From positions 184,384 to 248,383 of the forward strand of contig CAVXAV010000002.1 in the NCBI GenBank assembly GCA_963759865.1: a stretch of DNA of 64,000 bases. The letters run 5' to 3'. The notes under the pieces were generated by a model that was not told where the DNA came from, ran no database searches, and saw nothing but the letters and a program-made list of their open reading frames with translations. How positions within the stretch are numbered: position 1 is the first letter of the stretch; each line of letters opens with the position of its first letter. Made by a program: the position numbers and the translations under genes. Below are positions 1-64,000 of this stretch, in pieces. Source of the stretch: an uncultured bacterium (lineage in GTDB: Bacteria > Babelota > Babeliae > Babelales > Babelaceae).

Positions 1-64
1 TGCAAATGAAGCTGAACGAGACCGAGAAGGGAGCGACGATTACCAGGAATATAAATAAATTTCC

Positions 65-139
65 TGGTGCCGAGAGACGGAATCGAACCATCGACACAAA
101 GCTCTTCAGGCTTCTGCTCTACCACTGAGCTACCTCGGC
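65..139 (-). tRNA. tRNA-Phe (anticodon GAA), CCA encoded
   Basis: Minus strand reads GCCGAGG-TA-GCTCAGTGGTAGAGC-A-GAAGC-CTGAAGA-GCTTT-GTGTC-GATGGTTCGATTCCGTC-TCTCGGC-ACCA. All four arms pair and the anticodon loop is CT-GAA-GA. Confidence 0.9.
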
Positions 140-492
140 AAACCATAAAAAAAGGTTACCGATTTGCGCAATTTTGTCAACTTTTCCCTGTTAATACTGT
201 TTTTTCTCATGACTTGCACATAAAGCCCAGCATATATGGGCTTTTATGCTCTGCCCCTGACGCGGGTACGGACTATTTACTTATGTATTTGGATGCGTTG
301 TAGGGATTTAGCAAGTTCAAATCCAAATTTTCTTTTTCTGTTCGACACCGTTCGCCTTGCATAAAAAATAAAAAGAGCATCAAAATCCGCAAATATAGAT
401 TCATATCAAAGTCTTTACAAAAAAAATATGCGGCGCATATGATTAGCCTTGTGGTGGATTTACGAACATTTCAATCCTAAATGGGGAGACCG

Positions 493-2763
493 ATGAAATT
501 ATTAAAAACGGAAATCTTTGTTCCAATTTTTACTGTAGCTGTGGCCTGGCAAGCAGTTGCTGAGGCAAAAAGGGACCGATGCACTAAGGCATATGATGTT
601 ATTATTGTGGGTGCCGGCAATGCCGGTTCTGTTCTTGCCAATCGCCTCACCGAAGATCCAACAGTAACTGTCCTACTCATCGAAGCAGGGCGAGATGATA
701 CGCGTTTATCGCCGTTACTTCCTATTGATTTACCCAACCCCCTGCCAAATAAAAATAATAATCCCTGGCCGATTCTTCCTCGCTTTGGCGAGTTGCTCTA
801 TGCGGCAGCCCAAGCACAAAGTTTTGTTGCCTGGCAGCATCTTCCGTTATTGCGGGATGACCCTACAAGCAGGTACATATTTTATTCTCGCGGCTCTTCG
901 TATGGCGGATCCACCATTAATAATGGTACCATATCTCTTCGTGGGCACAGTGAAATTTATAATGAGTGGGATGTTCTAGTGGGAAGTCCAGGAATATGGA
1001 ATTACAATTCATTAATCCCTTATTTTAAAAAATTGGAAAATAGAGGAATGCATGCTGCACCCTTTGATGCACTTCGGCCAAATGGTCTCTACTTCAATCC
1101 TGCACAACCACCTAATACCGTTGGAGACTTCGATTCAGCTACCCAGGGCATTGGGGGGCCAGTAACGTTGTCATGGAATACCTATACCCTTGATGCACTA
1201 TCGACAGCGATTAAAGCGGCATTAACAGCCGGGACGTATCCAGGATCTCCGATACCAATCGATGTAGACCCGGATAATCAGACAAATAAACAGTACCTTA
1301 CTTCCTCGCCACTTACCTTGTATGATCAGTTTAGCATTGATTTCCCCGCACTCAATCCGTATACAGGACAAGGGCCTATTGCTTTCCCCGATACCTTCGG
1401 CCCTTTCACTGGCATGGAGCCGCGGACGCAGCGGGTTCATGCAGTAGGATCATATCTTTATCCCATTCTTCCGGGCGGAGCGACCCCACGTGCTAATTTA
1501 ACGATTATTCCTGAGGCATTGGTAACAAAAATCATCTTTGACGATTGTAAAAGAGCAATTGGTGTTCAATATTTAGAAAGTGACACGGGAACGCCAACAG
1601 GGACTTGGAACATCTATCAAACGGGACGACAAATGAATACTTCCCGCGCGGGAATTGGGGGAACGCCAAGTGATGCAACTGCTAATGCAAAATTTGCCCT
1701 CAGCAAACGTCCTAAGTTTGCACGCGCTTTAAAAGAGGTGATTTTATGTGGTGGCGTATTTAACTCTCCTCAATTACTTATGCTTTCTGGCGTTGGCCCT
1801 GCCGCCGACTTGCAGGCTTTAGGAATTCCGGTTATAGCTGATTTGCCCGGTGTGGGACAACATTTTATTGATCATCCCGCAACTGACATTGTTTGGCAGC
1901 ACAATACACCTTACAATTATCTCGCGGATGTTGTCGCTGGACAATTGCCACAAATTGACAAATTAACTTTTGATTTTAAGTCAACGGCAGCCCAACCTTA
2001 TGGTGACTTTCAGGCCGCTTTCTATCCAGGAGGGATGACGCTGGGTTGGAGTGGGGGAACGGATGTTATGGATGCTTTTGCAGCTAATGCACGCTATGAT
2101 GGACCTCCGCAGTATATCTATCCCTTTGTCTTTAGCAATCAAGATGGCACAAATTCTAATCAGCGCTATGACCCACCTTTAGATCAAACTCTTCATTGTG
2201 CAATATTACTGGAGAAGCGCGCTAATCTCCGATCAACAGGCTTCGTTAAATTGCGTAGCGCTGATCCCACCGATCGCTTATATATCGTTACCAATTATTT
2301 GCTTGATCCAATGGATATGCAAGATTACGTTAATGCTTTCACCGGAACTATTGCTCCGTTGGTGCAAAATCTTGGTAAGCTGTCTCCGAGTTACTTTGGC
2401 TCATGGGTCGCACCAGGCACGGCAAATTTCCTAACTTCGGGATCAGTATTGTTACCAGACCTTTCAAACTTTAATCAGCCAGCCTTCGAATCATGGGTTC
2501 TGCAACACGTCTGGGGCCATCATGGTTCGGGGACATGCAAAATGGGTGAAGCAACGGATCCTATGGCAGTTGTTGACGGAAAATTACGCGTGTATGGAGT
2601 TCAAAGACTACGCGTCGTTGACTGCTCGGTATTCCCAGTTATGCCTACCGCAAACACTCAAATACCTGCCTATGTAACTGCAGAAAGAGCGGCCGAATTG
2701 ATTAAGCAAGATTTGCCGCTGATTTGTCCACTATACCCAAAGAAACCCGGAGGTAAAAAGTAA
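493..2763 (+). CDS. GMC-family FAD-dependent oxidoreductase (choline dehydrogenase-like), unusually long, N-terminal signal-like segment
   Basis: ORF 481..2763. It has an N-terminal FAD motif (DVIIVGAGNAGSVLANRLTED) and a C-terminal GMC active-site region (HHGSGTCKMG...VVDCSVFP). ATG 493 follows a GGGGAG RBS, so it is preferred over 481. Confidence 0.8.
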   Translation: MKLLKTEIFVPIFTVAVAWQAVAEAKRDRCTKAYDVIIVGAGNAGSVLANRLTEDPTVTVLLIEAGRDDTRLSPLLPIDLPNPLPNKNNNPWPILPRFGELLYAAAQAQSFVAWQHLPLLRDDPTSRYIFYSRGSSYGGSTINNGTISLRGHSEIYNEWDVLVGSPGIWNYNSLIPYFKKLENRGMHAAPFDALRPNGLYFNPAQPPNTVGDFDSATQGIGGPVTLSWNTYTLDALSTAIKAALTAGTYPGSPIPIDVDPDNQTNKQYLTSSPLTLYDQFSIDFPALNPYTGQGPIAFPDTFGPFTGMEPRTQRVHAVGSYLYPILPGGATPRANLTIIPEALVTKIIFDDCKRAIGVQYLESDTGTPTGTWNIYQTGRQMNTSRAGIGGTPSDATANAKFALSKRPKFARALKEVILCGGVFNSPQLLMLSGVGPAADLQALGIPVIADLPGVGQHFIDHPATDIVWQHNTPYNYLADVVAGQLPQIDKLTFDFKSTAAQPYGDFQAAFYPGGMTLGWSGGTDVMDAFAANARYDGPPQYIYPFVFSNQDGTNSNQRYDPPLDQTLHCAILLEKRANLRSTGFVKLRSADPTDRLYIVTNYLLDPMDMQDYVNAFTGTIAPLVQNLGKLSPSYFGSWVAPGTANFLTSGSVLLPDLSNFNQPAFESWVLQHVWGHHGSGTCKMGEATDPMAVVDGKLRVYGVQRLRVVDCSVFPVMPTANTQIPAYVTAERAAELIKQDLPLICPLYPKKPGGKK

Positions 2764-2798
2764 TACCCATCTTTCATTACATATGTAACTGAATCTAT

Positions 2799-2822
2799 GT
2801 ACTGGCGCTTGAGCGCCAGTAC
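2799..2822 (+). terminator. Rho-independent terminator after the GMC oxidoreductase gene
   Basis: Perfect 10-bp stem GTACTGGCGC-TTGA-GCGCCAGTAC followed by TGCTTTTA. Confidence 0.6.
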
Positions 2823-2926
2823 TGCTTTTACAGGAAAACTTCAGAAGTCCTTATTGCCAATCAACAAAGCCTCTGTTACATTTAGATAAAACAGAAAATA
2901 TGATCACTTCGAGCTGATATGTGCAT

Positions 2927-3961
2927 ATGGTTGATATAAAAAAACTCATCGAAAGCTATCAAACAACATTCTTTGCCGAGCTTGCTGGGGTAAAAACCGA
3001 ACAGGAACTTGAAGCATTTCGTATAGCTCATGTAAGCCGTCATGGAAGCTTGAGTGTGCTCATACAGCGGCTTAAAGAATTTTCTTTGGAAGAAAAAAAG
3101 GAATTCGGTCCCCTCTTTAATGACCTTAAAGAACGTGCATACTCAGCATTTAAAAATAAGGAAGAAGAACTTCTCCAAAAGAAAATTGCTTTAGAGAATC
3201 TTCGCAATGCTCATTTTGATGTCACCGCCTATAAACCATTTGAGCAACGGGGGAGTTTGCACCCCTATACCCATATTATTGAAAGAGTGGAAGATATATT
3301 CATAAGCATGGGCTTTGAAATTATTGAAGGGCCCGAGGTTGAAACAGATTTTTATAATTTCGAGGCTCTTAATATACCAAAAGATCATCCTGCGCGTGAT
3401 ATGCAAGATACGTTTTGGCTTACATTGCCGGGCCTGTTGATGCGAACACATACGTCATCAGTTGAAATTCATACCATGATTAAGCGCAAACCTCCTTTTG
3501 CGATTGCCGTTCCTGGGCGTGCCTATCGAAATGAAGCAACAGATGCATCGCATGATTTTATGTTTATGCAACTTGAGGGATTAGTAGTAGGCAAAAATAT
3601 CTCGCTCGCTCATTTATTTGCAACTGTTCAGGCATTCTTGCAAAATCTGTTTGAAAAGGAAGATTTATCGATAAAAATACAGCCGAGTTATTATCCTTTT
3701 GTTGAGCCGGGTGTTGATATTATTATGTCATGCCCCTTTTGCACACAGGGTTGTTCGGTGTGTAAAAGAACAAGATGGATTGAGATAGCAGGTGCAGGAC
3801 TTACCCATCCAAATGTACTTAAGGCGTGTAACATTGATCCGCAGGAATATAGTGCATTCGCATTTGGATTTGGATTAACACGCTTAGCTATGCTAAAATA
3901 CGGAATTATAGACATTCGGTTGTTACATACAAATAAGCTTGAATTTTTAAAGCAATTTTAG
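2927..3961 (+). CDS. pheS: Phenylalanine--tRNA ligase alpha subunit
   Basis: ORF 2921..3961. Class II aaRS motifs are present (HPARDMQDTFW, RTHTSSVE, AYRNEATDASHDFMFMQLEG, GFGFGLTRLAML). ATG at 2927 gives MVDIKK. No pheT follows. Confidence 0.9.
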   Translation: MVDIKKLIESYQTTFFAELAGVKTEQELEAFRIAHVSRHGSLSVLIQRLKEFSLEEKKEFGPLFNDLKERAYSAFKNKEEELLQKKIALENLRNAHFDVTAYKPFEQRGSLHPYTHIIERVEDIFISMGFEIIEGPEVETDFYNFEALNIPKDHPARDMQDTFWLTLPGLLMRTHTSSVEIHTMIKRKPPFAIAVPGRAYRNEATDASHDFMFMQLEGLVVGKNISLAHLFATVQAFLQNLFEKEDLSIKIQPSYYPFVEPGVDIIMSCPFCTQGCSVCKRTRWIEIAGAGLTHPNVLKACNIDPQEYSAFAFGFGLTRLAMLKYGIIDIRLLHTNKLEFLKQF

Positions 3962-3977
3962 AAAAATTGGGAGAATA

Positions 3978-4892
3978 ATGGAGATAAGTAAAGTTATCAT
4001 ACCCGCTGCAGGATTGGGACCGCGTTTTTTGCCAGCCAGTAAGACTCTGCCACGCGAAATGTTGCCTATACTTAACAAGCCAGCAATTCAATATATAGCT
4101 GAAGAGGCACTCCATTCAGAGCTTTCAAATATGATTGTCATCACTGCAAAAGGCAAAGATGCCATTGCAGACCATTTTGATACCGCAACTCTTGATGCCA
4201 ATCTTAAAGAGCAAGATAAGCTTGGACTTCTTGCCAGTGTAGAAAGATTAGCAAGACTGGCACAATTTACCTACATTCGCCAATCAGAGCTTCTGGGGCT
4301 TGGCCATGCCCTCTGGCTCGCACGTCATTGCATTAATAAGGAATATTTTGCAGTTGCGCTCCCCGATGATATCATTATAAGTAAGCAACCGGCCTTGAGT
4401 CAGCTTATACGAGTGGCTCGACAAGAAAAAGCGAGTGTTGTTGCCGTGCAGGAAGTACCTACTGAGTGCATATCCTCATATGGCATAGTGGGAATCAGAA
4501 AAAGTATCACGCCAAATCTTTTTCAGCTTTCAACCGTGGTTGAAAAACCTCATCCAAAAGATGCGCCATCTTCGTTGGCAATTGTGGGAAGATACGTGCT
4601 CTCATCAAAAATTTTTCAATCGCTTGATGAGATGCAATCCTATGAGCAAACAGAACTCACCCTCACTGACGCCATTGGGCATATGATGCAGCATAATGAG
4701 CGAGTTTTTGCCTATAAAGTTCAAGGCATTCGGTATGATATAGGCACTCCACTAGGCTGGATCAAAGCGGTTATTGGTTCATCATTGCAAGATCCTGAAT
4801 ATGGACCAGCATTACGCAAGTTTTTAAGTGATTTCAACACCACAGAATCATTCTTGTATAATCCGGCAAAAATAATCGAACACAACCTCTAG
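3978..4892 (+). CDS. galU: UTP--glucose-1-phosphate uridylyltransferase
   Basis: N-terminal motif PAAGLGPRFLPASKTLPREMLPI matches the GalU signature. Length is 304 aa and a GGGAGAA RBS precedes the start. Confidence 0.85.
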   Translation: MEISKVIIPAAGLGPRFLPASKTLPREMLPILNKPAIQYIAEEALHSELSNMIVITAKGKDAIADHFDTATLDANLKEQDKLGLLASVERLARLAQFTYIRQSELLGLGHALWLARHCINKEYFAVALPDDIIISKQPALSQLIRVARQEKASVVAVQEVPTECISSYGIVGIRKSITPNLFQLSTVVEKPHPKDAPSSLAIVGRYVLSSKIFQSLDEMQSYEQTELTLTDAIGHMMQHNERVFAYKVQGIRYDIGTPLGWIKAVIGSSLQDPEYGPALRKFLSDFNTTESFLYNPAKIIEHNL

Positions 4893-4896
4893 GCCT

Positions 4897-7317
4897 ATGG
4901 AGTATATAAAATTTTTTAATGAGCTGAGCCAATCTGATATGGCTCTTGTAGGGGCCAAAAATGCCTCACTGGGCCAGATGATTCAACAGCTCCAAGATGT
5001 GGGTATTAAAATTCCGTTGGGATTTGCTATCACGGTTAAGGGGTACTGGCATCACCTTGAGCATAATCACCTTATCCCTGAAATGAAAAAAATTATAGAA
5101 ACTCTCAATTCTACAAGAAACATCGCCACTATTCAGCTGGCAGGTAAAAAATTGCGAGATCTTATCTATCATGCCCCGATGCCAGATGATCTTGCTCTTG
5201 CCATTACAAACGCCTATGTACATTTGTCAAAAATATACGACACTACAGAATTGGATGTTGCTATTCGTTCCTCCGCTACAGCAGAAGATTTGCCTAATGC
5301 ATCCTTTGCTGGCCAACAAGAAACTTATTTAAATATTAAGGGAATTGATGCGGTTCTTGACGCCACCAAAAAATGTATGGCATCACTTTTTACCGATCGT
5401 GCTATTGTCTATCGTATAGAGCAACATTTTGATCATTTTCAGGTGGCAATCTCTGTCGGGGTGCAAAAAATGGTTCGTTCTGATAAAGCAAGTTCCGGCG
5501 TCACTTTTTCGCTTGATACCGATACCGGATTTAAAAACATCGTCGTTATAACCTCATCCTATGGATTGGGGGAAAATATCGTCAAAGGAGTCGTTAATCC
5601 GGACGAATTTCATGTATTTAAACCGACTCTGGCCCAAGGATATAAACCAATAATAAAAAAATATTTGGGAAGTAAGGAATTACGATTAGTTTACACCGAT
5701 AATAAACGAGATCCGCTGGAAAATCTTCCCGTAAGTCGCAGCGACCAACAGCGATTTTCGCTAAACGATGATGAAATTTTAGAGCTTGCACGGCAAACAA
5801 GTGCTATTGAAGATCATTATAGTACATTGGCCCAAGCCTGGTGCCCTATGGATGTAGAATGGGCCAAGGATGGTATCGATAACACTCTTTATATAGTTCA
5901 AGCACGGCCAGAAACGGTGTATAGCCAACGAAAGCGACAAGAAGTGCTCATCCATTATACACTTAAAGAAGATTGCTCTAAGATCACTACTCTTACTACT
6001 GGTTTAAGTATTGGCCAAAAAATAGCATCCGGTCGTGTCAGGATTTTGAAAAGTATTCATGAACATAAGGATTTTCATCAAGGGGATATCCTGGTGACTC
6101 CTATGACCGACCCCGATTGGGTACCGCTTATGAAAAAAGCTGCGGCCATAATTACAAATAAGGGCGGTAGAACATGCCATGCTGCTATCGTAAGCAGGGA
6201 GCTTGGTATCCCGGCTATCATTGGTACAGGTAATGCAACCGATGTTATACCCGATAGCTCTCTTATCACCGTCGATTGCAGCCGAGGGGCCACAGGATAC
6301 GTGTACCAAGGAACACTTCCATTTGAAATCATTAAGACGGAATTAACTACCCTTCCTACCCCGCGCGTTCCAATCCTTCTTAATATTGCTGATCCAGACC
6401 GGGCCTATAAGCTTTCATTTCTTCCAGTAGCTGGCGTCGGTCTTGCTCGCCTTGAATTTATCATTTCGAATTTTATCAAAGTTCACCCCATGGCCGTATG
6501 CAACATGGAAAAGATCAAAGATCCTTTGGTAAAGAAGGTAATCGAAGATCGAGCTTTTGCCTATGGCGATCCTCTTAGCTTTTATCAAGATGTGTTGGCT
6601 CAGGGAATAGGTCTCATCGCGGCCGCCTTTTACCCTAGGGAAGTTATTGTTCGCCTTTCTGATTTTAAAAGTAATGAATATCGTAATCTTCTTGCGGGTG
6701 AAGACTTTGAGCCTATTGAGGAAAATCCCATGATTGGATTTCGGGGTGCCGTTCGTTATTGTGATCCTGCTTACGCACCTGCCTTCGCTCTTGAATGTGA
6801 GGCTATTAAAAAAGTGCGAAATATCATGGGTCTTACTAACGTTAAGCTCATGATTCCTTTCGTACGTAACCTCTACGAAGCGAGCTGCACGGTAGCCGCA
6901 CTTGCACAGCACGGCTTAAAACGGGGTGAAAATGGATTACAGATTCTTATGATGTGCGAAGTTCCTTCAAATGTTATTTTGCTTGAAGAATTCAGTCCCT
7001 TCTTCGATGGTTTTTCTATTGGGTCGAATGATCTTACTCAGCTGACTCTCGCGGTTGACCGTGATTCTGAATTATTAAGCCGAAGATTTAATGAAACAGA
7101 TCCAGCAGTGAAGAAAATGTTTGAAATGGCATTGGATGCCGCAAAAAAAACCAATGCGTATATGAGCATCTGTGGTGAAGCACCATCCGATTTTCCTGAA
7201 ATTGCTGACTTTTTAATAGCTCATGGTATTGACGCACTTTCACTCAATCCTGATTCGGTTATCCCCTTCCTTCTGCGCGAAGGGCAAGCAGGCTTCCTTT
7301 TTGGCCAGGAAACGTGA
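4897..7317 (+). CDS. ppsA: Phosphoenolpyruvate synthase (pyruvate, water dikinase)
   Basis: 806 aa. It has an N-terminal ATP-grasp PPDK domain, the phosphohistidine swivel motif GGRTCHAAIVSRELGIPA and a C-terminal PEP-utilising domain (GFSIGSNDLTQL). Confidence 0.9.
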   Translation: MEYIKFFNELSQSDMALVGAKNASLGQMIQQLQDVGIKIPLGFAITVKGYWHHLEHNHLIPEMKKIIETLNSTRNIATIQLAGKKLRDLIYHAPMPDDLALAITNAYVHLSKIYDTTELDVAIRSSATAEDLPNASFAGQQETYLNIKGIDAVLDATKKCMASLFTDRAIVYRIEQHFDHFQVAISVGVQKMVRSDKASSGVTFSLDTDTGFKNIVVITSSYGLGENIVKGVVNPDEFHVFKPTLAQGYKPIIKKYLGSKELRLVYTDNKRDPLENLPVSRSDQQRFSLNDDEILELARQTSAIEDHYSTLAQAWCPMDVEWAKDGIDNTLYIVQARPETVYSQRKRQEVLIHYTLKEDCSKITTLTTGLSIGQKIASGRVRILKSIHEHKDFHQGDILVTPMTDPDWVPLMKKAAAIITNKGGRTCHAAIVSRELGIPAIIGTGNATDVIPDSSLITVDCSRGATGYVYQGTLPFEIIKTELTTLPTPRVPILLNIADPDRAYKLSFLPVAGVGLARLEFIISNFIKVHPMAVCNMEKIKDPLVKKVIEDRAFAYGDPLSFYQDVLAQGIGLIAAAFYPREVIVRLSDFKSNEYRNLLAGEDFEPIEENPMIGFRGAVRYCDPAYAPAFALECEAIKKVRNIMGLTNVKLMIPFVRNLYEASCTVAALAQHGLKRGENGLQILMMCEVPSNVILLEEFSPFFDGFSIGSNDLTQLTLAVDRDSELLSRRFNETDPAVKKMFEMALDAAKKTNAYMSICGEAPSDFPEIADFLIAHGIDALSLNPDSVIPFLLREGQAGFLFGQET

Positions 7318-7535
7318 AAATCTGATTGGGGAACACGATAATGACCGCATCTACGACAGGTACCCCGACTGAGCAGATGAGCATACCTTTGGCAACGGCA
7401 GGTACAGTTGACATAGTGATACGTTTTATAATCATAACGAATACAAGGATCAGCATGATAGCTATTGTCGATGCACCCAACTCCAGCAAACAATGCGTGC
7501 ACAAAAAAGAAGGGTATGCACCAAATATGCTTCAT
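7221..7535 (-). CDS. Hypothetical Cys-rich small protein (104 aa from internal ATG), candidate only
   Basis: ATG 7535 overlaps the upstream gene's TGA as ATGA (plus strand tcat, 7532-7535). The N-terminus is hydrophobic (MKHIWCIPFFFVHALFAGVGC) and is followed by 8 Cys (CxC and CxxC spacing). The C-terminal ~32 codons run antisense over the ppsA 3' end, and two other ORFs overlap the same interval. Confidence 0.3.
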   Translation of the reverse strand: MKHIWCIPFFFVHALFAGVGCIDNSYHADPCIRYDYKTYHYVNCTCRCQRYAHLLSRGTCRRCGHYRVPQSDFHVSWPKRKPACPSRRRKGITESGLSESASIP

Positions 7536-8761
7536 GATTGCAGGTCTTTCATGATCAATGGATACAGATAATAAGCCATACAACCTACCGTACCAATCAA
7601 CGCACCATAGCTAAGAACCGTCCTTAAAAACGAATAGGGCAGAGCAACACCTCCAAACTTCTTCACAGACCTAAAATCTCTTGCAGCTGCATCAATACGA
7701 TCGTAATTTTCAAGAAGGTGTACCTCAGTTTCATATGCTTCTTTTAAGCGGGTCAGGCCACACTGAGCACCTACTAATGCGCCAACCAAGGAGGCAACAA
7801 GTGCAGTACGCCCACCTCTGTTTACTGCCTCAGTTATTGCTTGCCTTGGATCGGGATAGGCAAGAACTATATGCACCGCTAACGCAATAGCTTCATCAGC
7901 TGTAAAGCCTTTATACTCGGGAGCCATCTTTTGAGCATCGCGCAGCATATCGCTTGTAGATTTTTCGTCTGAACCAAGCTTTCTTGGCAGTTGCTCATAC
8001 CACTTAGCAGCTGCAATCATCTTCTCAACCACCTGCTCTACAGGCTCTCCTTGCACACAAGCTGCTATACCAATTGCCAGAGCAACACTTGCTGCAAGAA
8101 CCGCTGGATGCTTGTGAGTTATAAGCACCTGCTTTTCTACAAGGAAACGGACTCTTTCATAATGATCAGCAAACACCAAACCAATAGGCCACAATAGTGG
8201 TACTATGCTGCTTTCATTTTCTTGAAAGCGAGGCGCCTTCTTTTTACAAGCTTTCCCCTCATCATGCATTTGACAAAGATACTGTGCTAGATAGTCAGCG
8301 GATTTTATGGTTATTGCAGAATGTTTGCGGAAACTATAATGGGGATCAAGCACATAGTTGTTAGGACCAAAAAGCTCCATATACCCGCAGGCACCCTGCA
8401 TGAGTATTTCTTGATCGCTCAGTCCTTGTTTCCTGCCTTGTAAGCACACCTCATACATAAGCAATGCCAAAACAGAGTTACTACTATACGCAGCCACTTT
8501 ATGTTTGAAAGGTTCATATAACCAATCACATGACTTGATCTGTGTAAGGGAAGTAAGACCTTCTTTACCATATTTTTGAGTAATGTGCTCAGCCGTTTCA
8601 AGAGGCTCGGTAACACGCCCTAAAGCATCCCCAAGCACTGAGCCTAGAAGAGCACCACCTATGCGATCTTCCAACTGCGCTCGCGTAAGTAACGGCTCAT
8701 GCGAAAGCAGTATACCAGTACTGAATAGAAAAAGTGAAAATGATGAAATGAATTTCTTCAT
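7532..8761 (-). CDS. ADP-ribosylglycohydrolase-fold protein, secreted and C-terminally membrane-anchored, probably catalytically inactive
   Basis: ORF 7532..8848. Start moved to ATG 8761 (MKKFISSFSLFLF signal peptide, GGGGGA RBS). The ARH N-terminal motif GALLGSVLGDALG is present. The expected TDDT and GGDTDT metal-binding motifs read SSNS and GGRTAL. A C-terminal hydrophobic helix (ALIGTVGCMAYYLYPLI) is present. Confidence 0.7.
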   Translation of the reverse strand: MKKFISSFSLFLFSTGILLSHEPLLTRAQLEDRIGGALLGSVLGDALGRVTEPLETAEHITQKYGKEGLTSLTQIKSCDWLYEPFKHKVAAYSSNSVLALLMYEVCLQGRKQGLSDQEILMQGACGYMELFGPNNYVLDPHYSFRKHSAITIKSADYLAQYLCQMHDEGKACKKKAPRFQENESSIVPLLWPIGLVFADHYERVRFLVEKQVLITHKHPAVLAASVALAIGIAACVQGEPVEQVVEKMIAAAKWYEQLPRKLGSDEKSTSDMLRDAQKMAPEYKGFTADEAIALAVHIVLAYPDPRQAITEAVNRGGRTALVASLVGALVGAQCGLTRLKEAYETEVHLLENYDRIDAAARDFRSVKKFGGVALPYSFLRTVLSYGALIGTVGCMAYYLYPLIMKDLQS

Positions 8762-8949
8762 TGTTGTCCCCCTTGTATCTAGATATAGCATGTGTGCTAT
8801 CGGAGAGTCAACGATATGCATTGCCAGATCGATACAACCAAAAACCATCTCTTAGCTATTGAGCCTTCTTACTTTATGGTATATAATTTGAGTATCATAC
8901 TTCATGAAGTGCCGCCAAACATTGCTCTATGCTATTAAAGGAGGCTTAC

Positions 8950-9642
8950 ATGCAAAAATATACTTTTCTGCTTCTTATCTGTGTAACTCAGTACAGCGTA
9001 GCTATGCAGATAGCTGTCAGAAAGCCCTCTCAACCTAGTTTTGATCAAATGGTAACCCTCATAAAAAGTGACCATGTCAAAGCTTGCGAAACATATATTG
9101 CAACAAAAAACCCCGCTCTTCTTTATAGTGATGGGAAAACATTGCTCCACATAGCCGTTGACGAAGTATTTGAAGGCAAGTGTACTGATTCCAATATGAT
9201 TTCAATGCTTGTCGATAAATATAGTCTGGAACAAAACATCAAAAATGATCTTAGAACAACGATTGCTACAAAAAAAATTCAGACAAAACGTTATGCCACT
9301 GATCAATCATTTAAGGAAAAAGTGCATGCACAACTGGACCCTCTTTTAAAACTGCTTACTACGAATGAAGGAAAACATCCTCTTACTTCTCTTGTACCAT
9401 CTAAGGATACTCAGCCAACGGAGTCTGTTATTGATACTAAAGTGAATACTTCATCAGATGCTTCTGCTCATACTCAGCTACACACCAAGCGACGTGCAGT
9501 TGATAAGAATCGTTTAAAAATCACCGTCGCCGAATTTATAGAGACCAACAAAATAAAAATTCTTACCTTTTCGGCTGTCGGTGTGGGCCTTCTGTGGTCT
9601 CTTCTTATGAGGGACTCCGCCCTTAAGAAAAACAGAAGTTAA
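8950..9642 (+). CDS. Hypothetical signal-peptide protein with one ankyrin-like repeat and a C-terminal TM anchor
   Basis: ORF 8929..9642. ATG 8950 follows an AAGGAGG RBS. The N-terminus MQKYTFLLLICVTQYSVA looks like a signal peptide. GKTLLHIAVDE is ANK-like. The C-terminal segment ILTFSAVGVGLLWSLLM is hydrophobic. Confidence 0.6.
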   Translation: MQKYTFLLLICVTQYSVAMQIAVRKPSQPSFDQMVTLIKSDHVKACETYIATKNPALLYSDGKTLLHIAVDEVFEGKCTDSNMISMLVDKYSLEQNIKNDLRTTIATKKIQTKRYATDQSFKEKVHAQLDPLLKLLTTNEGKHPLTSLVPSKDTQPTESVIDTKVNTSSDASAHTQLHTKRRAVDKNRLKITVAEFIETNKIKILTFSAVGVGLLWSLLMRDSALKKNRS

Positions 9643-9769
9643 GGTATAACCGGGACTATTTACTAATAATATGATATAGTTTTTTGCCCTTTTTTAAAAA
9701 AAAGTGAGATGTGCTAAGATTGAAGCAAGTAAAAATAAATGGCAGGTATTTAATCTTTCGAGGACACCT

Positions 9770-10738
9770 ATGATACAAAGATATCTTCGCATCGGCATTC
9801 TTTTAAGTTCTTTCCCCCTTTTGGCAACAAATGTTAATGATTCGCGCAATCATGATACACTTTTTGATCTGGGACAAACTTCAACCGATTCGGAAATAAA
9901 ATTCCCCGAGGTACAATCAGTTGTCTTGGTAAAAATCGACGAGAAAACAACCTATAAGCAATATCCGGTAACTCAAATTAAAAGACCGGCTGAATCGGGC
10001 TACCTAGCAGTTAATAATACATTGGCGATTGCACAAATTGAAGAAAAAACCGGCCTGTCGCAAGCGGTAACCATTGATCAACTCACCGATCAAGGAATCG
10101 CTGACATACTTTTTAGGCAGCCTGATTCTCCCCAGCGGCTTACTGTCATAGAGTCTCGTAAGCGGGAACTTGCAACGGATTACGTAAAAGATACCCTGTT
10201 TTTAAGCTTAAAAGGAGCAACAAAAGCGGATAAGAATAACCTCTTTAATCTACTTACTGCTATTGCTGAGCTTAATTTGGATACATCATCAGTGGTAACG
10301 AGCGAAAACACAGAAGAAACGCTCAAGGTAGTTACTGCGCTTATACCGTCTGCAGTTGAAAGCCTGAATTTTGAAACAGTAAAAACAGCCGATGATGAAG
10401 TGAGGTATCGAGTAACTGCCGATGCTTTGATTGAAGCAATCATCCATCAGGTAGCACTGCTGGCAAAAAATACGAAACATGGTCTCTTTGATCAGTTACA
10501 ACAAAAAGAGATAATTGAACAATCGTTTAGCTCCCTTACTACCTTGGAATTTACCATCAAAAGCGAAATGAACAAAAATTCACTTGACGCAATAAATCCG
10601 CTTACTGGTTCTCCAGAACAGTATACGCGGACATATACCACCCAAAATGACACAAGTAAAGCCGCTGATGCAACTGCCTCTAACGATATACTTGATGGCG
10701 ATTGGCTGAAAAAGAAAAGATATTACTACCTTACTTGA
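9770..10738 (+). CDS. Hypothetical secreted protein
   Basis: ORF 9704..10738. The internal ATG 9770 gives MIQRYLRIGILLSSFPLLA (signal peptide) after a GAGGA RBS. I recognise no domain. Confidence 0.55.
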   Translation: MIQRYLRIGILLSSFPLLATNVNDSRNHDTLFDLGQTSTDSEIKFPEVQSVVLVKIDEKTTYKQYPVTQIKRPAESGYLAVNNTLAIAQIEEKTGLSQAVTIDQLTDQGIADILFRQPDSPQRLTVIESRKRELATDYVKDTLFLSLKGATKADKNNLFNLLTAIAELNLDTSSVVTSENTEETLKVVTALIPSAVESLNFETVKTADDEVRYRVTADALIEAIIHQVALLAKNTKHGLFDQLQQKEIIEQSFSSLTTLEFTIKSEMNKNSLDAINPLTGSPEQYTRTYTTQNDTSKAADATASNDILDGDWLKKKRYYYLT

Positions 10739-10805
10739 GAAAGAGATAGCAAATCCTCATACATTTTTTAACTCTCGCAAGCTTGCAAACACAAGGACTG
10801 TTTGT

Positions 10806-12335
10806 TTGGAACTCTCGAAAGAAGAAAATCTTTTTTATGACTTGCAATTGAATGCGGGGATGAAAACAATTACGCAAGAACTTGCAGGTGCATCAACCAT
10901 ATTTGTGCCTATTAATCGCGATGATCACTGGTTTACCTGCGTTATCACAAAAAGAGATAATGAATTCAGTCTTACCGTGGCGGATTCGCTTAATAAAAAT
11001 CGCATTACTGATCCTGCTATTACAAAAATCACTGAAACACTCGCATTCGAATTTAATAAAAAAGAAACTCCTCCTTCAAAACCAAAAAAGAAAGATCCTG
11101 CCGTAAAGAAAGATCATGCAGTAAGCGAAGAAACACCGACGCATACAAATGAAGAAAAAAAAGAAAAGCCTAATTATGATGCACCGCTTGCTCATTTTTC
11201 TCTAGAAGAATTACCAAAGCTGGAACAGTTTTTTGGGGGTCAAACACCCAATGATGTCATGGTACGTCTCAAGCTCCTTATTGATACGCCAGATAACCCG
11301 GCTAAGGTTGCAAAGACATCAATAAAAAACTGCTTACTCCTCTACGGCCCTCCAGGAACTGGCAAAAGTACTCTTGCACAGCTCATTGGTCGCATGGCTG
11401 GCTGGCGTATAGTTTTTGCTAACTGTGGCCGGTTTAGAACTGCCTACCAAGGTTCTTCCTATGCATTATTGAGGGAATTTTTCGATGAAGCACTCAAAAC
11501 ACCAAAATGCCTCATTATTTTGGATGAAATTGACTGTCTTGGATCAAAACTTGAGCCTCATAATAGCACTCAAGAGGATAACCGTGCTGTGAAAGTTCTT
11601 ATTGATTTGCTTGATTCAATACGCCATAACCCTGGTGTGTATGTAGTCGCCACAACAAACCATCCTGAAAAAATGGATGGTGCGATAGCCCGACGTTTTT
11701 ACTCACGAGAAGTTGCTCTTCCAAACCACGCTACGCGAACTCAGATACTCACGCATTATATGAGAGAGAATGATTTAAGAATCGAAGAGGGGGATGAACA
11801 TGCGGTATCTCCTCAATTCTTTAACGCCTTAGTAAATGCCACGTACGGCTTTAGCGGCGATGCTCTTGAAGACCTGATTGCTACAGCAAATCTCTATGTA
11901 AAAGCAAAATTACCACCCGAAGAAAATGTGGATATGAGCTTCTGGTTTAGTAGTTTTGAAAAAGATAAGCCCTGGTCTGATACGATATGGGGGCTTGCAG
12001 AGAATCCGTATGTTCCGGTGGTACACTTGCTAGGCGGCTATCAAGTAAGTACCATTGATAAGCATTTGTATTCACAGTATAAGCGCGTTTTGAAAGTGCG
12101 ACATGACATAGAAAATCGTGATTTTGAGAATGATACAAATATGAAGTGGATGAAACTTAAATGGCGCCATAAATTAAAGAGTGCGCTCGTAACAGCCCTC
12201 TCCTCATTTGGTCATGGCGTCATGACAAGTATTGCTGGAAAAGCAGTTGATAAAACGATTGAGGTAAGCAAACCTCCAGTGGGTGAGGCATATAAGTATG
12301 TCAAAAACTGGCTATCGTCGGCCGCCGCTGCCTAA
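10806..12335 (+). CDS. Classical AAA ATPase with divergent N-terminal domain (weak Ulp1/C48-like His-Asp remnant)
   Basis: Motifs present: Walker A (LLYGPPGTGKSTLA), Walker B (CLIILDEIDCLG), aromatic pore loop (AYQGSS) and second region of homology (VVATTNHPEKMDGAIARRF). The N-terminus has IFVPINRDDHWFTCVI...LTVADSLN. TTG start at 10806 sits 8 nt after AGGA, so the start is uncertain. Confidence 0.75.
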   Translation: MELSKEENLFYDLQLNAGMKTITQELAGASTIFVPINRDDHWFTCVITKRDNEFSLTVADSLNKNRITDPAITKITETLAFEFNKKETPPSKPKKKDPAVKKDHAVSEETPTHTNEEKKEKPNYDAPLAHFSLEELPKLEQFFGGQTPNDVMVRLKLLIDTPDNPAKVAKTSIKNCLLLYGPPGTGKSTLAQLIGRMAGWRIVFANCGRFRTAYQGSSYALLREFFDEALKTPKCLIILDEIDCLGSKLEPHNSTQEDNRAVKVLIDLLDSIRHNPGVYVVATTNHPEKMDGAIARRFYSREVALPNHATRTQILTHYMRENDLRIEEGDEHAVSPQFFNALVNATYGFSGDALEDLIATANLYVKAKLPPEENVDMSFWFSSFEKDKPWSDTIWGLAENPYVPVVHLLGGYQVSTIDKHLYSQYKRVLKVRHDIENRDFENDTNMKWMKLKWRHKLKSALVTALSSFGHGVMTSIAGKAVDKTIEVSKPPVGEAYKYVKNWLSSAAAA

Positions 12336-12352
12336 GCAAATAAAACACTACA

Positions 12353-12380
12353 AGCCGCCCTTTCTGGGCGGCTTTTTTTT
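12353..12380. terminator. Bidirectional rho-independent terminator between convergent genes
   Basis: AGCCGCCC-TTTCT-GGGCGGCT followed by T8. It lies between the AAA gene stop (12335) and the ATPase gene stop (12384). Confidence 0.75.
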
Positions 12381-12383
12381 GTA

Positions 12384-13553
12384 TCAAAGCACACGAACTA
12401 CTTCAGCTAAGCTTGTTACACCGGTGCGTATTTTCACCTGGGCATCAAGCGCAAGAGTTTGCATGCCCTCACGTAATGCTTGCCTTAAAAGCAAGGAATA
12501 GTTGGGCTGTCTGGTAACAAGAGCTCTGAGAGCATCGGACATGCTCAGCAACTGAAAAATTCCTATGCGGCCCACATAACCCGTATGTAGACATTCTTGG
12601 CAGCCAGCACTTTTATACAAAGCTTCTACCTGCAGTCCCAATTGCTGCAAAGTATTCTGCTCCTGATCGTGAGGCAGAGTTTGAAAGCGACACGACGTAC
12701 AGAGTTTTCGGACTAACCTTTGGGCAAGAACCGCAGTAAGCGCAGCATTAATAAGAAATGGCTCAACAGTCATATCAACCAGCCTAATAAGAGCACTTGG
12801 CGCATCATTAGTGTGCAAACAACTCACGACAAAATGGCCCGTAAGTGCTGCCTGAAGAGCCACCTGAGCCGTTTCTCTATCTCGTATTTCGCCAACCATA
12901 ATAACGTCAGGGTCAGCTCGTAAGAGCGATCGTATGCCTTTTTCAAACGTAAAACCTATCTCCGGACAAATCTGAGTTTGATTTATGCCGTTAAGCGTAT
13001 ATTCAATAGGATCTTCAAGGGTAACAATGTTTTTTTCAAGCCCATTTGCACAAGAAAGGAGAGCATGCAAGGTCGTTGTTTTTCCACAACCTGTAGGTCC
13101 TGTTACTAAGAAAAAACCTCGAGCAGCGTCCGCTATCTTTTTTATCTCTTCATACATCACCTGCTCAAACCCAAGGTGTTCTAAACTCCATGCAGTAGCT
13201 GTTCTTTCTAAGATACGTAAAACTGCCTTTTGTGAGTATAAGCAGGGGAAAAAAGCTACGCGCACATCAAAGTGAGACCCAAAAAAAGTAACGACCAGCT
13301 TTCCATCTTGCGGATTTCTCTGTTCAGCTACATTTAATGACGCTAATACTTTAATGCGCGACAATACCTGCAGTCCAAGTTCTTTTTCCAAAGGACTTTG
13401 CATGACCAGCAGCCCATCAATACGAAAACGCACCTGAAAATTTTCAGGTGCTGGTTCTATATGAATATCTGATGCACGTATATGGATTGCTTGTTGTAAG
13501 AGTTGGTCCAGCATCATTACTGCGGGAGCGTGACTGTGCCCATCCTCCCTCAT
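12384..13553 (-). CDS. GspE/PilB-family secretion or pilus-assembly ATPase (short form)
   Basis: Walker A (TGPTGCGKTTT), Asp box, Walker B (VIMVGEIRD), His box and the tetracysteine motif (CTSC...GCQEC) typical of GspE/PilB. Start set at ATG 13553, which forms an ATGA overlap with the upstream gene's stop. Confidence 0.8.
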   Translation of the reverse strand: MREDGHSHAPAVMMLDQLLQQAIHIRASDIHIEPAPENFQVRFRIDGLLVMQSPLEKELGLQVLSRIKVLASLNVAEQRNPQDGKLVVTFFGSHFDVRVAFFPCLYSQKAVLRILERTATAWSLEHLGFEQVMYEEIKKIADAARGFFLVTGPTGCGKTTTLHALLSCANGLEKNIVTLEDPIEYTLNGINQTQICPEIGFTFEKGIRSLLRADPDVIMVGEIRDRETAQVALQAALTGHFVVSCLHTNDAPSALIRLVDMTVEPFLINAALTAVLAQRLVRKLCTSCRFQTLPHDQEQNTLQQLGLQVEALYKSAGCQECLHTGYVGRIGIFQLLSMSDALRALVTRQPNYSLLLRQALREGMQTLALDAQVKIRTGVTSLAEVVRVL

Positions 13554-13915
13554 GCAAATTTCCACGCAAGGATAAAGCCGAATAATCCGGCAAGACACTC
13601 AATGATGTGTGTTTGCACCCAGCCAACCATAGTATTGAAAACATCCGATAAACTCATGTCTGCGGTTAATCCAAAAAGGCTTTTTAACACTCCATAATCA
13701 ATTGAGATAACATGCATCATTTCAAGTGCCCACAAGGCGAGCGCCGCGCCCAAAATAAGCCAAAAAAACAAACGTCCCCCATGCTTTATTAAAAAACCAA
13801 TGACAAAACCTGCTATAAGAAATCCAGCCAGCTCTACATACCAATTTGCTGGTTTGTTGAATGATTCTAAACTTTTTTGCAAATTTCCTAAGAATCCTGT
13901 TTGTTCTGCAACCAT
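13550..13915 (-). CDS. Hypothetical small membrane protein (about 3 TM), translationally coupled to the GspE/PilB-like ATPase
   Basis: 121-aa ORF with hydrophobic segments (LAGFLIAGFVIGFLI, LFFWLILGAALALWAL, LAGLFGFILAW). ATGA overlap at 13550-13553. Confidence 0.55.
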   Translation of the reverse strand: MVAEQTGFLGNLQKSLESFNKPANWYVELAGFLIAGFVIGFLIKHGGRLFFWLILGAALALWALEMMHVISIDYGVLKSLFGLTADMSLSDVFNTMVGWVQTHIIECLAGLFGFILAWKFA

Positions 13916-13936
13916 TGATGTTCTCCTTATAACAAA

Positions 13937-13963
13937 GAAGACGCTTAGTAATTAAGCGCCTTC
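13937..13963 (-). terminator. Terminator downstream of the HU gene
   Basis: Minus strand reads GAAGGCGCTTA-ATTAC-TAAGCGTCTTC followed by a T-rich tract. Confidence 0.5.
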
Positions 13964-13987
13964 TTTTGTTTTTGTTCGATTCCGTTA

Positions 13988-14263
13988 TTAAGAAGCCACG
14001 AGATCACGTAGAGCTTTTCCTGGCTTAAATTTAGCCACCTTCTTAGCTGGAATTTGCATTTTTTTGCCTGTCGCAGGATTAATACCCACACGGCTTTTTC
14101 TTTTCATTATTGAATAGGTACCAAAACCCGTAAGAACAACTGATTTGCCTGCTTTAAGGGTAGAACCTATTGTTTTAATAAATGATTCAAGAACCTTTTT
14201 GCAAGTAGCTTTAGGGAGCTTAGACGTTTTTGACATTTGTTCTATCAATTTTGCCTTATTCAT
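13988..14263 (-). CDS. hup: HU-family DNA-binding protein
   Basis: MNKAKLIEQMSK...GFGTYSIMKRKSRVGINPATGKKMQIPAKKVAKFKPGKAL matches the HU/IHF fold signature. ATG 14263 has better spacing to the AAAGGA RBS than 14269. Confidence 0.9.
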   Translation of the reverse strand: MNKAKLIEQMSKTSKLPKATCKKVLESFIKTIGSTLKAGKSVVLTGFGTYSIMKRKSRVGINPATGKKMQIPAKKVAKFKPGKALRDLVAS

Positions 14264-14357
14264 AATCATCCTTTAATTAAAAATACATTGCTACAATTTC
14301 ATACCCCCAGCAAACACTACTGGCGGGCTTGCAGCGTTGTGACCTCTTACTTACCCT

Positions 14358-14443
14358 TGGTGCCGAGGGCCGGACTCGAACCGGCACGAGCATAACCCGA
14401 AGGATTTTAAGTCCTTTGCGTCTACCAATTCCGCCACCTCGGC
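14358..14443 (-). tRNA. tRNA-Leu (anticodon TAA), long variable arm, CCA encoded
   Basis: Minus strand reads GCCGAGGTGGCGGAATTGGTAGACGC...GGACTTAAAATCC (anticodon TAA)...long variable arm...GGTTCGAGTCC...CCTCGGCACCA. Confidence 0.9.
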
Positions 14444-14455
14444 CTTTCTTTATTT

Positions 14456-14529
14456 TGGAGGCGGCACCCGGATTCGAACCGGGGATGAGGGTTTTGCAGA
14501 CCCCTGCCTTGCCACTTGGCTATGCCGCC
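14456..14529 (-). tRNA. tRNA-Cys (anticodon GCA), CCA encoded
   Basis: Minus strand reads GGCGGCATAGCCAAGTGGCAAGGC...CTGCAAA loop (anticodon GCA)...GGTTCGAATCC...TGCCGCCTCCA. Confidence 0.9.
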
Positions 14530-14538
14530 ATCATTTCT

Positions 14539-15093
14539 TTATGCTTTTTCAGCAGAAGGAGCTTTTGATTCTTCAATAAGCTTACTTAGTTCTGCGGCGC
14601 TTATTGAACGAATACCTTCCTCTTCTTTAGGCGCAACTTTTACAATCTCTTTTTCCAAGAATGCTTGTTTTGCCTCGCCTTCAAGAGGATATGCTGCTTT
14701 ATTTTCTTTACTCAATTTATACCATTCTTGAATTCCACCAGAGTATACAGCTACATTTTCAAACCCAAGCTTTTTGAGTTTATCGGCGACGAGGTGACTT
14801 GCACCACATTCATATGATGAACAATATACTACCACGGGCGTGCTTTTGTTAAATCCTTTTGAAAGCTCTTCCACGCCATCAATCGTTGTGTGAACAGCAT
14901 CTGGTATATGCGCATCATTGAAGATTTCTGACGAATTCACATCAAGAAGATGAAATTTAGGCTCACCAACTTCCTGTTTTACTTGCGAAACAGCTTGTTC
15001 TGTCTTTTTCTTGAACCAATCACACGCAGGCATGACGAGTACCATGAGCAACAACAAACTAAATGCGCCATATATAGTATTTTTTTTACTCAT
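14539..15093 (-). CDS. Rhodanese-domain sulfurtransferase, exported
   Basis: Rhodanese active-site loop VVVYCSSYECGAS followed by LGFENVAVYSGGIQEW. The N-terminus is a signal/lipoprotein-like sequence (LLLLMVLVMPAC). Confidence 0.75.
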   Translation of the reverse strand: MSKKNTIYGAFSLLLLMVLVMPACDWFKKKTEQAVSQVKQEVGEPKFHLLDVNSSEIFNDAHIPDAVHTTIDGVEELSKGFNKSTPVVVYCSSYECGASHLVADKLKKLGFENVAVYSGGIQEWYKLSKENKAAYPLEGEAKQAFLEKEIVKVAPKEEEGIRSISAAELSKLIEESKAPSAEKA

Positions 15094-15183
15094 TTCTTTC
15101 CTGTTAAAAAATTTGTGGATAATACAAATGTATCATAAATTCGTTTCTTCGCAACTATCGCTATCCTTACGCCAATGCACCTC

Positions 15184-16065
15184 CTATGTAACCGGCTGGC
15201 AGCAACGCGACCAGCGAATTTTTTTCCAAAAATTTATTGGATGCTTAAATAAGTCTATAAACCACCAAGATTCAGTGCTATCCATCGACCAAATCCTAAA
15301 AATGATCCTGCCATGAATAAGCTTACTATCTAAGACGCCCCATTCTCGTGAATCAGAACTTCCTAATCGATTATCACCCATTACCCAGTACTGAGTCTTA
15401 CCAAGAGTTATTTCAAAAATATCCTTGCCACCACTGTGTGGAGTTCCTGGATACAGTATCGACTGAGGCTCCATTGTTTGCGGATTAATCATAATAAGAT
15501 GAGGGTCTATCGCATAAAAACGCTGTTCTTCCCAAGCAACCTGTGGATCAAATGATCGGTAATCCCAATCCCGTTCTTGGGTAAAACGATTAGATTCATA
15601 AGGAGAGTGTCGCCATAATAAAATCAAAGGATACTTATTTATATAGCGACTTTCATCAAGTTTCTTCCCATTAAGGTAGATGACCGGCCGTCCTTCTTCT
15701 ATGACACCTTTTATCGTATCTCCCGGTATACCAATAACCCGTTTGGTCCAATTAGAAACATTAAATGAAGCATAGCGCTGCCACAGATTTATAAGGGGAT
15801 TTGCTGAATAAGAGTACCGAGGATCATTAAAAGCAATAATCTCGCCTCGTTTGGGTTCCCTAAACCAATAAGAAAGCTTATCTGCAAAAAAACGCTCTCC
15901 CACGAGTAACGTTGTTTCCATGGATCCCGTTGGTACCTGGTAGAGACCAAAACCAACAGTCCTTATAAGGAAAGCAATCGGCAAAATGACAAAAATTAAT
16001 TCGAAGGGGATCCGTATTGCGGGCACATCGTACCATTTGCCTAAAATACGTTTTGATAGTTGCAT
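15184..16065 (-). CDS. lepB: Signal peptidase I
   Basis: Catalytic Ser box (VPTGSMETTL), Lys box (RVIGIPGD) and the GDNRLGSSDSREWG box are all present. Confidence 0.9.
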   Translation of the reverse strand: MQLSKRILGKWYDVPAIRIPFELIFVILPIAFLIRTVGFGLYQVPTGSMETTLLVGERFFADKLSYWFREPKRGEIIAFNDPRYSYSANPLINLWQRYASFNVSNWTKRVIGIPGDTIKGVIEEGRPVIYLNGKKLDESRYINKYPLILLWRHSPYESNRFTQERDWDYRSFDPQVAWEEQRFYAIDPHLIMINPQTMEPQSILYPGTPHSGGKDIFEITLGKTQYWVMGDNRLGSSDSREWGVLDSKLIHGRIIFRIWSMDSTESWWFIDLFKHPINFWKKIRWSRCCQPVT

Positions 16066-16232
16066 TCTTTACCTTTCTTCATGCCGCATGCCTGTGCTTT
16101 TTCAACTAAGACATCGCTCTATTCTTTATAATATATAGTAGCAGCTTTGTAAATACTGTACTACTCAGAATACATACTTATTTGTTTTAATAGCAGAGTA
16201 ACCAGAAAATGAATATACAGCGTTATACGAAT

Positions 16233-17258
16233 CTATGCAAGAAAAAAAAATGGATTGACTGGCTTACCTTTCATATATACCTCAAAATGAAGATGAGAGG
16301 CGGAGCCTCCTCGTCTGCTTTTCCGTACAAACCCGGTAGCTCCCACTCGACCAATACAATCGCCAGAAGAGACACTCTGGCCTTCATAGACAAGTATTTT
16401 ATCAAGATGCGCATATCTAGTCTTGAATTTCCGATTATGCGCTATCAAAATATAATTACCATAGCCTGCAGAATAACAAGCCTCAAGAATTATACCTGCA
16501 CTCGCTGCGTATACCGGAGTTCCACGCACAGCAGCTAAATCTACGCCAGCATGAAAACCTTGTCTGCCACCGAGCCTACGAGGACCAAATAATGAGCTCA
16601 CCCAAAAGTCCTCTGCTTTAAGAGGCCAGGCAAACAAGGCTTCACGTTGCAATCTTTTCCAAGATACATCCGCCGTGGCAGGCCTTATACGGGTGATTTG
16701 TACAGTAGCATTTTTTAGAGCTTTTCTTTTAAGAGGAGAGCTTTTTGCTTGGTCATACCCACGCTTAGATCGGTGCAACTTTCTAGCTGTTCGTCGTTTT
16801 GATAGAGTTTTAGAGGGAGTCGCTTGAGCCGCTGATGGTTTGGAAGTCGTTTCGATTTTTGCATTTTTGCTTACCGAACTTGTAGAAGCTGTTGTACGGG
16901 ACCTTTTATGAACACCGGACATACGCCTGCGGCGTCTTGCATGAAGACGTTTGGATTTTTTTTTCTTTGGTGCTTGAACTGTTTTACGTACATCTGATTG
17001 AAGCAGAGGTACCTGCTGAGTGGGACACGGCTTTGCTGGAGCATAAGCAAGAGTAAGCAATGTATTTTTTTCTTGTAACCGGGCCTTCTCACGCTCAATG
17101 GTTGTATAATCGAGAACAACTTTTTTCACTGGGGCCGAGGTTGCTACAGGTTTAGAGGCTGCAGACGCTTTTAGAAAGTGATACTCTGCAATAACAAAGC
17201 CGCTTAACAAAAGCACAAATGCCGTCCATACGGAAATGCTGGCCCTTTGTAATGTCAT
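16233..17258 (-). CDS. M23 family metallopeptidase with basic low-complexity linker
   Basis: C-terminal LytM motifs are present (GFHAGVDLAAVRGTPVYAASAG and ASHLHFEV). The start forms an ATGA overlap (17255-17258) with the upstream SH3 gene. Confidence 0.85.
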   Translation of the reverse strand: MTLQRASISVWTAFVLLLSGFVIAEYHFLKASAASKPVATSAPVKKVVLDYTTIEREKARLQEKNTLLTLAYAPAKPCPTQQVPLLQSDVRKTVQAPKKKKSKRLHARRRRRMSGVHKRSRTTASTSSVSKNAKIETTSKPSAAQATPSKTLSKRRTARKLHRSKRGYDQAKSSPLKRKALKNATVQITRIRPATADVSWKRLQREALFAWPLKAEDFWVSSLFGPRRLGGRQGFHAGVDLAAVRGTPVYAASAGIILEACYSAGYGNYILIAHNRKFKTRYAHLDKILVYEGQSVSSGDCIGRVGATGFVRKSRRGGSASHLHFEVYMKGKPVNPFFFLA

Positions 17259-17626
17259 GTATTCCCTTCATCCGCCAGATCCTGTGCCTGCACCCACCCC
17301 CTACCCTGAGAAGATGATACATAATACCACCCATCTTTCTTTTGCTCAACAACCACATGCTCACCACGACTAAGAATTCCCCTTTTGGGAAAATTTGTTT
17401 CAGGGCCGACAAAAAGGACAGCAGAATCGTGTATAATGACTGCCCTAGGCCAGTAGTGACGATATGCTCGCACACCCCAGGCACCTGCCGCTAAACAAAA
17501 AAGAAGAAATAACACACCTTGCATGGGGCCTACACTTTTTTTCTTTTTTATAAGCACACTCCAAAGCAGCCACCAAGAAATAAGCACACTTACTTGGAAA
17601 AGTATAAAAGGAATAGAGCGAATCAT
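17255..17626 (-). CDS. batE: BatE-like membrane protein with SH3b domain
   Basis: Two N-terminal TM segments are followed by an SH3b-like region (GEHVVVEQKKDGWYYVSSSQGRGWVQAQDL). It occupies the last position of the bat cluster. ATGA overlap with batD at 17623-17626. Confidence 0.55.
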   Translation of the reverse strand: MIRSIPFILFQVSVLISWWLLWSVLIKKKKSVGPMQGVLFLLFCLAAGAWGVRAYRHYWPRAVIIHDSAVLFVGPETNFPKRGILSRGEHVVVEQKKDGWYYVSSSQGRGWVQAQDLADEGNT

Positions 17627-19299
17627 GTCATTGTTCCTTTCTTTATACGATTTAACCAGGACTGTGCCTGACTACACATTTTTTCTCTACGATCCTGCGT
17701 TATTTCCTGAGCTGGAGCAAAATGGCTGTAGTTTAAAAGCTCATGGAGAAAAGCATTCCATTGAGCAACGGTTTTTGTAGACCATCCATGCTCTTCTAGG
17801 AGTGCTTCACTATAACCATCGCTTTCACCGTAGTACTCACAACACGCAGTGAGCATAATGTCTGCAAGCCGAGAAACGTCGCCTGTTTTGCACACTTTTC
17901 TAATCTGCGAAGAGGCCCGTGATAAGGCTCTTAATGAGCGCCAACGCTTGGCGAGCGCTCCTCGTAAGGGCTGCATCTGTGGTAGCAGCCACTGAGCAAC
18001 CACAAAAAGGGGTGGTAGAAGGAAAAGCAAAATAAAAAGCGCCCAAGGTATCTCATAAGGCCGTGATGGCATGGTTTCTTGTTGAAGCGGAGCAGCCGTT
18101 GCTCCTTCACTTGTATGCATTTCTGGCTGCAAAACAGGCACCTGTACTCCCGGCAAAATCGTAAGGCTGAGCGGTTTTGTTTTCAGTTTTTTCACCGTAC
18201 GGGACTTTGTATCGTAGTAGGTAAAGACTTGTCCTTCAATGGTATAGGTACCTTCCTTTAACCCTTGAATAACATAGTCCCACTTTTTGACACTCAGTTT
18301 CCCTCGTGCTTCACTACTCGCTTTTGATTCATAGCTTCGTAGATCTTCAGGCAGATCAAGCTTGGGTGCAGCAATTTTTTCAAAATCTGCATCCCCTTCT
18401 AAAGAGAGGGTAAGCATAACAGCTTCTCCCAGGGGAATACGCGTGTTACTCAGCTGTGCCGTAAATTGAGTAAACGTCCCAACCGATTGTAATGCAGGAA
18501 CATGGGGTAACTCATCAATTCTTAAAGAGACCGGCTGAGAAAAGACAGACTTTTTTTGTGCCAAGCCGCCGAATCCAAAAAAGCCCCAGGATTGATTCCT
18601 AGTCTTTTCTGTATAATCGGCCCGCAAACGAGATAGAGCTACCACCCCAGAACGCTCTGGATACAAAAATCCTTTAAATTCGATCGTTTGAAAAAGTTCA
18701 TTGTTCACGATCTTACTTTCTGCGTGCCCCCCATCTAAAGGGCCTACTCGTAAACCCTGAACCTGTGGGCTTTCTACATGAGTAAGCGTGATATCCGGAT
18801 CTTGATACGTAAAGCGAAGAGTGTAAGGAATTTTCTCTCCTACAACCGCGTGGTCTTTATCAAGGATACACTGGTACACGGGAGTAGGATACTCTTCCTT
18901 GCGATTTAATCGAGCATTAAGAACGCTCACCTGGGCGGTTTTGGATTCCAATTTTTCAAGACGGGCTGGCCCAATAGTATATTCTCCGGCTGTGTCAGCG
19001 ATTACCGTGTAAAGGAAACGTATTTCTTGTAACCCTTTTGCCCCCTGCATTACCATATTCACATCAGAACGTTGGCCAACTATCTTAAACTTATCAAGAC
19101 CGCCTACTAAAGGTCGAGATCGAATCTCGTCCTCCCCTTTTACGGTAACAAGGATGGAAAAAGGTATACCCAAGCCAATACTTCCAAGGGCTATCCCCTG
19201 TTTATTTTCCACACTTAGCTCAAGAGAAGCCGGTGCCGCCTCCAAATAAAATACGCACAAAAGGAGGCAGGAGAGGCTTCTACCAATTTTTTTGACCAT
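17623..19299 (-). CDS. batD: BatD-like oxygen-tolerance protein
   Basis: About 558 aa with a signal peptide, a large beta-rich ectodomain and a C-terminal TM region (PWALFILLFLLPPLFVV). It follows the VWA and TPR genes as in bat operons. ATG 19299 is preceded by a GGTGGAG RBS; GTG 19320 is an alternative start. Confidence 0.65.
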   Translation of the reverse strand: MVKKIGRSLSCLLLCVFYLEAAPASLELSVENKQGIALGSIGLGIPFSILVTVKGEDEIRSRPLVGGLDKFKIVGQRSDVNMVMQGAKGLQEIRFLYTVIADTAGEYTIGPARLEKLESKTAQVSVLNARLNRKEEYPTPVYQCILDKDHAVVGEKIPYTLRFTYQDPDITLTHVESPQVQGLRVGPLDGGHAESKIVNNELFQTIEFKGFLYPERSGVVALSRLRADYTEKTRNQSWGFFGFGGLAQKKSVFSQPVSLRIDELPHVPALQSVGTFTQFTAQLSNTRIPLGEAVMLTLSLEGDADFEKIAAPKLDLPEDLRSYESKASSEARGKLSVKKWDYVIQGLKEGTYTIEGQVFTYYDTKSRTVKKLKTKPLSLTILPGVQVPVLQPEMHTSEGATAAPLQQETMPSRPYEIPWALFILLFLLPPLFVVAQWLLPQMQPLRGALAKRWRSLRALSRASSQIRKVCKTGDVSRLADIMLTACCEYYGESDGYSEALLEEHGWSTKTVAQWNAFLHELLNYSHFAPAQEITQDRREKMCSQAQSWLNRIKKGTMT

Positions 19300-20389
19300 C
19301 AGCTTCTCCACCCTTAACACGCCCCTTAAAAAAGACCCTGTAGGCTTCTTTATCAGCCTCTTCTATAATCTGTAAGTTTCTTTTTTCCTGGTCACTTAAC
19401 TGTTTTTCTGGTATACTGTATTCAAAACTTTTTTGTTCCGCATCTGAAGGAGGAGATGAGTCATGGTGCTCGCCTTTATCGGTACTGTGTTTTTGAGTAT
19501 CTTTTTGCTCTTGCTGCTTTCTCTTATCAGCATCCGTAGTACCTTGGCTTTGGGATCGCTCCTGCTTACCAGCCTCATGCTGGTTTTTGGGTTCTTTGTT
19601 CTCTTGTGTGCCTTGGCTCTGTTGCCCTTGATCTTTATTTTTGTTGTGTTGCTCAGTATTTTTAGAATGATCTTGCTTGCCTTCAGGCGACCGTTCTGTT
19701 GAAGAATTATTGCTCTGCTCTTTCCGGTTATCTTGTTTATCTTTAGACGATTGTTCTGATGAAGAATCTCCCTTAGACGATGACTGATCGGGCTTAGATT
19801 GAGAGCTCTCATTTTTCTGCTTTGAATCATTTTTCTGCGAAGAGCCCTGCTTTTCGTCTTGTTGTTGATTTTGGGACTCATTTTCTTTATTTTGCTGGTT
19901 TTCTTTTTGATCGTTTTGTTCCTGTTGTTTTTGCTGTTCAAGCAATTTTTTGATCTTTTCGATCCGTTCTTTTGTTTTCAGCTTAGCGGCCTCTGTCACG
20001 TCACGTATTTTAAGAACCGATTCATAGGAACTCAGGGCCTTATGATACTGCTTGTCCATCGCATAGGCATCGCCCTGATTGAAAAACGCCTGCTCTTTCT
20101 GCTTGCTGCTCGCTGCGGATGAATGAGCTACTTTGTCAAATGCAACTTGTGCTGCACCATAATCTTTAAGCTGGTAAGCAGATTTTCCTACATTGTAAAG
20201 AGCCTCAAGATCATGAGGATTGGCCGCCACTACATCCTCATATAATCGAAGCGCTGTTGTAAAGTCCCCATTTGTGTTCTTTGCCTCATTATATGCTTGA
20301 TCGGCCTGCCAAGATTTAAAAGGAGCCGCCATCAAGCAAAAAGGTACACTCAAAGTTACTAACAAGAGGCTAAAACGAGTAATCATCAT
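19280..20389 (-). CDS. batC: BatC-like TPR protein with long Q/K/E/S-rich low-complexity tail
   Basis: N-terminal signal peptide plus TPR repeats (ALRLYEDVVAANPHDLEALYNVGKSAYQLKDYGAAQVAF). The C-terminal ~200 aa are compositionally biased. ATG 20389 forms an ATGA overlap with the batB stop; ATG 20398 is an alternative. Confidence 0.65.
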   Translation of the reverse strand: MMITRFSLLLVTLSVPFCLMAAPFKSWQADQAYNEAKNTNGDFTTALRLYEDVVAANPHDLEALYNVGKSAYQLKDYGAAQVAFDKVAHSSAASSKQKEQAFFNQGDAYAMDKQYHKALSSYESVLKIRDVTEAAKLKTKERIEKIKKLLEQQKQQEQNDQKENQQNKENESQNQQQDEKQGSSQKNDSKQKNESSQSKPDQSSSKGDSSSEQSSKDKQDNRKEQSNNSSTERSPEGKQDHSKNTEQHNKNKDQGQQSQGTQENKEPKNQHEAGKQERSQSQGTTDADKRKQQEQKDTQKHSTDKGEHHDSSPPSDAEQKSFEYSIPEKQLSDQEKRNLQIIEEADKEAYRVFFKGRVKGGEADGQKNW

Positions 20390-21375
20390 ATAATCCATTC
20401 AAGTAAAAAACAGAAAAACGCTAATGCAGCAAATATAAAATATTTTTCCTGTTTTGTTGCTATCATTTTATCTTCAAATTTTTCTTTTTCAAAATGCTGT
20501 ATATCGGCAACAAGCTGGTCAATATCGCTATCGTCAGCTGATGCGCGCAGGTACTGAGCATGTGTTTGCGCTGCTATCTTCTTAAGTAAGGGCTCATTAA
20601 GTCTTGTGATCACAATCGAGCCTTTTTCATCTTTTACATGGCCCGCGGGCTTACCCTGCTCATCAGTAAGAGGAATTGGTGCTCCTTGCTCAGTTCCTAC
20701 CCCGACAGCAAAAACGCTCAATCCAAGATTCTGTATTTTTTCATCTGTATTCTCTGATAAAGGCGAAAAGTCCTCACCATCAGTGAAGATAACCATTATT
20801 TTATGCTTTTTTGCGGGAAATTCTTGGAATGTTTCCACCGCTTTATTAAGCGCTTTATCAAGAGCTGTAGTTCCTGTTGAAATAGATTCAACATCAATAA
20901 GATCAAGAAATGTTAAAAATGCTGCAACATCTGTGGTAAAAGGGCACTGTATAAAAGGGACCCCTGAAAAAGCCATAAGACAAACACGTTCTGCTTTAAA
21001 CCGGCTCACCAGATCTTTAATTTTTTTCTTTGCAAACTCTAAACGGGAAGGCGGCATATCCTGCGCTAACATACTTCGTGAAATATCCAAAGCAATAATG
21101 ATATCCCGCCCTTCTTGAGATACCACTTCATGAGCATCTTCCCAGGAAGGTCTTAAAAGTGCAAGCGCTAAAAAGATAAGCCCAGCACTCAGCAAAAGTG
21201 TCTTAATAATCTTTTTACTAAGTGAAAAGTTGCGGACGGTACCCAAGACAGCGGCTAGTTTTTTTTGCCACACTACTCTGCGTACCAAAAGAATGATTGC
21301 TAGCACTATACACGGAAAAAGATATACGGCATACTGCGCTGTTAACCAAGTTATCCCAAATGCGTGGTATATCAT
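20386..21375 (-). CDS. batB: BatB-like von Willebrand factor A domain membrane protein
   Basis: VWA MIDAS motif (DIIIALDISRSM) with N- and C-terminal TM helices. ATG 21375 forms an ATGA overlap with the batA stop. Confidence 0.75.
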   Translation of the reverse strand: MIYHAFGITWLTAQYAVYLFPCIVLAIILLVRRVVWQKKLAAVLGTVRNFSLSKKIIKTLLLSAGLIFLALALLRPSWEDAHEVVSQEGRDIIIALDISRSMLAQDMPPSRLEFAKKKIKDLVSRFKAERVCLMAFSGVPFIQCPFTTDVAAFLTFLDLIDVESISTGTTALDKALNKAVETFQEFPAKKHKIMVIFTDGEDFSPLSENTDEKIQNLGLSVFAVGVGTEQGAPIPLTDEQGKPAGHVKDEKGSIVITRLNEPLLKKIAAQTHAQYLRASADDSDIDQLVADIQHFEKEKFEDKMIATKQEKYFIFAALAFFCFLLEWII

Positions 21376-22340
21376 AACCGCACCCACCATACACAGCTCA
21401 GGAGTATCTCAAGCAGGAGTGCGCCTAATGCAAGCCACAGCATCGGCATAAAATAATCAAAATAGCGGGCAAAAATAGGAGTTTCATACTCCGTTTTTTC
21501 AAGCTTATCGATAGTATCATAGACAGCTTCCATTTCAGCTGCATTACGCGCCAGAAAAAATTGCCCTCCCGTTTGCGCAGCAATCTCTTTTAGCAAAGGA
21601 ATATTAAGGGTACGGATTTTCCCAAAAAAAGGATGATGTATCCATTCCGTTTCTTCCGATCCTATACCAATGGTATATATTTTTATGCCAAGCTTTTTTG
21701 CCATATCTAATGCAACTTGTGGATCAATATCTCCCGGTGTTGGCTCCCCATCGGTAAGAACTATCATAATTCGACTTTTAGCAGTCGATTTCTTCAGCCG
21801 ATTTGCTGCTGTAAGAATCGCGCGAGAAAGCATGGTGCCTGGTGCTGGAATGGTGCGGGTCGTTGTTTCTTTGAGTATTTCTTTGAGCACTCGTTTATCA
21901 AGTGTAAGCGGACAACGAGAAACCGCTGCACCCGAAAATATGACCAATCCAATAGGGTCATTGTCCCGTTTATCGATAAACTTGAGAGCTTCTTCTCGCG
22001 CACTATCCATTCTTGTTTTATCAGAATCATCTTCCTGCATATTCATACTTTCGGAGGCATCAAGTACCAGCATAATATCAATACCTTGCACAGGTATTTT
22101 GGATCGCTCATCGGGAGATTGAAATCGAGCGATAGCTAAACAGAGTAACGTAAGCAGACCCAATCTCGTTAAAAATAGCAGAATGCGCCGCCATTGGGAT
22201 GGAGCTTCTAATGATTGTAATGGCAACAGCGATGAAAAAACATACACGGGATTCTTATAATGAAACCAAAACCAATAGCTCGCAAGCGCTAGCGCTGGTA
22301 GTCCGATATACAGAGCAAGAGGATAGACTATATGCATCAT
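21372..22340 (-). CDS. batA: BatA-like von Willebrand factor A domain membrane protein
   Basis: VWA MIDAS motif (DIMLVLDASESM). TM helices lie at both ends. Confidence 0.75.
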   Translation of the reverse strand: MMHIVYPLALYIGLPALALASYWFWFHYKNPVYVFSSLLPLQSLEAPSQWRRILLFLTRLGLLTLLCLAIARFQSPDERSKIPVQGIDIMLVLDASESMNMQEDDSDKTRMDSAREEALKFIDKRDNDPIGLVIFSGAAVSRCPLTLDKRVLKEILKETTTRTIPAPGTMLSRAILTAANRLKKSTAKSRIMIVLTDGEPTPGDIDPQVALDMAKKLGIKIYTIGIGSEETEWIHHPFFGKIRTLNIPLLKEIAAQTGGQFFLARNAAEMEAVYDTIDKLEKTEYETPIFARYFDYFMPMLWLALGALLLEILLSCVWWVRL

Positions 22341-22342
22341 AC

Positions 22343-23068
22343 CTACAACCCACTCTGCTGATCAAGAAACCACTGGCGAACACGCAGGACAAAATCTTGA
22401 TCCGTTTCTTCATCCTGCACAAAAAAAGGCTCCCCTATGATTGTTATAACCGGATAGGAATGAATGAGAAAGCTGTAAGGGGGAAATATTTTGCCATTAT
22501 TGGGCATAAATACAGGAATAACAGGCCTTTTTGTCTTTCTTGCAATAATAGCAAACCCTGAAAAAAACTTATGAACCACTCCATCAGTAAAGCGTCCGCC
22601 TTCAGGGAAAATCATCAAGTGCCGATCTTTCCCCTGAATAAATTTATAGACTTGAATTAATGAACGGGCAGCTTTTGCAGGATTGGATTGATCAACAGAA
22701 ATGAACATTCTTCGTATAAAAAAACCGAGAATCGGCTTTTGAAGATAATATTCCAATACAAGCCACACATGAGGATATCCATTGCATAGTGATCCCAAAA
22801 CCGGTATATCAAAAGATGACTGATGGTTTGCAACAAAAATTGCAGGAACTTTGGGCAGATTTTCCTCGCCCTTACTAACATGCTTACTTAATGATGCAAA
22901 AACCACCGTTTTATAAAAGCAATCAGCAAAAAAGAAAAAAAGCCTATTGTCATAGCGATATCGCGCAGGGAAACATGCAATAATGTATCCCGGAAGCATA
23001 AAAAAAATAAAAGCCAGTCCTATGATGGCATAAGAAATAAACGTTTTTAGAAATTCAAAAATTTTCAT
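22343..23068 (-). CDS. plsC: 1-acyl-sn-glycerol-3-phosphate acyltransferase family protein
   Basis: HX4D motif (ANHQSSFDIPVL) and FPEGGR motif are present, with an N-terminal TM helix. It ends 2 nt before the batA start. Confidence 0.75.
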   Translation of the reverse strand: MKIFEFLKTFISYAIIGLAFIFFMLPGYIIACFPARYRYDNRLFFFFADCFYKTVVFASLSKHVSKGEENLPKVPAIFVANHQSSFDIPVLGSLCNGYPHVWLVLEYYLQKPILGFFIRRMFISVDQSNPAKAARSLIQVYKFIQGKDRHLMIFPEGGRFTDGVVHKFFSGFAIIARKTKRPVIPVFMPNNGKIFPPYSFLIHSYPVITIIGEPFFVQDEETDQDFVLRVRQWFLDQQSGL

Positions 23069-23176
23069 AATGATATAAAACAGCTACTTTTGATCAAAAG
23101 CTTAATACGATACTAATAAGTATGCCAGAATTTTCAAAATCAGAAAAGTTTGCCCCTTCTTTGTGATGAGGTACTC

Positions 23177-23977
23177 TCAGACACAATCGAGTCTCTTTTT
23201 AAGTCGCTTGATACCTAAAATTAAGCACGTAACAGCGAAAAGAAAAATCATAACCACACAAAGCGGGAAGGACAAATTTTTCTCATGCCCAAGAATAGCT
23301 CCTCGCATGCCTTCCATGACATAGACAATTGGGTTAAGAAGATCCATAGAGCCAAATGCCGGTGAAAGGGAATAGAGATAATACCATGAAAATTGGAAAC
23401 CGCCCAAAAACCATAAGGGGAAAATGATCCTCATCCACACATTTTCCATTTTTGCCATGTTTGGAACGATACTAGAAACAAAGAGGGTTAGGGCACTATA
23501 AAAGAAGTTACTTACAAGAAAAATAAGTGCAAATTTTGGCCAGTTGACTGCGCTTAACGAAAACGAGTCCCACAATATCAGCTTACCAAGAGGAAGTACA
23601 ATAAGGCTCCGTAGGGACGAGCTGATGAACCAGTAGATCATTTTTGAAACAAAAACCATCCAGGCTGGCAAGGGGAGTGTTGTATAGTAGGAAATGATTT
23701 GTGGCCCTTCAAGGTCAGCAATGAAATTGAATGATCGGGGGTATACTTCAAAAAAACCTGCTGTTGCAACACAGCCTGCAAGATTAAAGACACCAAAATC
23801 CTCATTAGTAATATTGAATTGTAATTTTGTAAGATAGCCCATCACAATGACCGTGCAAAAAACCCATATGGCAAGGTTGAGCGCTTGATCAAAAAATGTT
23901 TTACGAAGTTCTACAAGCTCAGTTGCTAAAATTTCAAAGCAAACGCGCCAAGAAAGTGCATTATTCATGAGAATCAT
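23177..23977 (-). CDS. ABC-2 type transporter permease
   Basis: 266 aa with about 6 TM helices. It overlaps the upstream ABC ATPase gene by 17 nt. Confidence 0.7.
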   Translation of the reverse strand: MILMNNALSWRVCFEILATELVELRKTFFDQALNLAIWVFCTVIVMGYLTKLQFNITNEDFGVFNLAGCVATAGFFEVYPRSFNFIADLEGPQIISYYTTLPLPAWMVFVSKMIYWFISSSLRSLIVLPLGKLILWDSFSLSAVNWPKFALIFLVSNFFYSALTLFVSSIVPNMAKMENVWMRIIFPLWFLGGFQFSWYYLYSLSPAFGSMDLLNPIVYVMEGMRGAILGHEKNLSFPLCVVMIFLFAVTCLILGIKRLKKRLDCV

Positions 23978-24707
23978 TCTCCTTTTGCATCAAACTTACA
24001 AAAACATCCTCGAGGTTCTTCTGCTTAAAATCTGCTAGAAGCTTATCAGGGGTATCTATTAACTTAACCAGACCTTGATCAAGAATGCAGACGCGATCGG
24101 ATAATTGCTCAGCTTCATCAAGGTAGTGCGTTGTAAGCAAAATCGTTACGCCCTCTTTTTTAAGCTCACGTATTATGGACCACAATTGTCGTCTAATCTG
24201 GGGATCAAGACCAACTGTCGGTTCATCTAAAAGCAAAAGTTTAGGGCTGTGCATCAAGCTGCGCGCAATCATAAATCTTTGCTTATAGCCGCCTGACAGT
24301 TCTGCTGAAGTCATACTAAAATACTGTTCCAGACAAAATTGTTCCTTCAAATAACCAATCCGTTCCTTTATAGCATGTTCATCCATACCATAATAGCGGC
24401 CGGCAGCCGAAAGATTTTGTTCAAGCGTAAGCATATCATTAAGATTAGGTTTTTGTGGACAAAATCCCAGTTGCGATCTATACGATACCAGATCTTGGTA
24501 AATGGAATTTCCCCTGTACAGCACATCGCCCGATGAAGCGGGATGCAAAGTCGCTATTATTGATGAAAGTGTTGTTTTCCCGGCACCATTTACCCCAAGA
24601 AGTCCAAAAATTTCACCTTCATATATATCAAGAGTTATACCCTTGAGTGCCTCTTTTTCACCGTAGCGCTTCTTGACGTTTTTTATGGTCAACAAAATTT
24701 TGGACAT
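23961..24707 (-). CDS. ABC transporter ATP-binding protein
   Basis: Walker A (GVNGAGKTT), signature (LSGGYKQR) and Walker B (LLLLDEPTVGLD) are present. Confidence 0.9.
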   Translation of the reverse strand: MSKILLTIKNVKKRYGEKEALKGITLDIYEGEIFGLLGVNGAGKTTLSSIIATLHPASSGDVLYRGNSIYQDLVSYRSQLGFCPQKPNLNDMLTLEQNLSAAGRYYGMDEHAIKERIGYLKEQFCLEQYFSMTSAELSGGYKQRFMIARSLMHSPKLLLLDEPTVGLDPQIRRQLWSIIRELKKEGVTILLTTHYLDEAEQLSDRVCILDQGLVKLIDTPDKLLADFKQKNLEDVFVSLMQKENDSHE

Positions 24708-24783
24708 AGAAGACCCCAGTGTAGCTATTTATTTATGAGGATTAGTTTACTAAAAAGTGCACGTATGTAAAGTCTTAACCACT

Positions 24784-24978
24784 TTACTTCTTGCTCAAGT
24801 GAGATAAATCTATAGCAATTTTGGCAAGCTTCCTTACGGAAATTTCATCATATTTCATTAAAGCAAGAATAAGCTCTGACAGTGCAAATTGCTTGTAGCC
24901 TTCTTCAAATTCCTGAAGTTGCTCAGGGCTTAACGATTCAATAAATTTTTCACTCGTTGATTTCATTTTTTTAGCCAT
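24784..24978 (-). CDS. Hypothetical small protein (64 aa)
   Basis: ORF 24784..25017. ATG 24978 is preceded by a GGGGA RBS. The product is helical and charged, and I recognise no domain. Confidence 0.4.
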   Translation of the reverse strand: MAKKMKSTSEKFIESLSPEQLQEFEEGYKQFALSELILALMKYDEISVRKLAKIAIDLSHLSKK

Positions 24979-25144
24979 AATAAGTCCCCGTCTCAATGGT
25001 GAATTCCTCACCGTCATAGGCTTTAAAATTTTTTTTCATAAGCTTTCGAGGTTTAAGCACATTGTATCAGACAAATGGTACAATCTCTATACCCGCAAAA
25101 GCAAACAATAAAAGAAGCTTAAACGAAAACCTACAAGTCGCTCT

Positions 25145-27004
25145 TTAGGGACTTACTGGAACTAATTCAATCCTGCCATCGGGATAAATAAAAATCCTCG
25201 AGCGCTCAAAGGTGCTTTTTGACAGTTGTTTTATTCCCGTTGCAGAAGATAATTGAAGTCCATCAGTAACTTCGACGTTCACAAACCCTTTTTTTGATAT
25301 AATCGTAAGATTTGCCATTCCCATACGTGGATCAAGAGTCAGATCAATTGTTTTAACAAAAGGCTTGCCAGGTTTGCCGGCAAAAATCTCAAGATCTTGA
25401 AACGGACGCAGCGTTTCTCTGCTGCTACCGTGCGAAATGCTCAACATAACTTTTGCATCGGACTGGTTTTCGATATCTGAAATTTTAATCCCAGTAGATT
25501 TTACAGGCATCGGTGCTATTTGTTTTGGTACCTCTGCAGAAACAATCTGTGGCGCTATCCATTTTTGAGCTGGCATAACGGGCCGTGGTGCAGAGGTGAC
25601 AGGCTCAATCTGTGTGGTCGGCAGTACTCCAGCAGGTCTTGTCGACTTTTCAGGCCAAGCTGGCGCTGGGGCTGTAGGGCGAGGGGGCGGTGTAGTAAGT
25701 TGGAAGGGAGTGGATGGTTGTACTGCTGGTTGCAATTTTTTAACAGGCGAAGGTACCGGCGTTGCAACAGGTGCATGGATAGGCTTAACATCTTTCAATG
25801 AAACTTTGCGGCTTATCACTAAGGCTGCATCGCGCAAGATCACTCGGATTTTATTAATACGATCTTCAATGTCCTTAAAATATTCTAGATCTTGGACTTT
25901 TTCTTTTGTTTGTTCTTTGAGCTTTGAGATGAGGGCCATAGCAAGGCGCAAAATATCATATTTGCTTTTAGGGTCATGTTCTTTTTCGGCTGCTTGAATT
26001 GTCCATATGATTATGTCAACTTTATTGCCAACCTTATATTGTTGTAAAAGACCATCGAGAACCTTTAAAAGCCATTTTGCCTCTGGCAAATCGTTCTCTG
26101 TATAGTGGATAATTCGGTGACCCTCAGGCAAACCTAATGCTTTAAGCAGGCCCTTCCTTTCAGGTTCTGAAATTAACTGCACTTCATTTATATAATAATC
26201 AAGCGTGTTGCCAAGCGCATCCACTACTTGTGAATTTGCTCCCAAATCTTTTAACAAGCTCACCGTAGCGATGATTTGCTCGGTTGATAGCTTCTTTTCT
26301 ACTTTTTTATGGAGTGCTTCAATTGCTTTATTTAGAGCAGTCTCAAGAGCTGCAGGGGAGGCAAAATCTTTGTCCTCAAATTCTTGCACGTGAACAATGG
26401 CATCTTGCGATGCCCGCACGGCTTCGGCAATGGGGGTTCTTCCTTTATCTTTCGATCCCGGTTCGTTTATATCGTTCCAAGCACCTTTGTCATGCAAGTA
26501 TTGAATTATTGTTGGGTCACCCGCTGCCGCTGCATGATGAAGAACCGTTATGCCATTTATATCTTTTGAACGGAGATTAGCGCCGTTTACTTTCAATGCG
26601 CCGATAATATTGAGATAATTAGACTGTGCATCAGGAGCACCTCTATTAAGCTGAATCGCTGCCCAAGCTACTGGTGTAAGACCAGAGACATCTGCAATTT
26701 CTGTATTTGCACCTTTATCAAGTAAAAAATTTACTACTTGCGCATGAGCTGATCGTGCTGCAGCTATCAAGGCTGTCTGGCCAGATTTCTTGTCATCTTT
26801 TTTGTAGGGGTACCGAGCGTTTATGTTTACCCCTTTTGCCAACCACTCTTTAACCTTATTGAGATTTCCATGAGCAGCTGCACCAATAAATTGCTCCTCC
26901 CTAGTTTTAGGAGTTTTGGGCATTTCCATGCCATACAGCGAAGCAGTAGCTATAACGACTAAAGCGATGAGTTTTATATTCCAATTATACAACTTATACA
27001 ACAT
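25145..27004 (-). CDS. Ankyrin-repeat protein with N-terminal signal/TM, proline-rich linker and C-terminal beta-rich domain
   Basis: Several ANK repeats are present (GQTALIAAARSAHAQVVNFLLDKGAN, GLTPVAWAA, GITVLHHAAAAGDPTIIQYLHDKGA). A Pro-rich tract of about 100 aa follows. Start moved to ATG 27004 (MLYKLYNWNIKLIALVVIATA) because the longer ORF runs into non-coding GC-rich sequence. Confidence 0.8.
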   Translation of the reverse strand: MLYKLYNWNIKLIALVVIATASLYGMEMPKTPKTREEQFIGAAAHGNLNKVKEWLAKGVNINARYPYKKDDKKSGQTALIAAARSAHAQVVNFLLDKGANTEIADVSGLTPVAWAAIQLNRGAPDAQSNYLNIIGALKVNGANLRSKDINGITVLHHAAAAGDPTIIQYLHDKGAWNDINEPGSKDKGRTPIAEAVRASQDAIVHVQEFEDKDFASPAALETALNKAIEALHKKVEKKLSTEQIIATVSLLKDLGANSQVVDALGNTLDYYINEVQLISEPERKGLLKALGLPEGHRIIHYTENDLPEAKWLLKVLDGLLQQYKVGNKVDIIIWTIQAAEKEHDPKSKYDILRLAMALISKLKEQTKEKVQDLEYFKDIEDRINKIRVILRDAALVISRKVSLKDVKPIHAPVATPVPSPVKKLQPAVQPSTPFQLTTPPPRPTAPAPAWPEKSTRPAGVLPTTQIEPVTSAPRPVMPAQKWIAPQIVSAEVPKQIAPMPVKSTGIKISDIENQSDAKVMLSISHGSSRETLRPFQDLEIFAGKPGKPFVKTIDLTLDPRMGMANLTIISKKGFVNVEVTDGLQLSSATGIKQLSKSTFERSRIFIYPDGRIELVPVSP

Positions 27005-27217
27005 ACTTTCCCTTTTTTTTGAAAAAAAATATCTTTTATTATTAATAATATTACTATAATTATTTTCAGATTGCAATGGACTGGCGTGTGTATTTCTAGA
27101 TGAAAACAACCTCATTTCTTTCTGGGGCCTACCCTTCACCGAAGTGCCTTAAGCAATTATGCGTATTTCTTTGGGCGCCTTCGGCGATAGAGTTTTTTAA
27201 AATAAATTATTGCTGGG

Positions 27218-27289
27218 GCCTACGCGGCCAGCGGCAGGACCCTTTCTGGTCCTGCACCTGACCAAGGGGTAAACCCCTTTGGAAACCCC
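27218..27289 (+). repeat. GC-rich structured repeat, copy 1 (left arm of composite element)
   Basis: GCCTACGCGGCCAGCGGCAGGACC-CTTTCT-GGTCCTGCACCTGACCAAGGGG-TAAA-CCCCTTTGGAAACCCC. It is homologous in inverted orientation to 27491-27567 and 50404-50475. Confidence 0.75.
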
Positions 27290-27490
27290 AAGTTCAAACC
27301 TAAAATTCTATTTTTTGCAAAATGGCCGTGGGTCGCTATAAATTGCAAACTTGTCATTGGCACTTTAGTAAAAAATCGATAGAACTGGGTAAATCTAGAA
27401 GTCATTTATGGCTCGCCCTGTATGTGAGGCCATCGCAGTGGTGGAGTGGCTGTGCCACGTAACCCGGAGATCGGCCGAATTGGCGAGCCG

Positions 27491-27567
27491 GGGGATCCAA
27501 GGGGCCAAGGCCCCTGGCCTGGGGTGCAGGGATGTCAGGCTGCATCCCTGCCGCTTGCCGCGTAGGC
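27491..27567 (-). repeat. GC-rich structured repeat, copy 2 (right arm, inverted)
   Basis: Plus strand reads GGGGATCCAAGGGGCCAAGGCCCCTGGCCTGGGGTGCAGGGATGTCAGGCTGCATCCCTGCCGCTTGCCGCGTAGGC. It shares conserved blocks with copies 1 and 3. Confidence 0.75.
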
Positions 27568-27630
27568 AATTTTCTAATATCATTTCTTTACAGGAACCTA
27601 TACAGAAAAACACTTCTCTTCCAAGACCCC

Positions 27631-28170
27631 ATGCAACAGCTACTTATCTATACAAAAAAAAGAACTCTTATCCTACAGGCCTTAGCAGCCCTCCTGTTTG
27701 TTATTTTCTCCCTAGCAGTCGGTTTAGAGATCATTCCGGTAAAAAATGTCCTGATAAAAAATTTCATGGTTTTTATTTCTCTCCCCTTTTTCTCCCTCTG
27801 TTTTCTGGCTGGTCTTTATTACCTTATCTATCCCCAGGCAATGGTTATAATTGATGAAAAAGGAATATCGAACAATCTCATGGGCGCTGTCCATTTCATT
27901 GCATGGGATGAAATTGAGGAGATAATCATTTACAACATGAGAAATCAAAAATGGGTGGGCATCGTTGCAGTGAATTATGAACAGATCTACAACCGTCAGT
28001 CATCGCTGAAAAAGTGGTGGGTTAACCTGAATAGCACCTTCGTGCAGCCCTTTACAAAAAAACTACCCGTTATGAATGTACCTGAAACTCTCTTACCCTG
28101 CTCTGCTCTAGAGTTTACCAGCTTAGTAGAAAGCTATAAAATCCATTCAAAATCAGCTCAAGGCTTATAA
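27631..28170 (+). CDS. Hypothetical membrane protein (2 N-terminal TM helices)
   Basis: ORF 27532..28170. Its 5' part lies inside the GC-rich repeat, so the start was moved to ATG 27631 (MQQLLIYTKKRTLILQALAALLFVIF). Confidence 0.55.
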   Translation: MQQLLIYTKKRTLILQALAALLFVIFSLAVGLEIIPVKNVLIKNFMVFISLPFFSLCFLAGLYYLIYPQAMVIIDEKGISNNLMGAVHFIAWDEIEEIIIYNMRNQKWVGIVAVNYEQIYNRQSSLKKWWVNLNSTFVQPFTKKLPVMNVPETLLPCSALEFTSLVESYKIHSKSAQGL

Positions 28171-28928
28171 TACAACGCAAATTGTGCATGAAGATGCTTG
28201 ACGTAAAAGCTCATGATGAAGCAAATATAAAAAGGGATAAGCAAAGTAAATAAGAGGATCCAACCAATTAAAGGCAGAGAAGGATACATTTCAATAAATG
28301 GTTGGGAAATAAGATACGAAATACTGACAATCGCCCTTAAAATCAGATAGGAACCAAGAAAGAATGGATAGTTATAGAGCAGCATTAAGATGGCTCTGCC
28401 ACAAGCCTTTATATACTCCCAGACGGTCTTTTGCGAATCGAGCATGAACAGGGCACAGAGAATGATAAAAGGGGATAAAAAATAGGCTGCAACTCCCAAA
28501 CATTTGCTGCCGGGAAGCCACATAAAATTACCTAAAAAAAGGATTTTAAGAAAAAAAGTATACAGGGTGAGCACAGCGGCTCCTGCTTTTTCTTTAATAA
28601 CAAAAGGAATTCCTTCTACAAGTAACAGCAGAATAAAAAAAATGATCCAGTCTACAGGATTAAACGGCCTCCAATAGCTTACTTTCTTAAGATCGAGTGA
28701 AGGGCGTGCTGCCCGCATGAGAAGGACCGTATAAAAGGCCATAACTAAACTTTTTACCTCAAGCACTAAACCCGCCAACAAAGCCGTCGGCAAAAACCAA
28801 GCGTAGATAAGTGCCTTATACATATCTTTTAAAGCCCTTATAGACACCAATACGAGGAACCCAAGATTTCTCAGCTCCCAGGTGTGGAGTGCTTCAGACC
28901 AGAATACCTTTACTTTTTCAAACACCAT
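28158..28928 (-). CDS. Hypothetical polytopic membrane protein
   Basis: 256 aa with about 7 hydrophobic helices and no recognisable motif. Confidence 0.55.
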   Translation of the reverse strand: MVFEKVKVFWSEALHTWELRNLGFLVLVSIRALKDMYKALIYAWFLPTALLAGLVLEVKSLVMAFYTVLLMRAARPSLDLKKVSYWRPFNPVDWIIFFILLLLVEGIPFVIKEKAGAAVLTLYTFFLKILFLGNFMWLPGSKCLGVAAYFLSPFIILCALFMLDSQKTVWEYIKACGRAILMLLYNYPFFLGSYLILRAIVSISYLISQPFIEMYPSLPLIGWILLFTLLIPFYICFIMSFYVKHLHAQFALYYKP

Positions 28929-29077
28929 ACACCAATCTCCATTAATAGAGTAATCTCAGGATACCATAGATAGAATTTGAGAGAAATACGCCATCACTAT
29001 ACTCCTCCTGTCAATGTGTAGTATACTGCAATGTTATAAATCAAGATCATAAAGGCTCTACAATAAGGGGTAACCCT

Positions 29078-30943
29078 ATGTTTTTACGACTCAGACGATT
29101 AACCGATAAGTATTATGCCTTTTGGCTAGCACTTGGACATCTAAAAACAAGAGCTCGACTGCTGCCCATAGATTTTGAGCAGTCGTGGATAAAAATACTT
29201 ACGTCTCAAAAAAAATATCTAAGTATTGCTCTCTTTTGCGAGATCATCATTCAAACATTTTATACCCTTTACCCATTAGCTATAGGTTTTATTATAGAGA
29301 AACAAAACTACACCTATTTTCTCTATCTTATCGCCTTGTGGCTATGCATTATTTGCATTGAATACGTCTCGGTGTATTTTAGCGCATTGCTTGAAATACA
29401 ATGCATCAATAGTGTGCAATATGATGCATTTGAATTTTTCCTGACTGTGGATCCACTGTATCATACTATGAAAGCAAGTGGAAAGCTATTTGCAAAAATT
29501 GAACGATGTGCCCGATCCTACGAAGACTTTCTCGATATCATTTTGTGGGACCTCTTGCCCATTATTATTGGGATCACAACAGTTGTTATCACCTTTCTTA
29601 TTACCGACCTTTACTTAGGGCTCATTGCTTTTATCCTGCTGCTCATTATCGCACTCATTAATATAGCTATCAATCTATTTACGAGTGCTACTTTTGAACG
29701 CAGACTTATCGATGCAGATGATGCAGTAAAGGTATTAAGCGTCGAAAGCCTGACGCAAGCTCAATTAATACGTACATCATTTGCAACAAATGAGATTGCC
29801 CAGCAAGCTAAAGAACGCAATGAAGAAATGATGTATAAAGAAGGCACCGCATGGCTCGCGTTTGCCGCAGCCATCTCAGTTTCTCGGCTTTTCTATTTAT
29901 TAAGCATTTTTGTTTTAGGATCCCTCATCTTTTCATTTATTTTTCATGGCCATCTGAGCATGCTTGCCGGTACCACCCTGCTGCTTACCTACATCAACGG
30001 AACCTACGAGATTATCCAAATTGGTCGACGATTGAGAAAGCTCATAAAATCTATCACGCGGATTAATGATCTCTATCTCTTTATTCGTCATTTTGGTAAG
30101 CAAACATTCCCCGTACTCGCTGATGGTAAAGAAATAGAGTACGACAAAGCCATGAGTAAGCGTGTCATAACGGTGGAAGCTCGAGACCTTCATTTTGATT
30201 ACAATCCTAAAGCAAAGATCTTTGAAAATCATAACTTACTTTTAGAAGTGCCCGTTAATCAGCCATCAAAATTGTATGGCATTATAGGCCCCTCTGGCAT
30301 GGGCAAAACAACCTTGCTTTCCTTGCTTGGCGGTCAATTAAAGCCAGAAAGGGGCGAAATAACCATTAATGGGATTCCGATTTATGCTATTGATGATAGT
30401 ATGAGACGCTTGCTCATCGCTGTTCAGGGGCAACAGGCGAGTAACTTAAGCGGTACGGTGTTACGTAATCTCCTTCTTGGCTTACCTCAAGATAGGCAGA
30501 TCTACAGTGATGAAGAAATTATCACCATCCTTAAAGAAGTGGGAATATGGCCAATATTTGAAGATAAAGAGGGTCTAGAAACCCCCATAGGCGAGGGAGG
30601 ACTGAGCATTTCAGGTGGCCAGCGGCAACGCTTGAACTTTGCGTCATTGTACTTGCGTGCCTCGTATTATAAGCCTCTTTTGATTTTAATAGATGAGCCT
30701 ACAAGTAGCCTTGACGAAGTAAGTGAGCGTGCAATTACCGCTATGATACGACAGCTTGCAGAACGATCCCTTACTATTGTAATCGCACATCGGTTAAAAA
30801 CCCTCACCGATGCTCTGGGTATTTTAGATTTTTCGCTTTTAGATGAAGAAAAAGATATGCATTTCTACCCGCCACAAGAGCTTTTAAATACATCTGCTTA
30901 TTATAGAAAATTAATGCATGGTGATATAACTATAGACGTATAA
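29078..30943 (+). CDS. ABC exporter, fused permease/ATPase (MsbA-like architecture)
   Basis: An N-terminal 6-TM domain is followed by Walker A (GPSGMGKTT), signature (LSISGGQRQR) and Walker B (LILIDEPTSSLD). Confidence 0.85.
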   Translation: MFLRLRRLTDKYYAFWLALGHLKTRARLLPIDFEQSWIKILTSQKKYLSIALFCEIIIQTFYTLYPLAIGFIIEKQNYTYFLYLIALWLCIICIEYVSVYFSALLEIQCINSVQYDAFEFFLTVDPLYHTMKASGKLFAKIERCARSYEDFLDIILWDLLPIIIGITTVVITFLITDLYLGLIAFILLLIIALINIAINLFTSATFERRLIDADDAVKVLSVESLTQAQLIRTSFATNEIAQQAKERNEEMMYKEGTAWLAFAAAISVSRLFYLLSIFVLGSLIFSFIFHGHLSMLAGTTLLLTYINGTYEIIQIGRRLRKLIKSITRINDLYLFIRHFGKQTFPVLADGKEIEYDKAMSKRVITVEARDLHFDYNPKAKIFENHNLLLEVPVNQPSKLYGIIGPSGMGKTTLLSLLGGQLKPERGEITINGIPIYAIDDSMRRLLIAVQGQQASNLSGTVLRNLLLGLPQDRQIYSDEEIITILKEVGIWPIFEDKEGLETPIGEGGLSISGGQRQRLNFASLYLRASYYKPLLILIDEPTSSLDEVSERAITAMIRQLAERSLTIVIAHRLKTLTDALGILDFSLLDEEKDMHFYPPQELLNTSAYYRKLMHGDITIDV

Positions 30944-30950
30944 AAAAAAT

Positions 30951-30976
30951 ATCTCACGAGAATATTCTCGTGAGAT
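30951..30976. terminator. Bidirectional terminator (perfect 26-nt palindrome)
   Basis: ATCTCACGAGAATATTCTCGTGAGAT lies between the convergent ABC exporter and RRM genes, flanked by A8 upstream. Confidence 0.65.
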
Positions 30977-31001
30977 ACGTGTATCAGATCAAACTGTATA
31001 T

Positions 31002-31334
31002 TTAGAATCTGCTTCGAAAACCGCCATTTCCATTACCGTTACCGTTAGTGCGGCGAGGCCCACGATCGAAATCACGGCGCGGCGGCCTATCCCCTTCTGC
31101 TCGTGCTTCATTTACACGAAGCGGGCGTCCTTCTAGTTCCTGATTGTTCATTTTTGCAATTGCTGCCAAAGCTTCCTCATCATTTGGCATCTCAACAAAA
31201 CCAAATCCACGAGATCTGTTTGTTTCCCTGTCGAAAACAATTTTGACTTTTTCCACTTTGCCAAATTGCTCAAACGTTTTTCTTAATGTGTCTTCCGACG
31301 TCGAATGGGGAAGATTTCCCACATAGATATTCAT
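31002..31334 (-). CDS. RRM (RNP-1) RNA-binding protein with Gly/Arg-rich tail
   Basis: MNIYVGNLP (RNP-2) and RGFGFVEM (RNP-1) are present. ATG 31334 is preceded by a GGTGAGG RBS. Confidence 0.85.
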   Translation of the reverse strand: MNIYVGNLPHSTSEDTLRKTFEQFGKVEKVKIVFDRETNRSRGFGFVEMPNDEEALAAIAKMNNQELEGRPLRVNEARAEGDRPPRRDFDRGPRRTNGNGNGNGGFRSRF

Positions 31335-31540
31335 TAAATAATACCTCACCATGAATAAAAAAAGATATGTAACCACATTCAGCCTATAAAAAAATCAACG
31401 ACTTTTTACATAAGCCCAATTATTTCAAATAACTTCTGATAAGAAGATCAGCCTAAAAGAAGAACCCAAGCAGAAGAGATCACTAAAAATAACTGCTTTA
31501 AGTATAGCCTACCCGCCAACTGCCGTCAAGGACTTTCAAA

Positions 31541-32212
31541 CTATCTTTTTTTAGTAACCCCTACTTTAGGGCACAAAGAATTTAAAACGCAGCGAGAGCA
31601 CCAGGGTGAAACAGGAAGGCATACATTTTGACCCCACATAACAAAAAGATGATTTAATGAAATCCACTCATCTTTAGGTACAATCTTTTGTAACTCGCGT
31701 TCAGTTTGCTCGGGCGTTTTTGTTTTCACCCAACCAAGCCGATTTGAAAGCCGATGTACGTGAGTATCAACACACAAAGCCGGTATACCAAATGCTTCTC
31801 CACGAACCAGATTCGCCGTTTTCCTGCCCACACCCTTAATTGAAAGCAAATCAGCTTCATTTGAAGGAACGTGGCCGCCAAAACGGGTAATAAGTACGCG
31901 AGAGACCTCGACCACAACCTGAGCTTTTTTACGATAAAAACCCAAAGGATAAAACAGCTCTTCAAGTTCATGCAAGGGCATCTGCAGCAGCTGCTCAGGA
32001 GTGCGCACTCGCGCAAAGAGCTTTTTTGAAACTTCGAAAGTAACCGGATCCCGCGCGCGTAGGCTGAGTAAACAAGAGATCAAAATTAAAAAAGGATCGC
32101 GTCCATAGAGTTCAACAAGCATAACAGACATCGGCTTATGCAAAGAAACCGTTGCCTTCTTTAAGAGTGCGAGTACTTGTAGCACATGTTGACGACGTTC
32201 AGATACATCCAT
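31541..32212 (-). CDS. nth: Endonuclease III
   Basis: HhH-GPD motif (IKGVGRKTANLV), catalytic Asp region (VDTHVHRLSNRLG) and C-terminal 4Fe-4S Cys cluster (CLPVSPWCSRCVLNSLC) are present. Confidence 0.9.
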   Translation of the reverse strand: MDVSERRQHVLQVLALLKKATVSLHKPMSVMLVELYGRDPFLILISCLLSLRARDPVTFEVSKKLFARVRTPEQLLQMPLHELEELFYPLGFYRKKAQVVVEVSRVLITRFGGHVPSNEADLLSIKGVGRKTANLVRGEAFGIPALCVDTHVHRLSNRLGWVKTKTPEQTERELQKIVPKDEWISLNHLFVMWGQNVCLPVSPWCSRCVLNSLCPKVGVTKKR

Positions 32213-32239
32213 GAGTCACACTGTCGCTATTAAATGGAA

Positions 32240-32267
32240 AACCCGTATGGGGAAAACCATACGGGTT
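32240..32267 (-). terminator. Terminator downstream of the small-peptide ORF
   Basis: 11-bp stem AACCCGTATGG-(6 nt)-CCATACGGGTT. On the minus strand it is followed by TTTCCATTT. Confidence 0.5.
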
Positions 32268-32322
32268 AGTCTATAATCTTTAAATGTATTTGTGCTCAAT
32301 CACATGAGCATTCCCCAGTATA

Positions 32323-32448
32323 TCACCCTGGAGGAGGTGCAAGCATTCCTTTTTTTGTTGTGTCATGCTTTATTGCTTTTTGGGCAATTACCGTACTTGC
32401 AGATGCAAGTAATACCATTAAAAGTGCGCTTAAGCATAGCTTTGCCAT
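32323..32448 (-). CDS. Small secreted peptide candidate (41 aa), below the ORF-track cutoff
   Basis: An AAGGAG RBS lies 5 nt before ATG 32448. The product is MAKLCLSALLMVLLASASTVIA|QKAIKHDTTKKGMLAPPPG, with TGA at 32323-32325. A hairpin lies downstream. Confidence 0.45.
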   Translation of the reverse strand: MAKLCLSALLMVLLASASTVIAQKAIKHDTTKKGMLAPPPG

Positions 32449-32631
32449 TGCGACTCCTTCTTGAGAGTTAAACTGTCAAACAACCACTACAACTCTGTTT
32501 AAAACACTACTCCCTTTTCCTTTTTTTGCTTCAGTTAATTTGACTTTATTTAAAACTCGAGACAATATAATTTTACAAAATTGCTCGAATAAGTCTTTAA
32601 CTAAGACCTAAGAATAGTACAGTTTTAGTAA

Positions 32632-35370
32632 ATGTCAACACTTTTTTTTAGGAAAAAAATGTCTGATGCATTGGTGCTTCTAATCGACATATTGAGCAGC
32701 AAACAGCTGCCTTTGTGCATTGAGCTTTTATCATTTTTTTGTAAGTTGCTTATTGTTTTAACCTGCATTCATTTTACTTTTAAGATCACCTCGCATAAGC
32801 TCCCGTTGGTATTCCTTATAATTTTTCTTACCTGCTCATTCTTAAATGATGCCGTCAATATAATTTATACTGTAAAACGAGGAATCCTCCATATCAGTGA
32901 AGATTTTGCCTGGTTTACTTTTTTGATGCGCTTTGTATGGGGATTGAATCTAAGTCAGTACCAGTCGCTCGCCTTATTCATCGAAACATTCATGTTAAAG
33001 AGGGTACATTTTAAATGGACTTATATAATACATGCGCTTTTTAATGTAAGCATCTCGTCAATTTTCATGTACTTAGCATTTTTTAAATATGGAATACCAG
33101 GCGCAAATCCTGAAACTCTCAAATTGGAACTCGGACTCATACACACCATATACATATATCTTCCTGTACTTTTTATGCCAGTATTTTACAAAATTTTCAA
33201 ACACAATACAGGCTATCTTGTAATGCCGCGAATTCTAACTCATCAACTACGATCCTTAACCAATTTTGTGGTTCCCTATCTCTTTTTTGATATGCTTGGC
33301 AATTGCTCTACAACGCTCTTTCCACAAATAAAATCCTTCCAATTCCTCTTTTTCACGCTGAGCAACATCCTTAGCACTTTCCCCTTGTTTTTTGTAGGAA
33401 GAAGAATGTTGGGATTGCGATTTTTAAATTTAAGGCAAGATGTACAATCCAAGGAAAAATTCAACTTTCTTTCACAATTTAAAGATATTCTCGAACAATT
33501 GAGTTATGCAACGGCATTAAAAGAACTAGCACACCTCAATCAAACATTTTTCCAGGTTGCTTTTAATATCCCCCTTGGCAGAACGAGGCTGTATATAAGG
33601 AAAACAGAACCAGAAAAAGATGAGCATGGATATTATGATATTGCTCATATCAGCTCCAAAGTCGAAAATTTCATCAGCAAAGCTGATAATCGCGCTTTAT
33701 TCATGCTTAACTCTGCAAAAATATTTATCCGCGATGAGATAGATTTTTCGCATTATTATAATGATGAGCAGGTAAGCAAAGAAATTCTTGATTTTCTTGA
33801 TATCATAAATGCTGATATCTTCTTGCCAATCTATGAGCGAAATTCAATTATTGCCTATATTATTATCGAACGCGACGCAAGGCCTGAAAAGCTTTATACC
33901 AATAAAGAGCGGGATGAGATGCTTGTATTTACCAGCTATCTAAGCAATATCATCAATATATTGAAATATAGCAATATTGAGGCCATGCATCACAGGCACA
34001 AAGAACTTACAGAGGAATTATATCATAAGCATCGAGAAATAAATCAATATAAAGAAAGCATCCGCTTTTTCTTACGTTCAAATAAAGAACGAAAAATTGG
34101 CATTCTCTTTTATAAGCATAGGCGATTTACCTTTGCAAACGAAGCAGCACAAGAGCTTGTTGGCATGGATCTTAATACAAATATGGGCCATCTGCTTACC
34201 CAAGCATTTAAAACGGTAGCACGCCGTGTGCAAGAATTTAAAACAGCCCAAACAACGTTTGCTCACGACAGCGATGGAAACAGGATCATTATCGCAGGCA
34301 TTCCAAGCCTAGAGGAGTATACCACGATCATGCTCATCTATTATCCAGAAATCTCTGATATAATTAAATCCCAATTTGACCAACTTAAAGACCCATCAAG
34401 TTGGGATTATGTACTCTATTTAGAAACAACCCAATCTGGCCAGCTTATCAACCAACTCATACCAGGATCGGGTGAAAAGATCCTTAATTTTAAAGTTCAT
34501 CTCCTTTCATCAGCTCTTTCTAAAAAGGCAACACTTATTGACATGCCTGAAAATGATCTACTCCCTACCGTTGAAATACTGCATCATATAAGCTTACGAC
34601 AGACGCTTCACTGCATTAAATTAACAGGACCTGAAAAGAACGACGAGGTTGCGCTTAAATTATTTGGCATCAATCCATTGCTCCAAAAAGACGCACCGGA
34701 ACCCCTTCTTGCCAAATTAAACGATGTGGGGACCCTTTTTATTGAAAATATTGAGTACTTAAGCCTTGAAGCACAAGACTATCTTGCAGAATTCATTCTC
34801 TATGGATTCTTTTATAAATTCAAAAGTGACCATAAGGTATTTAGCAATGTACGCATCATCTGCTCGACAACTAAGGACCTTTTGGAATTAGTAAACGAAG
34901 GAAAATTTTCAAAGACTTTGCATAACGAACTCAAAAAGATGTCACTTACACTTCCTTCACTTTCAAGCTTTTCTGAATCTGAAATCAATGAACTGGCTCA
35001 AGGCTTTGCAGAACAGCTCGAGACAACCCAAACGTATAAGAACTTACTTGCATTAACAGAGAGAGATAAGCATAAATTAAGCTCCGATAGGCCTTTAAGC
35101 TTACAAGAATTTAAAGAAAAAATTCATCAACTCCTTGTACAAAAATCAACAAAGCACAAAATTCATGAAACAACCAATTTCGATCCTGCCTACAATGTCA
35201 CAGAACCCGATATTGCTCACGCAGTCCGTTTAGGCAAAAAAGCCCTTAAGGACCCACAGATCATGGCTATGCTCTGGAAAAAATTTAAAAACCAAAATAA
35301 GATTGCCACCCTTCTTGGTGTTAATCGCTCATCCGTGAACAGACGTTGTCAAGAGTATGACCTGCACTAA
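32632..35370 (+). CDS. Membrane-anchored GAF-PAS regulator with degenerate sigma54-activator AAA+ module and Fis-type HTH (paralog 1)
   Basis: 912 aa. About 270 aa of N-terminal polytopic TM region is followed by a GAF-like region (ADIFLPIYERNSIIAYIIIERDA) and a PAS-like region (IGILFYKHRRFTFANEAAQELVGMD). The EBP-like core reads GTLFIENIEYLSLEAQDYL and VRIICSTTKDLLELVNEGKF. The C-terminal HTH reads KIATLLGVNRSSVNRRCQEY. Confidence 0.75.
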   Translation: MSTLFFRKKMSDALVLLIDILSSKQLPLCIELLSFFCKLLIVLTCIHFTFKITSHKLPLVFLIIFLTCSFLNDAVNIIYTVKRGILHISEDFAWFTFLMRFVWGLNLSQYQSLALFIETFMLKRVHFKWTYIIHALFNVSISSIFMYLAFFKYGIPGANPETLKLELGLIHTIYIYLPVLFMPVFYKIFKHNTGYLVMPRILTHQLRSLTNFVVPYLFFDMLGNCSTTLFPQIKSFQFLFFTLSNILSTFPLFFVGRRMLGLRFLNLRQDVQSKEKFNFLSQFKDILEQLSYATALKELAHLNQTFFQVAFNIPLGRTRLYIRKTEPEKDEHGYYDIAHISSKVENFISKADNRALFMLNSAKIFIRDEIDFSHYYNDEQVSKEILDFLDIINADIFLPIYERNSIIAYIIIERDARPEKLYTNKERDEMLVFTSYLSNIINILKYSNIEAMHHRHKELTEELYHKHREINQYKESIRFFLRSNKERKIGILFYKHRRFTFANEAAQELVGMDLNTNMGHLLTQAFKTVARRVQEFKTAQTTFAHDSDGNRIIIAGIPSLEEYTTIMLIYYPEISDIIKSQFDQLKDPSSWDYVLYLETTQSGQLINQLIPGSGEKILNFKVHLLSSALSKKATLIDMPENDLLPTVEILHHISLRQTLHCIKLTGPEKNDEVALKLFGINPLLQKDAPEPLLAKLNDVGTLFIENIEYLSLEAQDYLAEFILYGFFYKFKSDHKVFSNVRIICSTTKDLLELVNEGKFSKTLHNELKKMSLTLPSLSSFSESEINELAQGFAEQLETTQTYKNLLALTERDKHKLSSDRPLSLQEFKEKIHQLLVQKSTKHKIHETTNFDPAYNVTEPDIAHAVRLGKKALKDPQIMAMLWKKFKNQNKIATLLGVNRSSVNRRCQEYDLH

Positions 35371-35388
35371 ATTTTCCTATTTGAAAAA

Positions 35389-35416
35389 TTGACACTTTTT
35401 CAAAAAACCCTATACT
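35389..35416 (+). promoter_or_regulatory. Sigma70-type promoter candidate for paralog 2
   Basis: TTGACA (35389-35394), a 16-nt spacer, then TATACT (35411-35416), about 55 nt upstream of ATG 35472. Confidence 0.4.
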
Positions 35417-35471
35417 CTTATTTGTAGATACAAGCAGTGTCTTATGGGTTCTTTCATGAGGTTTAGGGAGC

Positions 35472-38177
35472 ATGTCATACGTACTAGACTTTTTGCATGC
35501 CTTAATAAGGAGTAAGAAGCTTTTTTTGAGCATTGAACTTTTATCCTTGTTTTGTAAATTATTCATCTTGCTCACGTGCATACGTTTTATTTTTAAAACG
35601 GCAACTCAACGGGCACTCATTTTTGTCTTGATGACATTTCTTTCCCTCTCCTTATTGACCGACTGTGCTAACATTATATATACAGTCAAACGGGGAATCT
35701 TTGGTATCACTCAAGACTTTCCTTTATTTTCTTTCTTTCTAAGAGTTGTATGGGGCCTTGCAGTCACCCAGTATCAAGCTATTGCCCTCTTTTTGATGGC
35801 TCTGATGCGTAAGAAAATAGAATGGAAGCACTGGTACATTCCTCATATTCTCGTTAATGCTGGGATCTCTTCTATCTTTATGTACCATGCGTTTTTTAAA
35901 TATGGTGTTTCAGGAGCAAGCCCTGAGACCTTGCCCCGAGAACTTGCACTTATACATACTATCTACCTCTATACGCCATTTCTTTTTATACCGATATTTT
36001 ACAAAATCTTTAAAAAAAGAAACCCTAATGAGCATATCCCCCGTATCCTTACGCATCAGCTGCGATCTCTTTCCTATTTTTTTATCCCCTATCTTATCTG
36101 TGAAACGCTCAGCAATTGTGCTGGCATCCCTGCGAGCTTCACATTCTCTTGTCTAAAATCATGGGAATACTTATTTTTCACCCTCAGCTCACTTTTAAGT
36201 ACGTACCCGCTATTTTTAGTGGGCAAAAGAATCCTTGGGTTGCGCTTTTTGAACTTGCGTAGAGATGTTGAATCTAAAGAAAAATTTAATTTTCTTGCTC
36301 GGTTTAAAGAAATCCTCGATCAATTAAATTATGCGACAGCTTTGAAAGAGCTAGCGCAGCTCAATCAAACATTTTTCCATACGGCCTTTGCAGTCCCCTT
36401 GGGTAGAACAAAGCTTTATTTTAGAAAAACAGACACTCAGATTCCTTATTATGATAGTCAGATAGGCGCCACAGTGGAATCCTTTCTAGAACAACGCGAA
36501 GCTCGATCGTTAGCAACTCTTCACAGTCTAAAAATTTTTATTCGAGATGAGATTGCTTTTAACAATTTCTATGAAAATGACCCAATTCACGAAGAAATTC
36601 TCGCTTTCATGGATGCTATCAATGCAGACATTTTTCTACCAATCTACGAACGTACAACCATCATTGGCTACAGCATAATCGAGCGCAATGCTCGCCCTGA
36701 TAAGCTTTTTACAAATAAAGAACGGGATGAGATGCTCGTGTTTACCAGCTATTTGGGCAATATTACTACCATCTTAAAATACAGTACGCTTGAAACAATG
36801 TGGCAAAGGCATAAAGAGCTTACCGATGAGCTTTACCACAAGCATCAAGAAATTAATCAATACAAAGAAGCACTACGCTTTTTCCTCCGTTCAGGCAATG
36901 ACCGCAAAATCGGGATTGTTTTTTTCAAACAACGACACTTTAGCTTCGCAAATCAAGCGGCTAAAGAACTGGTGGGTATGGATCTTAATACCCAGGCAGG
37001 TCATACGGTAAGCCGTACCTTTAAAACCGTAGCTCACCATGTACAGGAATATAAAACTGCCTATACGCTCTCGGCGCATGATAGCAAAGGCAACCGCATC
37101 ATCATAGCAGGTGTTCCCAGCCTGGAAGATTCGACCGTGATTTTACTCGTGTATTATCCAGAAGTATCTGATATTATTAAAGCCCAATTTGATCAACTGA
37201 AAGATCCTTCCGCTTGGGACTATGTTCTCTATCTTGAAACAACACAATCGGGGCAGCTTATCAACAGGCTCATAGCCGGTTCATCCGAAAAAATTCTCTC
37301 GTTTAAGATTGATCTGCTTTCAACAGCACTTTCAAAAAAAGCAACATTGCTTGATATGCCTCCTGAAGATACTGCAGCAACTGTTGAAATTCTGCATCAT
37401 ATTAGCTTGAGACAAACACTCCAGTGCATGACCCTCACAGGGCCTGAGAAAAATAATGAAATAGCGGTCATTCTCTTTGGGCTCAACCCCCTTCTTGAAA
37501 AAGATAGCCAGTCGCTTCTTAAAAAATTGCATGATGTGGGAACACTCTTTATTGAAAACATCGAATATCTTAGCCTTGAAACACAAAATGCACTTGCACA
37601 CTTCATTTCCTCTGGCTATTTTTACCTATTTAAAAGCGATATTAAAGTGTTTAGCAATGTACGCATTATTTGTTCAACCACAAAAAATCTCTCTACGCTC
37701 GTACACGAAGGAACCTTTTCGCATAGTCTCTATACCGAGCTTAAAAAAACCTCTTTAGCGTTCCCCTCACTCCAAAGCTTTTCAGAATCTGAACTACACG
37801 AACTTGCTCAAGGCTTTGCAGAGCAAATTGAAACAAGTCAGACGTATAAAAGTTTGCTTGCTCTCACACAAAGAGATAAGCTCACCTTGCAAAACGATCG
37901 TCCTTTAAGCTTAAAAGAACTTAAGGAAGCCGTTCACCACTTGCTCGTTGAAAAATCTACCAAACATAACATCAGTGAAATAGTATTAGATCCCGCGTAT
38001 GATGTCGCTGAGCCTGATATAGCACATGCCGTACGGCTTGGGAAAAAAGCACTTAAGGACCCTCAAATAATGACACTCCTCTGGAATAAGTTCAAAAACC
38101 AAAATAAAATTGCTCTCCTGCTTGGATGCAACCGTTCGTCGGTCAATCGTAGATGCCAAGAATATAATCTCAAATGA
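35472..38177 (+). CDS. Membrane-anchored GAF-PAS regulator with degenerate sigma54-activator AAA+ module and Fis-type HTH (paralog 2)
   Basis: 901 aa, collinear with paralog 1 throughout with the same degenerate motifs (GTLFIENIEYLSLETQNAL, VRIICSTTKNLSTLVHEGTF, KIALLLGCNRSSVNRRCQEY). Confidence 0.75.
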   Translation: MSYVLDFLHALIRSKKLFLSIELLSLFCKLFILLTCIRFIFKTATQRALIFVLMTFLSLSLLTDCANIIYTVKRGIFGITQDFPLFSFFLRVVWGLAVTQYQAIALFLMALMRKKIEWKHWYIPHILVNAGISSIFMYHAFFKYGVSGASPETLPRELALIHTIYLYTPFLFIPIFYKIFKKRNPNEHIPRILTHQLRSLSYFFIPYLICETLSNCAGIPASFTFSCLKSWEYLFFTLSSLLSTYPLFLVGKRILGLRFLNLRRDVESKEKFNFLARFKEILDQLNYATALKELAQLNQTFFHTAFAVPLGRTKLYFRKTDTQIPYYDSQIGATVESFLEQREARSLATLHSLKIFIRDEIAFNNFYENDPIHEEILAFMDAINADIFLPIYERTTIIGYSIIERNARPDKLFTNKERDEMLVFTSYLGNITTILKYSTLETMWQRHKELTDELYHKHQEINQYKEALRFFLRSGNDRKIGIVFFKQRHFSFANQAAKELVGMDLNTQAGHTVSRTFKTVAHHVQEYKTAYTLSAHDSKGNRIIIAGVPSLEDSTVILLVYYPEVSDIIKAQFDQLKDPSAWDYVLYLETTQSGQLINRLIAGSSEKILSFKIDLLSTALSKKATLLDMPPEDTAATVEILHHISLRQTLQCMTLTGPEKNNEIAVILFGLNPLLEKDSQSLLKKLHDVGTLFIENIEYLSLETQNALAHFISSGYFYLFKSDIKVFSNVRIICSTTKNLSTLVHEGTFSHSLYTELKKTSLAFPSLQSFSESELHELAQGFAEQIETSQTYKSLLALTQRDKLTLQNDRPLSLKELKEAVHHLLVEKSTKHNISEIVLDPAYDVAEPDIAHAVRLGKKALKDPQIMTLLWNKFKNQNKIALLLGCNRSSVNRRCQEYNLK

Positions 38178-38247
38178 GCCTGCTTATTTAACTTTTTTCC
38201 CCACCTTGTGTATAGTAGGTAGGATCAATGAACAGTGAGGCTCAAGA

Positions 38248-39087
38248 ATGCAGCATCCCTCTTTCTCTTTTATTACTTCATTCATCACCTTTCTCGCACA
38301 AGAAAAAAGAGCGAGCGAGCATACGCAATTTGCCTATAAACGGGATCTTGAACAATTTTTTCATTACGCAACGACAAGCAACTACCACGATCTTCAAAAA
38401 ACGGCAGAAAAATTTTTTGCATCGCTCACCGTTCAAGGAATAACCGCAAGCTCGATTGCACGTAAAATCTCATGCTTCAATTCTTTCAAAAAGTATCTCA
38501 AAAGAGAAGGAATTGCATTTCCCCTGGCAGTCAAACGCCCTCCCGTTTTGCTTGCAGATCCCCTTTCACTTCCCCTTAAGGACGTTCTTACTATTCTCGA
38601 TCTTGTAGGCATCGGTGACATCCCCTCCAAAAGGCCTTATCGAGATACAGCACTGCTCGAAGTTATTTATGCGACAGGAATTACTTGCCATGAAGTGGTG
38701 ACCATAGAAATAAATTGCATTGATTTTACTGAACAATCCATTATCATAAGAAATAAGAGAAAAAAAGAACGGAGCGTTCCTTTTGGTGCACAGGCAGCCG
38801 TAAGCATAAAAGCTTATATAGAAAACGAAAGAAAACCCATACAAAATGGTCACGAGAAGCTTTTTTTGAACCACAGGAACAAGCCATTAACGCCCCGATC
38901 GGTTCAAAGAATATGCCTTTTATTTAGACAGATATTGGAAAAAAAACGGAATGTAACACCCTCGGTTCTTCGTTCCTCATGTGCGGCACACTTGATCACG
39001 AATGGGGCACCTCTAGAACAAGTACAGGAATTATTGGGTCATAAAACACGTATAAGTACACAACGGTATAAAAAGGTACGCACCTAG
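38248..39087 (+). CDS. Tyrosine recombinase, XerC/XerD-like
   Basis: N-terminal SAM-like core-binding region (SEHTQFAYKRDLEQFF). Catalytic region includes RDTALLEVIYATG, LRSSCAAHLITNG, LLGH and the terminal STQRY tyrosine. Confidence 0.75.
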   Translation: MQHPSFSFITSFITFLAQEKRASEHTQFAYKRDLEQFFHYATTSNYHDLQKTAEKFFASLTVQGITASSIARKISCFNSFKKYLKREGIAFPLAVKRPPVLLADPLSLPLKDVLTILDLVGIGDIPSKRPYRDTALLEVIYATGITCHEVVTIEINCIDFTEQSIIIRNKRKKERSVPFGAQAAVSIKAYIENERKPIQNGHEKLFLNHRNKPLTPRSVQRICLLFRQILEKKRNVTPSVLRSSCAAHLITNGAPLEQVQELLGHKTRISTQRYKKVRT

Positions 39088-40815
39088 ATGGAATTACTTC
39101 CTCGAATCTTAAGCGCTCGGCTTAAAATAGTCACAGCTCTCGTTCTTATTGGGTTTGTGAGCATAGCACTCTATCTTTTTCATCTACAAATACAGCATAT
39201 GCAGCTCTTTTTTAACTTATCGCAGAAAAATTTTCTCCGGCAGGAAAAAGTTGCGTGCCCGCGGGGAAATATTATTGATATCAATGGTACTATCCTGGCC
39301 ACGAATCGGCCTGTTTATACAGTCTATTGGCAAGGGACGGGAGAAAAACATCTGACCCAAACTCAGCAGCAACTCATTACGACACTGATTTCTCTTTTTG
39401 AGTTACCGCACTCTTTTATGGCTCAAGTACGTAGTAGTGAACACAAATGTACTCGTATACTCGTTGCAGCCGATATTACGTTTGACCAGCTCACCTGCCT
39501 GCTTGAAAAATTTCCACATGAAAAGAATATTTTTCTTGAAAAGTCCTACAAGCGTTGCTATCCCTACAAAGATTTAGCATGCCATATTGTGGGATATTTA
39601 GGTCTTGACCCCGAATCAACAGGAAAGATGGGTCTCGAATTACAATGCAATAAAGTACTTAAAGGCCAATCGGGCAAAATAATAAAAATCATAAATTCTA
39701 TTGGCCGTCACATAGATGCGCATACGGTTTATAGCGGACTAGCCGGTAAAACACTCCAAACAACATTAGATCTTGAGCTTCAACAGATTGCTGAAGAAGT
39801 TTTCCCCCAAGAGTATGAGGGCTGCTGTTTAAGCATGGATGACCAAGGAGGTCTTGAAGTTCTGCTCTCTCGACCAACTTTTGATCCTTCAATGTTTCTA
39901 AGATCGATAAGCGAACCCGAATGGCACCACCTTCAAGAAAAAAAAGGATTTATCAATCGTGCCTTTAGTGCCTGTTATCCTCCCGCATCCCTTTTTAAAC
40001 TTGTTACTTTGTCTGCTGCTCTTGAAACGGGCCTTATCTTAACCAGTCAGCGTTGGCATTGTATCGGACATACAGAATTTAAAGGACGCAATTACCACTG
40101 CAATAACAGATCAGGCCATGGCATCGTCTCAACGGAACAGGCTTTAGCGCATTCCTGCAACATCCCTTTTTATGATATAGGTAAAAGAATCAAAATTGAT
40201 ACCCTGGCTGAGTATGCCAACCGCCTTGGGCTGGGCGTTAAAACGGGGCTCTTACTTCCCGAAAAAACGGGACTCATTCCCACACGCGCGTGGAAAAAAA
40301 GGGTAAAAAAAGAAGCGTGGTGGCCGGGTGAAACTCTTTCGGCTGCAATAGGGCAAAGCTCCTTACTGGTAACCCCCATCCAAGTAGCGACCATGATATC
40401 TGCACTTTCTACCGGTTACAAGGTACGTCCACGCATTCTTGTAGAAGAACCAGTGGTGAGAGAGCCACTTGATTTAGATGCATCAGTGCTTTCATTCTTA
40501 CAACAGTGCCTTACGTCAGTTATTAAACAAGGAACAGCGACTCATCTTAAACATCTTAACAACTTTAAAATAAGCGGCAAAACAGGTACGGCTCAAACCT
40601 GCTCTCTTGAAAAGCAGACCCTTGCAAAACGGCATCTGCATCATGGCTATTTTGTTGCTCACTTTCAGTATAAAAAAGAAAAGCCCCGCACTCTTATGAT
40701 CTTTGTTGAACATGCGGGCTCTTCCTTGGTAGCACTACGTATTGCACAACGATTTCTTACAAAATTTGCCCATCTTATGGACAAGCGCACTGCCCACATT
40801 CCCGCAGCCGCATGA
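39088..40815 (+). CDS. mrdA: Penicillin-binding protein 2 (transpeptidase)
   Basis: N-terminal TM anchor plus SxxK (ASLFK), SxN (HSCN) and KTG (GKTGTA) motifs. Confidence 0.85.
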   Translation: MELLPRILSARLKIVTALVLIGFVSIALYLFHLQIQHMQLFFNLSQKNFLRQEKVACPRGNIIDINGTILATNRPVYTVYWQGTGEKHLTQTQQQLITTLISLFELPHSFMAQVRSSEHKCTRILVAADITFDQLTCLLEKFPHEKNIFLEKSYKRCYPYKDLACHIVGYLGLDPESTGKMGLELQCNKVLKGQSGKIIKIINSIGRHIDAHTVYSGLAGKTLQTTLDLELQQIAEEVFPQEYEGCCLSMDDQGGLEVLLSRPTFDPSMFLRSISEPEWHHLQEKKGFINRAFSACYPPASLFKLVTLSAALETGLILTSQRWHCIGHTEFKGRNYHCNNRSGHGIVSTEQALAHSCNIPFYDIGKRIKIDTLAEYANRLGLGVKTGLLLPEKTGLIPTRAWKKRVKKEAWWPGETLSAAIGQSSLLVTPIQVATMISALSTGYKVRPRILVEEPVVREPLDLDASVLSFLQQCLTSVIKQGTATHLKHLNNFKISGKTGTAQTCSLEKQTLAKRHLHHGYFVAHFQYKKEKPRTLMIFVEHAGSSLVALRIAQRFLTKFAHLMDKRTAHIPAAA

Positions 40816-40869
40816 GCATAAAAAAAAGGACGAGTAAGTATCGCCCTCTTTTTAGAATCGTATCATCGT

Positions 40870-41148
40870 TTATGCAGGATGAGCTGCCTGATTAATTCTT
40901 TTAGCTAACCGACCCAGTTTACGAGCAGCCGTATTTTTATGCATAATGCCTTTACCCTTAGCCCGAGCAAGTTTTGCCGCTACATCGTTTAAAAGCTCCT
41001 GGCTTTTAAGTACATCGATTGATTTCCCTTCAAGAGAAGCTAACACTTTCTTAATCGCTGTTTTAATTGAGGTTCTGCGAGCTAGATTACGAATGCGTCG
41101 TTTTTCATTTTGTTTTGCTGCTTTTTTAGCAGATGAAGTATTTGCCAT
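40870..41148 (-). CDS. rpsT: 30S ribosomal protein S20
   Basis: MANTSSAKKAAKQNEKRRIRNLARRTSIKTAIKK is a typical S20 N-terminus. Length is 92 aa. Confidence 0.9.
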   Translation of the reverse strand: MANTSSAKKAAKQNEKRRIRNLARRTSIKTAIKKVLASLEGKSIDVLKSQELLNDVAAKLARAKGKGIMHKNTAARKLGRLAKRINQAAHPA

Positions 41149-41162
41149 GGATTGCTCTTACG

Positions 41163-41366
41163 TTAAACGATTTTTTGAACTTTTTGTGCTTTTACGCATT
41201 TTGTACATACCTTGCCCGCATGCACTTTTTTATCAGCACAGTCAGCAAAGGTAAAGCGCATTTTATGCACATTAGGGTACACCCACTTTTTTGTTCTATT
41301 ATTTGCGTGGCTTACAATATTGGCCACTTGTGGCCTTTTACCACAAACCGCACATATACGTGACAT
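41163..41366 (-). CDS. rpmB: 50S ribosomal protein L28
   Basis: [33 protein letters not shown] matches the L28 signature. ATG 41366 lies within the longer ORF 41163..41510 and is preceded by a GAAGG RBS. Confidence 0.85.
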
Positions 41367-41430
41367 TTTCCGACCTTTCTTCTGAACTCTATAATTACTT
41401 AGTGTACTAGAACTAGCGCTTTTTTCAATG

Positions 41431-43248
41431 TTACTGAAAAAGAAATTCTTCGCGTGGGGTAATTTCCAATAATTGATAAATTTCCCCAGCATACAATGTT
41501 TCTTTTTCAAGTAACGCCCGGGCCAAGGTTTCCAGCTTAGAACGATGCTCTGTTAACAAACTTACCACCTGCTTATAGCAGCTATCCATGATAGAACGGA
41601 CCTCCTCATCAATCTTACGTGCAGTTTCCTCTGAGTAGGTATATTCACCGTGTTCTTGTCGATAAATAACAGGGCCAAGCGCTTTTGACATTCCATATGA
41701 ACAAACCATAGCTCTGGCTATATCGGTTGCAGATACAAAATCGCTATACGCTCCTGTTTCAAGACGATTAAATATCAGCTCTTCAGCAGCACGCCCACCA
41801 AGAGCGATCATGATTTTTGCTGTCATTTCATCTTTTGAAATCGAATGTTTTTCTCTGTCAGGTAATGACCACGTCACACCAAGTGCCTTTCCTCGAGGAA
41901 TAATAGTAACCTTATGAAGAGGATCAGTCTCTGCCGGCAATAAAAGATTAACCAAGGTATGGCCCGCTTCATGATAGGCAGTAACTTCCCGTTCCTTTTC
42001 AGTTAAGATAATCGTCTTCATTTCTTTGCCAAGCGTAACTTTATCACGAGCTTCTTCAAAATCCGCTATCGAAACTGATGCTTGATTTGCTTTCGATGCG
42101 TTTATCGCCGCTTCATTAATTAAATTGCTCAGATCAGCACCCGTAAATCCAGGTGTTCCTCGAGCAATTCTATGCAAGTCAACGCTCTTATCAATTTTAA
42201 CCCCTTGTGCATGTACTCTTAAAATAGCTTCACGACTTGTAAGATCTGGATAAGGCACCTGCACGCGGCGATCAAACCGCCCCGGCCGTAAAAGTGCTTT
42301 ATCAAGCACATCAGGCCTATTAGTTGCTCCTACAATCACTACAGAAGTATTACTCGTATCAAATCCGTCCATCTCGGTAAGGAGTTGATTAAGTGTTTGT
42401 TCCCGCTCATCATGTCCGCCACCAAGACCCGCGCCTCTCTGACGACCAACAGCATCGATTTCATCTATAAATATAATGCTTGGTGCATGCCTACGCGCTT
42501 GAGCAAATAAGTCTCTTACACGTGCAGCGCCCACCCCTACAAATACCTCGATAAAATCGGATCCACTGACACTAAAAAAGGGACAATTTGCCTCTCCTGC
42601 TACTGCTTTTGCAAGCAACGTCTTACCATTTCCAGGCTCACCCACCAAGAGTACTCCACGGGTAAGCTTTGCTCCAAGTCGTTTATACTTATCCGGATGC
42701 CTTAAAAAATCGACTACATCGGACAATTCTTCTTTCGCTTCTGTAGCTCCCGCAACCGAATCAAAATTTACCTTAATTTGCGTTGGCATAAACATTTTAG
42801 CCTTGCTTTTACTCATGCTAAAAATGTTGCCCCCATTTCCCCCCGAACTACGTGATTGCCTAAAAAAGTACCACAGAGCACCGAGAGTAAAAAGAAAAGA
42901 CAGGAGATATAAAAATTGCCAGAACCCAAAATCTCCCGCAGGAGCAATATTGGTTTCAACATTATGTTCTTTGAGTAAATCCCAAATTTTAGGTGAATTA
43001 GGAATTACCGCCTCAAAGCGAGTCCTTCCATCCCGGTATACCCCTCTAACCTCGTTCCCCGTTACCTCAACTGCTTTAATCTGGTTCTGCTCAAGCTTCT
43101 TTAAAAACGCTGAATAACTAATATTTTCCGTCCTATGACTAAAATCGGCTAGTTTTAAAACAGCCAATAACGTAAGGGCAAGGAATAAGGCCACGAGGAA
43201 TACATTTCCTGGTCCGCCCCTAAACTGCTTGATATTTATTTTTTTCAT
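41431..43248 (-). CDS. ftsH: ATP-dependent zinc metalloprotease FtsH
   Basis: Two N-terminal TM helices, AAA module ([46 protein letters not shown]) and HEAGH zinc site. Confidence 0.95.
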
Positions 43249-43342
43249 GCGAAACCTACTACTTTATTTAAAAACTGAATTGTGATTTGTATCAGTATAC
43301 AACTAATAGAGTTTTTTGTCGATAGGAGCGCCTCTTTTTTAG

Positions 43343-44668
43343 CTACCCTAGGGATACTGCTCCAACCATGGGCACCCGCTCGAAGACACCCGACCAGGCA
43401 GGGCAGGTGCAATAGTCATTGGCAGGGGTTAAGAAGGTCCTTTTTTTCATTGTTGCATGAATGATTGCAATGCGACTTTCCTTGCCTTGCTGATGGCAAT
43501 ATACAATATAATTGCCACAGGGGGACCAACAGCAATCAATTTTATGGCCTTGATCATGAGTAATTTGTTTCGTGTCTTTGGTACGCATATCGTAGGTATA
43601 TAATTGCATTATTCCCTGTACTTTCTTTGAAAAAGCAATTTTTTTTGTGCGCGGGCAATAACTTGGTCCGACGCAGTATCCTTCCTGGGTCAGAAGGCTT
43701 ATCGAGCGATCCTGCGCACGATAAAGACAGATCTGCGGCCCCGTTGCCTTTGGGTGATTTTTTCGGACTTTTCGGGAGTCAGAACAGAAAATTACATCAC
43801 CATTTTCAAGTAATGTCGGTGAAACATTATTTCCCTCATTTTTTATAAGAACAGCATGCTCGCTGCGCATTGCAGTTGGATCATAGGAGTATTGCCAGAT
43901 GGTCCCTGAACGGCAATAGACTGCTTTATTGTTATCCTGTGCAACAGAAATACCCACACAGGTTCCTGGAACATTGAGTACAATTTTTTTTCTTCGTTGA
44001 AAATTGGTTGAAATGAGCCGGACATTGGATCGCGTAAATTCAGAACAAAAAAGGCACGGATTATCTTCAGCTTTATTTCCCTTATCAAAATAGAGACCGA
44101 CATACGTACCTATCTTATCGATGAGCTCCTGTTCGTGTGATCCATCACTATTAATGACACAAACCACATGTCGCTGACGCTTTGAAGCTGATTGCTTTCG
44201 CTTTACGTAAGCTATCTTGGTTGAAAATGACCCCGGCTGTTTTGTAAGGATGGGCCACAGCTCATCAGCAAGATTATCTGCATAGCCATGCAAAAAGGTG
44301 CCTCTCTTTGCATAGTTCATTCCCTTTATAAGGTGGGCATCATGGACATCGTACAAACGCCAAGAAAAATGGGAATTGTCTTCCCGATTTAAAAAAATCT
44401 CAAGGGGATAGCTAGGATCTAAAAGTTTTCTTAAATCGGCCTGCGTAGCAGGCACTTGGTACCCTTTAACCGAAACCTTGAACTGGCCGCTCCTTTCAAG
44501 ATTATTTGCCAGCAAATGAGCAAGATCTGCCAATTCTTTATCACCCGCAGGAGTCACCGCAAGAAGGAGAGGTAATCGTTCAGTCCCCTCACCAGGAAGA
44601 CTTATTTCTAGAGGAGCCAAAAGCTCCTGCGCAGAAACAAGAAGCATAATGAACACGAGTTTTTTCAT
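43343..44668 (-). CDS. tolB: TolB-like periplasmic beta-propeller protein
   Basis: Signal peptide, TolB N-domain-like region, then propeller repeats ending WSPCGNYIVYC. It is positioned after tolQ, tolR and the tolA-like gene. ATG 44668 gives MKKLVFIML. Confidence 0.7.
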   Translation of the reverse strand: MKKLVFIMLLVSAQELLAPLEISLPGEGTERLPLLLAVTPAGDKELADLAHLLANNLERSGQFKVSVKGYQVPATQADLRKLLDPSYPLEIFLNREDNSHFSWRLYDVHDAHLIKGMNYAKRGTFLHGYADNLADELWPILTKQPGSFSTKIAYVKRKQSASKRQRHVVCVINSDGSHEQELIDKIGTYVGLYFDKGNKAEDNPCLFCSEFTRSNVRLISTNFQRRKKIVLNVPGTCVGISVAQDNNKAVYCRSGTIWQYSYDPTAMRSEHAVLIKNEGNNVSPTLLENGDVIFCSDSRKVRKNHPKATGPQICLYRAQDRSISLLTQEGYCVGPSYCPRTKKIAFSKKVQGIMQLYTYDMRTKDTKQITHDQGHKIDCCWSPCGNYIVYCHQQGKESRIAIIHATMKKRTFLTPANDYCTCPAWSGVFERVPMVGAVSLG

Positions 44669-44669
44669 T

Positions 44670-45548
44670 TTAACCACCGGCGCTTACTATTAGTTCTTTC
44701 TTTATTGCAAATTTTGTGACTGGGAAAGTCCCCTTTAAGAGGGCATCCTTGATAGCACTATAGATTGCCAAGGGCTCTGAACCTTTGGGGCTTATCGCCG
44801 TGGCCTTACCCTGTATAATTTCAAACGTAATAACAAAACTCTCATGATCATCAAATCCGGGGGGCCTACGGTAATGCCGTTGTATTTCTTGGACAATCCC
44901 ATTATCTGCCTGCCCAGACTCATCACTGACAAATTCTAAGCGCTCGGCAAGTGGCTCATCTTGCCCTCGTGCTCCTTGTATCTGGTTTGCAGGAAGAATC
45001 GGCTGCACGTTTTTATTGATAGGCTCTTGTTTTGTAACATCTTCTTGTTTTGGCATAGCTGGCTCTTTTACCTGAACGGGTATATCCTTTTTTTCTGCTT
45101 TTGCCCCAGGTTTTTTCTTTAAAGTCGTGTATTTTTTCTGCAGCTTGGAAAATAAAGGCATGTCACTTTTTGGCTGCGCTTTGCCCTCATCTTTCTGCTT
45201 TTGAAAAACTTCCTGTTTCTTACCTTGAGGCTGACTTTTTGCACAGACCTGCCGGGACTGTTGCACCTGCTCAGCTGGAGCTGCGGTCGTAGTTACTGGG
45301 GTGGTATCCACTGGAGTAGCAGCAAGTGCTGCAACGGGAACAGGCGTATGCTTTGCTTGTGCACGGGGCCCGGCCATACGTACAGGGGCCCCACCCTTTT
45401 TACCAAGCATAAGCGTTTGTGTGGAGGCAAAAAAGTCGCCTATAACTACCGCCAGTATAACGGCGATATGAAATGCCACTGATACAGCGATAATTTTGAT
45501 AAATAAAGAACCATCCTTGTCAAGCTCTTTCTGTTGAAAGAACCACAT
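44670..45548 (-). CDS. TolA/TonB-like energy-transducer protein
   Basis: N-terminal TM anchor (IKIIAVSVAFHIAVILAVVIG), a Pro/Lys/Ala-rich linker and a small C-terminal alpha/beta domain. Confidence 0.6.
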   Translation of the reverse strand: MWFFQQKELDKDGSLFIKIIAVSVAFHIAVILAVVIGDFFASTQTLMLGKKGGAPVRMAGPRAQAKHTPVPVAALAATPVDTTPVTTTAAPAEQVQQSRQVCAKSQPQGKKQEVFQKQKDEGKAQPKSDMPLFSKLQKKYTTLKKKPGAKAEKKDIPVQVKEPAMPKQEDVTKQEPINKNVQPILPANQIQGARGQDEPLAERLEFVSDESGQADNGIVQEIQRHYRRPPGFDDHESFVITFEIIQGKATAISPKGSEPLAIYSAIKDALLKGTFPVTKFAIKKELIVSAGG

Positions 45549-45942
45549 GTTCGACTCCCGCTAGATATTTTATCGAATCAATAACATGCATCAGAGTCCC
45601 CGAAGCGGCTTTCTTATCACAATGAACATAGACCGCACCTTCTTTTGAGCGCTTAACTTGAGTACTCAATTTTTCAAGAAGCACTTCAAGCGTTATAGGC
45701 TGATCGTTTAAGCGTAGTTTTTCTTGAGCATCAATAGAGACAATTATTGGTGTGCTCGTCGGGACCGCCGCTTCCTTCATATTTCCCTTTGGCAAATCAA
45801 TGGTGAGGGAATTTTTCATTATAGGGGTTGCCACCATAAAAATGACAAGCAAAACCAACGCCGTATCGATCAAGGGAGTAAGAGAGATCTCTGGCATATG
45901 TTTTGCAAGAGCCCGTTTGCTTAATTTTCTTCGCTGAATCAT
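45520..45942 (-). CDS. tolR: ExbD/TolR family protein
   Basis: ISLTPLIDTALVLLVIFMV is the ExbD/TolR TM motif. Length is 140 aa. Confidence 0.85.
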   Translation of the reverse strand: MIQRRKLSKRALAKHMPEISLTPLIDTALVLLVIFMVATPIMKNSLTIDLPKGNMKEAAVPTSTPIIVSIDAQEKLRLNDQPITLEVLLEKLSTQVKRSKEGAVYVHCDKKAASGTLMHVIDSIKYLAGVEHVVLSTERA

Positions 45943-45951
45943 ATTTTTCCT

Positions 45952-46659
45952 CTAAATTTCTCGAGAAGTCTCTTTAAGCGTTGCTTTAGTGTAAGGAGCA
46001 GTGGAAGAAAGCACACCCTTCATTATCCATAAGCAACTATCAGCAAGCTCTACGAGAGCTGATTCTAATTTTCGTACTAAGCCTTGCAAATAATTAAAAA
46101 GAACCAGCGCAGGAATGGCAACAACCAATCCACCCAACGTTGTAATAAGCGCCTCTGCGATACCGGGGGCAACCGCAGAAATATCAGCACTCCGTTGCTC
46201 TGCAATTCCCATAAATGCATGTATAAGGCCCCATACAGTACCAAATAAACCAATTAAGGGGGCTGCCTGAGCACTTGTAGATAGCAAGGGTATAAGAGAT
46301 TCTTCCTGGGCCATTGCCTCCTCAACCCGCTGACTCAAGGCAAAAGAAAGTGCATCTTTTTCTTGTGCGCCCTGTTCTTGCAATTTAAGCACTTTTTTAA
46401 AGTCGACAACAAAAAGAGCAAGCAATTCGCCAGCAAAAGTATTGTGGAGAACGGAGGTACGTGCCAAAAAATCATCAATCCCCTTAGTATTTTGAAGAAG
46501 TGTCATTGCTTGCTTAAGTTGTTTAAGCTTCGCCATAATGACCATTCTTTTATAAAAGGCAAATGCCCAACATACAATTGACATACCTACAAGAACGAGC
46601 AATACCCCTTTGCTCATAAGATCAGTCGTACTAAGTATCTGCCATAAGCTTACGTTCAT
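45952..46659 (-). CDS. tolQ: MotA/TolQ/ExbB proton-channel protein
   Basis: Three TM helices and a conserved C-terminal half (APLIGLFGTVWGLIHAF...VAPGIAEALITTLGGL). Confidence 0.85.
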   Translation of the reverse strand: MNVSLWQILSTTDLMSKGVLLVLVGMSIVCWAFAFYKRMVIMAKLKQLKQAMTLLQNTKGIDDFLARTSVLHNTFAGELLALFVVDFKKVLKLQEQGAQEKDALSFALSQRVEEAMAQEESLIPLLSTSAQAAPLIGLFGTVWGLIHAFMGIAEQRSADISAVAPGIAEALITTLGGLVVAIPALVLFNYLQGLVRKLESALVELADSCLWIMKGVLSSTAPYTKATLKETSREI

Positions 46660-46829
46660 CTTTTACCCCTTGTTTTTAACTTTATAGTGCTATTAAGTGT
46701 ACAAAACAAACATAAGAAAGCAAAGGTCCCTCAAAAATCATTAAGTCTCCGGGATGTTGACATTATTTCTTTATGGATTAAGGTAGTATATGTATGAATT
46801 AGTTTTTAACCCTTTATTCAGGAGATACT

Positions 46830-47978
46830 ATGAAAAATCTCTCATTAACAATACTTTTATTGCTATCGACCCCCTGGCTGAGCGCAATGGAGGTACTGCC
46901 CCTTGCAAAGACCGGACCAGAAACAAAGCAAAAACTTGACCCCGACAAACTGATCGTGAAACAAGATACCGAGTTGACTAAGGAGCAGGTAGAGAACTTA
47001 GATATTGACAGATTTCACTACACACATCTTATGCTTTTGTCGGATAAAACCGCCGAGTTATTTACTACTTCATTTAGAAGCAACAACGAACTATATAAAA
47101 GGCTTGGAAGTGAAAAGAAGCTGGAAGAGCAAGCACCAAGGCTTGAGCTTGAAAAGCAACTAAAGGCAGTACAAGAAGAACTGAAGGCTGCCAAAGAAGC
47201 TCTTGAACAAACAAAAAATTTACAGAAACTTGAAACAGAGCAAAATAAAAGACTTCAAGAGCAAAATAAAAGACTCGATGAACTTGAAAAGCAAAATAAA
47301 GGACTTCAAGAACTTGAAGAGCAAAATAAAAGACTTCAAGAAAAAATAAATAAAAAAAATAAAAATGAAAATAAGAGTTCTGTTTTTGGAGATTTTTATG
47401 AGGAATCCTATAATAAGGAATCCTATACCGTTGAACCCCTTCGACTCCTAGGTGCCCTAGATGAGTCGGACATCGAAGTTCTTACGAAAGCAAAAGAGAA
47501 GCTAGACGCTGAACTACTGACAGACACCAAAGTGGTCACCCCAGAGATCTTTGACAAAAAAGCTGAAGCTGCATTGAAGAAAGAAGTTTCTGAAAAGTTT
47601 ATAAATGAAACCATTAAGTATAGAGTAAATCAGGCTAAAGAGCAATTTAAGTCTATACAAAATGTGGCTGATCTCGATAATTTAAAGATTCAAGAGGGTC
47701 TAGCAAAACAAATAGAACAACTTGAAAATGAAATCGATGCCATTGAGAAAAAATTATACGCAAAGAATGCTCAAGCAGAGACTCACAAGTATGACGTTGC
47801 TATTCTTGAGCAGTTGAAGAAAAAGGTTACTCTTCAGGCTAAATTGGACGCATTACCTGAATTAGATAAGAATAAGAAATTATTCTGGGCAAATGTTTAC
47901 AAACACTTTGCAGCTCGAAAGAAAGCTCTAGAAGAAGCTCAGAAGAAAACTACACAACCGGAAACACAGACCAAGTAA
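46830..47978 (+). CDS. Secreted coiled-coil protein with QNKRLQE-type repeats
   Basis: Signal peptide (MKNLSLTILLLLSTPWLSA) followed by long heptad-like charged sequence. Nucleotide repeats of GAGCAAAATAAAAGACTTCAAGA lie at about 47230-47345. Confidence 0.65.
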   Translation: MKNLSLTILLLLSTPWLSAMEVLPLAKTGPETKQKLDPDKLIVKQDTELTKEQVENLDIDRFHYTHLMLLSDKTAELFTTSFRSNNELYKRLGSEKKLEEQAPRLELEKQLKAVQEELKAAKEALEQTKNLQKLETEQNKRLQEQNKRLDELEKQNKGLQELEEQNKRLQEKINKKNKNENKSSVFGDFYEESYNKESYTVEPLRLLGALDESDIEVLTKAKEKLDAELLTDTKVVTPEIFDKKAEAALKKEVSEKFINETIKYRVNQAKEQFKSIQNVADLDNLKIQEGLAKQIEQLENEIDAIEKKLYAKNAQAETHKYDVAILEQLKKKVTLQAKLDALPELDKNKKLFWANVYKHFAARKKALEEAQKKTTQPETQTK

Positions 47979-47987
47979 CTTTTTAGA

Positions 47988-48013
47988 AAAAGCCGGGATA
48001 AAACCCGGCTTTT
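47988..48013. terminator. Bidirectional terminator between the coiled-coil gene and cca
   Basis: AAAAGCCGGG-ATAAAA-CCCGGCTTTT. Confidence 0.65.
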
Positions 48014-49448
48014 ATTTTGTCCCTTTTTCTTTACAAACACGTCTTTTTAAAATTTCTTTATCTTTAATTCCTTCCTCAAGCTGAATCTCATAAGCCCGTT
48101 TTAAAATTTTTCCCATTTCAGGTCCTGGTTTTACCAGATCCATCACATCTCTGCCCCTCAGAATTGGTAGTTGAGCAGCAACGAGCGCTTGAGCCTCTTG
48201 CGCGTGCTTTAAGAAGGCCTTAATGAAATGAGGGATGCCGCAGAGTGGTTGATGCCCTGCGCCATTACGGCCCGAGTGATCCGCAAGCGCTACCTTGCCA
48301 AGCTGCTCTATAGTGGCGTATGGAGAAAGTTTAAGCGCTAAACGGCGGTAGGCAGCTTGCGTGGCGTGCAATTGGATAAATTGGCCTGGCTGCATATGAT
48401 ATTTTACTAGGAGACAGACCGTATCAATTATTCTCTTTTTGCGTGTAATGCGCCTGAGCAATGAACGGGCAAGCGGAACTCCAGCCTCTGCATGACCCGG
48501 ACTTTTTATCCTGCCATCTTTTTCAATTGTGGTTGAAACCTTCCCCAAATCATGACAAAGAGCGGCATAACAAAGAGTAAGCTTTTCAACTGATGAACTA
48601 TATGCAAGAACTGCTGCAGCATCTAAGGCTTGCATGAGATGCTCAAATACATTTCCTTCGGGATGCCAGTGAGGATCCTGCATAATAGCATGCATCTGAT
48701 AAAGCTCAGGCGCTATCTCCTGCAACTTCCCTACTGTTGCTAACCAGCGAATACCTAAAGAAGGGCACCTACTTTTTAAAATAAGTTTCTCAAATTCATC
48801 TTCTATACGCTCACGGGATACAGCAGAGATATCCATTATTTTACACGCTCTTTGCAATTCATCATCTGGATACATTTCAAATCGGCCAATAAACTGCATC
48901 ACCCGATAAAAACGAAGCGGATCTTCAGCAAAAAAATCAATTGCAGGTGAACGTAATATTTTATCCTTTATATCGTAAATGCCCCCAAAGGGATCTAACA
49001 ATACCTGAGATTTAAGATCGATTGCCAATGCGTTCATTGTAAGATCACGTCTTGAGAGAGCTTCTGTGATACCCATAAGCGGATTAATCGTTACCTCAGG
49101 TTTTCTTCCTGACTGATCAGTGCGCGGTAATGCCCAGTCTATGGGAATATCATGCATTTTTAACACACCAAATGATTTTCCGACAGTGCTTACTGGCCCA
49201 AATTGGCGTAAAAGTGCCTGCAATTGCTCCATGGTAAGACCATGAACTTCTAGGTCTACATCATGAATGGGTAATCCAAGTATAAGGTCACGAACGGCTC
49301 CGCCGACTAAGAAAGCTCTCCCCCCATGAGCATCTATGCTTAAAAAAATAGGAGAATAGTCATGCAAAAGTTCCTCTACTTTATACCCGAGCGGCGTTCC
49401 TTTAAGGGGGCCTTGTTTAATATTATCTAAATTTGGGTTATACTGCAT
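48012..49448 (-). CDS. cca: CCA-adding tRNA nucleotidyltransferase with HD domain
   Basis: Pol-beta nucleotidyltransferase head (LVGGAVRDLILGLPIHDVDLEV) and a C-terminal HD motif (ALCHDLGK). Confidence 0.85.
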   Translation of the reverse strand: MQYNPNLDNIKQGPLKGTPLGYKVEELLHDYSPIFLSIDAHGGRAFLVGGAVRDLILGLPIHDVDLEVHGLTMEQLQALLRQFGPVSTVGKSFGVLKMHDIPIDWALPRTDQSGRKPEVTINPLMGITEALSRRDLTMNALAIDLKSQVLLDPFGGIYDIKDKILRSPAIDFFAEDPLRFYRVMQFIGRFEMYPDDELQRACKIMDISAVSRERIEDEFEKLILKSRCPSLGIRWLATVGKLQEIAPELYQMHAIMQDPHWHPEGNVFEHLMQALDAAAVLAYSSSVEKLTLCYAALCHDLGKVSTTIEKDGRIKSPGHAEAGVPLARSLLRRITRKKRIIDTVCLLVKYHMQPGQFIQLHATQAAYRRLALKLSPYATIEQLGKVALADHSGRNGAGHQPLCGIPHFIKAFLKHAQEAQALVAAQLPILRGRDVMDLVKPGPEMGKILKRAYEIQLEEGIKDKEILKRRVCKEKGTK

Positions 49449-49484
49449 TGTGGCCTAAAATGTTATAAGTATAAGGGTATCTTT

Positions 49485-50279
49485 ATGAACAAAACACTTT
49501 TCTCCCTACTCATCATCAGCCTCCTCTATCAAAATTTTTTGCTGGCCCCTTTTGGTTTTAATCTTTGGCAAAAACAAGCAACAGAGACCATTACTAAAGA
49601 ATATGAAGACCTTCCTGAAAAATGCACCATGACCATTCACAATACAGAGGGTAGCATTACGGTCAAATCATGGCCACAAAAAAAAATACTCATCGAAGCT
49701 ACAAAAACAGGTACGGATGAGAATCAAAAAAGCACGCAAATTTCTGCTAAAATTTCCGGTTCTCAAGCAAGTATAATAACACGAGTAACTCCCGATCAAA
49801 AATCTTCTAAGGTAGAGTATACCCTCACCGTACCAGAGGATTCAACAGTCAAGGTTACACAGACTCTAGGATCTGTCACTATAAAAAAAATCAATGGACC
49901 ACTCGATGTATCAATCACAGAAAATGGTTCGATACAGATCATCGATAGCGCAAACGTCGTGAGTGCAATCACCCCTCTAGGAGACATCACGGTTCATCAG
50001 AAGAAATTTGATGATACCGCAAGCCTCATACTAAAAACTGATCGGGGAAACATAACGCTCCTTTTACCAAGGGAAACTCGTGCACTTCTTCACGCTAAAA
50101 CAGGGTCGGGAAAGATACAGTGTGATCACCCGGTAACACTTGCGGTTACCTCTCCCCTTAATGATGCTGCTTGGGATCGCATTAAAAAAGATATTGAAGG
50201 ATCACTTGGGGGAGTAGAGGGTGGATCGCCCATTACTCTAGAAACCGCGAAGGGATCGATCACATTAAAAGTTGATTAG
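49485..50279 (+). CDS. Hypothetical secreted beta-rich protein (DUF4097-like repeats)
   Basis: Signal peptide followed by repeated G(S/N)ITV/ GDITV / GSITL strands typical of putative-adhesin beta-helix proteins. Confidence 0.5.
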   Translation: MNKTLFSLLIISLLYQNFLLAPFGFNLWQKQATETITKEYEDLPEKCTMTIHNTEGSITVKSWPQKKILIEATKTGTDENQKSTQISAKISGSQASIITRVTPDQKSSKVEYTLTVPEDSTVKVTQTLGSVTIKKINGPLDVSITENGSIQIIDSANVVSAITPLGDITVHQKKFDDTASLILKTDRGNITLLLPRETRALLHAKTGSGKIQCDHPVTLAVTSPLNDAAWDRIKKDIEGSLGGVEGGSPITLETAKGSITLKVD

Positions 50280-50403
50280 AATACTTATCTAGAGCATTCT
50301 CAGTTTCAAACTAAAACATTGCAGCATTCTCTGCCGTTGATGGTGCATCTCGAAGGTACAATGTCCGCGAGAGTTTAAAAAGTGGGATACAAGTTTATTT
50401 TTT

Positions 50404-50475
50404 GGGGGTCCAGGGGTGCTCCCCGGCGCAGGTGAAGGACTGCGCGCAGCGGTCCTTCCGCTCGGCGCGTAGCCG
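50404..50475 (-). repeat. GC-rich structured repeat, copy 3 (solo)
   Basis: Plus strand reads GGGGGTCCAGGGGTGCTCCCCGGCGCAGGTGAAGGACTGCGCGCAGCGGTCCTTCCGCTCGGCGCGTAGCCG. It aligns block by block with 27491-27567 and lies 29 nt from the 3' end of tRNA-Ala. Confidence 0.7.
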
Positions 50476-50504
50476 CTTAAATTTCGCGTAGCCGTCTTAG
50501 TTAC

Positions 50505-50580
50505 TGGTGGAGTTGACGGGAGTCGAACCCGTGACCTCATGAATGCCATCCATGCGCTCTGCCAGCTGAGCTACAACCCC
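50505..50580 (-). tRNA. tRNA-Ala (anticodon GGC), CCA encoded
   Basis: Minus strand reads GGGGTTGTAGCTCAGCTGGCAGAGCG-CATGG-ATGGCAT-TCATG...GGTTCGACTCC...CAACTCCACCA. The G3:U70 alanine identity pair is present. Confidence 0.9.
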
Positions 50581-50675
50581 AACATTGATAGTGTAAGAAA
50601 TTTATGTGAAAGAGCAAGTAGGGAAAAAATCGAAAATGCTGTAGAATAGAAGTACATACTTGTTTGTATTAAGGA

Positions 50676-52247
50676 GTGAGCGTGAATTATTTTTTTTCTC
50701 TACTATGTGCATATCTTGCAACTCTACCTCTTTTTGGTTATGAAATTACCCATAGGGTACAAAAACTTGATCAAAATACACAGTCAGTTGCGCTCACCTT
50801 TACATTGAAGCCTGGGGAATATCTGTATAAAGAAAGTATCATTGCCAGCATAAATAATCCCCATATTATCCTCACACCATCCTCGCCTTCATCTCAAGCA
50901 GTTACCTTTTTTGACGAGCAATTAAAAAAGGAAAGGGAAGGATACAAAAATAGCGTAACTTTTACCTTTACTGCTAAAAAAGCACCCGAGGAGACGATAC
51001 ACCAAGCAGATTTCCACATGCATTTTGCTGTTACTACCACTACCGAGCCTCAAGAAAAAAGTATCACGCTTGAATTTAGCAAGCCCGTACAGGAAAAAAG
51101 TTCCGCAAATCCCGTCCTTGAACCCCTTAGCCCATCTAAACAAATTCTTGTTACTCACACGCCTTCCTGTGAGCCACAACAACCCTCACTTCTTGGCTCT
51201 TTTGTGCAAAAAATAATTAATTGGATCAAGGTACAGGTTTCTCATGCAAAAGAAATCTCAACAACACTTTTTACTTCAACGGGATCTCGCTTCATTCGCT
51301 GCGTGGCTGCACTTTTGTTAGGGCTTTTATTGAGTCTTACCCCGTGCATTTATCCGATGATTCCTATCACGATAGGGATCCTACAAGCAAATGGGACCTC
51401 ATCAGGTTTTAGAAATTTTTTACTTGCAGGGAGTTATACATTAGGCATTTCAACGACGTTTGCCTTACTTGGTTTTATTGCTGCTCTTGGCAGTTGTGTT
51501 TTTGGTGAACTCCAAGGAAGCCCGTGGCTCGTCATTCCTTTAGCAGCGCTGCTTATCTATTTTGGTCTTTCTATGTTTGACTGGGTTCATTTCTATGTAC
51601 CAAAATTTTTGCAACCAAAAACGAGCAAAGTAAAAGGAGGCTCACTTCTTTCAGCATATCTTTTTGGCGCAATAAGCGGGACTATAGCATCCCCGTGTTT
51701 TTCGCCTGGCCTTATACTTATTTTAAATTATGTAACCACCATTGGCACGCAATACACAGGTGCAAGTGCAATTGCAGGTTACCTTGAAGGGTTGTTATTA
51801 TTGTTTATTTTCGGTGTAGGTTCAAGTCTTCCTCTTTTACTCATCGGTACATTTTCAACCTCCTTACATTTTCTGCCCAAAGCAGGCATGTGGATGGTAG
51901 AAATCAAAAAACTCGTGGGCCTTATGCTTATATTCATGGCATTCTATCAACTTTCTCACCTCGAGCGCTTGCTACCCTGGTACCTTTTTGTCTGGGTAAT
52001 TGTGCTCAGCCTGTTTGCACTTGGCATCTATTATTTTGCAACAGTGGGTACACACGATCGCCCGAGTATGAAACGCTACAAAAACGCCATGGGAACGCTC
52101 CTTATAGTTCTTGCCTGCATTATGATGGTCCAAGGCCAGAAAGCCCTCTATGACCATTTCTATCCCCATAAAGCGACTATGTGGCTCACTGATTATGATA
52201 AAGCGCGAGAAAACGCTCTTAAAAAACAGAAACTTTTGTTTTATTGA
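50676..52247 (+). CDS. dsbD: DsbD-like thiol:disulfide interchange protein, N-terminal and TM part (fragment 1 of a frameshifted gene)
   Basis: Signal peptide, a periplasmic beta-rich domain, then the cytochrome c biogenesis DsbD TM core with its two Cys (LTPCIYPMIP and ASPCFSPGL). It ends ...WLTDYDKARENALKKQKLLFY*. Confidence 0.75.
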   Translation: MSVNYFFSLLCAYLATLPLFGYEITHRVQKLDQNTQSVALTFTLKPGEYLYKESIIASINNPHIILTPSSPSSQAVTFFDEQLKKEREGYKNSVTFTFTAKKAPEETIHQADFHMHFAVTTTTEPQEKSITLEFSKPVQEKSSANPVLEPLSPSKQILVTHTPSCEPQQPSLLGSFVQKIINWIKVQVSHAKEISTTLFTSTGSRFIRCVAALLLGLLLSLTPCIYPMIPITIGILQANGTSSGFRNFLLAGSYTLGISTTFALLGFIAALGSCVFGELQGSPWLVIPLAALLIYFGLSMFDWVHFYVPKFLQPKTSKVKGGSLLSAYLFGAISGTIASPCFSPGLILILNYVTTIGTQYTGASAIAGYLEGLLLLFIFGVGSSLPLLLIGTFSTSLHFLPKAGMWMVEIKKLVGLMLIFMAFYQLSHLERLLPWYLFVWVIVLSLFALGIYYFATVGTHDRPSMKRYKNAMGTLLIVLACIMMVQGQKALYDHFYPHKATMWLTDYDKARENALKKQKLLFY

Positions 52248-52569
52248 TATTGGAGCTACGTATTGCGGTGCTTGTAAGGCGCTCGATAGTCAAATTTTTT
52301 CGCAAGAAAAAGTTATGGCTGAGCTTTCAAAATTTGTGCAACTTAAAATTGACTCAGATGTCCATACAGCTGCATACGAAAAAGTTAAGGCAAAATATTC
52401 TTCATTTATACACGGTTTTCCAACCTACCTTATTATAGATCCTACATCTGAAGAAGTCCTTAAGAAGTGGAGTGTGGAAATCGATTCCCTGAGTCTGGAA
52501 GGTATCATCGATGAGTTTGAGAAGCTACGAGTTTCCCATACACCTACTACGCATACAAAATTACCGTAA
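52150..52569 (+). CDS. dsbD: Thioredoxin-like domain (DsbD gamma-domain, fragment 2 of the frameshifted gene)
   Basis: FIDIGATYCGACKALD carries the CxxC motif. The thioredoxin fold begins in the previous frame (W..DYDKA...KKQKLLF) and continues here. The two frames differ by +1. Confidence 0.7.
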   Translation: MTISIPIKRLCGSLIMIKREKTLLKNRNFCFIDIGATYCGACKALDSQIFSQEKVMAELSKFVQLKIDSDVHTAAYEKVKAKYSSFIHGFPTYLIIDPTSEEVLKKWSVEIDSLSLEGIIDEFEKLRVSHTPTTHTKLP

Positions 52570-52574
52570 GCTCT

Positions 52575-52907
52575 TTAAGCGCTTTTAAAAGAATTTCCTT
52601 TTTTCTCTTCATCGACACGGCGTTCTTTTGCACGACGAATTTCGATGATCATCTTGTCGGTAACTCGATCAATTTCTTGGTACATTTCAGGTCCCTCATG
52701 ATGGGCTATCAATTCATAATGGGGAGTCTTAACACGAAGTTCAACTTTGTTATGAGCGTGTACGGTGGAGGCCTCGAGTACAAGATCAATATAGATGGGA
52801 GTTCTTTCATGCTCTAGTAGTTTTTCTACTTTCTCTAGATGCTTATTTGCAAACTCTTCAAGTACCGGCGTGCTTTCCATATTCCTAAAAGCAATGCGTT
52901 TTTGCAT
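52575..52907 (-). CDS. hpf: Ribosome hibernation promoting factor (short HPF/RaiA family)
   Basis: 110 aa, MQKRIAFRNMESTPVLEEFANKHLEKV...HAHNKVELRV, typical of the sigma54-modulation/S30EA family. Confidence 0.8.
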   Translation of the reverse strand: MQKRIAFRNMESTPVLEEFANKHLEKVEKLLEHERTPIYIDLVLEASTVHAHNKVELRVKTPHYELIAHHEGPEMYQEIDRVTDKMIIEIRRAKERRVDEEKKGNSFKSA

Positions 52908-52927
52908 AATGAGTCCTCTCCTTAGGC

Positions 52928-54259
52928 TTACTCTGTTATCTTTGTACCTTTTTTAACAATGAACTTCACGGGTACACCAATCATATCATACTCGGAACGT
53001 AAAAGATTTTCAAAAAAAGTTAGTTGCGATTCGCCAAACCACTCTGGTTCATTTACCCGTAGTTCCAAAGTAATCGGAGCTGCTTTAACCTGTCTAACCT
53101 TATATAAACGCAATAAACGAGTTTTGTTATATAATGGTTTCTTAAAAAGGGCCCCCATAAAAAGCTTAGTAAGTTCTGCATCATCAAAATGCTGATTATA
53201 ACGTTGCCATACTTCCTGTATAAGAGGCATGACCTTCCCGACATTTTTACCCGTCTTACAAGAAATCTGTAAGACGGCTATCTTTTTAATAAGGAACTCA
53301 TAGTACTCAAAGCTTCTTTCCAAATCTTGTCTGCTTACATCGTTAATCAAATCCTGCTTATTAATGAGTAAAATCAGTGCCTTATAGTGCTTTGCAAAAG
53401 CATAAAAAGCCAACTTCAGCTCCTGATCTACTAACTCATGAGAACTGCCATCTATTAAAAGGACCACAATATCTGACTTTTTTAATGCTTGAAAAGCACT
53501 TTTAACCATGAGCGGCTCGAGTTCACCCGACACGGCCCGCTTTCTTCGTATACCCGGGGTATCGGTAAGTTCGATCGCTTCCTTATAAAACATGATTTGC
53601 TCCGAGACTGCTTCCCTTGTTGTACCGGGAATTTCAGACACAAGTGCCCGCTCTTCTTTTAAAAGAGCATTCATGAGCGATGATTTTCCTACGTTAGGCT
53701 TTCCCAAAAGCATCACCCGAAAGACCGGAGCCGTTTCAACCGGATGGCCAGACTTTTCTGGAAGTGCTTCAATAATGGCATCAAGCACATCTTCAATTCC
53801 TCGTGCATGGGCTGCAGAAATCGGTATCATGTGCGCAAAGCCTAAGCGTTCAAACTCATAGTGCTCTTCTTGCGCTCTTTTACTGTCCATTTTATTAATG
53901 ACCAGAATAACTGGTTTATTCATTTTATGCAGATATGAAGCGATTTCACGATCTTCTGGGATAATCCCTGTGGTACCATCTACCATAAAAATGAGAACAT
54001 CTGCCTTTTCTATAAGATCTAGAACTTTTTTACGCACCGCTTGCAAAAGTTCATCGTGAGATTTGCGTAGATGGATCCCGCCACTATCGATGAGATCAAA
54101 CCGTTTGCCTTTCCAATCAATTTCTTCTTTAATAAAGTCCCTTGTTACACCCTCATAATCAAGTGTTATGCTTTTCACATCTTTGCTTATGCTATTAAAA
54201 AGAGTTGACTTGCCGACGTTCATACGCCCCACAATTACTACTGATCCTGCCGCCTTCAT
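52928..54259 (-). CDS. der: GTPase Der (EngA)
   Basis: Two tandem G domains (GRMNVGKSTLFN and GKPNVGKSSLMN; DTPG, NKxD) plus a KH-like C-terminus. The start forms an ATGA overlap with the dnaX stop (54256-54259). Confidence 0.9.
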   Translation of the reverse strand: MKAAGSVVIVGRMNVGKSTLFNSISKDVKSITLDYEGVTRDFIKEEIDWKGKRFDLIDSGGIHLRKSHDELLQAVRKKVLDLIEKADVLIFMVDGTTGIIPEDREIASYLHKMNKPVILVINKMDSKRAQEEHYEFERLGFAHMIPISAAHARGIEDVLDAIIEALPEKSGHPVETAPVFRVMLLGKPNVGKSSLMNALLKEERALVSEIPGTTREAVSEQIMFYKEAIELTDTPGIRRKRAVSGELEPLMVKSAFQALKKSDIVVLLIDGSSHELVDQELKLAFYAFAKHYKALILLINKQDLINDVSRQDLERSFEYYEFLIKKIAVLQISCKTGKNVGKVMPLIQEVWQRYNQHFDDAELTKLFMGALFKKPLYNKTRLLRLYKVRQVKAAPITLELRVNEPEWFGESQLTFFENLLRSEYDMIGVPVKFIVKKGTKITE

Positions 54260-55944
54260 ACCCCCTCACTTTCGGGGTTTTCCTGACTGACGCTTAATGT
54301 TCCGGGAAATACACGCAATAAAGCATGTGCTTTTTGCCATTTTTCCGTATCAGTAATAGTAACAACCTTCTGCGCAGCAATACGCTCTTTTTTACTAGGC
54401 AGGGGAGTATTTTGGGGCACAGGCCTACCAGGCAATTTGACTGGCTCGACTGCTTTAGGTACACGCTCTTTAGCTGGTCCGGTAAAATGAGGCACCAGTT
54501 CTACCCCCGGGGAAAAAAAGCGATTAATTATCGGTTGCCACACTTTTTGCGTATTAACAAGCCATTCTTTAAAAAAAAGAAGGTCCTGAGAAAATGTAAC
54601 TTCTAGACGCTTATTTTGTGCATCGCAGGCATGCGGAACACCTTGTTTAAAAATAGATACTACTAAGGGATCATGTAATTTTTCAATCTCTTGCAGGCAG
54701 GAATCCCAGGCTGAAACAGCTTTACTTTCTTGATCGACGGCAGCTACAGCTCTTTGCTCAGCCTTGTTTATGAGATCTGGCGCACTCTCCTGTATTGGGC
54801 TTGTGCGACGAGTCTCATCCCTGCTCTCTCGGGCCGCCCGTGGATTTTTTGGTTGCTCATTTTGTGCCATCTTTAAAAGCATCATTTCGAGCATGCATTC
54901 CGGAGTTGCTGTTTTAGCAAATGCCAATTCATACTCATAGCATAGTTCAAATAAGCGCAATAACTGATCAAGAGAACAATTTTTCGTTATCTCCCTTAAA
55001 ACATGCGTAGAAGTACCCTCTTGAGGATCAACTCCATTTTTTACCCATAAAGAGAGACGAATAAGCTCAACAAAGCTTTTCCAAACAAGAGTAGGAGCAT
55101 AATTCTTGAGATTCATCTGGTGTATTGTCCCTAAAACATCAGCACCTGATCCATACAGCACAACGCGTAAAAGCTCACATAAGCGTTCATCATCAATCTT
55201 TCCAAGGAGCTCGATTACACTTGTTTGGGTAATGGATGGATAAGCAATCCGCACACGTTCAACAAGATTTAATGCATCGCGCATTGATCCTTCTGTTTCC
55301 TGAGCTATAAGAATAAGCGCTTCTTTTTCAAAAGGGATAGCTTCAGCTAAGCAAATCCGCGCAAGGTGCTCAACAACCTCACATGATTCAATAGGCTCGA
55401 AAAAGAGCTGAAAGCAGCGTGATGTAACAGTTTCTAATATTTTATGTGGATCGGTTGTCGCCAATAAAAACACAACGGAAAGAGGCGGCTCTTCAAGTAT
55501 TTTTAAAAAGGCGTTAAAAGCTGCCTTACTGAGCATATGAGCTTCATCAATAAGATAAATCTTTTTGCTGCCCAACACTGGAACAAATGCAGAGGCATCA
55601 ATAATGGCACGAACGTTATCAACACCCGTGTGAGATGCCGCATCAATTTCTATAAAATCAGGATGCTTTGATACCTGCATTGCTCGACATGATGCACACA
55701 CCAAACAAGGTATTTGCTGATTTTGTGGATTTTTTTGAAATTGTTCTAAAGCTTGGCAATTAAGAGCTGCTGCAAATATCCTACCAATGCTCGTTTTACC
55801 ACACCCGCGGGTTCCTGACAAGAGGTACACAGGAAAAATAAGATTGCGATAGAGGCTATTTTTAACCAGCCTCACCACTAACTGTTGGCCTACAATTTCA
55901 TCAAAATGCTGTGATCGCCATTTACGGGCAAGATTAAGATGCAT
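54256..55944 (-). CDS. dnaX: DNA polymerase III subunit gamma/tau
   Basis: LLSGTRGCGKTS Walker A, the Zn module CLVCASCRAM, IYLIDEAHML, and the sensor region TSRCF. Length is 562 aa. Confidence 0.9.
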   Translation of the reverse strand: MHLNLARKWRSQHFDEIVGQQLVVRLVKNSLYRNLIFPVYLLSGTRGCGKTSIGRIFAAALNCQALEQFQKNPQNQQIPCLVCASCRAMQVSKHPDFIEIDAASHTGVDNVRAIIDASAFVPVLGSKKIYLIDEAHMLSKAAFNAFLKILEEPPLSVVFLLATTDPHKILETVTSRCFQLFFEPIESCEVVEHLARICLAEAIPFEKEALILIAQETEGSMRDALNLVERVRIAYPSITQTSVIELLGKIDDERLCELLRVVLYGSGADVLGTIHQMNLKNYAPTLVWKSFVELIRLSLWVKNGVDPQEGTSTHVLREITKNCSLDQLLRLFELCYEYELAFAKTATPECMLEMMLLKMAQNEQPKNPRAARESRDETRRTSPIQESAPDLINKAEQRAVAAVDQESKAVSAWDSCLQEIEKLHDPLVVSIFKQGVPHACDAQNKRLEVTFSQDLLFFKEWLVNTQKVWQPIINRFFSPGVELVPHFTGPAKERVPKAVEPVKLPGRPVPQNTPLPSKKERIAAQKVVTITDTEKWQKAHALLRVFPGTLSVSQENPESEGV

Positions 55945-55974
55945 GGGATGCGCTCCTTACATCGTATGTATTAA

Positions 55975-56055
55975 GGAAGCTTATACAGAACATCGCTACT
56001 CGTGCTGCTTCCTTTCAGACCTGACACAGTAAGCATCTAGTTCTTATAAGCTTCC
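55975..56055 (-). ncRNA. ffs: Signal recognition particle RNA (small 4.5S type)
   Basis: Minus strand reads GGAAGCTTATAAGAAC...GTGTCAGGTCTGAAAGGAAGCAGCAC...GTTCTGTATAAGCTTCC. The helix-8 core matches the conserved GUCAGGUCCGGAAGGAAGCAGC with a GAAA tetraloop. The 5' and 3' ends pair over about 16 bp. It lies directly upstream of dnaX. Confidence 0.8.
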
Positions 56056-56071
56056 AACTTTTAGGTCATTT

Positions 56072-56163
56072 TGGTGGAGAGAGAGGGATTCGAACCCTCG
56101 ATACCCTTTTCAGGATATACGTGATTTCCAATCACGCTCTTTCGGCCACTCAGACACCTCTCC
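56072..56163 (-). tRNA. tRNA-Ser (anticodon GGA), long variable arm, CCA encoded
   Basis: Minus strand reads GGAGAGGTGTCTGAGTGGCCGAAAGAGC-GTGAT-TGGAAAT-CACGT...variable arm...GGTTCGAATCC...CTCTCCACCA. Confidence 0.9.
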
Positions 56164-56355
56164 GCCCTTACTCTTGAACGCTCGGTTCATTTGCTACAGG
56201 GGCTTCTTGAATAACTCCCTTTCTGGACGATTCCTGCTTTTCAGCTGTCTCGCCTGCGGCTTGCTCAGCTTTGACAGGTCCGCTGAGCTTGGCGGGAACC
56301 TTCTCTTTGTTTTGTGCCAACAACCCTTTTAGTACGACGAGCTGCAGCACGTTTT

Positions 56356-56628
56356 TTAGAGGCTCTCATCTTCTTCTTCAGGCTCAAATACCATTCCCTC
56401 AATGCCCGACTCAAAAGTCTCGGCAAAAGTCAACTGTTCTTTAGGCTTGGTAGCCGCAACTTCTTGTCCACGGCGTATTGCTTCAGCCATATAATCCATA
56501 AGAATCTGTATGGAACGAGGCGCATCATCATTAGCAGGAATGACATGTTTGATCATATCGGGGTCACTATTGGTATCAACAATTCCTACCACAGGAATCC
56601 CCATTGTGGCTGCTTCTTTTACGCACAC
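56356..56628 (-). CDS. rpsB: 30S ribosomal protein S2, C-terminal fragment
   Basis: S2 homology in this frame begins upstream of the listed ORF (ALNNIVGGIRTLSWPVGAVVVVDVKKEHVCVKEAATMGIPVVGIVDTNSDPDMIKHVIPANDDAPRSI) and is open from 56724. Confidence 0.85.
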   Translation of the reverse strand: MCVKEAATMGIPVVGIVDTNSDPDMIKHVIPANDDAPRSIQILMDYMAEAIRRGQEVAATKPKEQLTFAETFESGIEGMVFEPEEEDESL

Positions 56629-56654
56629 ATGCTCTTTTTTAACATCAACTACAA

Positions 56655-57134
56655 CTACGGCACCGACAGGCCAGCTGAGAGTACGGATCCCCCCGACAAT
56701 ATTATTAAGCGCCCTACGCGCTTTTTAAGCGTGTTTAATTCTTTCTTATTATAAGGAAATTGCTCCGACTTTGTTAAAATATCTTCGTAATGAAGCATAT
56801 TAGCAATAGCTTTACGCACTTGACGGAAATTACTAAACGTACCCCCTACCCATCTATGCATAACATACGGAAGATTCAATTCCTTAGCCACTTTTGCAAC
56901 CGCTTCTTGAGCAGCTTTTTTTGTGCCTACAATCAGAATAGTCCGCCCATCAGCAGCAACCGACTCTAAAAACTTTGAAGCTTGTTCCAATTGATGCGCT
57001 GTTTTGGAAACATCAATTAAATGAATATCATTTTTGTAACCCCAAATATAAGGCTCCATCTTAGGACACCAGCGGGACGTTTGATGGCCAAAATGCACAC
57101 CATTCTTAATAAGTAAACGCAAATCTACTGACAT
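56655..57134 (-). CDS. rpsB: 30S ribosomal protein S2, N-terminal fragment (gene interrupted by a 1-nt frameshift)
   Basis: [32 protein letters not shown]...ILIVGTKKAAQEAV matches S2. Homology ends at ...KKELNTLKK, after which the frame reads nonsense to a stop. Confidence 0.85.
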   Translation of the reverse strand: MSVDLRLLIKNGVHFGHQTSRWCPKMEPYIWGYKNDIHLIDVSKTAHQLEQASKFLESVAADGRTILIVGTKKAAQEAVAKVAKELNLPYVMHRWVGGTFSNFRQVRKAIANMLHYEDILTKSEQFPYNKKELNTLKKRVGRLIILSGGSVLSAGLSVP

Positions 57135-57385
57135 AGGATACTCTTTCGCAGGGTTATAACAATTATTTCCCGGCTTGATTTGTAAAAATCATCAACCACC
57201 CTGTAGTAAGGGAAATAAGTGACTAGAAATAAAAACCATACATATATGTGTTCTATAGTATAGCAAAACAGGCCAAAAAAGCAAAAAAAGCAAGCAACTG
57301 TCTTATCTGAATAGAAGGCTTACAAATTCCATTAAAAAAATACCCTCTTGACCATTGACTTTCATCTCAAAACCGAGCTAAAATC

Positions 57386-57419
57386 ATTTTATAATAGAAA
57401 ATATTTATAGAAGTGAAAA
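57386..57419 (+). repeat. 34-bp direct repeat, left copy
   Basis: ATTTTATAATAGAAAATATTTATAGAAGTGAAAA is repeated at 59222-59255 with 2 mismatches. Confidence 0.85.
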
Positions 57420-57431
57420 AAGTCATTATTT

Positions 57432-57545
57432 ATGAAATATCTTACAATTATTTTTCTTTTGGCTAGTGTCGCCAATATAAGTGCTATGGAACTACCAAAA
57501 GAAGAGGCGAAAAAACTTATTTCCACTTCCTACCCCGCGATTTAA
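57432..57545 (+). CDS. Signal-peptide fragment of the WD40 gene (frame 0, 37 aa)
   Basis: MKYLTIIFLLASVANISAMELPKEEAKK... followed by a stop. The WD40 frame is open from 57467 but has no start codon before 57617. Adding one A to the A6 run at 57510-57515 joins the two frames. Confidence 0.45.
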   Translation: MKYLTIIFLLASVANISAMELPKEEAKKLISTSYPAI

Positions 57546-57595
57546 TTAACTTACTTCAAGAATATCTCAGCAAGTCAACTGAATTAAGCAAAAAA

Positions 57596-58225
57596 ACTCT
57601 CACTGGCCATACCAAAATGGTCTATTCTGCTCAATTCAATAGTCAAGGCACACAGGTAGTGACTGCTTCTTACGATAAAACGGCCAAAATCTGGGATGCC
57701 AACTCCGGACTGCTTCTTAAAACCCTCGCTGGCCATACCAACATGGTCTTTTCTGCTCAATTCAATAGTCAAGGCACACAGGTAGTGACTGCTTCTTACG
57801 ATAAAACGGCCAAAATCTGGGATGCCAATACCGGACTGCTTCTCAAAACTCTTACTGGCCATACCAATTGGGTCATTTCTGCTCAATTCAATAGTCAAGG
57901 CACTCAGGTAGTGACTGCTTCTAGCGATAACACCGCCAAAATCTGGGATGCCAATACCGGATTGCTTCTTAAAACCCTCACTGGCCACACCCGTGCAGTC
58001 AATTCTGCCCAATTTAATAGTCAAGGCACACAGGTAGTGACTGCTTCTAGCGATAAGACTGCCATAATCTGGGATGCCAACTCCGGCCAGCTTCTTAACA
58101 CTCTCACTGGCCATACTAAGATGGTCCGGTCTGCTCAATTTAATCCCCAAGGAACACAGATTGTAACTGCTTCTAGCGATAACACCGCCAAAATCTGGCC
58201 TGCGCCGGTTCCAGAACTTATGCGC
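57596..58225 (+). repeat. Tandem 126-bp repeat array (5 units) encoding the WD40 blades
   Basis: Units start at 57596, 57722, 57848, 57974 and 58100, with long identical nucleotide runs (for example CAATTCAATAGTCAAGGCACACAGGTAGTGACTGCTTCT). Confidence 0.9.
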
Positions 58226-58261
58226 CTTGTAGAAGATGAAACTCCAAAACAAGCCTCCTGA
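57617..58261 (+). CDS. WD40-repeat protein, main fragment (5 near-identical blades)
   Basis: Five repeats of the consensus TLTGHTxxVxSAQFNSQGTQVVTASxDxTAKIWDAxxGxLLx. In-frame sequence upstream (from 57467) encodes FHFLPRDLINLLQEYLSKS, an F-box-like LPxxL..LL..YL motif. Confidence 0.8.
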   Translation: MVYSAQFNSQGTQVVTASYDKTAKIWDANSGLLLKTLAGHTNMVFSAQFNSQGTQVVTASYDKTAKIWDANTGLLLKTLTGHTNWVISAQFNSQGTQVVTASSDNTAKIWDANTGLLLKTLTGHTRAVNSAQFNSQGTQVVTASSDKTAIIWDANSGQLLNTLTGHTKMVRSAQFNPQGTQIVTASSDNTAKIWPAPVPELMRLVEDETPKQAS

Positions 58262-58328
58262 AAAAAAGTTTACGATAAGACATCATTCATCTGCAGAGAT
58301 TGTTTTGCTTCCATTCTAGATAGGGATT

Positions 58329-59143
58329 CAGTAGTTACGCTATAACATAAAATATTCTCCAGATTGATGGGTTAAAGATATTATAGTCTATTTTTTTCGA
58401 TCTAATCATTCTTATAACTTCATCCACATTATCATAGCCATAGGAAGCGCTTATTGAATCAGCCATCCCAAAAACAGCAAATACTGCTAATGTATGAATA
58501 TTTTGCTTTGTTATCTTCCTAGTCTGACAATCCTGAAGGCCTAACTTTTTTTTCGCCGTCCTAAAGAACTTTTCTATATTCCATCTCAAACTATAAGTTT
58601 CTAAGATACGTTCAGCAGATTGTTTTAAGTTGGTTACCATATAAATGGTACGATATTCGCCATTTCTCGCTCGTCTCTTTGCTGCAACTATAAAACGGCG
58701 CTTTCCATTAATCAAGCCTTTAAAAAGGCCTATTCTCGAATTCTTTTGCAACCTATACTGCCAATGATCCCCTATTTTAGCTTTTAGCTGCCCCTTCATT
58801 TTTTGAACTATTCTGTTCTTCGGCAATCTCATGATAAAAAAGATTTTTAACTTATCTAAAAAGCTCATCATATCCTCCGAACAATACAAGCCATCCATCA
58901 GAATCCAATCAACAGCGATTCTTTCTTTCCAAAATGCGATCATTTCTCTAGCCAGATCTAGCTTTGTTTTATTTTCCCATTTGTACCAGCATTGAAAGTC
59001 TAATGGTATTGTAACTTTACCACATGTTGGTTCCTTTTTGTGTGGATTGGTCAATAAACCTCACAAATTGGAACCAATTTTTTTACAAATGTTAAGACCT
59101 GTTCAATATTTTATGTATTTCAAAGAACACAGCGTAACTACTG
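58329..59143 (-). mobile_element. IS4-family insertion sequence remnant (815 bp) with 13-bp terminal inverted repeats
   Basis: CAGTAGTTACGCT at 58329-58341 and its exact reverse complement AGCGTAACTACTG at 59131-59143 bracket the transposase ORF. The element is too short for an intact IS4-type IS. Confidence 0.7.
58335..59054 (-). pseudogene. DDE transposase (IS4 family), N-terminally truncated
   Basis: The Y-(2)-R-(3)-E-(6)-K signature is present (YSLRWNIEKFFRTAK), along with the second Asp region (WILMDGLYCS). The first catalytic Asp region and DNA-binding N-terminus are missing, leaving only 239 aa. Confidence 0.7.
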
Positions 59144-59221
59144 TGAAGAGACGACTTGTAAATTCAATTAAAAAAATTTCTTCTTGGCTATTTATTTTTA
59201 TTTTCAATATGAGTTACAATA

Positions 59222-59255
59222 ATTTTATGCTAGAAAATATTTATAGAAGTGAAAA
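59222..59255 (+). repeat. 34-bp direct repeat, right copy
   Basis: ATTTTATGCTAGAAAATATTTATAGAAGTGAAAA directly abuts the start of dnaX-copy homology at 59256. Confidence 0.85.
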
Positions 59256-60165
59256 TAGGAGCATAGTTATTAAGGTTCATCTGGTGCATTGTCCCTAAAA
59301 CATCCGCACCTGATCCATACAGCACAACGCGTAAAAGCTCACATAAGCGTTCATCATCAATCTTTCCAAAAAGCTCGATTACACTTGTTCGGGTAATGGA
59401 TGGATAAGCAATCCGCACACGTTCAACAAGATTTAATGCATCGCGCATTGATCCTTCTGTTTCCTGAGCTATAAGAATAAGCGCTTCTTTTTCAAAAGGG
59501 ATAGCTTCAGCTGAGCAAATCCGAGCAAGGTGCTCAACAACCTCACCTGATTCAATAGGCGAGAAAAAGAGCTGAAAGCAGCGTGAGGTAACGGTTTCTA
59601 ATATTTTATGGGGATCGGTTGTCGCTAATAAAAACACAACGGAAAGAGGCGGCACTTCAAGTATTTTTAAAAAGGCGTTAAAGCTGCCTTACTGAGCATA
59701 TGAGCTTCATCTATAAGATAAATCTTTTTGCTGCCCAACACCGGAACAAATGCAGAGGCATCAATAATGGCACGAACGTTATCAACGCCCGTGTGAGATG
59801 CCGCATCAATTTCTATAAAATCAGGATGTTTTGCTGCCTGCATTGCTTGACATGATGCACACATCAAACAAGGTATTTGCTGATTTTGTGGATTTTTTTG
59901 AAATTGTTCTATAGCTTGGCAATTAAGAGCTGCTGCAAATATCCTACCAATGCTCGTTTTACCACAACCGCCAGTTCCTGATAAGAGGTACACAGGAAAA
60001 ATTAGATTGCGATAGAGGCTATTCTTAACCAGCCTCACCACTAATTGTTGGCCTACAATAATCTTTGTAACCCCAAATGTAAGGCTCCATCTTAGGACAC
60101 CAGCGGGATGTTTGATGGCCAAAATGCACGCCATTCTTAATAAGTAAACGCAAATCTACTGACAT
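59230..60165 (-). pseudogene. Chimeric remnant: rpsB codons 1 to ~34 fused out of frame to dnaX codons ~17-279, itself frameshifted
   Basis: ORFs 59667..60134 and 59230..59655 reproduce DnaX residues IVGQQLVV...HMLSKAA and PPLSVVFLLATT...MNLNNYAP with scattered substitutions. ORF 60025..60288 contains [34 protein letters not shown], the S2 N-terminus. Confidence 0.85.
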
Positions 60166-60414
60166 AGGATACTCTTTCGCAGGGTTATAACAATTATTTC
60201 CCGGCTTGATTTGTAAAAAATCATCAGCCACCCTGTAGTAAGGGAAATAAGTGACCAGAAATACGTACTCTACAGTATAGCAAAACATGCCAAAAAGGCA
60301 AAAAACGTACCCCTACTTTTATAAGAGATTTGGGAAAATTTTCGATACTTGATGTTTTGATTACAGCAAAAAAATAGTATACTTTTTGAACAATACATAG
60401 CTTGCGAAAGTATT

Positions 60415-61029
60415 ATGAAAACATTTTGTATCGCCGGTCCAATCATTCCCGAAGATCACTATTTTCTTCCTCATAGGCTTAATTGGCAGCAAATCGATTT
60501 CTTCATTTCATCGAAATTCTATTTTGTATTGCATGCTCCACGCCAAAGTGGCAAAACAACGGCTATAGAAGAATATATCCGGCACATCAATTCTACGCAG
60601 AAGTATTATGCACTCTATGTTAACATTGAAACGGCACAGACCGCTCGAGACAATGTACCAATGGCCCTTATTGCCATCGTAGAACTCATTGCTCGCAATA
60701 TCTCATTCAATTTCAAAGAACAGCACCACATTGAGGAAAAGCTGTACAAAATGATACGTCAACCCGTGACAATAAACTTGCTTTTTGATGCACTCACAAC
60801 CTGGGCAGAGTTAGCCGATAAACCTACTATCCTTTTTATAGATAAGATTGATTCACTTATTGGCGACTCACTTCTCTCAGTATTACGCCAGATCAGGGCT
60901 GGATTTAGCCAAAGACCTAAACGCTTTCCCCAAGCCCTCTGCTTAATTGGCCTTCGCGACGTCCGGGATTATCGTGTTTGGTCAAAGAGCAGGATGTCTC
61001 TATATCAACAAGCAGTCCTTTTACTATAA
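60415..61029 (+). CDS. P-loop ATPase (PRQSGKTT type), N-terminal fragment of a frameshifted ATPase/PD-(D/E)XK fusion gene
   Basis: Walker A in FVLHAPRQSGKTTAIEEY and Walker B-like ILFIDKIDSL. Homology continues in the next ORF's frame. Confidence 0.65.
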   Translation: MKTFCIAGPIIPEDHYFLPHRLNWQQIDFFISSKFYFVLHAPRQSGKTTAIEEYIRHINSTQKYYALYVNIETAQTARDNVPMALIAIVELIARNISFNFKEQHHIEEKLYKMIRQPVTINLLFDALTTWAELADKPTILFIDKIDSLIGDSLLSVLRQIRAGFSQRPKRFPQALCLIGLRDVRDYRVWSKSRMSLYQQAVLLL

Positions 61030-61961
61030 AAGCTGAATCCCTCACACTATCTAATTTCTCAAAAGAGGATATAAAAACATTATACTCACAGCACACACAA
61101 GCCACCGGCCAACTATTTACCGATGAAGCAATTGATTATGCCTATTATTTAACTCAAGGTCAACCATGGCTCGTAAATGCCCTTGCCTATCAAGCCTGCT
61201 TTCGTGACGTGGTTGATCGCACAAAACCTATTACACAATGCGACATTGAAAGGGCAAAAGAAACTCTTATTGCGCGAAGAGACACACATATAGATTCCCT
61301 CATTGATAAACTTCAAGAAGAACGTGTGAGCATTATTATTGATGCCATTATTAGTGGGCAAAGTTCATTTGAGGACTTTAAATCCGATGATGTGCAGTAT
61401 GTTCGTGATCTAGGCCTTATCGGGAAAGATACTTTTCGTATTGCAAATGCAATCTATCAAGAAATTATACCGCGTGAGCTGACTTGGACTACCCAACAAC
61501 GCATGTGGCAGAAAACTCGTTCTTTTTTAAAAGCTGATGGCACACTCGATATGCAGGCCCTTTTAAAAGAATTCACTCAGTTCTATCGGGAAAACTCGGG
61601 AAGTTGGCTCAAAGGTTTTAGTTATAAAGAATCGGGCCCCCATCTTTTACTGATGGCTTTTATCCAACGTATAATTAATGGAGGCGGATCACTCCATCGT
61701 GAATATGCACTTGATAGAAAACGGGCTGACCTTCTTATATGCCGGCAGGGAACGAAGATCGTTATAGAAATAAAAATAAAACACGGCGAAGAAAGTTTAT
61801 CAAAAGGGCTTGAACAGATCGCTGAATATAGCGACATTTCTGGAGCAAAAGAAGGGCACCTCATCATTTTCGATAGAGATGCCACCAAAAGCTGGGAAGA
61901 AAAAATTTCGCATGAAACAATTGTTTACAAAAATAAGCCGATTGACGTCTGGACTATGTAG
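60978..61961 (+). CDS. C-terminal fragment of the same gene with PD-(D/E)XK nuclease-like end
   Basis: SPFTIKAESLTLSNFSKEDIKTLY continues the ATPase-family sequence. The C-terminus has E...RADLLI...KIVIEIKIK (D / ExK motif). Confidence 0.6.
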   Translation: MVKEQDVSISTSSPFTIKAESLTLSNFSKEDIKTLYSQHTQATGQLFTDEAIDYAYYLTQGQPWLVNALAYQACFRDVVDRTKPITQCDIERAKETLIARRDTHIDSLIDKLQEERVSIIIDAIISGQSSFEDFKSDDVQYVRDLGLIGKDTFRIANAIYQEIIPRELTWTTQQRMWQKTRSFLKADGTLDMQALLKEFTQFYRENSGSWLKGFSYKESGPHLLLMAFIQRIINGGGSLHREYALDRKRADLLICRQGTKIVIEIKIKHGEESLSKGLEQIAEYSDISGAKEGHLIIFDRDATKSWEEKISHETIVYKNKPIDVWTM

Positions 61962-61966
61962 GCCTC

Positions 61967-62944
61967 TCAATCCCACTGATACATACCACCAACACAGACG
62001 ATCTTTGAATATCCGGTTATAGCATCACGCCTGTCATCAGACTTTAAATATTCATTGAATGCTTTGCGTTGTTCTGGGGAACATTCCCGTATATCATCAA
62101 TGTCAGCAAGCAAATCATAGATATCCACTTCATGGGGTACCGGATAGCCACTTGCAAAGAAAACTTGACTAATAAGACGCTCGACAAGATACTGCCTACC
62201 TATCTGATGCATTTCTTCTTTGGTCAAGCCTGAAGATTTCATTTTTTCCTCAAGCCATTCCATTAAGATCTTTAAATCTTGCGGTGGATACAAAGCAAAC
62301 CAGCTATTCCTTTCCTCGTCAGTCATATCCTTGTAGTAATTTGCAACAGCGGGAACTCTTACTGTATGGGGTGTAATATTGCAAAGAAATACTCTATAAC
62401 TACCACCAAATGCTTCAACAATCGATGGTATTTTTTCAAATGCATCTTTAGCAGGTTTGGTCAAACGGCCTTTCATATAACGCACGTCGGATGCAATTTT
62501 TCCCTCTTGGTTACGCCAGTAGATCGATGAGCAGGCCTTTTCTGCTGCATAGGCTATTCCATCAGGATGTAATAGTCTTACTTTATCGCTCGATCGCCAT
62601 AAATAAAGTCCATCAGGAAGCTTATTACCCTCTTTATCCACAAATGTTATACTGTAGCCACTTGTATGCAGCTTCACGGCCACAAAAATCCCTTCAGGCA
62701 TTTCTGGTCCAAGCGGAAGCTCACCCTTCACCGTCAGCCACCCAAGGACGCGCCCATTTTTATCTATCTCTACCCTTTCAAAACCTGGAAACATTTCACC
62801 ATCCTGGGTAAACGCCAACGAAGCTACAGGCCCCTCTTTTTTTAATGTGTTCCATAGCGATTCTGTTTCATTTTCATGCTTTATCATAGCATGCGCTGAA
62901 CCGCAAAACAGAAACCCCAGCCACAATAATTTTTGAATATGCAT
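61967..62944 (-). CDS. Hypothetical secreted protein
   Basis: 325-aa ORF with a signal peptide (MHIQKLLWLGFLFCGSAHA) and no recognisable motif. Confidence 0.55.
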   Translation of the reverse strand: MHIQKLLWLGFLFCGSAHAMIKHENETESLWNTLKKEGPVASLAFTQDGEMFPGFERVEIDKNGRVLGWLTVKGELPLGPEMPEGIFVAVKLHTSGYSITFVDKEGNKLPDGLYLWRSSDKVRLLHPDGIAYAAEKACSSIYWRNQEGKIASDVRYMKGRLTKPAKDAFEKIPSIVEAFGGSYRVFLCNITPHTVRVPAVANYYKDMTDEERNSWFALYPPQDLKILMEWLEEKMKSSGLTKEEMHQIGRQYLVERLISQVFFASGYPVPHEVDIYDLLADIDDIRECSPEQRKAFNEYLKSDDRRDAITGYSKIVCVGGMYQWD

Positions 62945-63117
62945 GAGAACCTCCTTTGTTATTCTGACATTATTAATTTTAATACTATCATAATTATTTC
63001 ATATTGCAAATCAAAGGGGCAAGAAGGAGTTTTTCATAATAACAGTAACTTTTTTAATTGAATGAAACTAAGAACACTCACACAGCGCAGAGTTGCGCGA
63101 AAAAGCGATGAGGGTGA

Positions 63118-63141
63118 GGGAGCGAGCAAGAACTCGCTCCC
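63118..63141 (-). terminator. Terminator downstream of the beta-helix gene
   Basis: GGGAGCGAG-(6 nt)-CTCGCTCCC, a 9-bp GC-rich stem. On the minus strand it is followed by a CT-rich tract ending TTTTT. Confidence 0.5.
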
Positions 63142-63310
63142 GATTAGTCATTGATTACTCTTTATCTATGCTTTGCCAACGCAGCCTTTTGAGCTACGAG
63201 AGTTTTGTCAACTTTTTTAACTACGGCACTTGCAACAGACTTTTTCTGAAGCGCACTTTCAATCGCTCCCGCTGTAATATTCTGTCCTGCTACCGCTGGC
63301 ACACCTGGGC

Positions 63311-64000
63311 TTACCAGGGTTGTTGGTAAGGGAAGAACCCATTATAATCTCCGGCACCATTAGTGTATGCCGTGTTATAGAAGATTTCATTAAGTACTAC
63401 GCCAAGCTCAGCAGAAGCGGCATCATTCACGCCAAATCCACCATTACCAAAAGAAGCATTATATTGGACTGTGTTGTTTGTCGAAGCTAAGAAAGTTCCC
63501 GGGCATGCTATGGGAAATATTTGTGTTCCCGCAATAAAAATGCCATCAGCAGCATTACCGCTCGCCACATTATCAATGATGGCATTATAGCTACTCGTTT
63601 GCGCCAATCCAAAGCCATTACGGCCATTGTTGCTTGATGCGTTATTTCTTATGGTAGTATACGTGGTGCCATCAGCGAGAATTCCATCTTTAAGAACACC
63701 CGAAACACGATTATTTTCGATTAATCCATTTGTAGACCCGATATCAGGATAAATGCCATCGATTGCTGGACCTTGTATTACATTGTTACTAATAGTAAAC
63801 CCAGAAACCGTAAAGCCAGCGCCTCCCGGGTGAATTGCAGAAAAATCGTTACAGACAATATCTTGACCACTATTGTTGTTAATAAAGAGACATGAATCTA
63901 CAATAAAGTTTTGAGCTTGGGGAATTGCTAAGCCTTCAAGAGTACCCCCAGCTACGGCTAAATTAATAAATGTGCTATTTTTGACCACCGCAGAGCTTAC
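63311..64000 (-). CDS. Right-handed parallel beta-helix (PbH1) repeat protein, 5' end outside the window
   Basis: Repeated about 22-aa turns are present (IENNRVSGVLKDGI, IRNNASSNNGRNGF, IIDNVASGNAADGI, VQYNASFGNGGFGV). The frame stays open to the window edge. Confidence 0.7.
   Translation of the reverse strand, partial: VSSAVVKNSTFINLAVAGGTLEGLAIPQAQNFIVDSCLFINNNSGQDIVCNDFSAIHPGGAGFTVSGFTISNNVIQGPAIDGIYPDIGSTNGLIENNRVSGVLKDGILADGTTYTTIRNNASSNNGRNGFGLAQTSSYNAIIDNVASGNAADGIFIAGTQIFPIACPGTFLASTNNTVQYNASFGNGGFGVNDAASAELGVVLNEIFYNTAYTNGAGDYNGFFPYQQPW

Follow-up and report, generated by a model that had tools for sequence, protein, structure and literature searches.

The repeat described here lies in a stretch of 64,000 nucleotides from an uncultured bacterium, the whole of which is called the window below. 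Homology with a syntenic relative places the start of an ankyrin gene at 27004, and the likeliest start of the ORF downstream of the element is the ATG at 27630; between them lies a divergent intergenic region of 625 bp, 27005-27629. The ORFs listed inside this region overlap one another, and those within the element are best read as spurious. With the ankyrin start at 27004, the downstream start probably at 27630 and the inner ORFs mutually overlapping, the description of the interval as non-coding, made in an earlier note on this DNA, was correct. One gene caller extended the downstream ORF across the right arm of the element. Ten proteins encoded in the window, compared with NCBIfam, matched only generic housekeeping families of Gram-negative bacteria.

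Within the intergenic region, 27214-27289 on the plus strand and 27490-27569 on the minus strand are inverted copies of one ~75-nt module, reading inward. The same relationship had been proposed in the earlier note, whose quoted arm sequences proved exact and correctly placed. The 21-nt outer arms, 27218-27238 and 27547-27567, are 95% complementary, and the 24-nt head pattern has two matches in the window and none in 100 shuffled windows. From the outside to the inside, both arms follow a single plan: a hairpin hp0, GC, a hairpin hp1, ACCYG, a hairpin hp2 and a C-run. hp0 is a hairpin of 4-5 bp whose stem has GCC/GGC at its core and whose loop is T(A/G)CGC, which is TACGC in both arms of the window; hp1 is a GCAGG..CCTGC hairpin with a variable tip; and hp2 is an xxGGGG..CCCCxx hairpin. 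The internal hairpin was said to differ between the arms in a compensatory manner, and it does, GCAGGACC/GGTCCTGC at 27234-27255 and GCAGGGATG/CATCCCTGC at 27526-27551 both being paired. A covariance model of hp0 and hp1, R1, was prepared from the alignment of modules described below and run on the window with filters off, its E-values being rough. The features of the element, and the two further pieces of the module in the window, are as follows.

27116..27141, plus strand: decayed module fragment; 17-nt direct repeat with 27207-27223, 88% identity
27214..27289, plus strand: left module; R1 match at 27212-27262, 54.7 bits, E=1e-10; DNA fold; alignment
27217-27229, plus strand: left hp0, GGCC-TACGC-GGCC
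27234-27255, plus strand: left hp1, GCAGGACC-CTTTCT-GGTCCTGC
Between left hp1 and hp2, plus strand: left linker, ACCTGA
27262-27282, plus strand: left hp2, CCAAGGGG-TAAA-CCCCTTTGG
Ending at 27289, plus strand: left C-run, AAACCCC
27290..27409, no strand assigned: AT-rich interior, 0.34 GC, with no repeat within the window
27410..27489, no strand assigned: hp3 (the 'core'), irregular GC-rich hairpin of 80 nt with GGCTCGCC/GGCGAGCC as closing helix
27490..27569, minus strand: right module; R1 match at 27519-27573(-), 54.4 bits, E=1.3e-10; fold; alignment
27490-27494, minus strand: right C-run
27497-27517, minus strand: right hp2, CCAGGGGCC-TT-GGCCCCTTGG
Between right hp1 and hp2, minus strand: right linker, ACCCC
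27526-27551, minus strand: right hp1, GCAGGGATG/CATCCCTGC pairing
27555-27569, minus strand: right hp0, TTGCC-TACGC-GGCAA
50404..50476, minus strand: third, solo module; R1 match at 50427-50480(-), 31.1 bits, E=2.4e-5; sequence

The interval is not uniform in composition. The earlier description of it as GC-rich applies to the arms and to the hairpin at 27410-27489 (0.54-0.68) and fails for 27290-27409, which at 0.34 lies under the background of ~0.40. Both helices previously noted in the core, GGCTCGCC at 27410-17 with GGCGAGCC at 27482-89 and the inner helix GTGGC-TGT-GCCAC at 27446-58, are present in the predicted fold of hp3, whose stability relative to shuffles is limited (z only -1.6 to -1.8). 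By its position hp3 is the third hairpin of the right module, and the right copy alone of the two carries such an extra hairpin. Third hairpins occupy the equivalent position in elements of Clostridiaceae strain 9 and of MFD04492, and hp3 has no sequence homology with either. The whole interval folds much more stably than its shuffles on both strands (z = -6.2 on the plus and -7.2 on the minus strand); this stability is due to the inverted repeat and is therefore no independent evidence. A sigma70-like site that reads rightward was recognised by eye in the interior, with TTGCAA at 27315-27320, a 16-nt spacer and TATAAA at 27337-27342; it was unlisted by a rule-based scan. Short-read contigs of the same strain terminate within the element, at 27236 and 27403, which is weak evidence for a repeat or a strong hairpin.

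The third copy of the module lies ~30 nt 3' of a tRNA gene at 50508-50580(-), on the same strand. Its hp0 is CGGC-TACGC-GCCG, its hp1 is GGAAGGAC..GTCCTTC, followed by ACCTG, and its hp2 is CCGGGG-AGCA-CCCCTGG, followed by ACCCCC. Both sides of pairs are changed in hp0 and in hp1, so that the changes are compensatory. The hairpins are followed by an A-run, which on the other strand is a T-run ahead of the hairpins. Because this solo copy has its own hp2 and C-run, the module is an independent unit in the genome. The left arm of the composite element shares more with the third copy (GGACC..GTCC, CACCTG) than it does with the right arm (GGGAT..ATCCC, CACCCC).

The degenerate fragment that had been suspected upstream of the element is real, 27116-27132 matching 27207-27223 at 15 of 17 positions. 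It sits 91 nt upstream of the left module. In it the 5' flank and the initial half of hp0 (TTCTTTCTGGGGCCTAC) are followed without a gap by CCTTCACC, a match to the 3' arm of hp1 in the third copy. In sequence the fragment looks like an internally deleted module, an assignment that is tentative because the covariance model gave no match there. Beside the third copy, 50485-50494 is a 10-nt partial duplicate, CGGCTACGCG. Partial duplicates ending ..CTAC or ..CTACGCG are thus found upstream of full modules at 27116-27132, at 50485-50494 and in the L036 array, a hint that a breakpoint may fall in the hp0 loop.

When one genome per species was searched for exact matches to the 21-nt head, GCCTACGCGGCNAGCGGCAGG, 51 genome loci were found. 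At ~40 of these the sequence beyond the head has the hp1 closing pairs seen here, GCAGG/CCTGC, with ACCC after them, neither feature being contained in the search key; ~10 of the 51, in very GC-rich actinobacterial or proteobacterial DNA, are apparent chance or coding matches. The carriers are five Planctomycetota MAGs and a Phycisphaerae MAG; a Chloroflexaceae MAG and Kouleothrix; 'Clostridiaceae bacterium strain 9', with dozens of copies over 15 scaffolds, and a mouse-gut Clostridia MAG; two Myxococcota-labelled MAGs and one Hyphomicrobiaceae MAG; and three AT-rich MAGs, unclassified, whose contigs measure 1.3-1.5 Mb. The head consensus across lineages is CGCCT(A/G)CGCGGCG(A/G)GCGGCAGGGG, many family members having TGCGC in place of TACGC. 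As judged by these matches, the first ~24 bases of the module appear almost the same among bacteria of five or more phyla. This invariance is in part selected, because the head served as the search key; the consensus among each lineage's divergent copies is nevertheless identical. Flanking GC ranges from 0.39 to 0.70, matching each host, and the tips of hp1 track host composition, which makes contamination unlikely.

The family extends beyond exact matches to the head. The covariance model gave 85 matches at E<1e-4 in other genomes, and a metagenome scan with a slightly relaxed head returned at least 120 loci, ~50 of which are real copies; most of the latter form a soil subfamily of ~105 nt whose second hairpin differs. 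In some copies the hp1 tip accommodates large insertions. The head unit also forms tandem arrays, with periods of 39-41 nt and of 25 nt (25-41 nt overall), and members in Clostridiaceae strain 9 consist of 1-7 copies of hp0-hp1, followed by hp2, hp3 and an inverted 3' end. Copy number depends on lineage and varies from none over 49 kb to several within 8 kb. Viral contigs and plasmids contained no match to the repeat, and an origin from phages or plasmids was rejected on this ground. Neither Rfam nor the literature searched provided a name for the family; the family's sequence strings returned only unrelated primer matches in full-text literature, which is no proof that the family is undescribed.

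Conservation of the head structure was analysed in an alignment of 34 modules over the two head helices, hp0 and hp1. Paired cells amounted to 91%, compared with 83% in shuffles, and the covariation score was 0.238, compared with 0.093 in shuffled alignments, a value that none of 500 shuffles reached; when the register was slid, 36-59% were paired. Because the exact-match scan had fixed most hp0 columns, the informative pairs are the free ones. The hp0 pair beside the GCC/GGC core is C-G in 27 modules, A-U in two, U-A in two and G-C in one, and in the two arms of the window it is G-C and U-A. In a larger, model-derived alignment some copies have CCC/GGG in place of GCC/GGC in the hp0 core itself, and the closing pair of hp1 is switched from G-C to C-G. 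On the GCCTAC strand, 29 G.T wobbles were counted against 14 A.C mismatches. This excess indicates that one particular strand is folded, and is compatible with both RNA and single-stranded DNA. The head hairpin structure is under selection. The check for copies and covariation that had been proposed for the element thus came out in its favour, through the third copy in the window, the copies in other genomes and the covariation of both head helices.

Rfam models at gathering scores found nothing on the repeats in the window, at 18 genome loci or at 20 metagenome loci. Over the window, the locus and 40 related loci, with gathering as well as E-value thresholds, the only families recognised were tRNAs, an SRP RNA, a T-box and a THF riboswitch, all away from the repeats; no catalogued family claims the module, in accordance with the check suggested earlier. 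The best sub-threshold matches were to Clostridiales-2 (RF02937), at 17.4-22.2 bits compared with a gathering score of 58.6, and to generic miRNA-hairpin models. Clostridiales-2, which scored 17.4 bits against the threshold of 58.6 at the window locus, is alone among bacterial Rfam models in matching parts of the module repeatedly, and the two have in common a GGGGUGCAGGGG..CCCCUGCC hairpin on the reverse strand of hp1. Membership was rejected on the scores of 17-22 bits against 58.6 and because the remainder of the model is unmatched; a literature search on Clostridiales-2 yielded nothing useful. Several other identities were considered and rejected. The element gave no model match to tmRNA, RNase P or 6S RNA and has none of their conserved motifs visible. 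Integron attC sites were set aside by inspection: the ends resemble RYYYAAC/GTTRRRY minus one base, and the family also occurs in Clostridia. The arrays of 25-41-nt period lack spacers, which excludes CRISPR. Two weak intrinsic-terminator matches at the hp0 of the right arm are attributable to chance (2 compared with 1.1 expected), and no U-tract follows the hairpins on either strand.

Comparison of collinear contigs revealed movement of the family at the level of DNA. The soil contigs L130 and L128 can be aligned collinearly for kilobases, with 82-88% identity, and a ~100-nt element is inverted between them, L130 3292-3393 matching L128 3022-2925 within the same flanks. Furthermore, L130 contains a 157-nt segment with an element between two genes that in the contig L096 are separated only as TGA, 11 nt, ATG. 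This inversion and this presence or absence in collinear soil contigs indicate that the family moves at the DNA level; mobility was thereby demonstrated for soil members of the family, which are copies other than the present one and in other genomes. No target-site duplication was found at the window pair, whose flanks, ..TTATTGCTGGG|GCCTAC and GTAGGC|AATTTTCT, contain no direct repeat, nor was one found in other pairs or recognisable at the filled and empty sites of L130 and L096.

The copies are oriented without regard to the genes beside them. Two elements around aroB in Clostridiaceae strain 9 lie in opposite orientations relative to the co-directional genes aroF and aroB, and by crude ORF calls copies occur in convergent, divergent and tandem intergenic regions; in the tandem regions, 11 copies were in the same sense as the genes and 4 antisense, a difference that on such calls is not significant. 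The neighbouring ORFs are unrelated housekeeping genes (e.g. Mur ligases, a tRNA synthetase, FtsW, DAHP synthase, RuvB and DnaA). An all-against-all BLASTP of the neighbour ORFs, with Pfam on 110 of them, detected no gene family recurring beside the copies, and besides the housekeeping genes yielded only spurious ORFs across the repeats. Neither a transposase nor a RAYT was found beside the copies in ~90 loci of ~8 kb each, and no Y1 transposase is among the 25 most frequent families listed for the 110 neighbour ORFs. This lack of a transposase carries little weight, since the search covered loci of ~8 kb only.

Pairs of modules show a marked preference for one arrangement. Among pairs less than 500 nt apart, 12 (the window pair and 11 others) have their heads outward and one has its heads inward (two-sided binomial ~0.003). 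The spacers of these pairs are shortest in Planctomycetota, at ~35 nt, and reach 100-250 nt in soil contigs, in MFD02579 and in the window, and in MFD02579 heads-outward pairs with a conserved interior occur at at least four loci. We infer that the window pair moves, or formerly moved, as a single unit. The locus was also compared with its counterparts in relatives by means of a neighbouring 256-aa protein, whose homologues have 45-63% identity. Several of the seven homologue contigs compared retain the synteny nth-RRM-ABC-256aa, and between the 256-aa gene and the ABC genes they differ in gene content or have no genes. The covariance model, run with filters off, found no module in the 49 kb of these seven syntenic relatives. 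The module is missing from the orthologous locus in seven distant relatives (45-63% amino-acid identity), and its absence, together with the differing gene content, indicates that the locus has no positional conservation and that the region is variable.

Taken together, these results show a heads-outward pair from a large family of non-coding repeats, with ~120 bp of AT-rich DNA between the copies and an added third hairpin in the right one; the pair is probably a form of non-autonomous mobile DNA of the REP/REPIN/MITE type. We consider it rather unlikely that two solo modules inserted independently, in opposite ways, into a long divergent promoter region whose interior, including 27410-27489, is native. 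The arms are of different subtypes and for that reason possibly separate insertions: they share only the head and the block pattern, and the left is nearer to the third copy than to the right. A solo module in the window, a decayed fragment 91 nt upstream, an interior that is unrepeated within the window and the variability of the region from the 256-aa gene to the ABC genes in relatives are likewise consistent with separate events. Independent insertions should, however, give equal numbers of the two arrangements and are disfavoured by the ratio of 12 heads-outward pairs to one heads-inward pair less than 500 nt apart; moreover, pairs with interiors of 100-250 bp recur as units in MFD02579 and are present in soil contigs.

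The remaining alternatives concern what the module does. It is unlikely that the module is a structured RNA, either a small RNA or a cis-acting mRNA stabiliser or processing signal, in which the head would serve in RNA-protein or RNA-RNA recognition and the repeats would be gene copies. An RNA would account for the strong covariation of two helices with conserved loops and head, the excess of G.U over A.C on one strand (29 compared with 14), an hp1 tip that, like variable RNA stems, tolerates large insertions, the copies that are sense within operons (L130) or on the same strand 3' of a tRNA gene, and the sub-threshold likeness of hp1 to Clostridiales-2 at 17-22 bits. It does not sit well with copies placed both ways round relative to co-directional genes, with tandem arrays of 25-41 nt, or with one orthologous copy being inverted and another present or absent; the neighbour genes are without a common theme, no conserved promoter or terminator accompanies the module (terminator-like matches, 2 compared with 1.1 expected), and no Rfam family reaches threshold. 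The more specific suggestion of a single long-stem RNA of 350 nt has no support; modules also occur solo, in tandem and in either orientation relative to genes. By analogy with the REPs of E. coli, an RNA effect acquired secondarily alongside mobility is possible. A host-serving role for the repeats, as protein-binding sites or as terminators or insulators held by selection, is highly improbable: the extreme conservation of the head and the position of the hairpins, which are intergenic and often lie between operon genes or at gene ends, would agree with such a role, but there is no U-tract on either strand and in the third copy an A-run comes after the hairpins, the module is missing at the orthologous locus in relatives, copy number varies from 0 per 49 kb to several per 8 kb, and tandem arrays and inversions occur.

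If the element is non-autonomous mobile DNA, its invariant head would be the recognition site for a trans-acting enzyme that acts on folded single-stranded DNA and is encoded elsewhere in the genome. The part recognised would comprise hp0, with its GCC/GGC stem and T-R-CGC loop, and the GCAGG/CCTGC base of hp1. The first candidate for the class of enzyme involved would be an HUH/Y1-type transposase, e.g. a RAYT, since a conserved loop and stem, tolerance of compensatory changes and a favoured strand are properties of the substrates of such enzymes; we regard this particular class as rather unlikely. As a tentative extension, the module may represent an undescribed cross-phylum class of mobile repeat, its head being the substrate of a horizontally spread or widely conserved trans-acting partner. 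That partner could be a new system of single-stranded DNA transposase or nuclease distinct from RAYT-REP, or else an RNA-binding factor, and the system would operate in genomes of 40% to 70% GC.

Should the family indeed be undescribed, a head of ~24 nt conserved across phyla, which REPs do not have, would point to a shared mobilising or binding protein. In AT-rich genomes such GC-rich modules give rise to spurious ORFs. The modules also interrupt short-read assemblies and can readily be taken for structured RNA genes. For the source organism, the element marks a variable, insertion-prone region and may alter the 5' leader of the ~27630 gene: transcripts begun at the promoter-like site at 27315-27342 would carry hp3 and the right module within that leader, and such read-through might incidentally affect expression of the gene.

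Among known mobile repeats, REP sequences are imperfect hairpins of 35-40 nt with a conserved GTAG 5' of the hairpin foot (PMC3479197); they are lineage-specific, and the RAYTs are mostly vertically inherited (PMC5581495). The definition of REP, BIME and REPIN used here was drawn also from PMC3337134. Like these elements, the module is non-coding and consists of short, GC-rich, imperfect hairpins dispersed in extragenic DNA, and like REPINs it occurs as inverted doublets with a spacer, at times in clusters; the doublet is present in the window. In the REP/REPIN system (RAYT, Y1, HUH), whose repeats flank a single-copy RAYT gene in the same genome, the folded single strands are presumed to be recognised by an enzyme encoded elsewhere, as we propose for the module. 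Unlike in a REP, the CTAC/GTAG of the module lies inside hp0 (GCC-TACGC-GGC) and has the opposite polarity, 5'-CTAC...GTAG-3', with no hairpin after GTAG, and the module has two or three different hairpins where a REP has one. Unlike the lineage-specific REPs, it has a head of ~24 nt that is common to several phyla, and it is missing from the seven syntenic relatives. The near-invariance of this head across phyla is itself unlike vertically inherited REP systems and counts against a reading of the REP type.

MITEs, e.g. the Correia/NEMIS elements of Neisseria, are, like the repeats described here, non-coding, intergenic and multi-copy elements of 100-350 bp bounded by inverted repeats. The insertion polymorphism that MITEs display between relatives is matched at the level of the family (L130/L096 and L130/L128), and the promoter-like site of the window element recalls the outward-reading promoter-like sequences that MITEs can carry. 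Unlike the inverted repeat of a MITE, that of the module is a structured unit of two hairpins that also occurs solo and in tandem; nor is a target-site duplication detectable, and no parent IS with matching ends was found in the ~90 loci of ~8 kb or in viral contigs and plasmids. The earlier proposal of a MITE-like element therefore held for the dispersed copies, the heads-outward pairs (12:1) and the inversion and presence or absence within the family; neither a target-site duplication nor, in the loci of ~8 kb, a parent IS was found.

BOX elements of Streptococcus pneumoniae have the plan boxA-boxB(n)-boxC, with variable tandem internal units and complementary ends. A modular plan of this kind is seen in the members from Clostridiaceae strain 9, the window copies having single units; unlike BOX, the family has no sequence relationship to those elements and a different host range. 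In palindrome-associated elements derived from IS200/IS605, the end hairpins are in the same orientation and insertion occurs 3' of a fixed tetra- or pentanucleotide. The two modules of the window are inverted rather than direct, and the partial duplicates ending ..CTAC or ..CTACGCG are a slight hint of a breakpoint in the hp0 loop. Because the position of GTAG, lineage specificity and target-site duplication differ from what is seen in REPINs and MITEs, while the doublet and the inverted ends agree with them, we file the element as a member of neither group and as one that works like a REPIN or a MITE.

The internal hairpin of the module, hp1 (GCAGG..CCTGC, with a variable tip), carries extra inserts of 25-74 nt at its tip in some copies from loci gathered from other genomes and metagenomes:

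L031, ~5880-5945, hp1-tip insert copy
L041, ~480-545, hp1-tip insert copy
L043, ~7000-7075, hp1-tip insert copy
L119, hp1-tip insert copy
L153, hp1-tip insert copy

One such insert, from Clostridiaceae strain 9, is a 45-nt stem, CCAC..GTGG, around CCGCGC-ACA-GCGCGG. From these sequences, the hp1 loop looks like a hot spot for expansion or insertion. At locus L036, a 25-nt unit, CGCCTACGCGGCGAGCGATACCTAC, consisting of hp0 (the hairpin with the T(A/G)CGC loop) and a short tail with CTAC at its end, is repeated five times in tandem (3563-3690) immediately upstream of a full module.

On L001, a public short-read contig of the same strain that ends inside the element, the public gene call extends the ORF at window 27630-28170 upstream as far as the end of the contig, crossing the right arm (L001 3759-4526, equivalent to window 27403-28170) and yielding a 255-aa product. 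This extension is spurious, arising because the GC-rich repeat is stop-free.

Elsewhere in the window, tandem paralogous genes of ~900 aa each (32632-35370 and 35472-38177; about 70% nucleotide identity) are, by synteny, the counterparts of a long protein with a sigma-54-activator domain in the relatives. The short, AAG/CAA codon-rich periodic repeats at 47144-47371 (21- and 9-nt spacing), inside the ORF at 46830-47978, suggest that its predicted product is a coiled-coil repeat protein. At 57593-58222, about five tandem copies of a 126-nt unit (79-92% identity) lie under ORFs that overlap each other on the two strands, one at 57584-58252 (-) and the other at 57617-58261 (+). There is also a near-identical (87-97%) dispersed duplication, with 55092-55800 matching 59256-59963 at a spacing of about 4.2 kb and 57027-57288 matching 60058-60305 at about 3.0 kb. 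The first copy and the 5' part of dnaX overlap, next to two RNA genes that the second copy lacks:

54256-55944, -, dnaX
55969-56058, SRP RNA
56075-56163, tRNA

Within an AT-rich MAG, a GC-rich hairpin, GGGGTTCTAGGGGTATGCCCCTAGTAGAACCGGGGTG, appears to sit inside a ferredoxin-like ORF, at its 5' end (locus L034, ~2770-2800), an arrangement reminiscent of palindromic-element insertions made in frame.

Follow-up and report, generated by a model that had tools for sequence, protein, structure and literature searches.

Two tandem open reading frames of ~900 aa each lie in this part of the 64-kb stretch of DNA that was analysed as a whole (the window), in a Dependentiae (TM6) bacterium. As the earlier note had proposed, they encode adjacent, collinear paralogs, and the two proteins align end to end with 67% identity, 81% positives and 10 gap positions. 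Identity differs by domain, from 57% in the transmembrane (TM) region to 82% in the helix-turn-helix (HTH). Both open reading frames stand as described in that note, with one correction to the start of paralog 1. Several observations suggest that translation most likely begins at the ATG at 32659 rather than at 32632: (i) The homology between the paralogs begins there. (ii) The corresponding database protein (P0003) is 903 aa long. (iii) The upstream ATG falls inside a conserved non-coding element. For paralog 2, the database gene call (P0001) begins 53 codons downstream of 35472, a start that would drop two conserved TM helices. All motif strings quoted in the note are present, at the positions given in Table 1.

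Table 1 Features of the paralog pair and its upstream sequences, in window positions.
Feature	Position	Strand	Remarks
Paralog 1 leader	32614..32640	+	-10-like TAGTAC, 13 nt, GTCAACA
Paralog 1 CDS	32659..35370	+	903 aa from ATG 32659; mechanical ORF begins 32632
Paralog 1 seven-helix membrane domain	32701..33417	+	about aa 15-253; collinear with paralog 2
Paralog 1 GAF-like module	33505..33972	+	aa 283-438
Paralog 1 PAS-like module	34090..34350	+	aa 478-564
Paralog 1 family-signature linker	34390..34446	+	DPSSWDYVLYLETTQSGQL
Paralog 1 pseudo-AAA+	34474..35166	+	EBP central-domain homologue
Paralog 1 P-loop slot	34543..34566	+	MPENDLLP, no Walker A
Paralog 1 L1/GAFTGA slot	34657..34695	+	KLFGINPLLQKDA, no GAFTGA
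Paralog 1 Walker B slot	34729..34752	+	GTLFIENI, DE to EN
Paralog 1 arginine-finger slot	34906..34932	+	FSKTLHNEL
Paralog 1 C-terminal HTH domain	35206..35355	+	four-helix, Fis-type
Paralog 1 HTH string	35299..35358	+	KIATLLGVNRSSVNRRCQEY
Inverted repeat	35380..35404	.	TTTGAAAAATTG / CACTTTTTCAAA; overlaps -35 hexamer
Sigma-70-like promoter match	35389..35416	+	TTGACA-16-TATACT; in 101-nt gap between paralogs; 11/12 positions
Paralog 2 CDS	35472..38177	+	901 aa
Paralog 2 seven-helix membrane domain	35514..36242	+	aa 15-257; predicted N-out/C-in
Paralog 2 GAF-like module	36330..36785	+	aa 287-438; alpha/beta domain ending in beta-hairpin and long helix
Paralog 2 long signalling helix / coiled segment	36786..36899	+	aa 439-476; predicted helix 440-473
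Paralog 2 PAS-like module	36903..37163	+	aa 478-564
Paralog 2 family-signature linker	37203..37259	+	DPSAWDYVLYLETTQSGQL
Paralog 2 pseudo-AAA+	37287..37976	+	aa 606-835; whole-domain homologue of NtrC1/NtrC4/PspF
Paralog 2 P-loop slot	37356..37379	+	MPPEDTAA, no Walker A
Paralog 2 L1/GAFTGA slot	37470..37508	+	ILFGLNPLLEKDS, no GAFTGA
Paralog 2 Walker B slot	37539..37562	+	GTLFIENI, DE to EN
Paralog 2 arginine-finger slot	37716..37742	+	FSHSLYTEL
Paralog 2 C-terminal HTH domain	38013..38162	+	aa 848-897; four helices in AF2 model, Fis-type
Paralog 2 HTH string	38106..38165	+	KIALLLGCNRSSVNRRCQEY

Membrane, sensor and DNA-binding domains

The N-terminal ~270 aa, described earlier as a multi-pass membrane domain, are predicted to form seven helices, in agreement with AF2 models (pLDDT 81, pTM 0.77). 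Reading the sequence directly against the AF2 helices, we found that basic residues occupy every second loop, consistent with an N-out/C-in topology; the external loops of the predicted bundle are very short. In paralog 2, Arg91 and Pro190 are invariant across the family and Gln102, Glu157 and Gln196 are nearly so. The domain was found only at the N terminus of ~900-aa proteins or in shorter sequences that are possibly fragments. Comparison of 40 family members with the Pfam TM families gave no match at E ≤ 5, and a Foldseek search of the model against the PDB gave none at E ≤ 0.001. The best fold matches in that search are GPCRs (E of 4e-3 or worse, TM-score 0.36–0.51, rmsd 6–10 Å, 9–17% identity), and at the level of the model they represent topology, not homology. 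The predicted up-down seven-helix bundle, N-out/C-in, is a likeness to seven-transmembrane receptors, both eukaryotic GPCRs and bacterial 7TMR-DISM, from which the paralogs differ in matching no Pfam 7TM sensor family.

The GAF-like and PAS-like regions previously assigned to the segment that follows have profile support that recurs across the family but is weak for both, and the GAF assignment is a weak one. The most recurrent weak match to the GAF-like region is GAF_2, with a best E of 0.0018, which is seen in 8 of 50 members but not in the window copy; a profile of the region found nothing among PDB sequences. For the PAS-like region, the weak matches are to PAS_8, with a best E of 0.0071 in 9 of 40 members, and to PAS_9 in 3 of 40. 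AF2 predicts that aa 481–561 of paralog 2 form five strands interspersed with helices. Foldseek returned only AAA+ matches for the full-length AF2 model, so this search does not bear on the sensor domains.

The C-terminal Fis-type HTH proposed in the earlier note is backed by the AF2 model and by alignments that continue to the C terminus of TyrR, DhaR and NifA. The HTH_8 profile gives weak matches, with a best E of 0.022, in 10 of 40 members. Conservation within the family peaks in the last 30 residues, which have a mean majority-residue frequency of 0.87, and the recognition helix is nearly invariant both across the phylum and between the paralogs. On the basis of fold and alignment we predict that this domain binds DNA, so that one chain would combine seven TM helices with a C-terminal DNA-binding HTH.

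A pseudo-AAA+ module with all four signatures replaced

The remaining module had been read as a homologue of the central domain of enhancer-binding proteins (EBPs), a reading left to a profile search and a comparison with NtrC1. The homology holds. Pfam Sigma54_activat (PF00158) scores 38.9 and 40.5 bits in the paralogs against a cut-off of 20.2 and is also above cut-off in 40 of 40 relatives, the matches in the two paralogs covering just positions ~90–167 of the 168 in the profile, i.e., its C-terminal half. A family profile widens the match to the whole AAA+ domain (NtrC1, E 4.9e-19; NtrC4, residues 137–356). The AF2 model (pLDDT 79.6) has NtrX, PspF and NtrC1 as its best Foldseek matches, with TM-scores on the target of up to 0.68 and about 0.67 to PspF and NtrC1. 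In the linker that precedes the module, Asp583, Leu586, Tyr587, Leu588, Thr590, Thr591 and Gly594 (paralog 2 numbering) are invariant among 40 members.

Every catalytic signature of the EBP module is replaced in both copies, as first noticed from the two genes, and the same loss extends across 114 family members. No member has GxxxxGK[ST] anywhere in the protein (0 of 114) or a GAFTGA-like loop (0 of 114). The P-loop slot carries Asp633 in 114 of 114, and the L1 slot reads LFG[IL]NPLL... in a loop shorter than that of NtrC1. In the Walker B slot, NtrC1 GTLFLDEI stands opposite GTLFIENI, and the family has Gln, Lys or Glu followed by Asn (Asn696 in 109 of 114). FSHSLYTEL and FSKTLHNEL align to NtrC1 FREDLYYRL, the first Arg being Ser (Ser750) in 95 members and the second Glu in 89. 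Judged from these alignments, the replacements are conserved family-wide, not decayed.

A canonical EBP, driving ATP-dependent remodelling of the sigma-54 holoenzyme, would account for the above-threshold Pfam scores and for the automatic NCBI name 'sigma 54-interacting transcriptional regulator' that hundreds of members bear in public databases. We consider this extremely unlikely: none of the 114 members retains Walker A, the Walker B DE, GAFTGA or either arginine-finger position, the Pfam match spans only half of the model, and −24/−12 sites (TGGCAC-N5-TTGCW) show no excess in the window, with 1 found and 2.9 expected. RpoN was absent among the six ORFs of 438–523 aa scanned within these 64 kb, and a literature search found nothing on rpoN in Dependentiae. 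The database name is contradicted by the motifs and could lead to false inference of sigma-54 regulons in Dependentiae genomes.

The former nucleotide pocket holds the invariant polar residues Lys623, Asp633 and Arg647, and in its remodelled form could still bind some ligand. The AAA+ domain might then itself be a sensor, receiving c-di-GMP or another nucleotide second messenger like FleQ and VpsR. Control by c-di-GMP has precedent among EBPs and atypical EBPs (PMC6158489). The acidic substitute for the P-loop, [ED]xD, would disfavour phosphate binding, and we regard a messenger-binding pocket as rather improbable, although it could coexist with the scaffold role favoured below. Pseudo-enzymes often regulate active paralogs, and the module might likewise make protein–protein contacts only, for example to poison or modulate an intact EBP ring or RNAP, with the HTH a vestige. 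The conservation of the HTH, higher than in any other part of the protein, argues against this, as does the lack of any intact EBP paralog in the 78 loci or the window, which cover parts of the genomes; we consider it very unlikely.

Selection, distribution and gene neighbourhood

Synonymous sites are saturated between the two window genes (dN 0.24), so a whole-gene dN/dS could not be computed for this pair and closer family pairs were used instead. Pairs with unsaturated dS have omega values of 0.03–0.19, and across the family the AAA+ region is better conserved than the membrane domain. The paralogs are under strong purifying selection and are not decaying, which agrees with the earlier suggestion of selection for function. 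The loss of every catalytic signature could otherwise be taken to mean that the AAA+ modules, or the whole genes, are decaying relics with no selected function. This interpretation has a negligible chance of being correct, since it is contradicted by frames that stay open over ~900 codons in both genes, by substitute motifs conserved across the phylum, by the low omega and by an AAA+ region more conserved than the membrane domain.

The family was found only in Dependentiae/Babeliales (175 genomic hits, about 400 representative clusters), where it occurs in one to three copies, often as tandem pairs. Scores against the NCBIfam equivalogs for TyrR, DhaR, PspF and NtrX reach at best 52–62 bits, compared with cut-offs of 443–600, and on these scores orthology to any of these named proteins is rejected. 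The family is conserved, phylum-specific and uncharacterised, and its sequences are already public. The earlier note knew of no described family with this combination of domains; its members are nevertheless in the databases, and atypical EBPs are an established class.

The order nth–[copies]–xerC/D-like–pbp2 is conserved around the genes: among 78 loci, nth was found in 65, the xerC/D-like recombinase in 56 and pbp2 in 61. This neighbourhood raises the alternative that the proteins act mainly as a membrane tether or organiser of DNA and might, for example, link chromosome resolution with division or growth of the envelope. Membrane anchoring combined with DNA binding would suit such a role, and a near-invariant recognition helix is better suited to a conserved architectural site than to diversifying operators. 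However, where genomes are small and rearrange slowly, conserved gene order is not necessarily a sign of functional coupling, the search for a site motif near xer or pbp2 was negative, and the 7TM, GAF-like and PAS sensors together with the EBP ancestry favour signal-dependent regulation. We give the tether a low probability.

Proposed regulatory role and upstream sequences

EBPs without GAFTGA that work with sigma-70 RNAP are an established category, the atypical EBPs, in which GAFTGA is missing or altered and, in some of them, the Walker motifs are non-consensus, and which act as sigma-70 activators or repressors (PMC6158489). The paralogs have the defining combination of an EBP-type AAA+ domain and an HTH with GAFTGA lost. 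They share the order of EBP-type AAA+ and then Fis-type HTH with TyrR (E. coli), PhhR (P. putida), HupR (R. capsulatus), NtrX (B. abortus), VpsR (V. cholerae) and HsfA (M. xanthus); NtrX and VpsR are among the structural or sequence matches of the family, and TyrR and DhaR among its best NCBIfam partial matches. Known atypical EBPs are soluble, have REC or ACT/PAS N-termini and are not known to lack a P-loop (TyrR and NtrX bind ATP), whereas in the paralogs the P-loop is fully replaced, all four signatures are gone and the N terminus is a seven-helix membrane domain. They are best read as an extreme, membrane-anchored variant of atypical EBPs such as TyrR, NtrX and VpsR.

We consider it probable, on balance, that the paralogs are membrane-integral one-component transcription regulators with a nucleotide-free AAA+ scaffold, acting at sigma-70-type promoters. 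In the proposed mechanism, the family-specific seven-helix bundle (N-out, C-in) would sense a membrane-level or small-molecule cue, and the signal would travel through the GAF-like module, the long signalling helix and the PAS-like module. It would be received by the EBP-derived AAA+ domain, which has lost the determinants of nucleotide binding, hydrolysis and sigma-54 contact and may serve as a nucleotide-independent oligomerisation or allosteric scaffold that places the Fis-type HTH on DNA. Because a scaffold of this kind lacks both the nucleotide and the sigma-54 determinants, the output would be activation or repression at sigma-70-type promoters, in the manner of atypical EBPs, with the paralogs' own promoters probably among the targets. 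A near-identical recognition helix paired with a membrane sensor that has diverged most suggests that the two proteins probably relay separate inputs to shared DNA sites or form heteromers.

The paralogs share with canonical EBPs (NtrC1, NtrC4, PspF, DmpR, NifA) the AAA+ fold, its order of elements and the sensor–AAA+–HTH layout, and with NifA, FhlA and NorR the use of GAF or PAS sensors. They differ from canonical EBPs in lacking the ATPase motifs and the sigma-54 contact loop and in being membrane-anchored. ToxR, CadC, TcpP and BcrR are membrane-bound one-component transcription factors that likewise combine sensor, anchor and DNA-binding domain in one polypeptide and read DNA at the membrane. 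Their DNA-binding domain is an N-terminal winged helix or XRE domain and they have one to four TM helices, whereas the HTH of the paralogs is C-terminal, about 640 residues from the 7-TM bundle, with an AAA+-derived module between. For the AAA+/EBP field, the family offers an unusually clean natural experiment, in which the fold is kept while the nucleotide-handling and sigma-54-contacting elements are replaced by conserved residues, and it carries the series of atypical EBPs on to a membrane-embedded end state that does without nucleotide.

Dependentiae have small genomes and are obligately host-dependent. A genome paper on a cultured isolate names merR, yebC and fmdB as the only transcriptional regulators, and the family does not appear there (PMC6561590). 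Against this background, a ~900-aa regulator maintained across the phylum in one to three copies under strong constraint probably has a major part in controlling the host-associated lifestyle. A bolder version, possible but doubtful, is a phylum-specific fusion in which a previously undescribed sensor of GPCR-like 7TM topology is linked directly to DNA by an AAA+ ring or dimer that is free of nucleotide. It would form a principal, autoregulated switch responding to host or environmental cues, in which heteromers of the recurrently duplicated tandem paralogs integrate two inputs at one conserved DNA site. If true, it would mark the first case of an EBP derivative embedded in the membrane, with an AAA+ motor turned fully into a passive signalling scaffold.

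The promoter that the earlier note assigned to paralog 2 is present as a match, and it is a consensus match only; promoter-like matches in the region as a whole are no more frequent than in shuffled sequence. The leader of paralog 1 is the window's version of a family-specific element, '-10 box, N13, RKCAAYA', in which the spacing from the -10 box is fixed at 13 nt. The frequency of RKCAAYA upstream of family genes is 42%, compared with 3.9% for the remaining genes of these loci, and paralog 2 has no clear copy. This leader hints at autoregulation. Dimers of Fis-type HTH domains usually bind inverted repeats, whereas the element has no dyad. It occupies the position expected of a ribosome-binding site and might therefore function in the RNA. 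Its core is too short to be informative inside the window. In Rfam and tRNA scans, the genes are not adjoined by any known RNA element. We also searched 111 upstream regions for operators as spaced inverted repeats (5–6-mer arms, spacers of 0–14) against shuffled controls, and nothing rose above the controls except TAGCAT-N7-ATGCTA, which was rejected as a family operator because it is confined to five tree-clustered loci and absent from the window. Enriched k-mers corresponded for the most part to the -10 box (AGTATAAT), RKCAAYA being the only family-specific element. The sigma-70-like -10 boxes upstream of family genes reflect how these genes are transcribed, not what their products target.

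Two tandem genes and the anatomy of their products

Paralogs 1 and 2, adjacent genes separated by 101 nt, encode proteins that align end to end (BLASTP; 67% identity, 81% positives, 10 gap positions), in agreement with the earlier note, which had described collinear paralogs of ~900 aa and whose quoted motif strings were all located in the window at defined coordinates. The alignment starts at Met10 of the first ORF, the database form of paralog 1 (P0003) has 903 aa, and the ATG at 32632 sits within a conserved non-coding element upstream of the gene. Thus, the true start of paralog 1 is most likely 32659. The public call of paralog 2 (P0001, 848 aa) begins 53 codons inside the ORF, and relatives' homology reaches residue 1 of the ORF; 35472 is therefore the better start. 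Paralog 2 had also been credited with its own sigma-70-like promoter. The TTGACA-16-TATACT match is present, but since shuffled sequence has such matches just as often as the region does (16 found, 17.3 expected), it counts as no more than agreement with the consensus. An antisense ORF of 86 aa (35321-35581, - strand) crosses the inter-paralog gap and overlaps the ends of both genes; it is annotated as a gene in one public assembly, has no Pfam match and is probably spurious.

Features of the window, of the paralog 2 model and of related loci
Feature	Location	Strand	Remarks
nth	window 31541-32212	-	same order in most of the 78 family loci (L001-L078)
Paralog 1 leader, clade version	window 32614-32640		TAGTAC, 13 nt, GTCAACA
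Paralog 1, mechanical ORF	window 32632-35370	same as paralog 2	912 aa
Inverted repeat	window 35380-35404		overlaps TTGACA-16-TATACT match
Sigma-70-like match	window 35389-35416		TTGACA-16-TATACT, 11/12 positions
Paralog 2, ORF	window 35472-38177	same as paralog 1	901 aa
XerC/D-like recombinase	window 38248-39087	+	same order in most of L001-L078
PBP2	window 39088-40815	+	same order in most of L001-L078
rpsT	window 40870-41148	-	same order in most of L001-L078
Seven long helices	aa 15-257		AlphaFold2, paralog 2
Alpha/beta module	about aa 287-438		AlphaFold2, paralog 2
Continuous helix	aa 440-473		AlphaFold2, paralog 2
PAS-like module	aa 481-561		AlphaFold2, paralog 2; five strands
Short helical linker	between PAS-like module and AAA+		AlphaFold2, paralog 2; highly conserved
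AAA+ alpha/beta and lid subdomains	aa 606-835		AlphaFold2, paralog 2
C-terminal four-helix domain	aa 848-897		AlphaFold2, paralog 2
TAGCAT-N7-ATGCTA	L037 9713-9731		
TAGCAT-N7-ATGCTA	L047 8604-8622		
TAGCAT-N7-ATGCTA	L061 9774-9792		
TAGCAT-N7-ATGCTA	L063 9772-9790		
TAGCAT-N7-ATGCTA	L064 9635-9653		

Only Sigma54_activat and Sigma54_activ_2 match the paralogs in Pfam; both exceed their cut-offs, but the matched part is the C-terminal half of each model (profile positions ~90-167 of 168). In NCBIfam, PspF, DhaR, TyrR and NtrX are matched in part at 52-62 bits, compared with equivalog cut-offs of 443-600, and several of these matches extend to the final residues of the proteins. A profile of 40 family members (A1) matches NtrC1 (E 4.9e-19), starting just past the P-loop, and NtrC4 (3dzd) across residues 137-356. 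Therefore, the whole AAA+ domain is present rather than its second half alone, and the homology to the central domain of enhancer-binding proteins (EBPs, the sigma-54 activators) extends over the entire AAA+ domain of NtrC1/NtrC4. The AlphaFold2 model of paralog 2 (mean pLDDT 79.6) is consistent with this assignment: its Foldseek neighbors include NtrX, PspF, NtrC1, FlrC, FleQ and DmpR, with E values of 3e-9 to 4e-7 and a TM-score on the target of up to 0.68. For the sensor modules and the helix-turn-helix (HTH), sequence support is weak and recurrent across members (PAS_8 in 9/40, PAS_9 in 3/40, HTH_8 in 10/40); the GAF-like, PAS-like and Fis-type assignments of the earlier note have this degree of profile support, but GAF_2, found in 8 of 50 relatives (best E 0.0018), does not match the window copy.

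The multi-pass membrane domain is predicted to have seven helices both in the full-length model and in a separate model of residues 1-300 (pLDDT 81.3, pTM 0.77). For the latter, no PDB fold matches at E<=0.001; the top matches are eukaryotic GPCRs (E 4e-3 or worse, TM-score 0.36-0.51), which indicates a similar topology in the models, with homology not demonstrated. Reading the sequence manually against the AlphaFold2 helices, we found basic residues grouped in alternate loops (KTATQR, KKIEWKH, KKRNPNEHIPR and, after TM7, GKRILGLRFLNLRR), a pattern that fits a predicted N-out/C-in topology with very short external loops. No Pfam model recognizes the domain. With a profile of this domain alone, 400 of 1.84 billion representative proteins matched at E<=1e-3; among the 150 matches listed, the start of the domain nearly always falls in the first ~30 residues, the proteins have ~900 aa or are shorter, possibly as fragments, and no other architecture occurs.

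A conserved pseudo-ATPase module

All catalytic EBP signatures are replaced in both paralogs, as first read from the sequence and now seen in the alignment to NtrC1. In all 114 family proteins extracted from the 78 loci and the window, GxxxxGK[ST] is missing over the whole length of the sequence, as is any GAFTGA-like hexapeptide.

Replacement of EBP signatures in the paralogs and the family
Element	NtrC1/canonical	Paralogs 1 / 2	Family
Walker A	GESGVGKE	MPENDLLP / MPPEDTAA	[ML]P[ED]xD[LV]xP
L1 loop	ELFGYEKGAFTGA	KLFGINPLLQKDA / ILFGLNPLLEKDS, loop shortened	LFG[IL]NP...
Walker B	GTLFLDEI	GTLFIENI	GTLFI[QKE]N[IV]
Arginine fingers	FREDLYYRL	FSKTLHNEL / FSHSLYTEL	FS..L..EL

The substitutes are themselves retained: in paralog 2 numbering, D633 occurs in 114/114 proteins, N696 in 109/114 and S750 in 95/114. 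Majority-residue frequencies are about 0.63-0.79 in the AAA+ region versus 0.32-0.58 in the membrane domain, and the last 30 residues, which contain the recognition helix NRSSVNRR, are the best-conserved block (0.87). Judged from these sequences, the AAA+ module is a conserved pseudo-ATPase. The window pair has a dN of 0.24 and saturated synonymous sites; where dS is computable it is 1.5-2.7, with omega 0.06-0.09. Omega is 0.03-0.19 in eight closer pairs from other genomes, among them two recent within-genome duplicates and orthologues of upstream as well as downstream copies. The family is thus under strong purifying selection, as had been supposed from the full-length frames, and pseudogene decay is contradicted by these ratios and by the fixation of the substitute residues.

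Canonical EBP function is likewise contradicted by the data: with neither the P-loop nor the catalytic Walker B pair, and with the loop that contacts sigma-54 and the trans-acting arginines also lost, the proteins cannot act as canonical sigma-54 activators. None of the six window ORFs of 438-523 aa that were scanned is RpoN, -24/-12 promoter matches are not enriched in the window, and our literature search found no report of rpoN or an intact EBP in Dependentiae. Among known kinds, the atypical EBPs come closest: TyrR, PhhR, HupR, HsfA, NtrX and VpsR lack GAFTGA, act with sigma-70 RNA polymerase and sometimes have altered Walker motifs (PMC6158489). The family differs from these in that every nucleotide-handling element is replaced and in that its sensor is an integral seven-helix membrane domain; the literature search gave no described example of a membrane-anchored bacterial EBP. 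Given the missing sigma-54-activator elements, this nearest kind and these two departures, we propose that the family protein is a membrane-integral one-component regulator. In this model, the 7TM sensor would relay a signal by way of the GAF-like module, the signaling helix and the PAS-like module to the AAA+ domain, which would be a nucleotide-free scaffold, and from there to the Fis-type HTH. The regulator would act on sigma-70-type promoters, its own probably among them. A ligand may bind in the remodeled AAA+ pocket, as FleQ and VpsR suggest by analogy, and this would be compatible with such a regulator. Among transcription factors, the family is placed most fittingly with the atypical EBPs, as a new and extreme variant, and the interpretation in the earlier note, like its description as a whole, was essentially right.

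Distribution and duplication

The window genes belong to a large, conserved, phylum-restricted and functionally uncharacterized family. A protein search found >433 relatives; PF00158 is present in each of the 120 listed, most of which have ~900 aa. Those with names are called either, by JGI, 'transcriptional regulator of aromatic amino acid metabolism' or 'sigma 54-interacting transcriptional regulator' (Candidatus Dependentiae, Babeliales, Babela massiliensis), the latter a misleading name for this family. A genome paper on cultured Dependentiae does not mention the family (PMC6561590). When one genome per GTDB species was scanned, 175 family-encoding stretches came up. Of these, 78 loci were retained; their titles read Dependentiae, Babeliales or TM6, or they come from unclassified MAGs, apart from a few TPA MAGs labeled 'uncultured Pseudomonadota', which have the same neighbor genes in those checked (e.g., L017). 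On this distribution, the window comes from a Dependentiae genome.

At least two tandem copies occur in 38/78 loci by tblastn, and at least two intact ORFs in 33/78. In a neighbor-joining tree, many lineages share an old split that sets a conserved 'copy 1' clade apart from a 'copy 2' clade that evolves faster, and separate younger duplications occurred within the window's lineage; some genomes have dispersed copies (L004 and L009 on one contig, L036 and L066 on another). Between the paralogs, the membrane sensor is the most diverged domain (57% identity) and the HTH the least (82%). Together with the repeatedly retained duplications, this fits paralogs that would sense different inputs but target the same DNA sites, or that would act as heteromers. 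The family locus of the closest relative genome (L001 8117-14000) appears as several tblastn fragments and an 802-aa ORF, which may reflect copies with frameshifts or errors in a long-read assembly.

Leader element and neighborhood

Family genes are preceded by a fixed layout: an (A)GTATAAT -10 box, 13 nt, RAnRKCAAYA (most commonly AAGATCAATA), usually 1-5 nt, and ATG. Exact copies of the 9-mer AGATCAATA number 52 in the roughly 1.7 Mb of loci and window; 18 of them stand immediately before family start codons, as probably does one more, in L055. The degenerate core lies <=40 nt upstream of 47/112 family genes versus 33/852 other ORFs of the same loci. The GTCAACA version is common to the window, L002, L003, L004, L006, L007 and L023; the arrangement also precedes family starts in L017, L019, L025, L026, L039, L042, L046, L049, L051, L052, L060, L067, L070 and others, and no clear copy lies upstream of paralog 2. 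The element is not a dyad and sits at the ribosome-binding-site position; it could thus serve either as an operator for autoregulation, placed shortly after the transcription start, or as an RNA-level/translation element. Separately, five loci that group together in the tree have a perfect inverted repeat, TAGCAT-N7-ATGCTA, at a distance of about 210-370 nt upstream of their family gene; the window lacks it.

The conserved gene order is nth (endonuclease III, divergent), one to three tandem copies, a XerC/D-like tyrosine recombinase, PBP2 transpeptidase and rpsT on the opposite strand, and it is kept across proteins only about 40% identical. Of the 78 loci, 65 contain nth, 56 the recombinase, 61 PBP2 and 47 S20. 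The recombinase stop abuts the PBP2 start (39087/39088), so these two genes look co-transcribed. Synteny with xerC/D-like and pbp2 genes and the near-invariant recognition helix would also suit a DNA-membrane tether or organizer tied to chromosome resolution and envelope growth, a reading that we consider unlikely.

Between nth and paralog 1 lies a 41-aa ORF, MAKLCLSALLMVLLASASTVIAQKAIKHDTTKKGMLAPPPG (32323-32448, - strand), with a signal-peptide-like N-terminus, AAGGAG before it and a perfect 11-bp terminator-like hairpin after it (32240-32267); it may encode a small secreted peptide. Elsewhere in the window, a 509-aa protein (10806-12335, +) combines a classical AAA ATPase domain with an Ulp1-type (Peptidase_C48) segment, from a protease family known best from eukaryotes, and may be effector-like, as expected for a host-associated bacterium. 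The window also carries ordinary housekeeping RNAs, none near the paralogs: a small SRP RNA (55969-56058, -) and five tRNA genes, for Phe, Leu, Cys, Ala and Ser.
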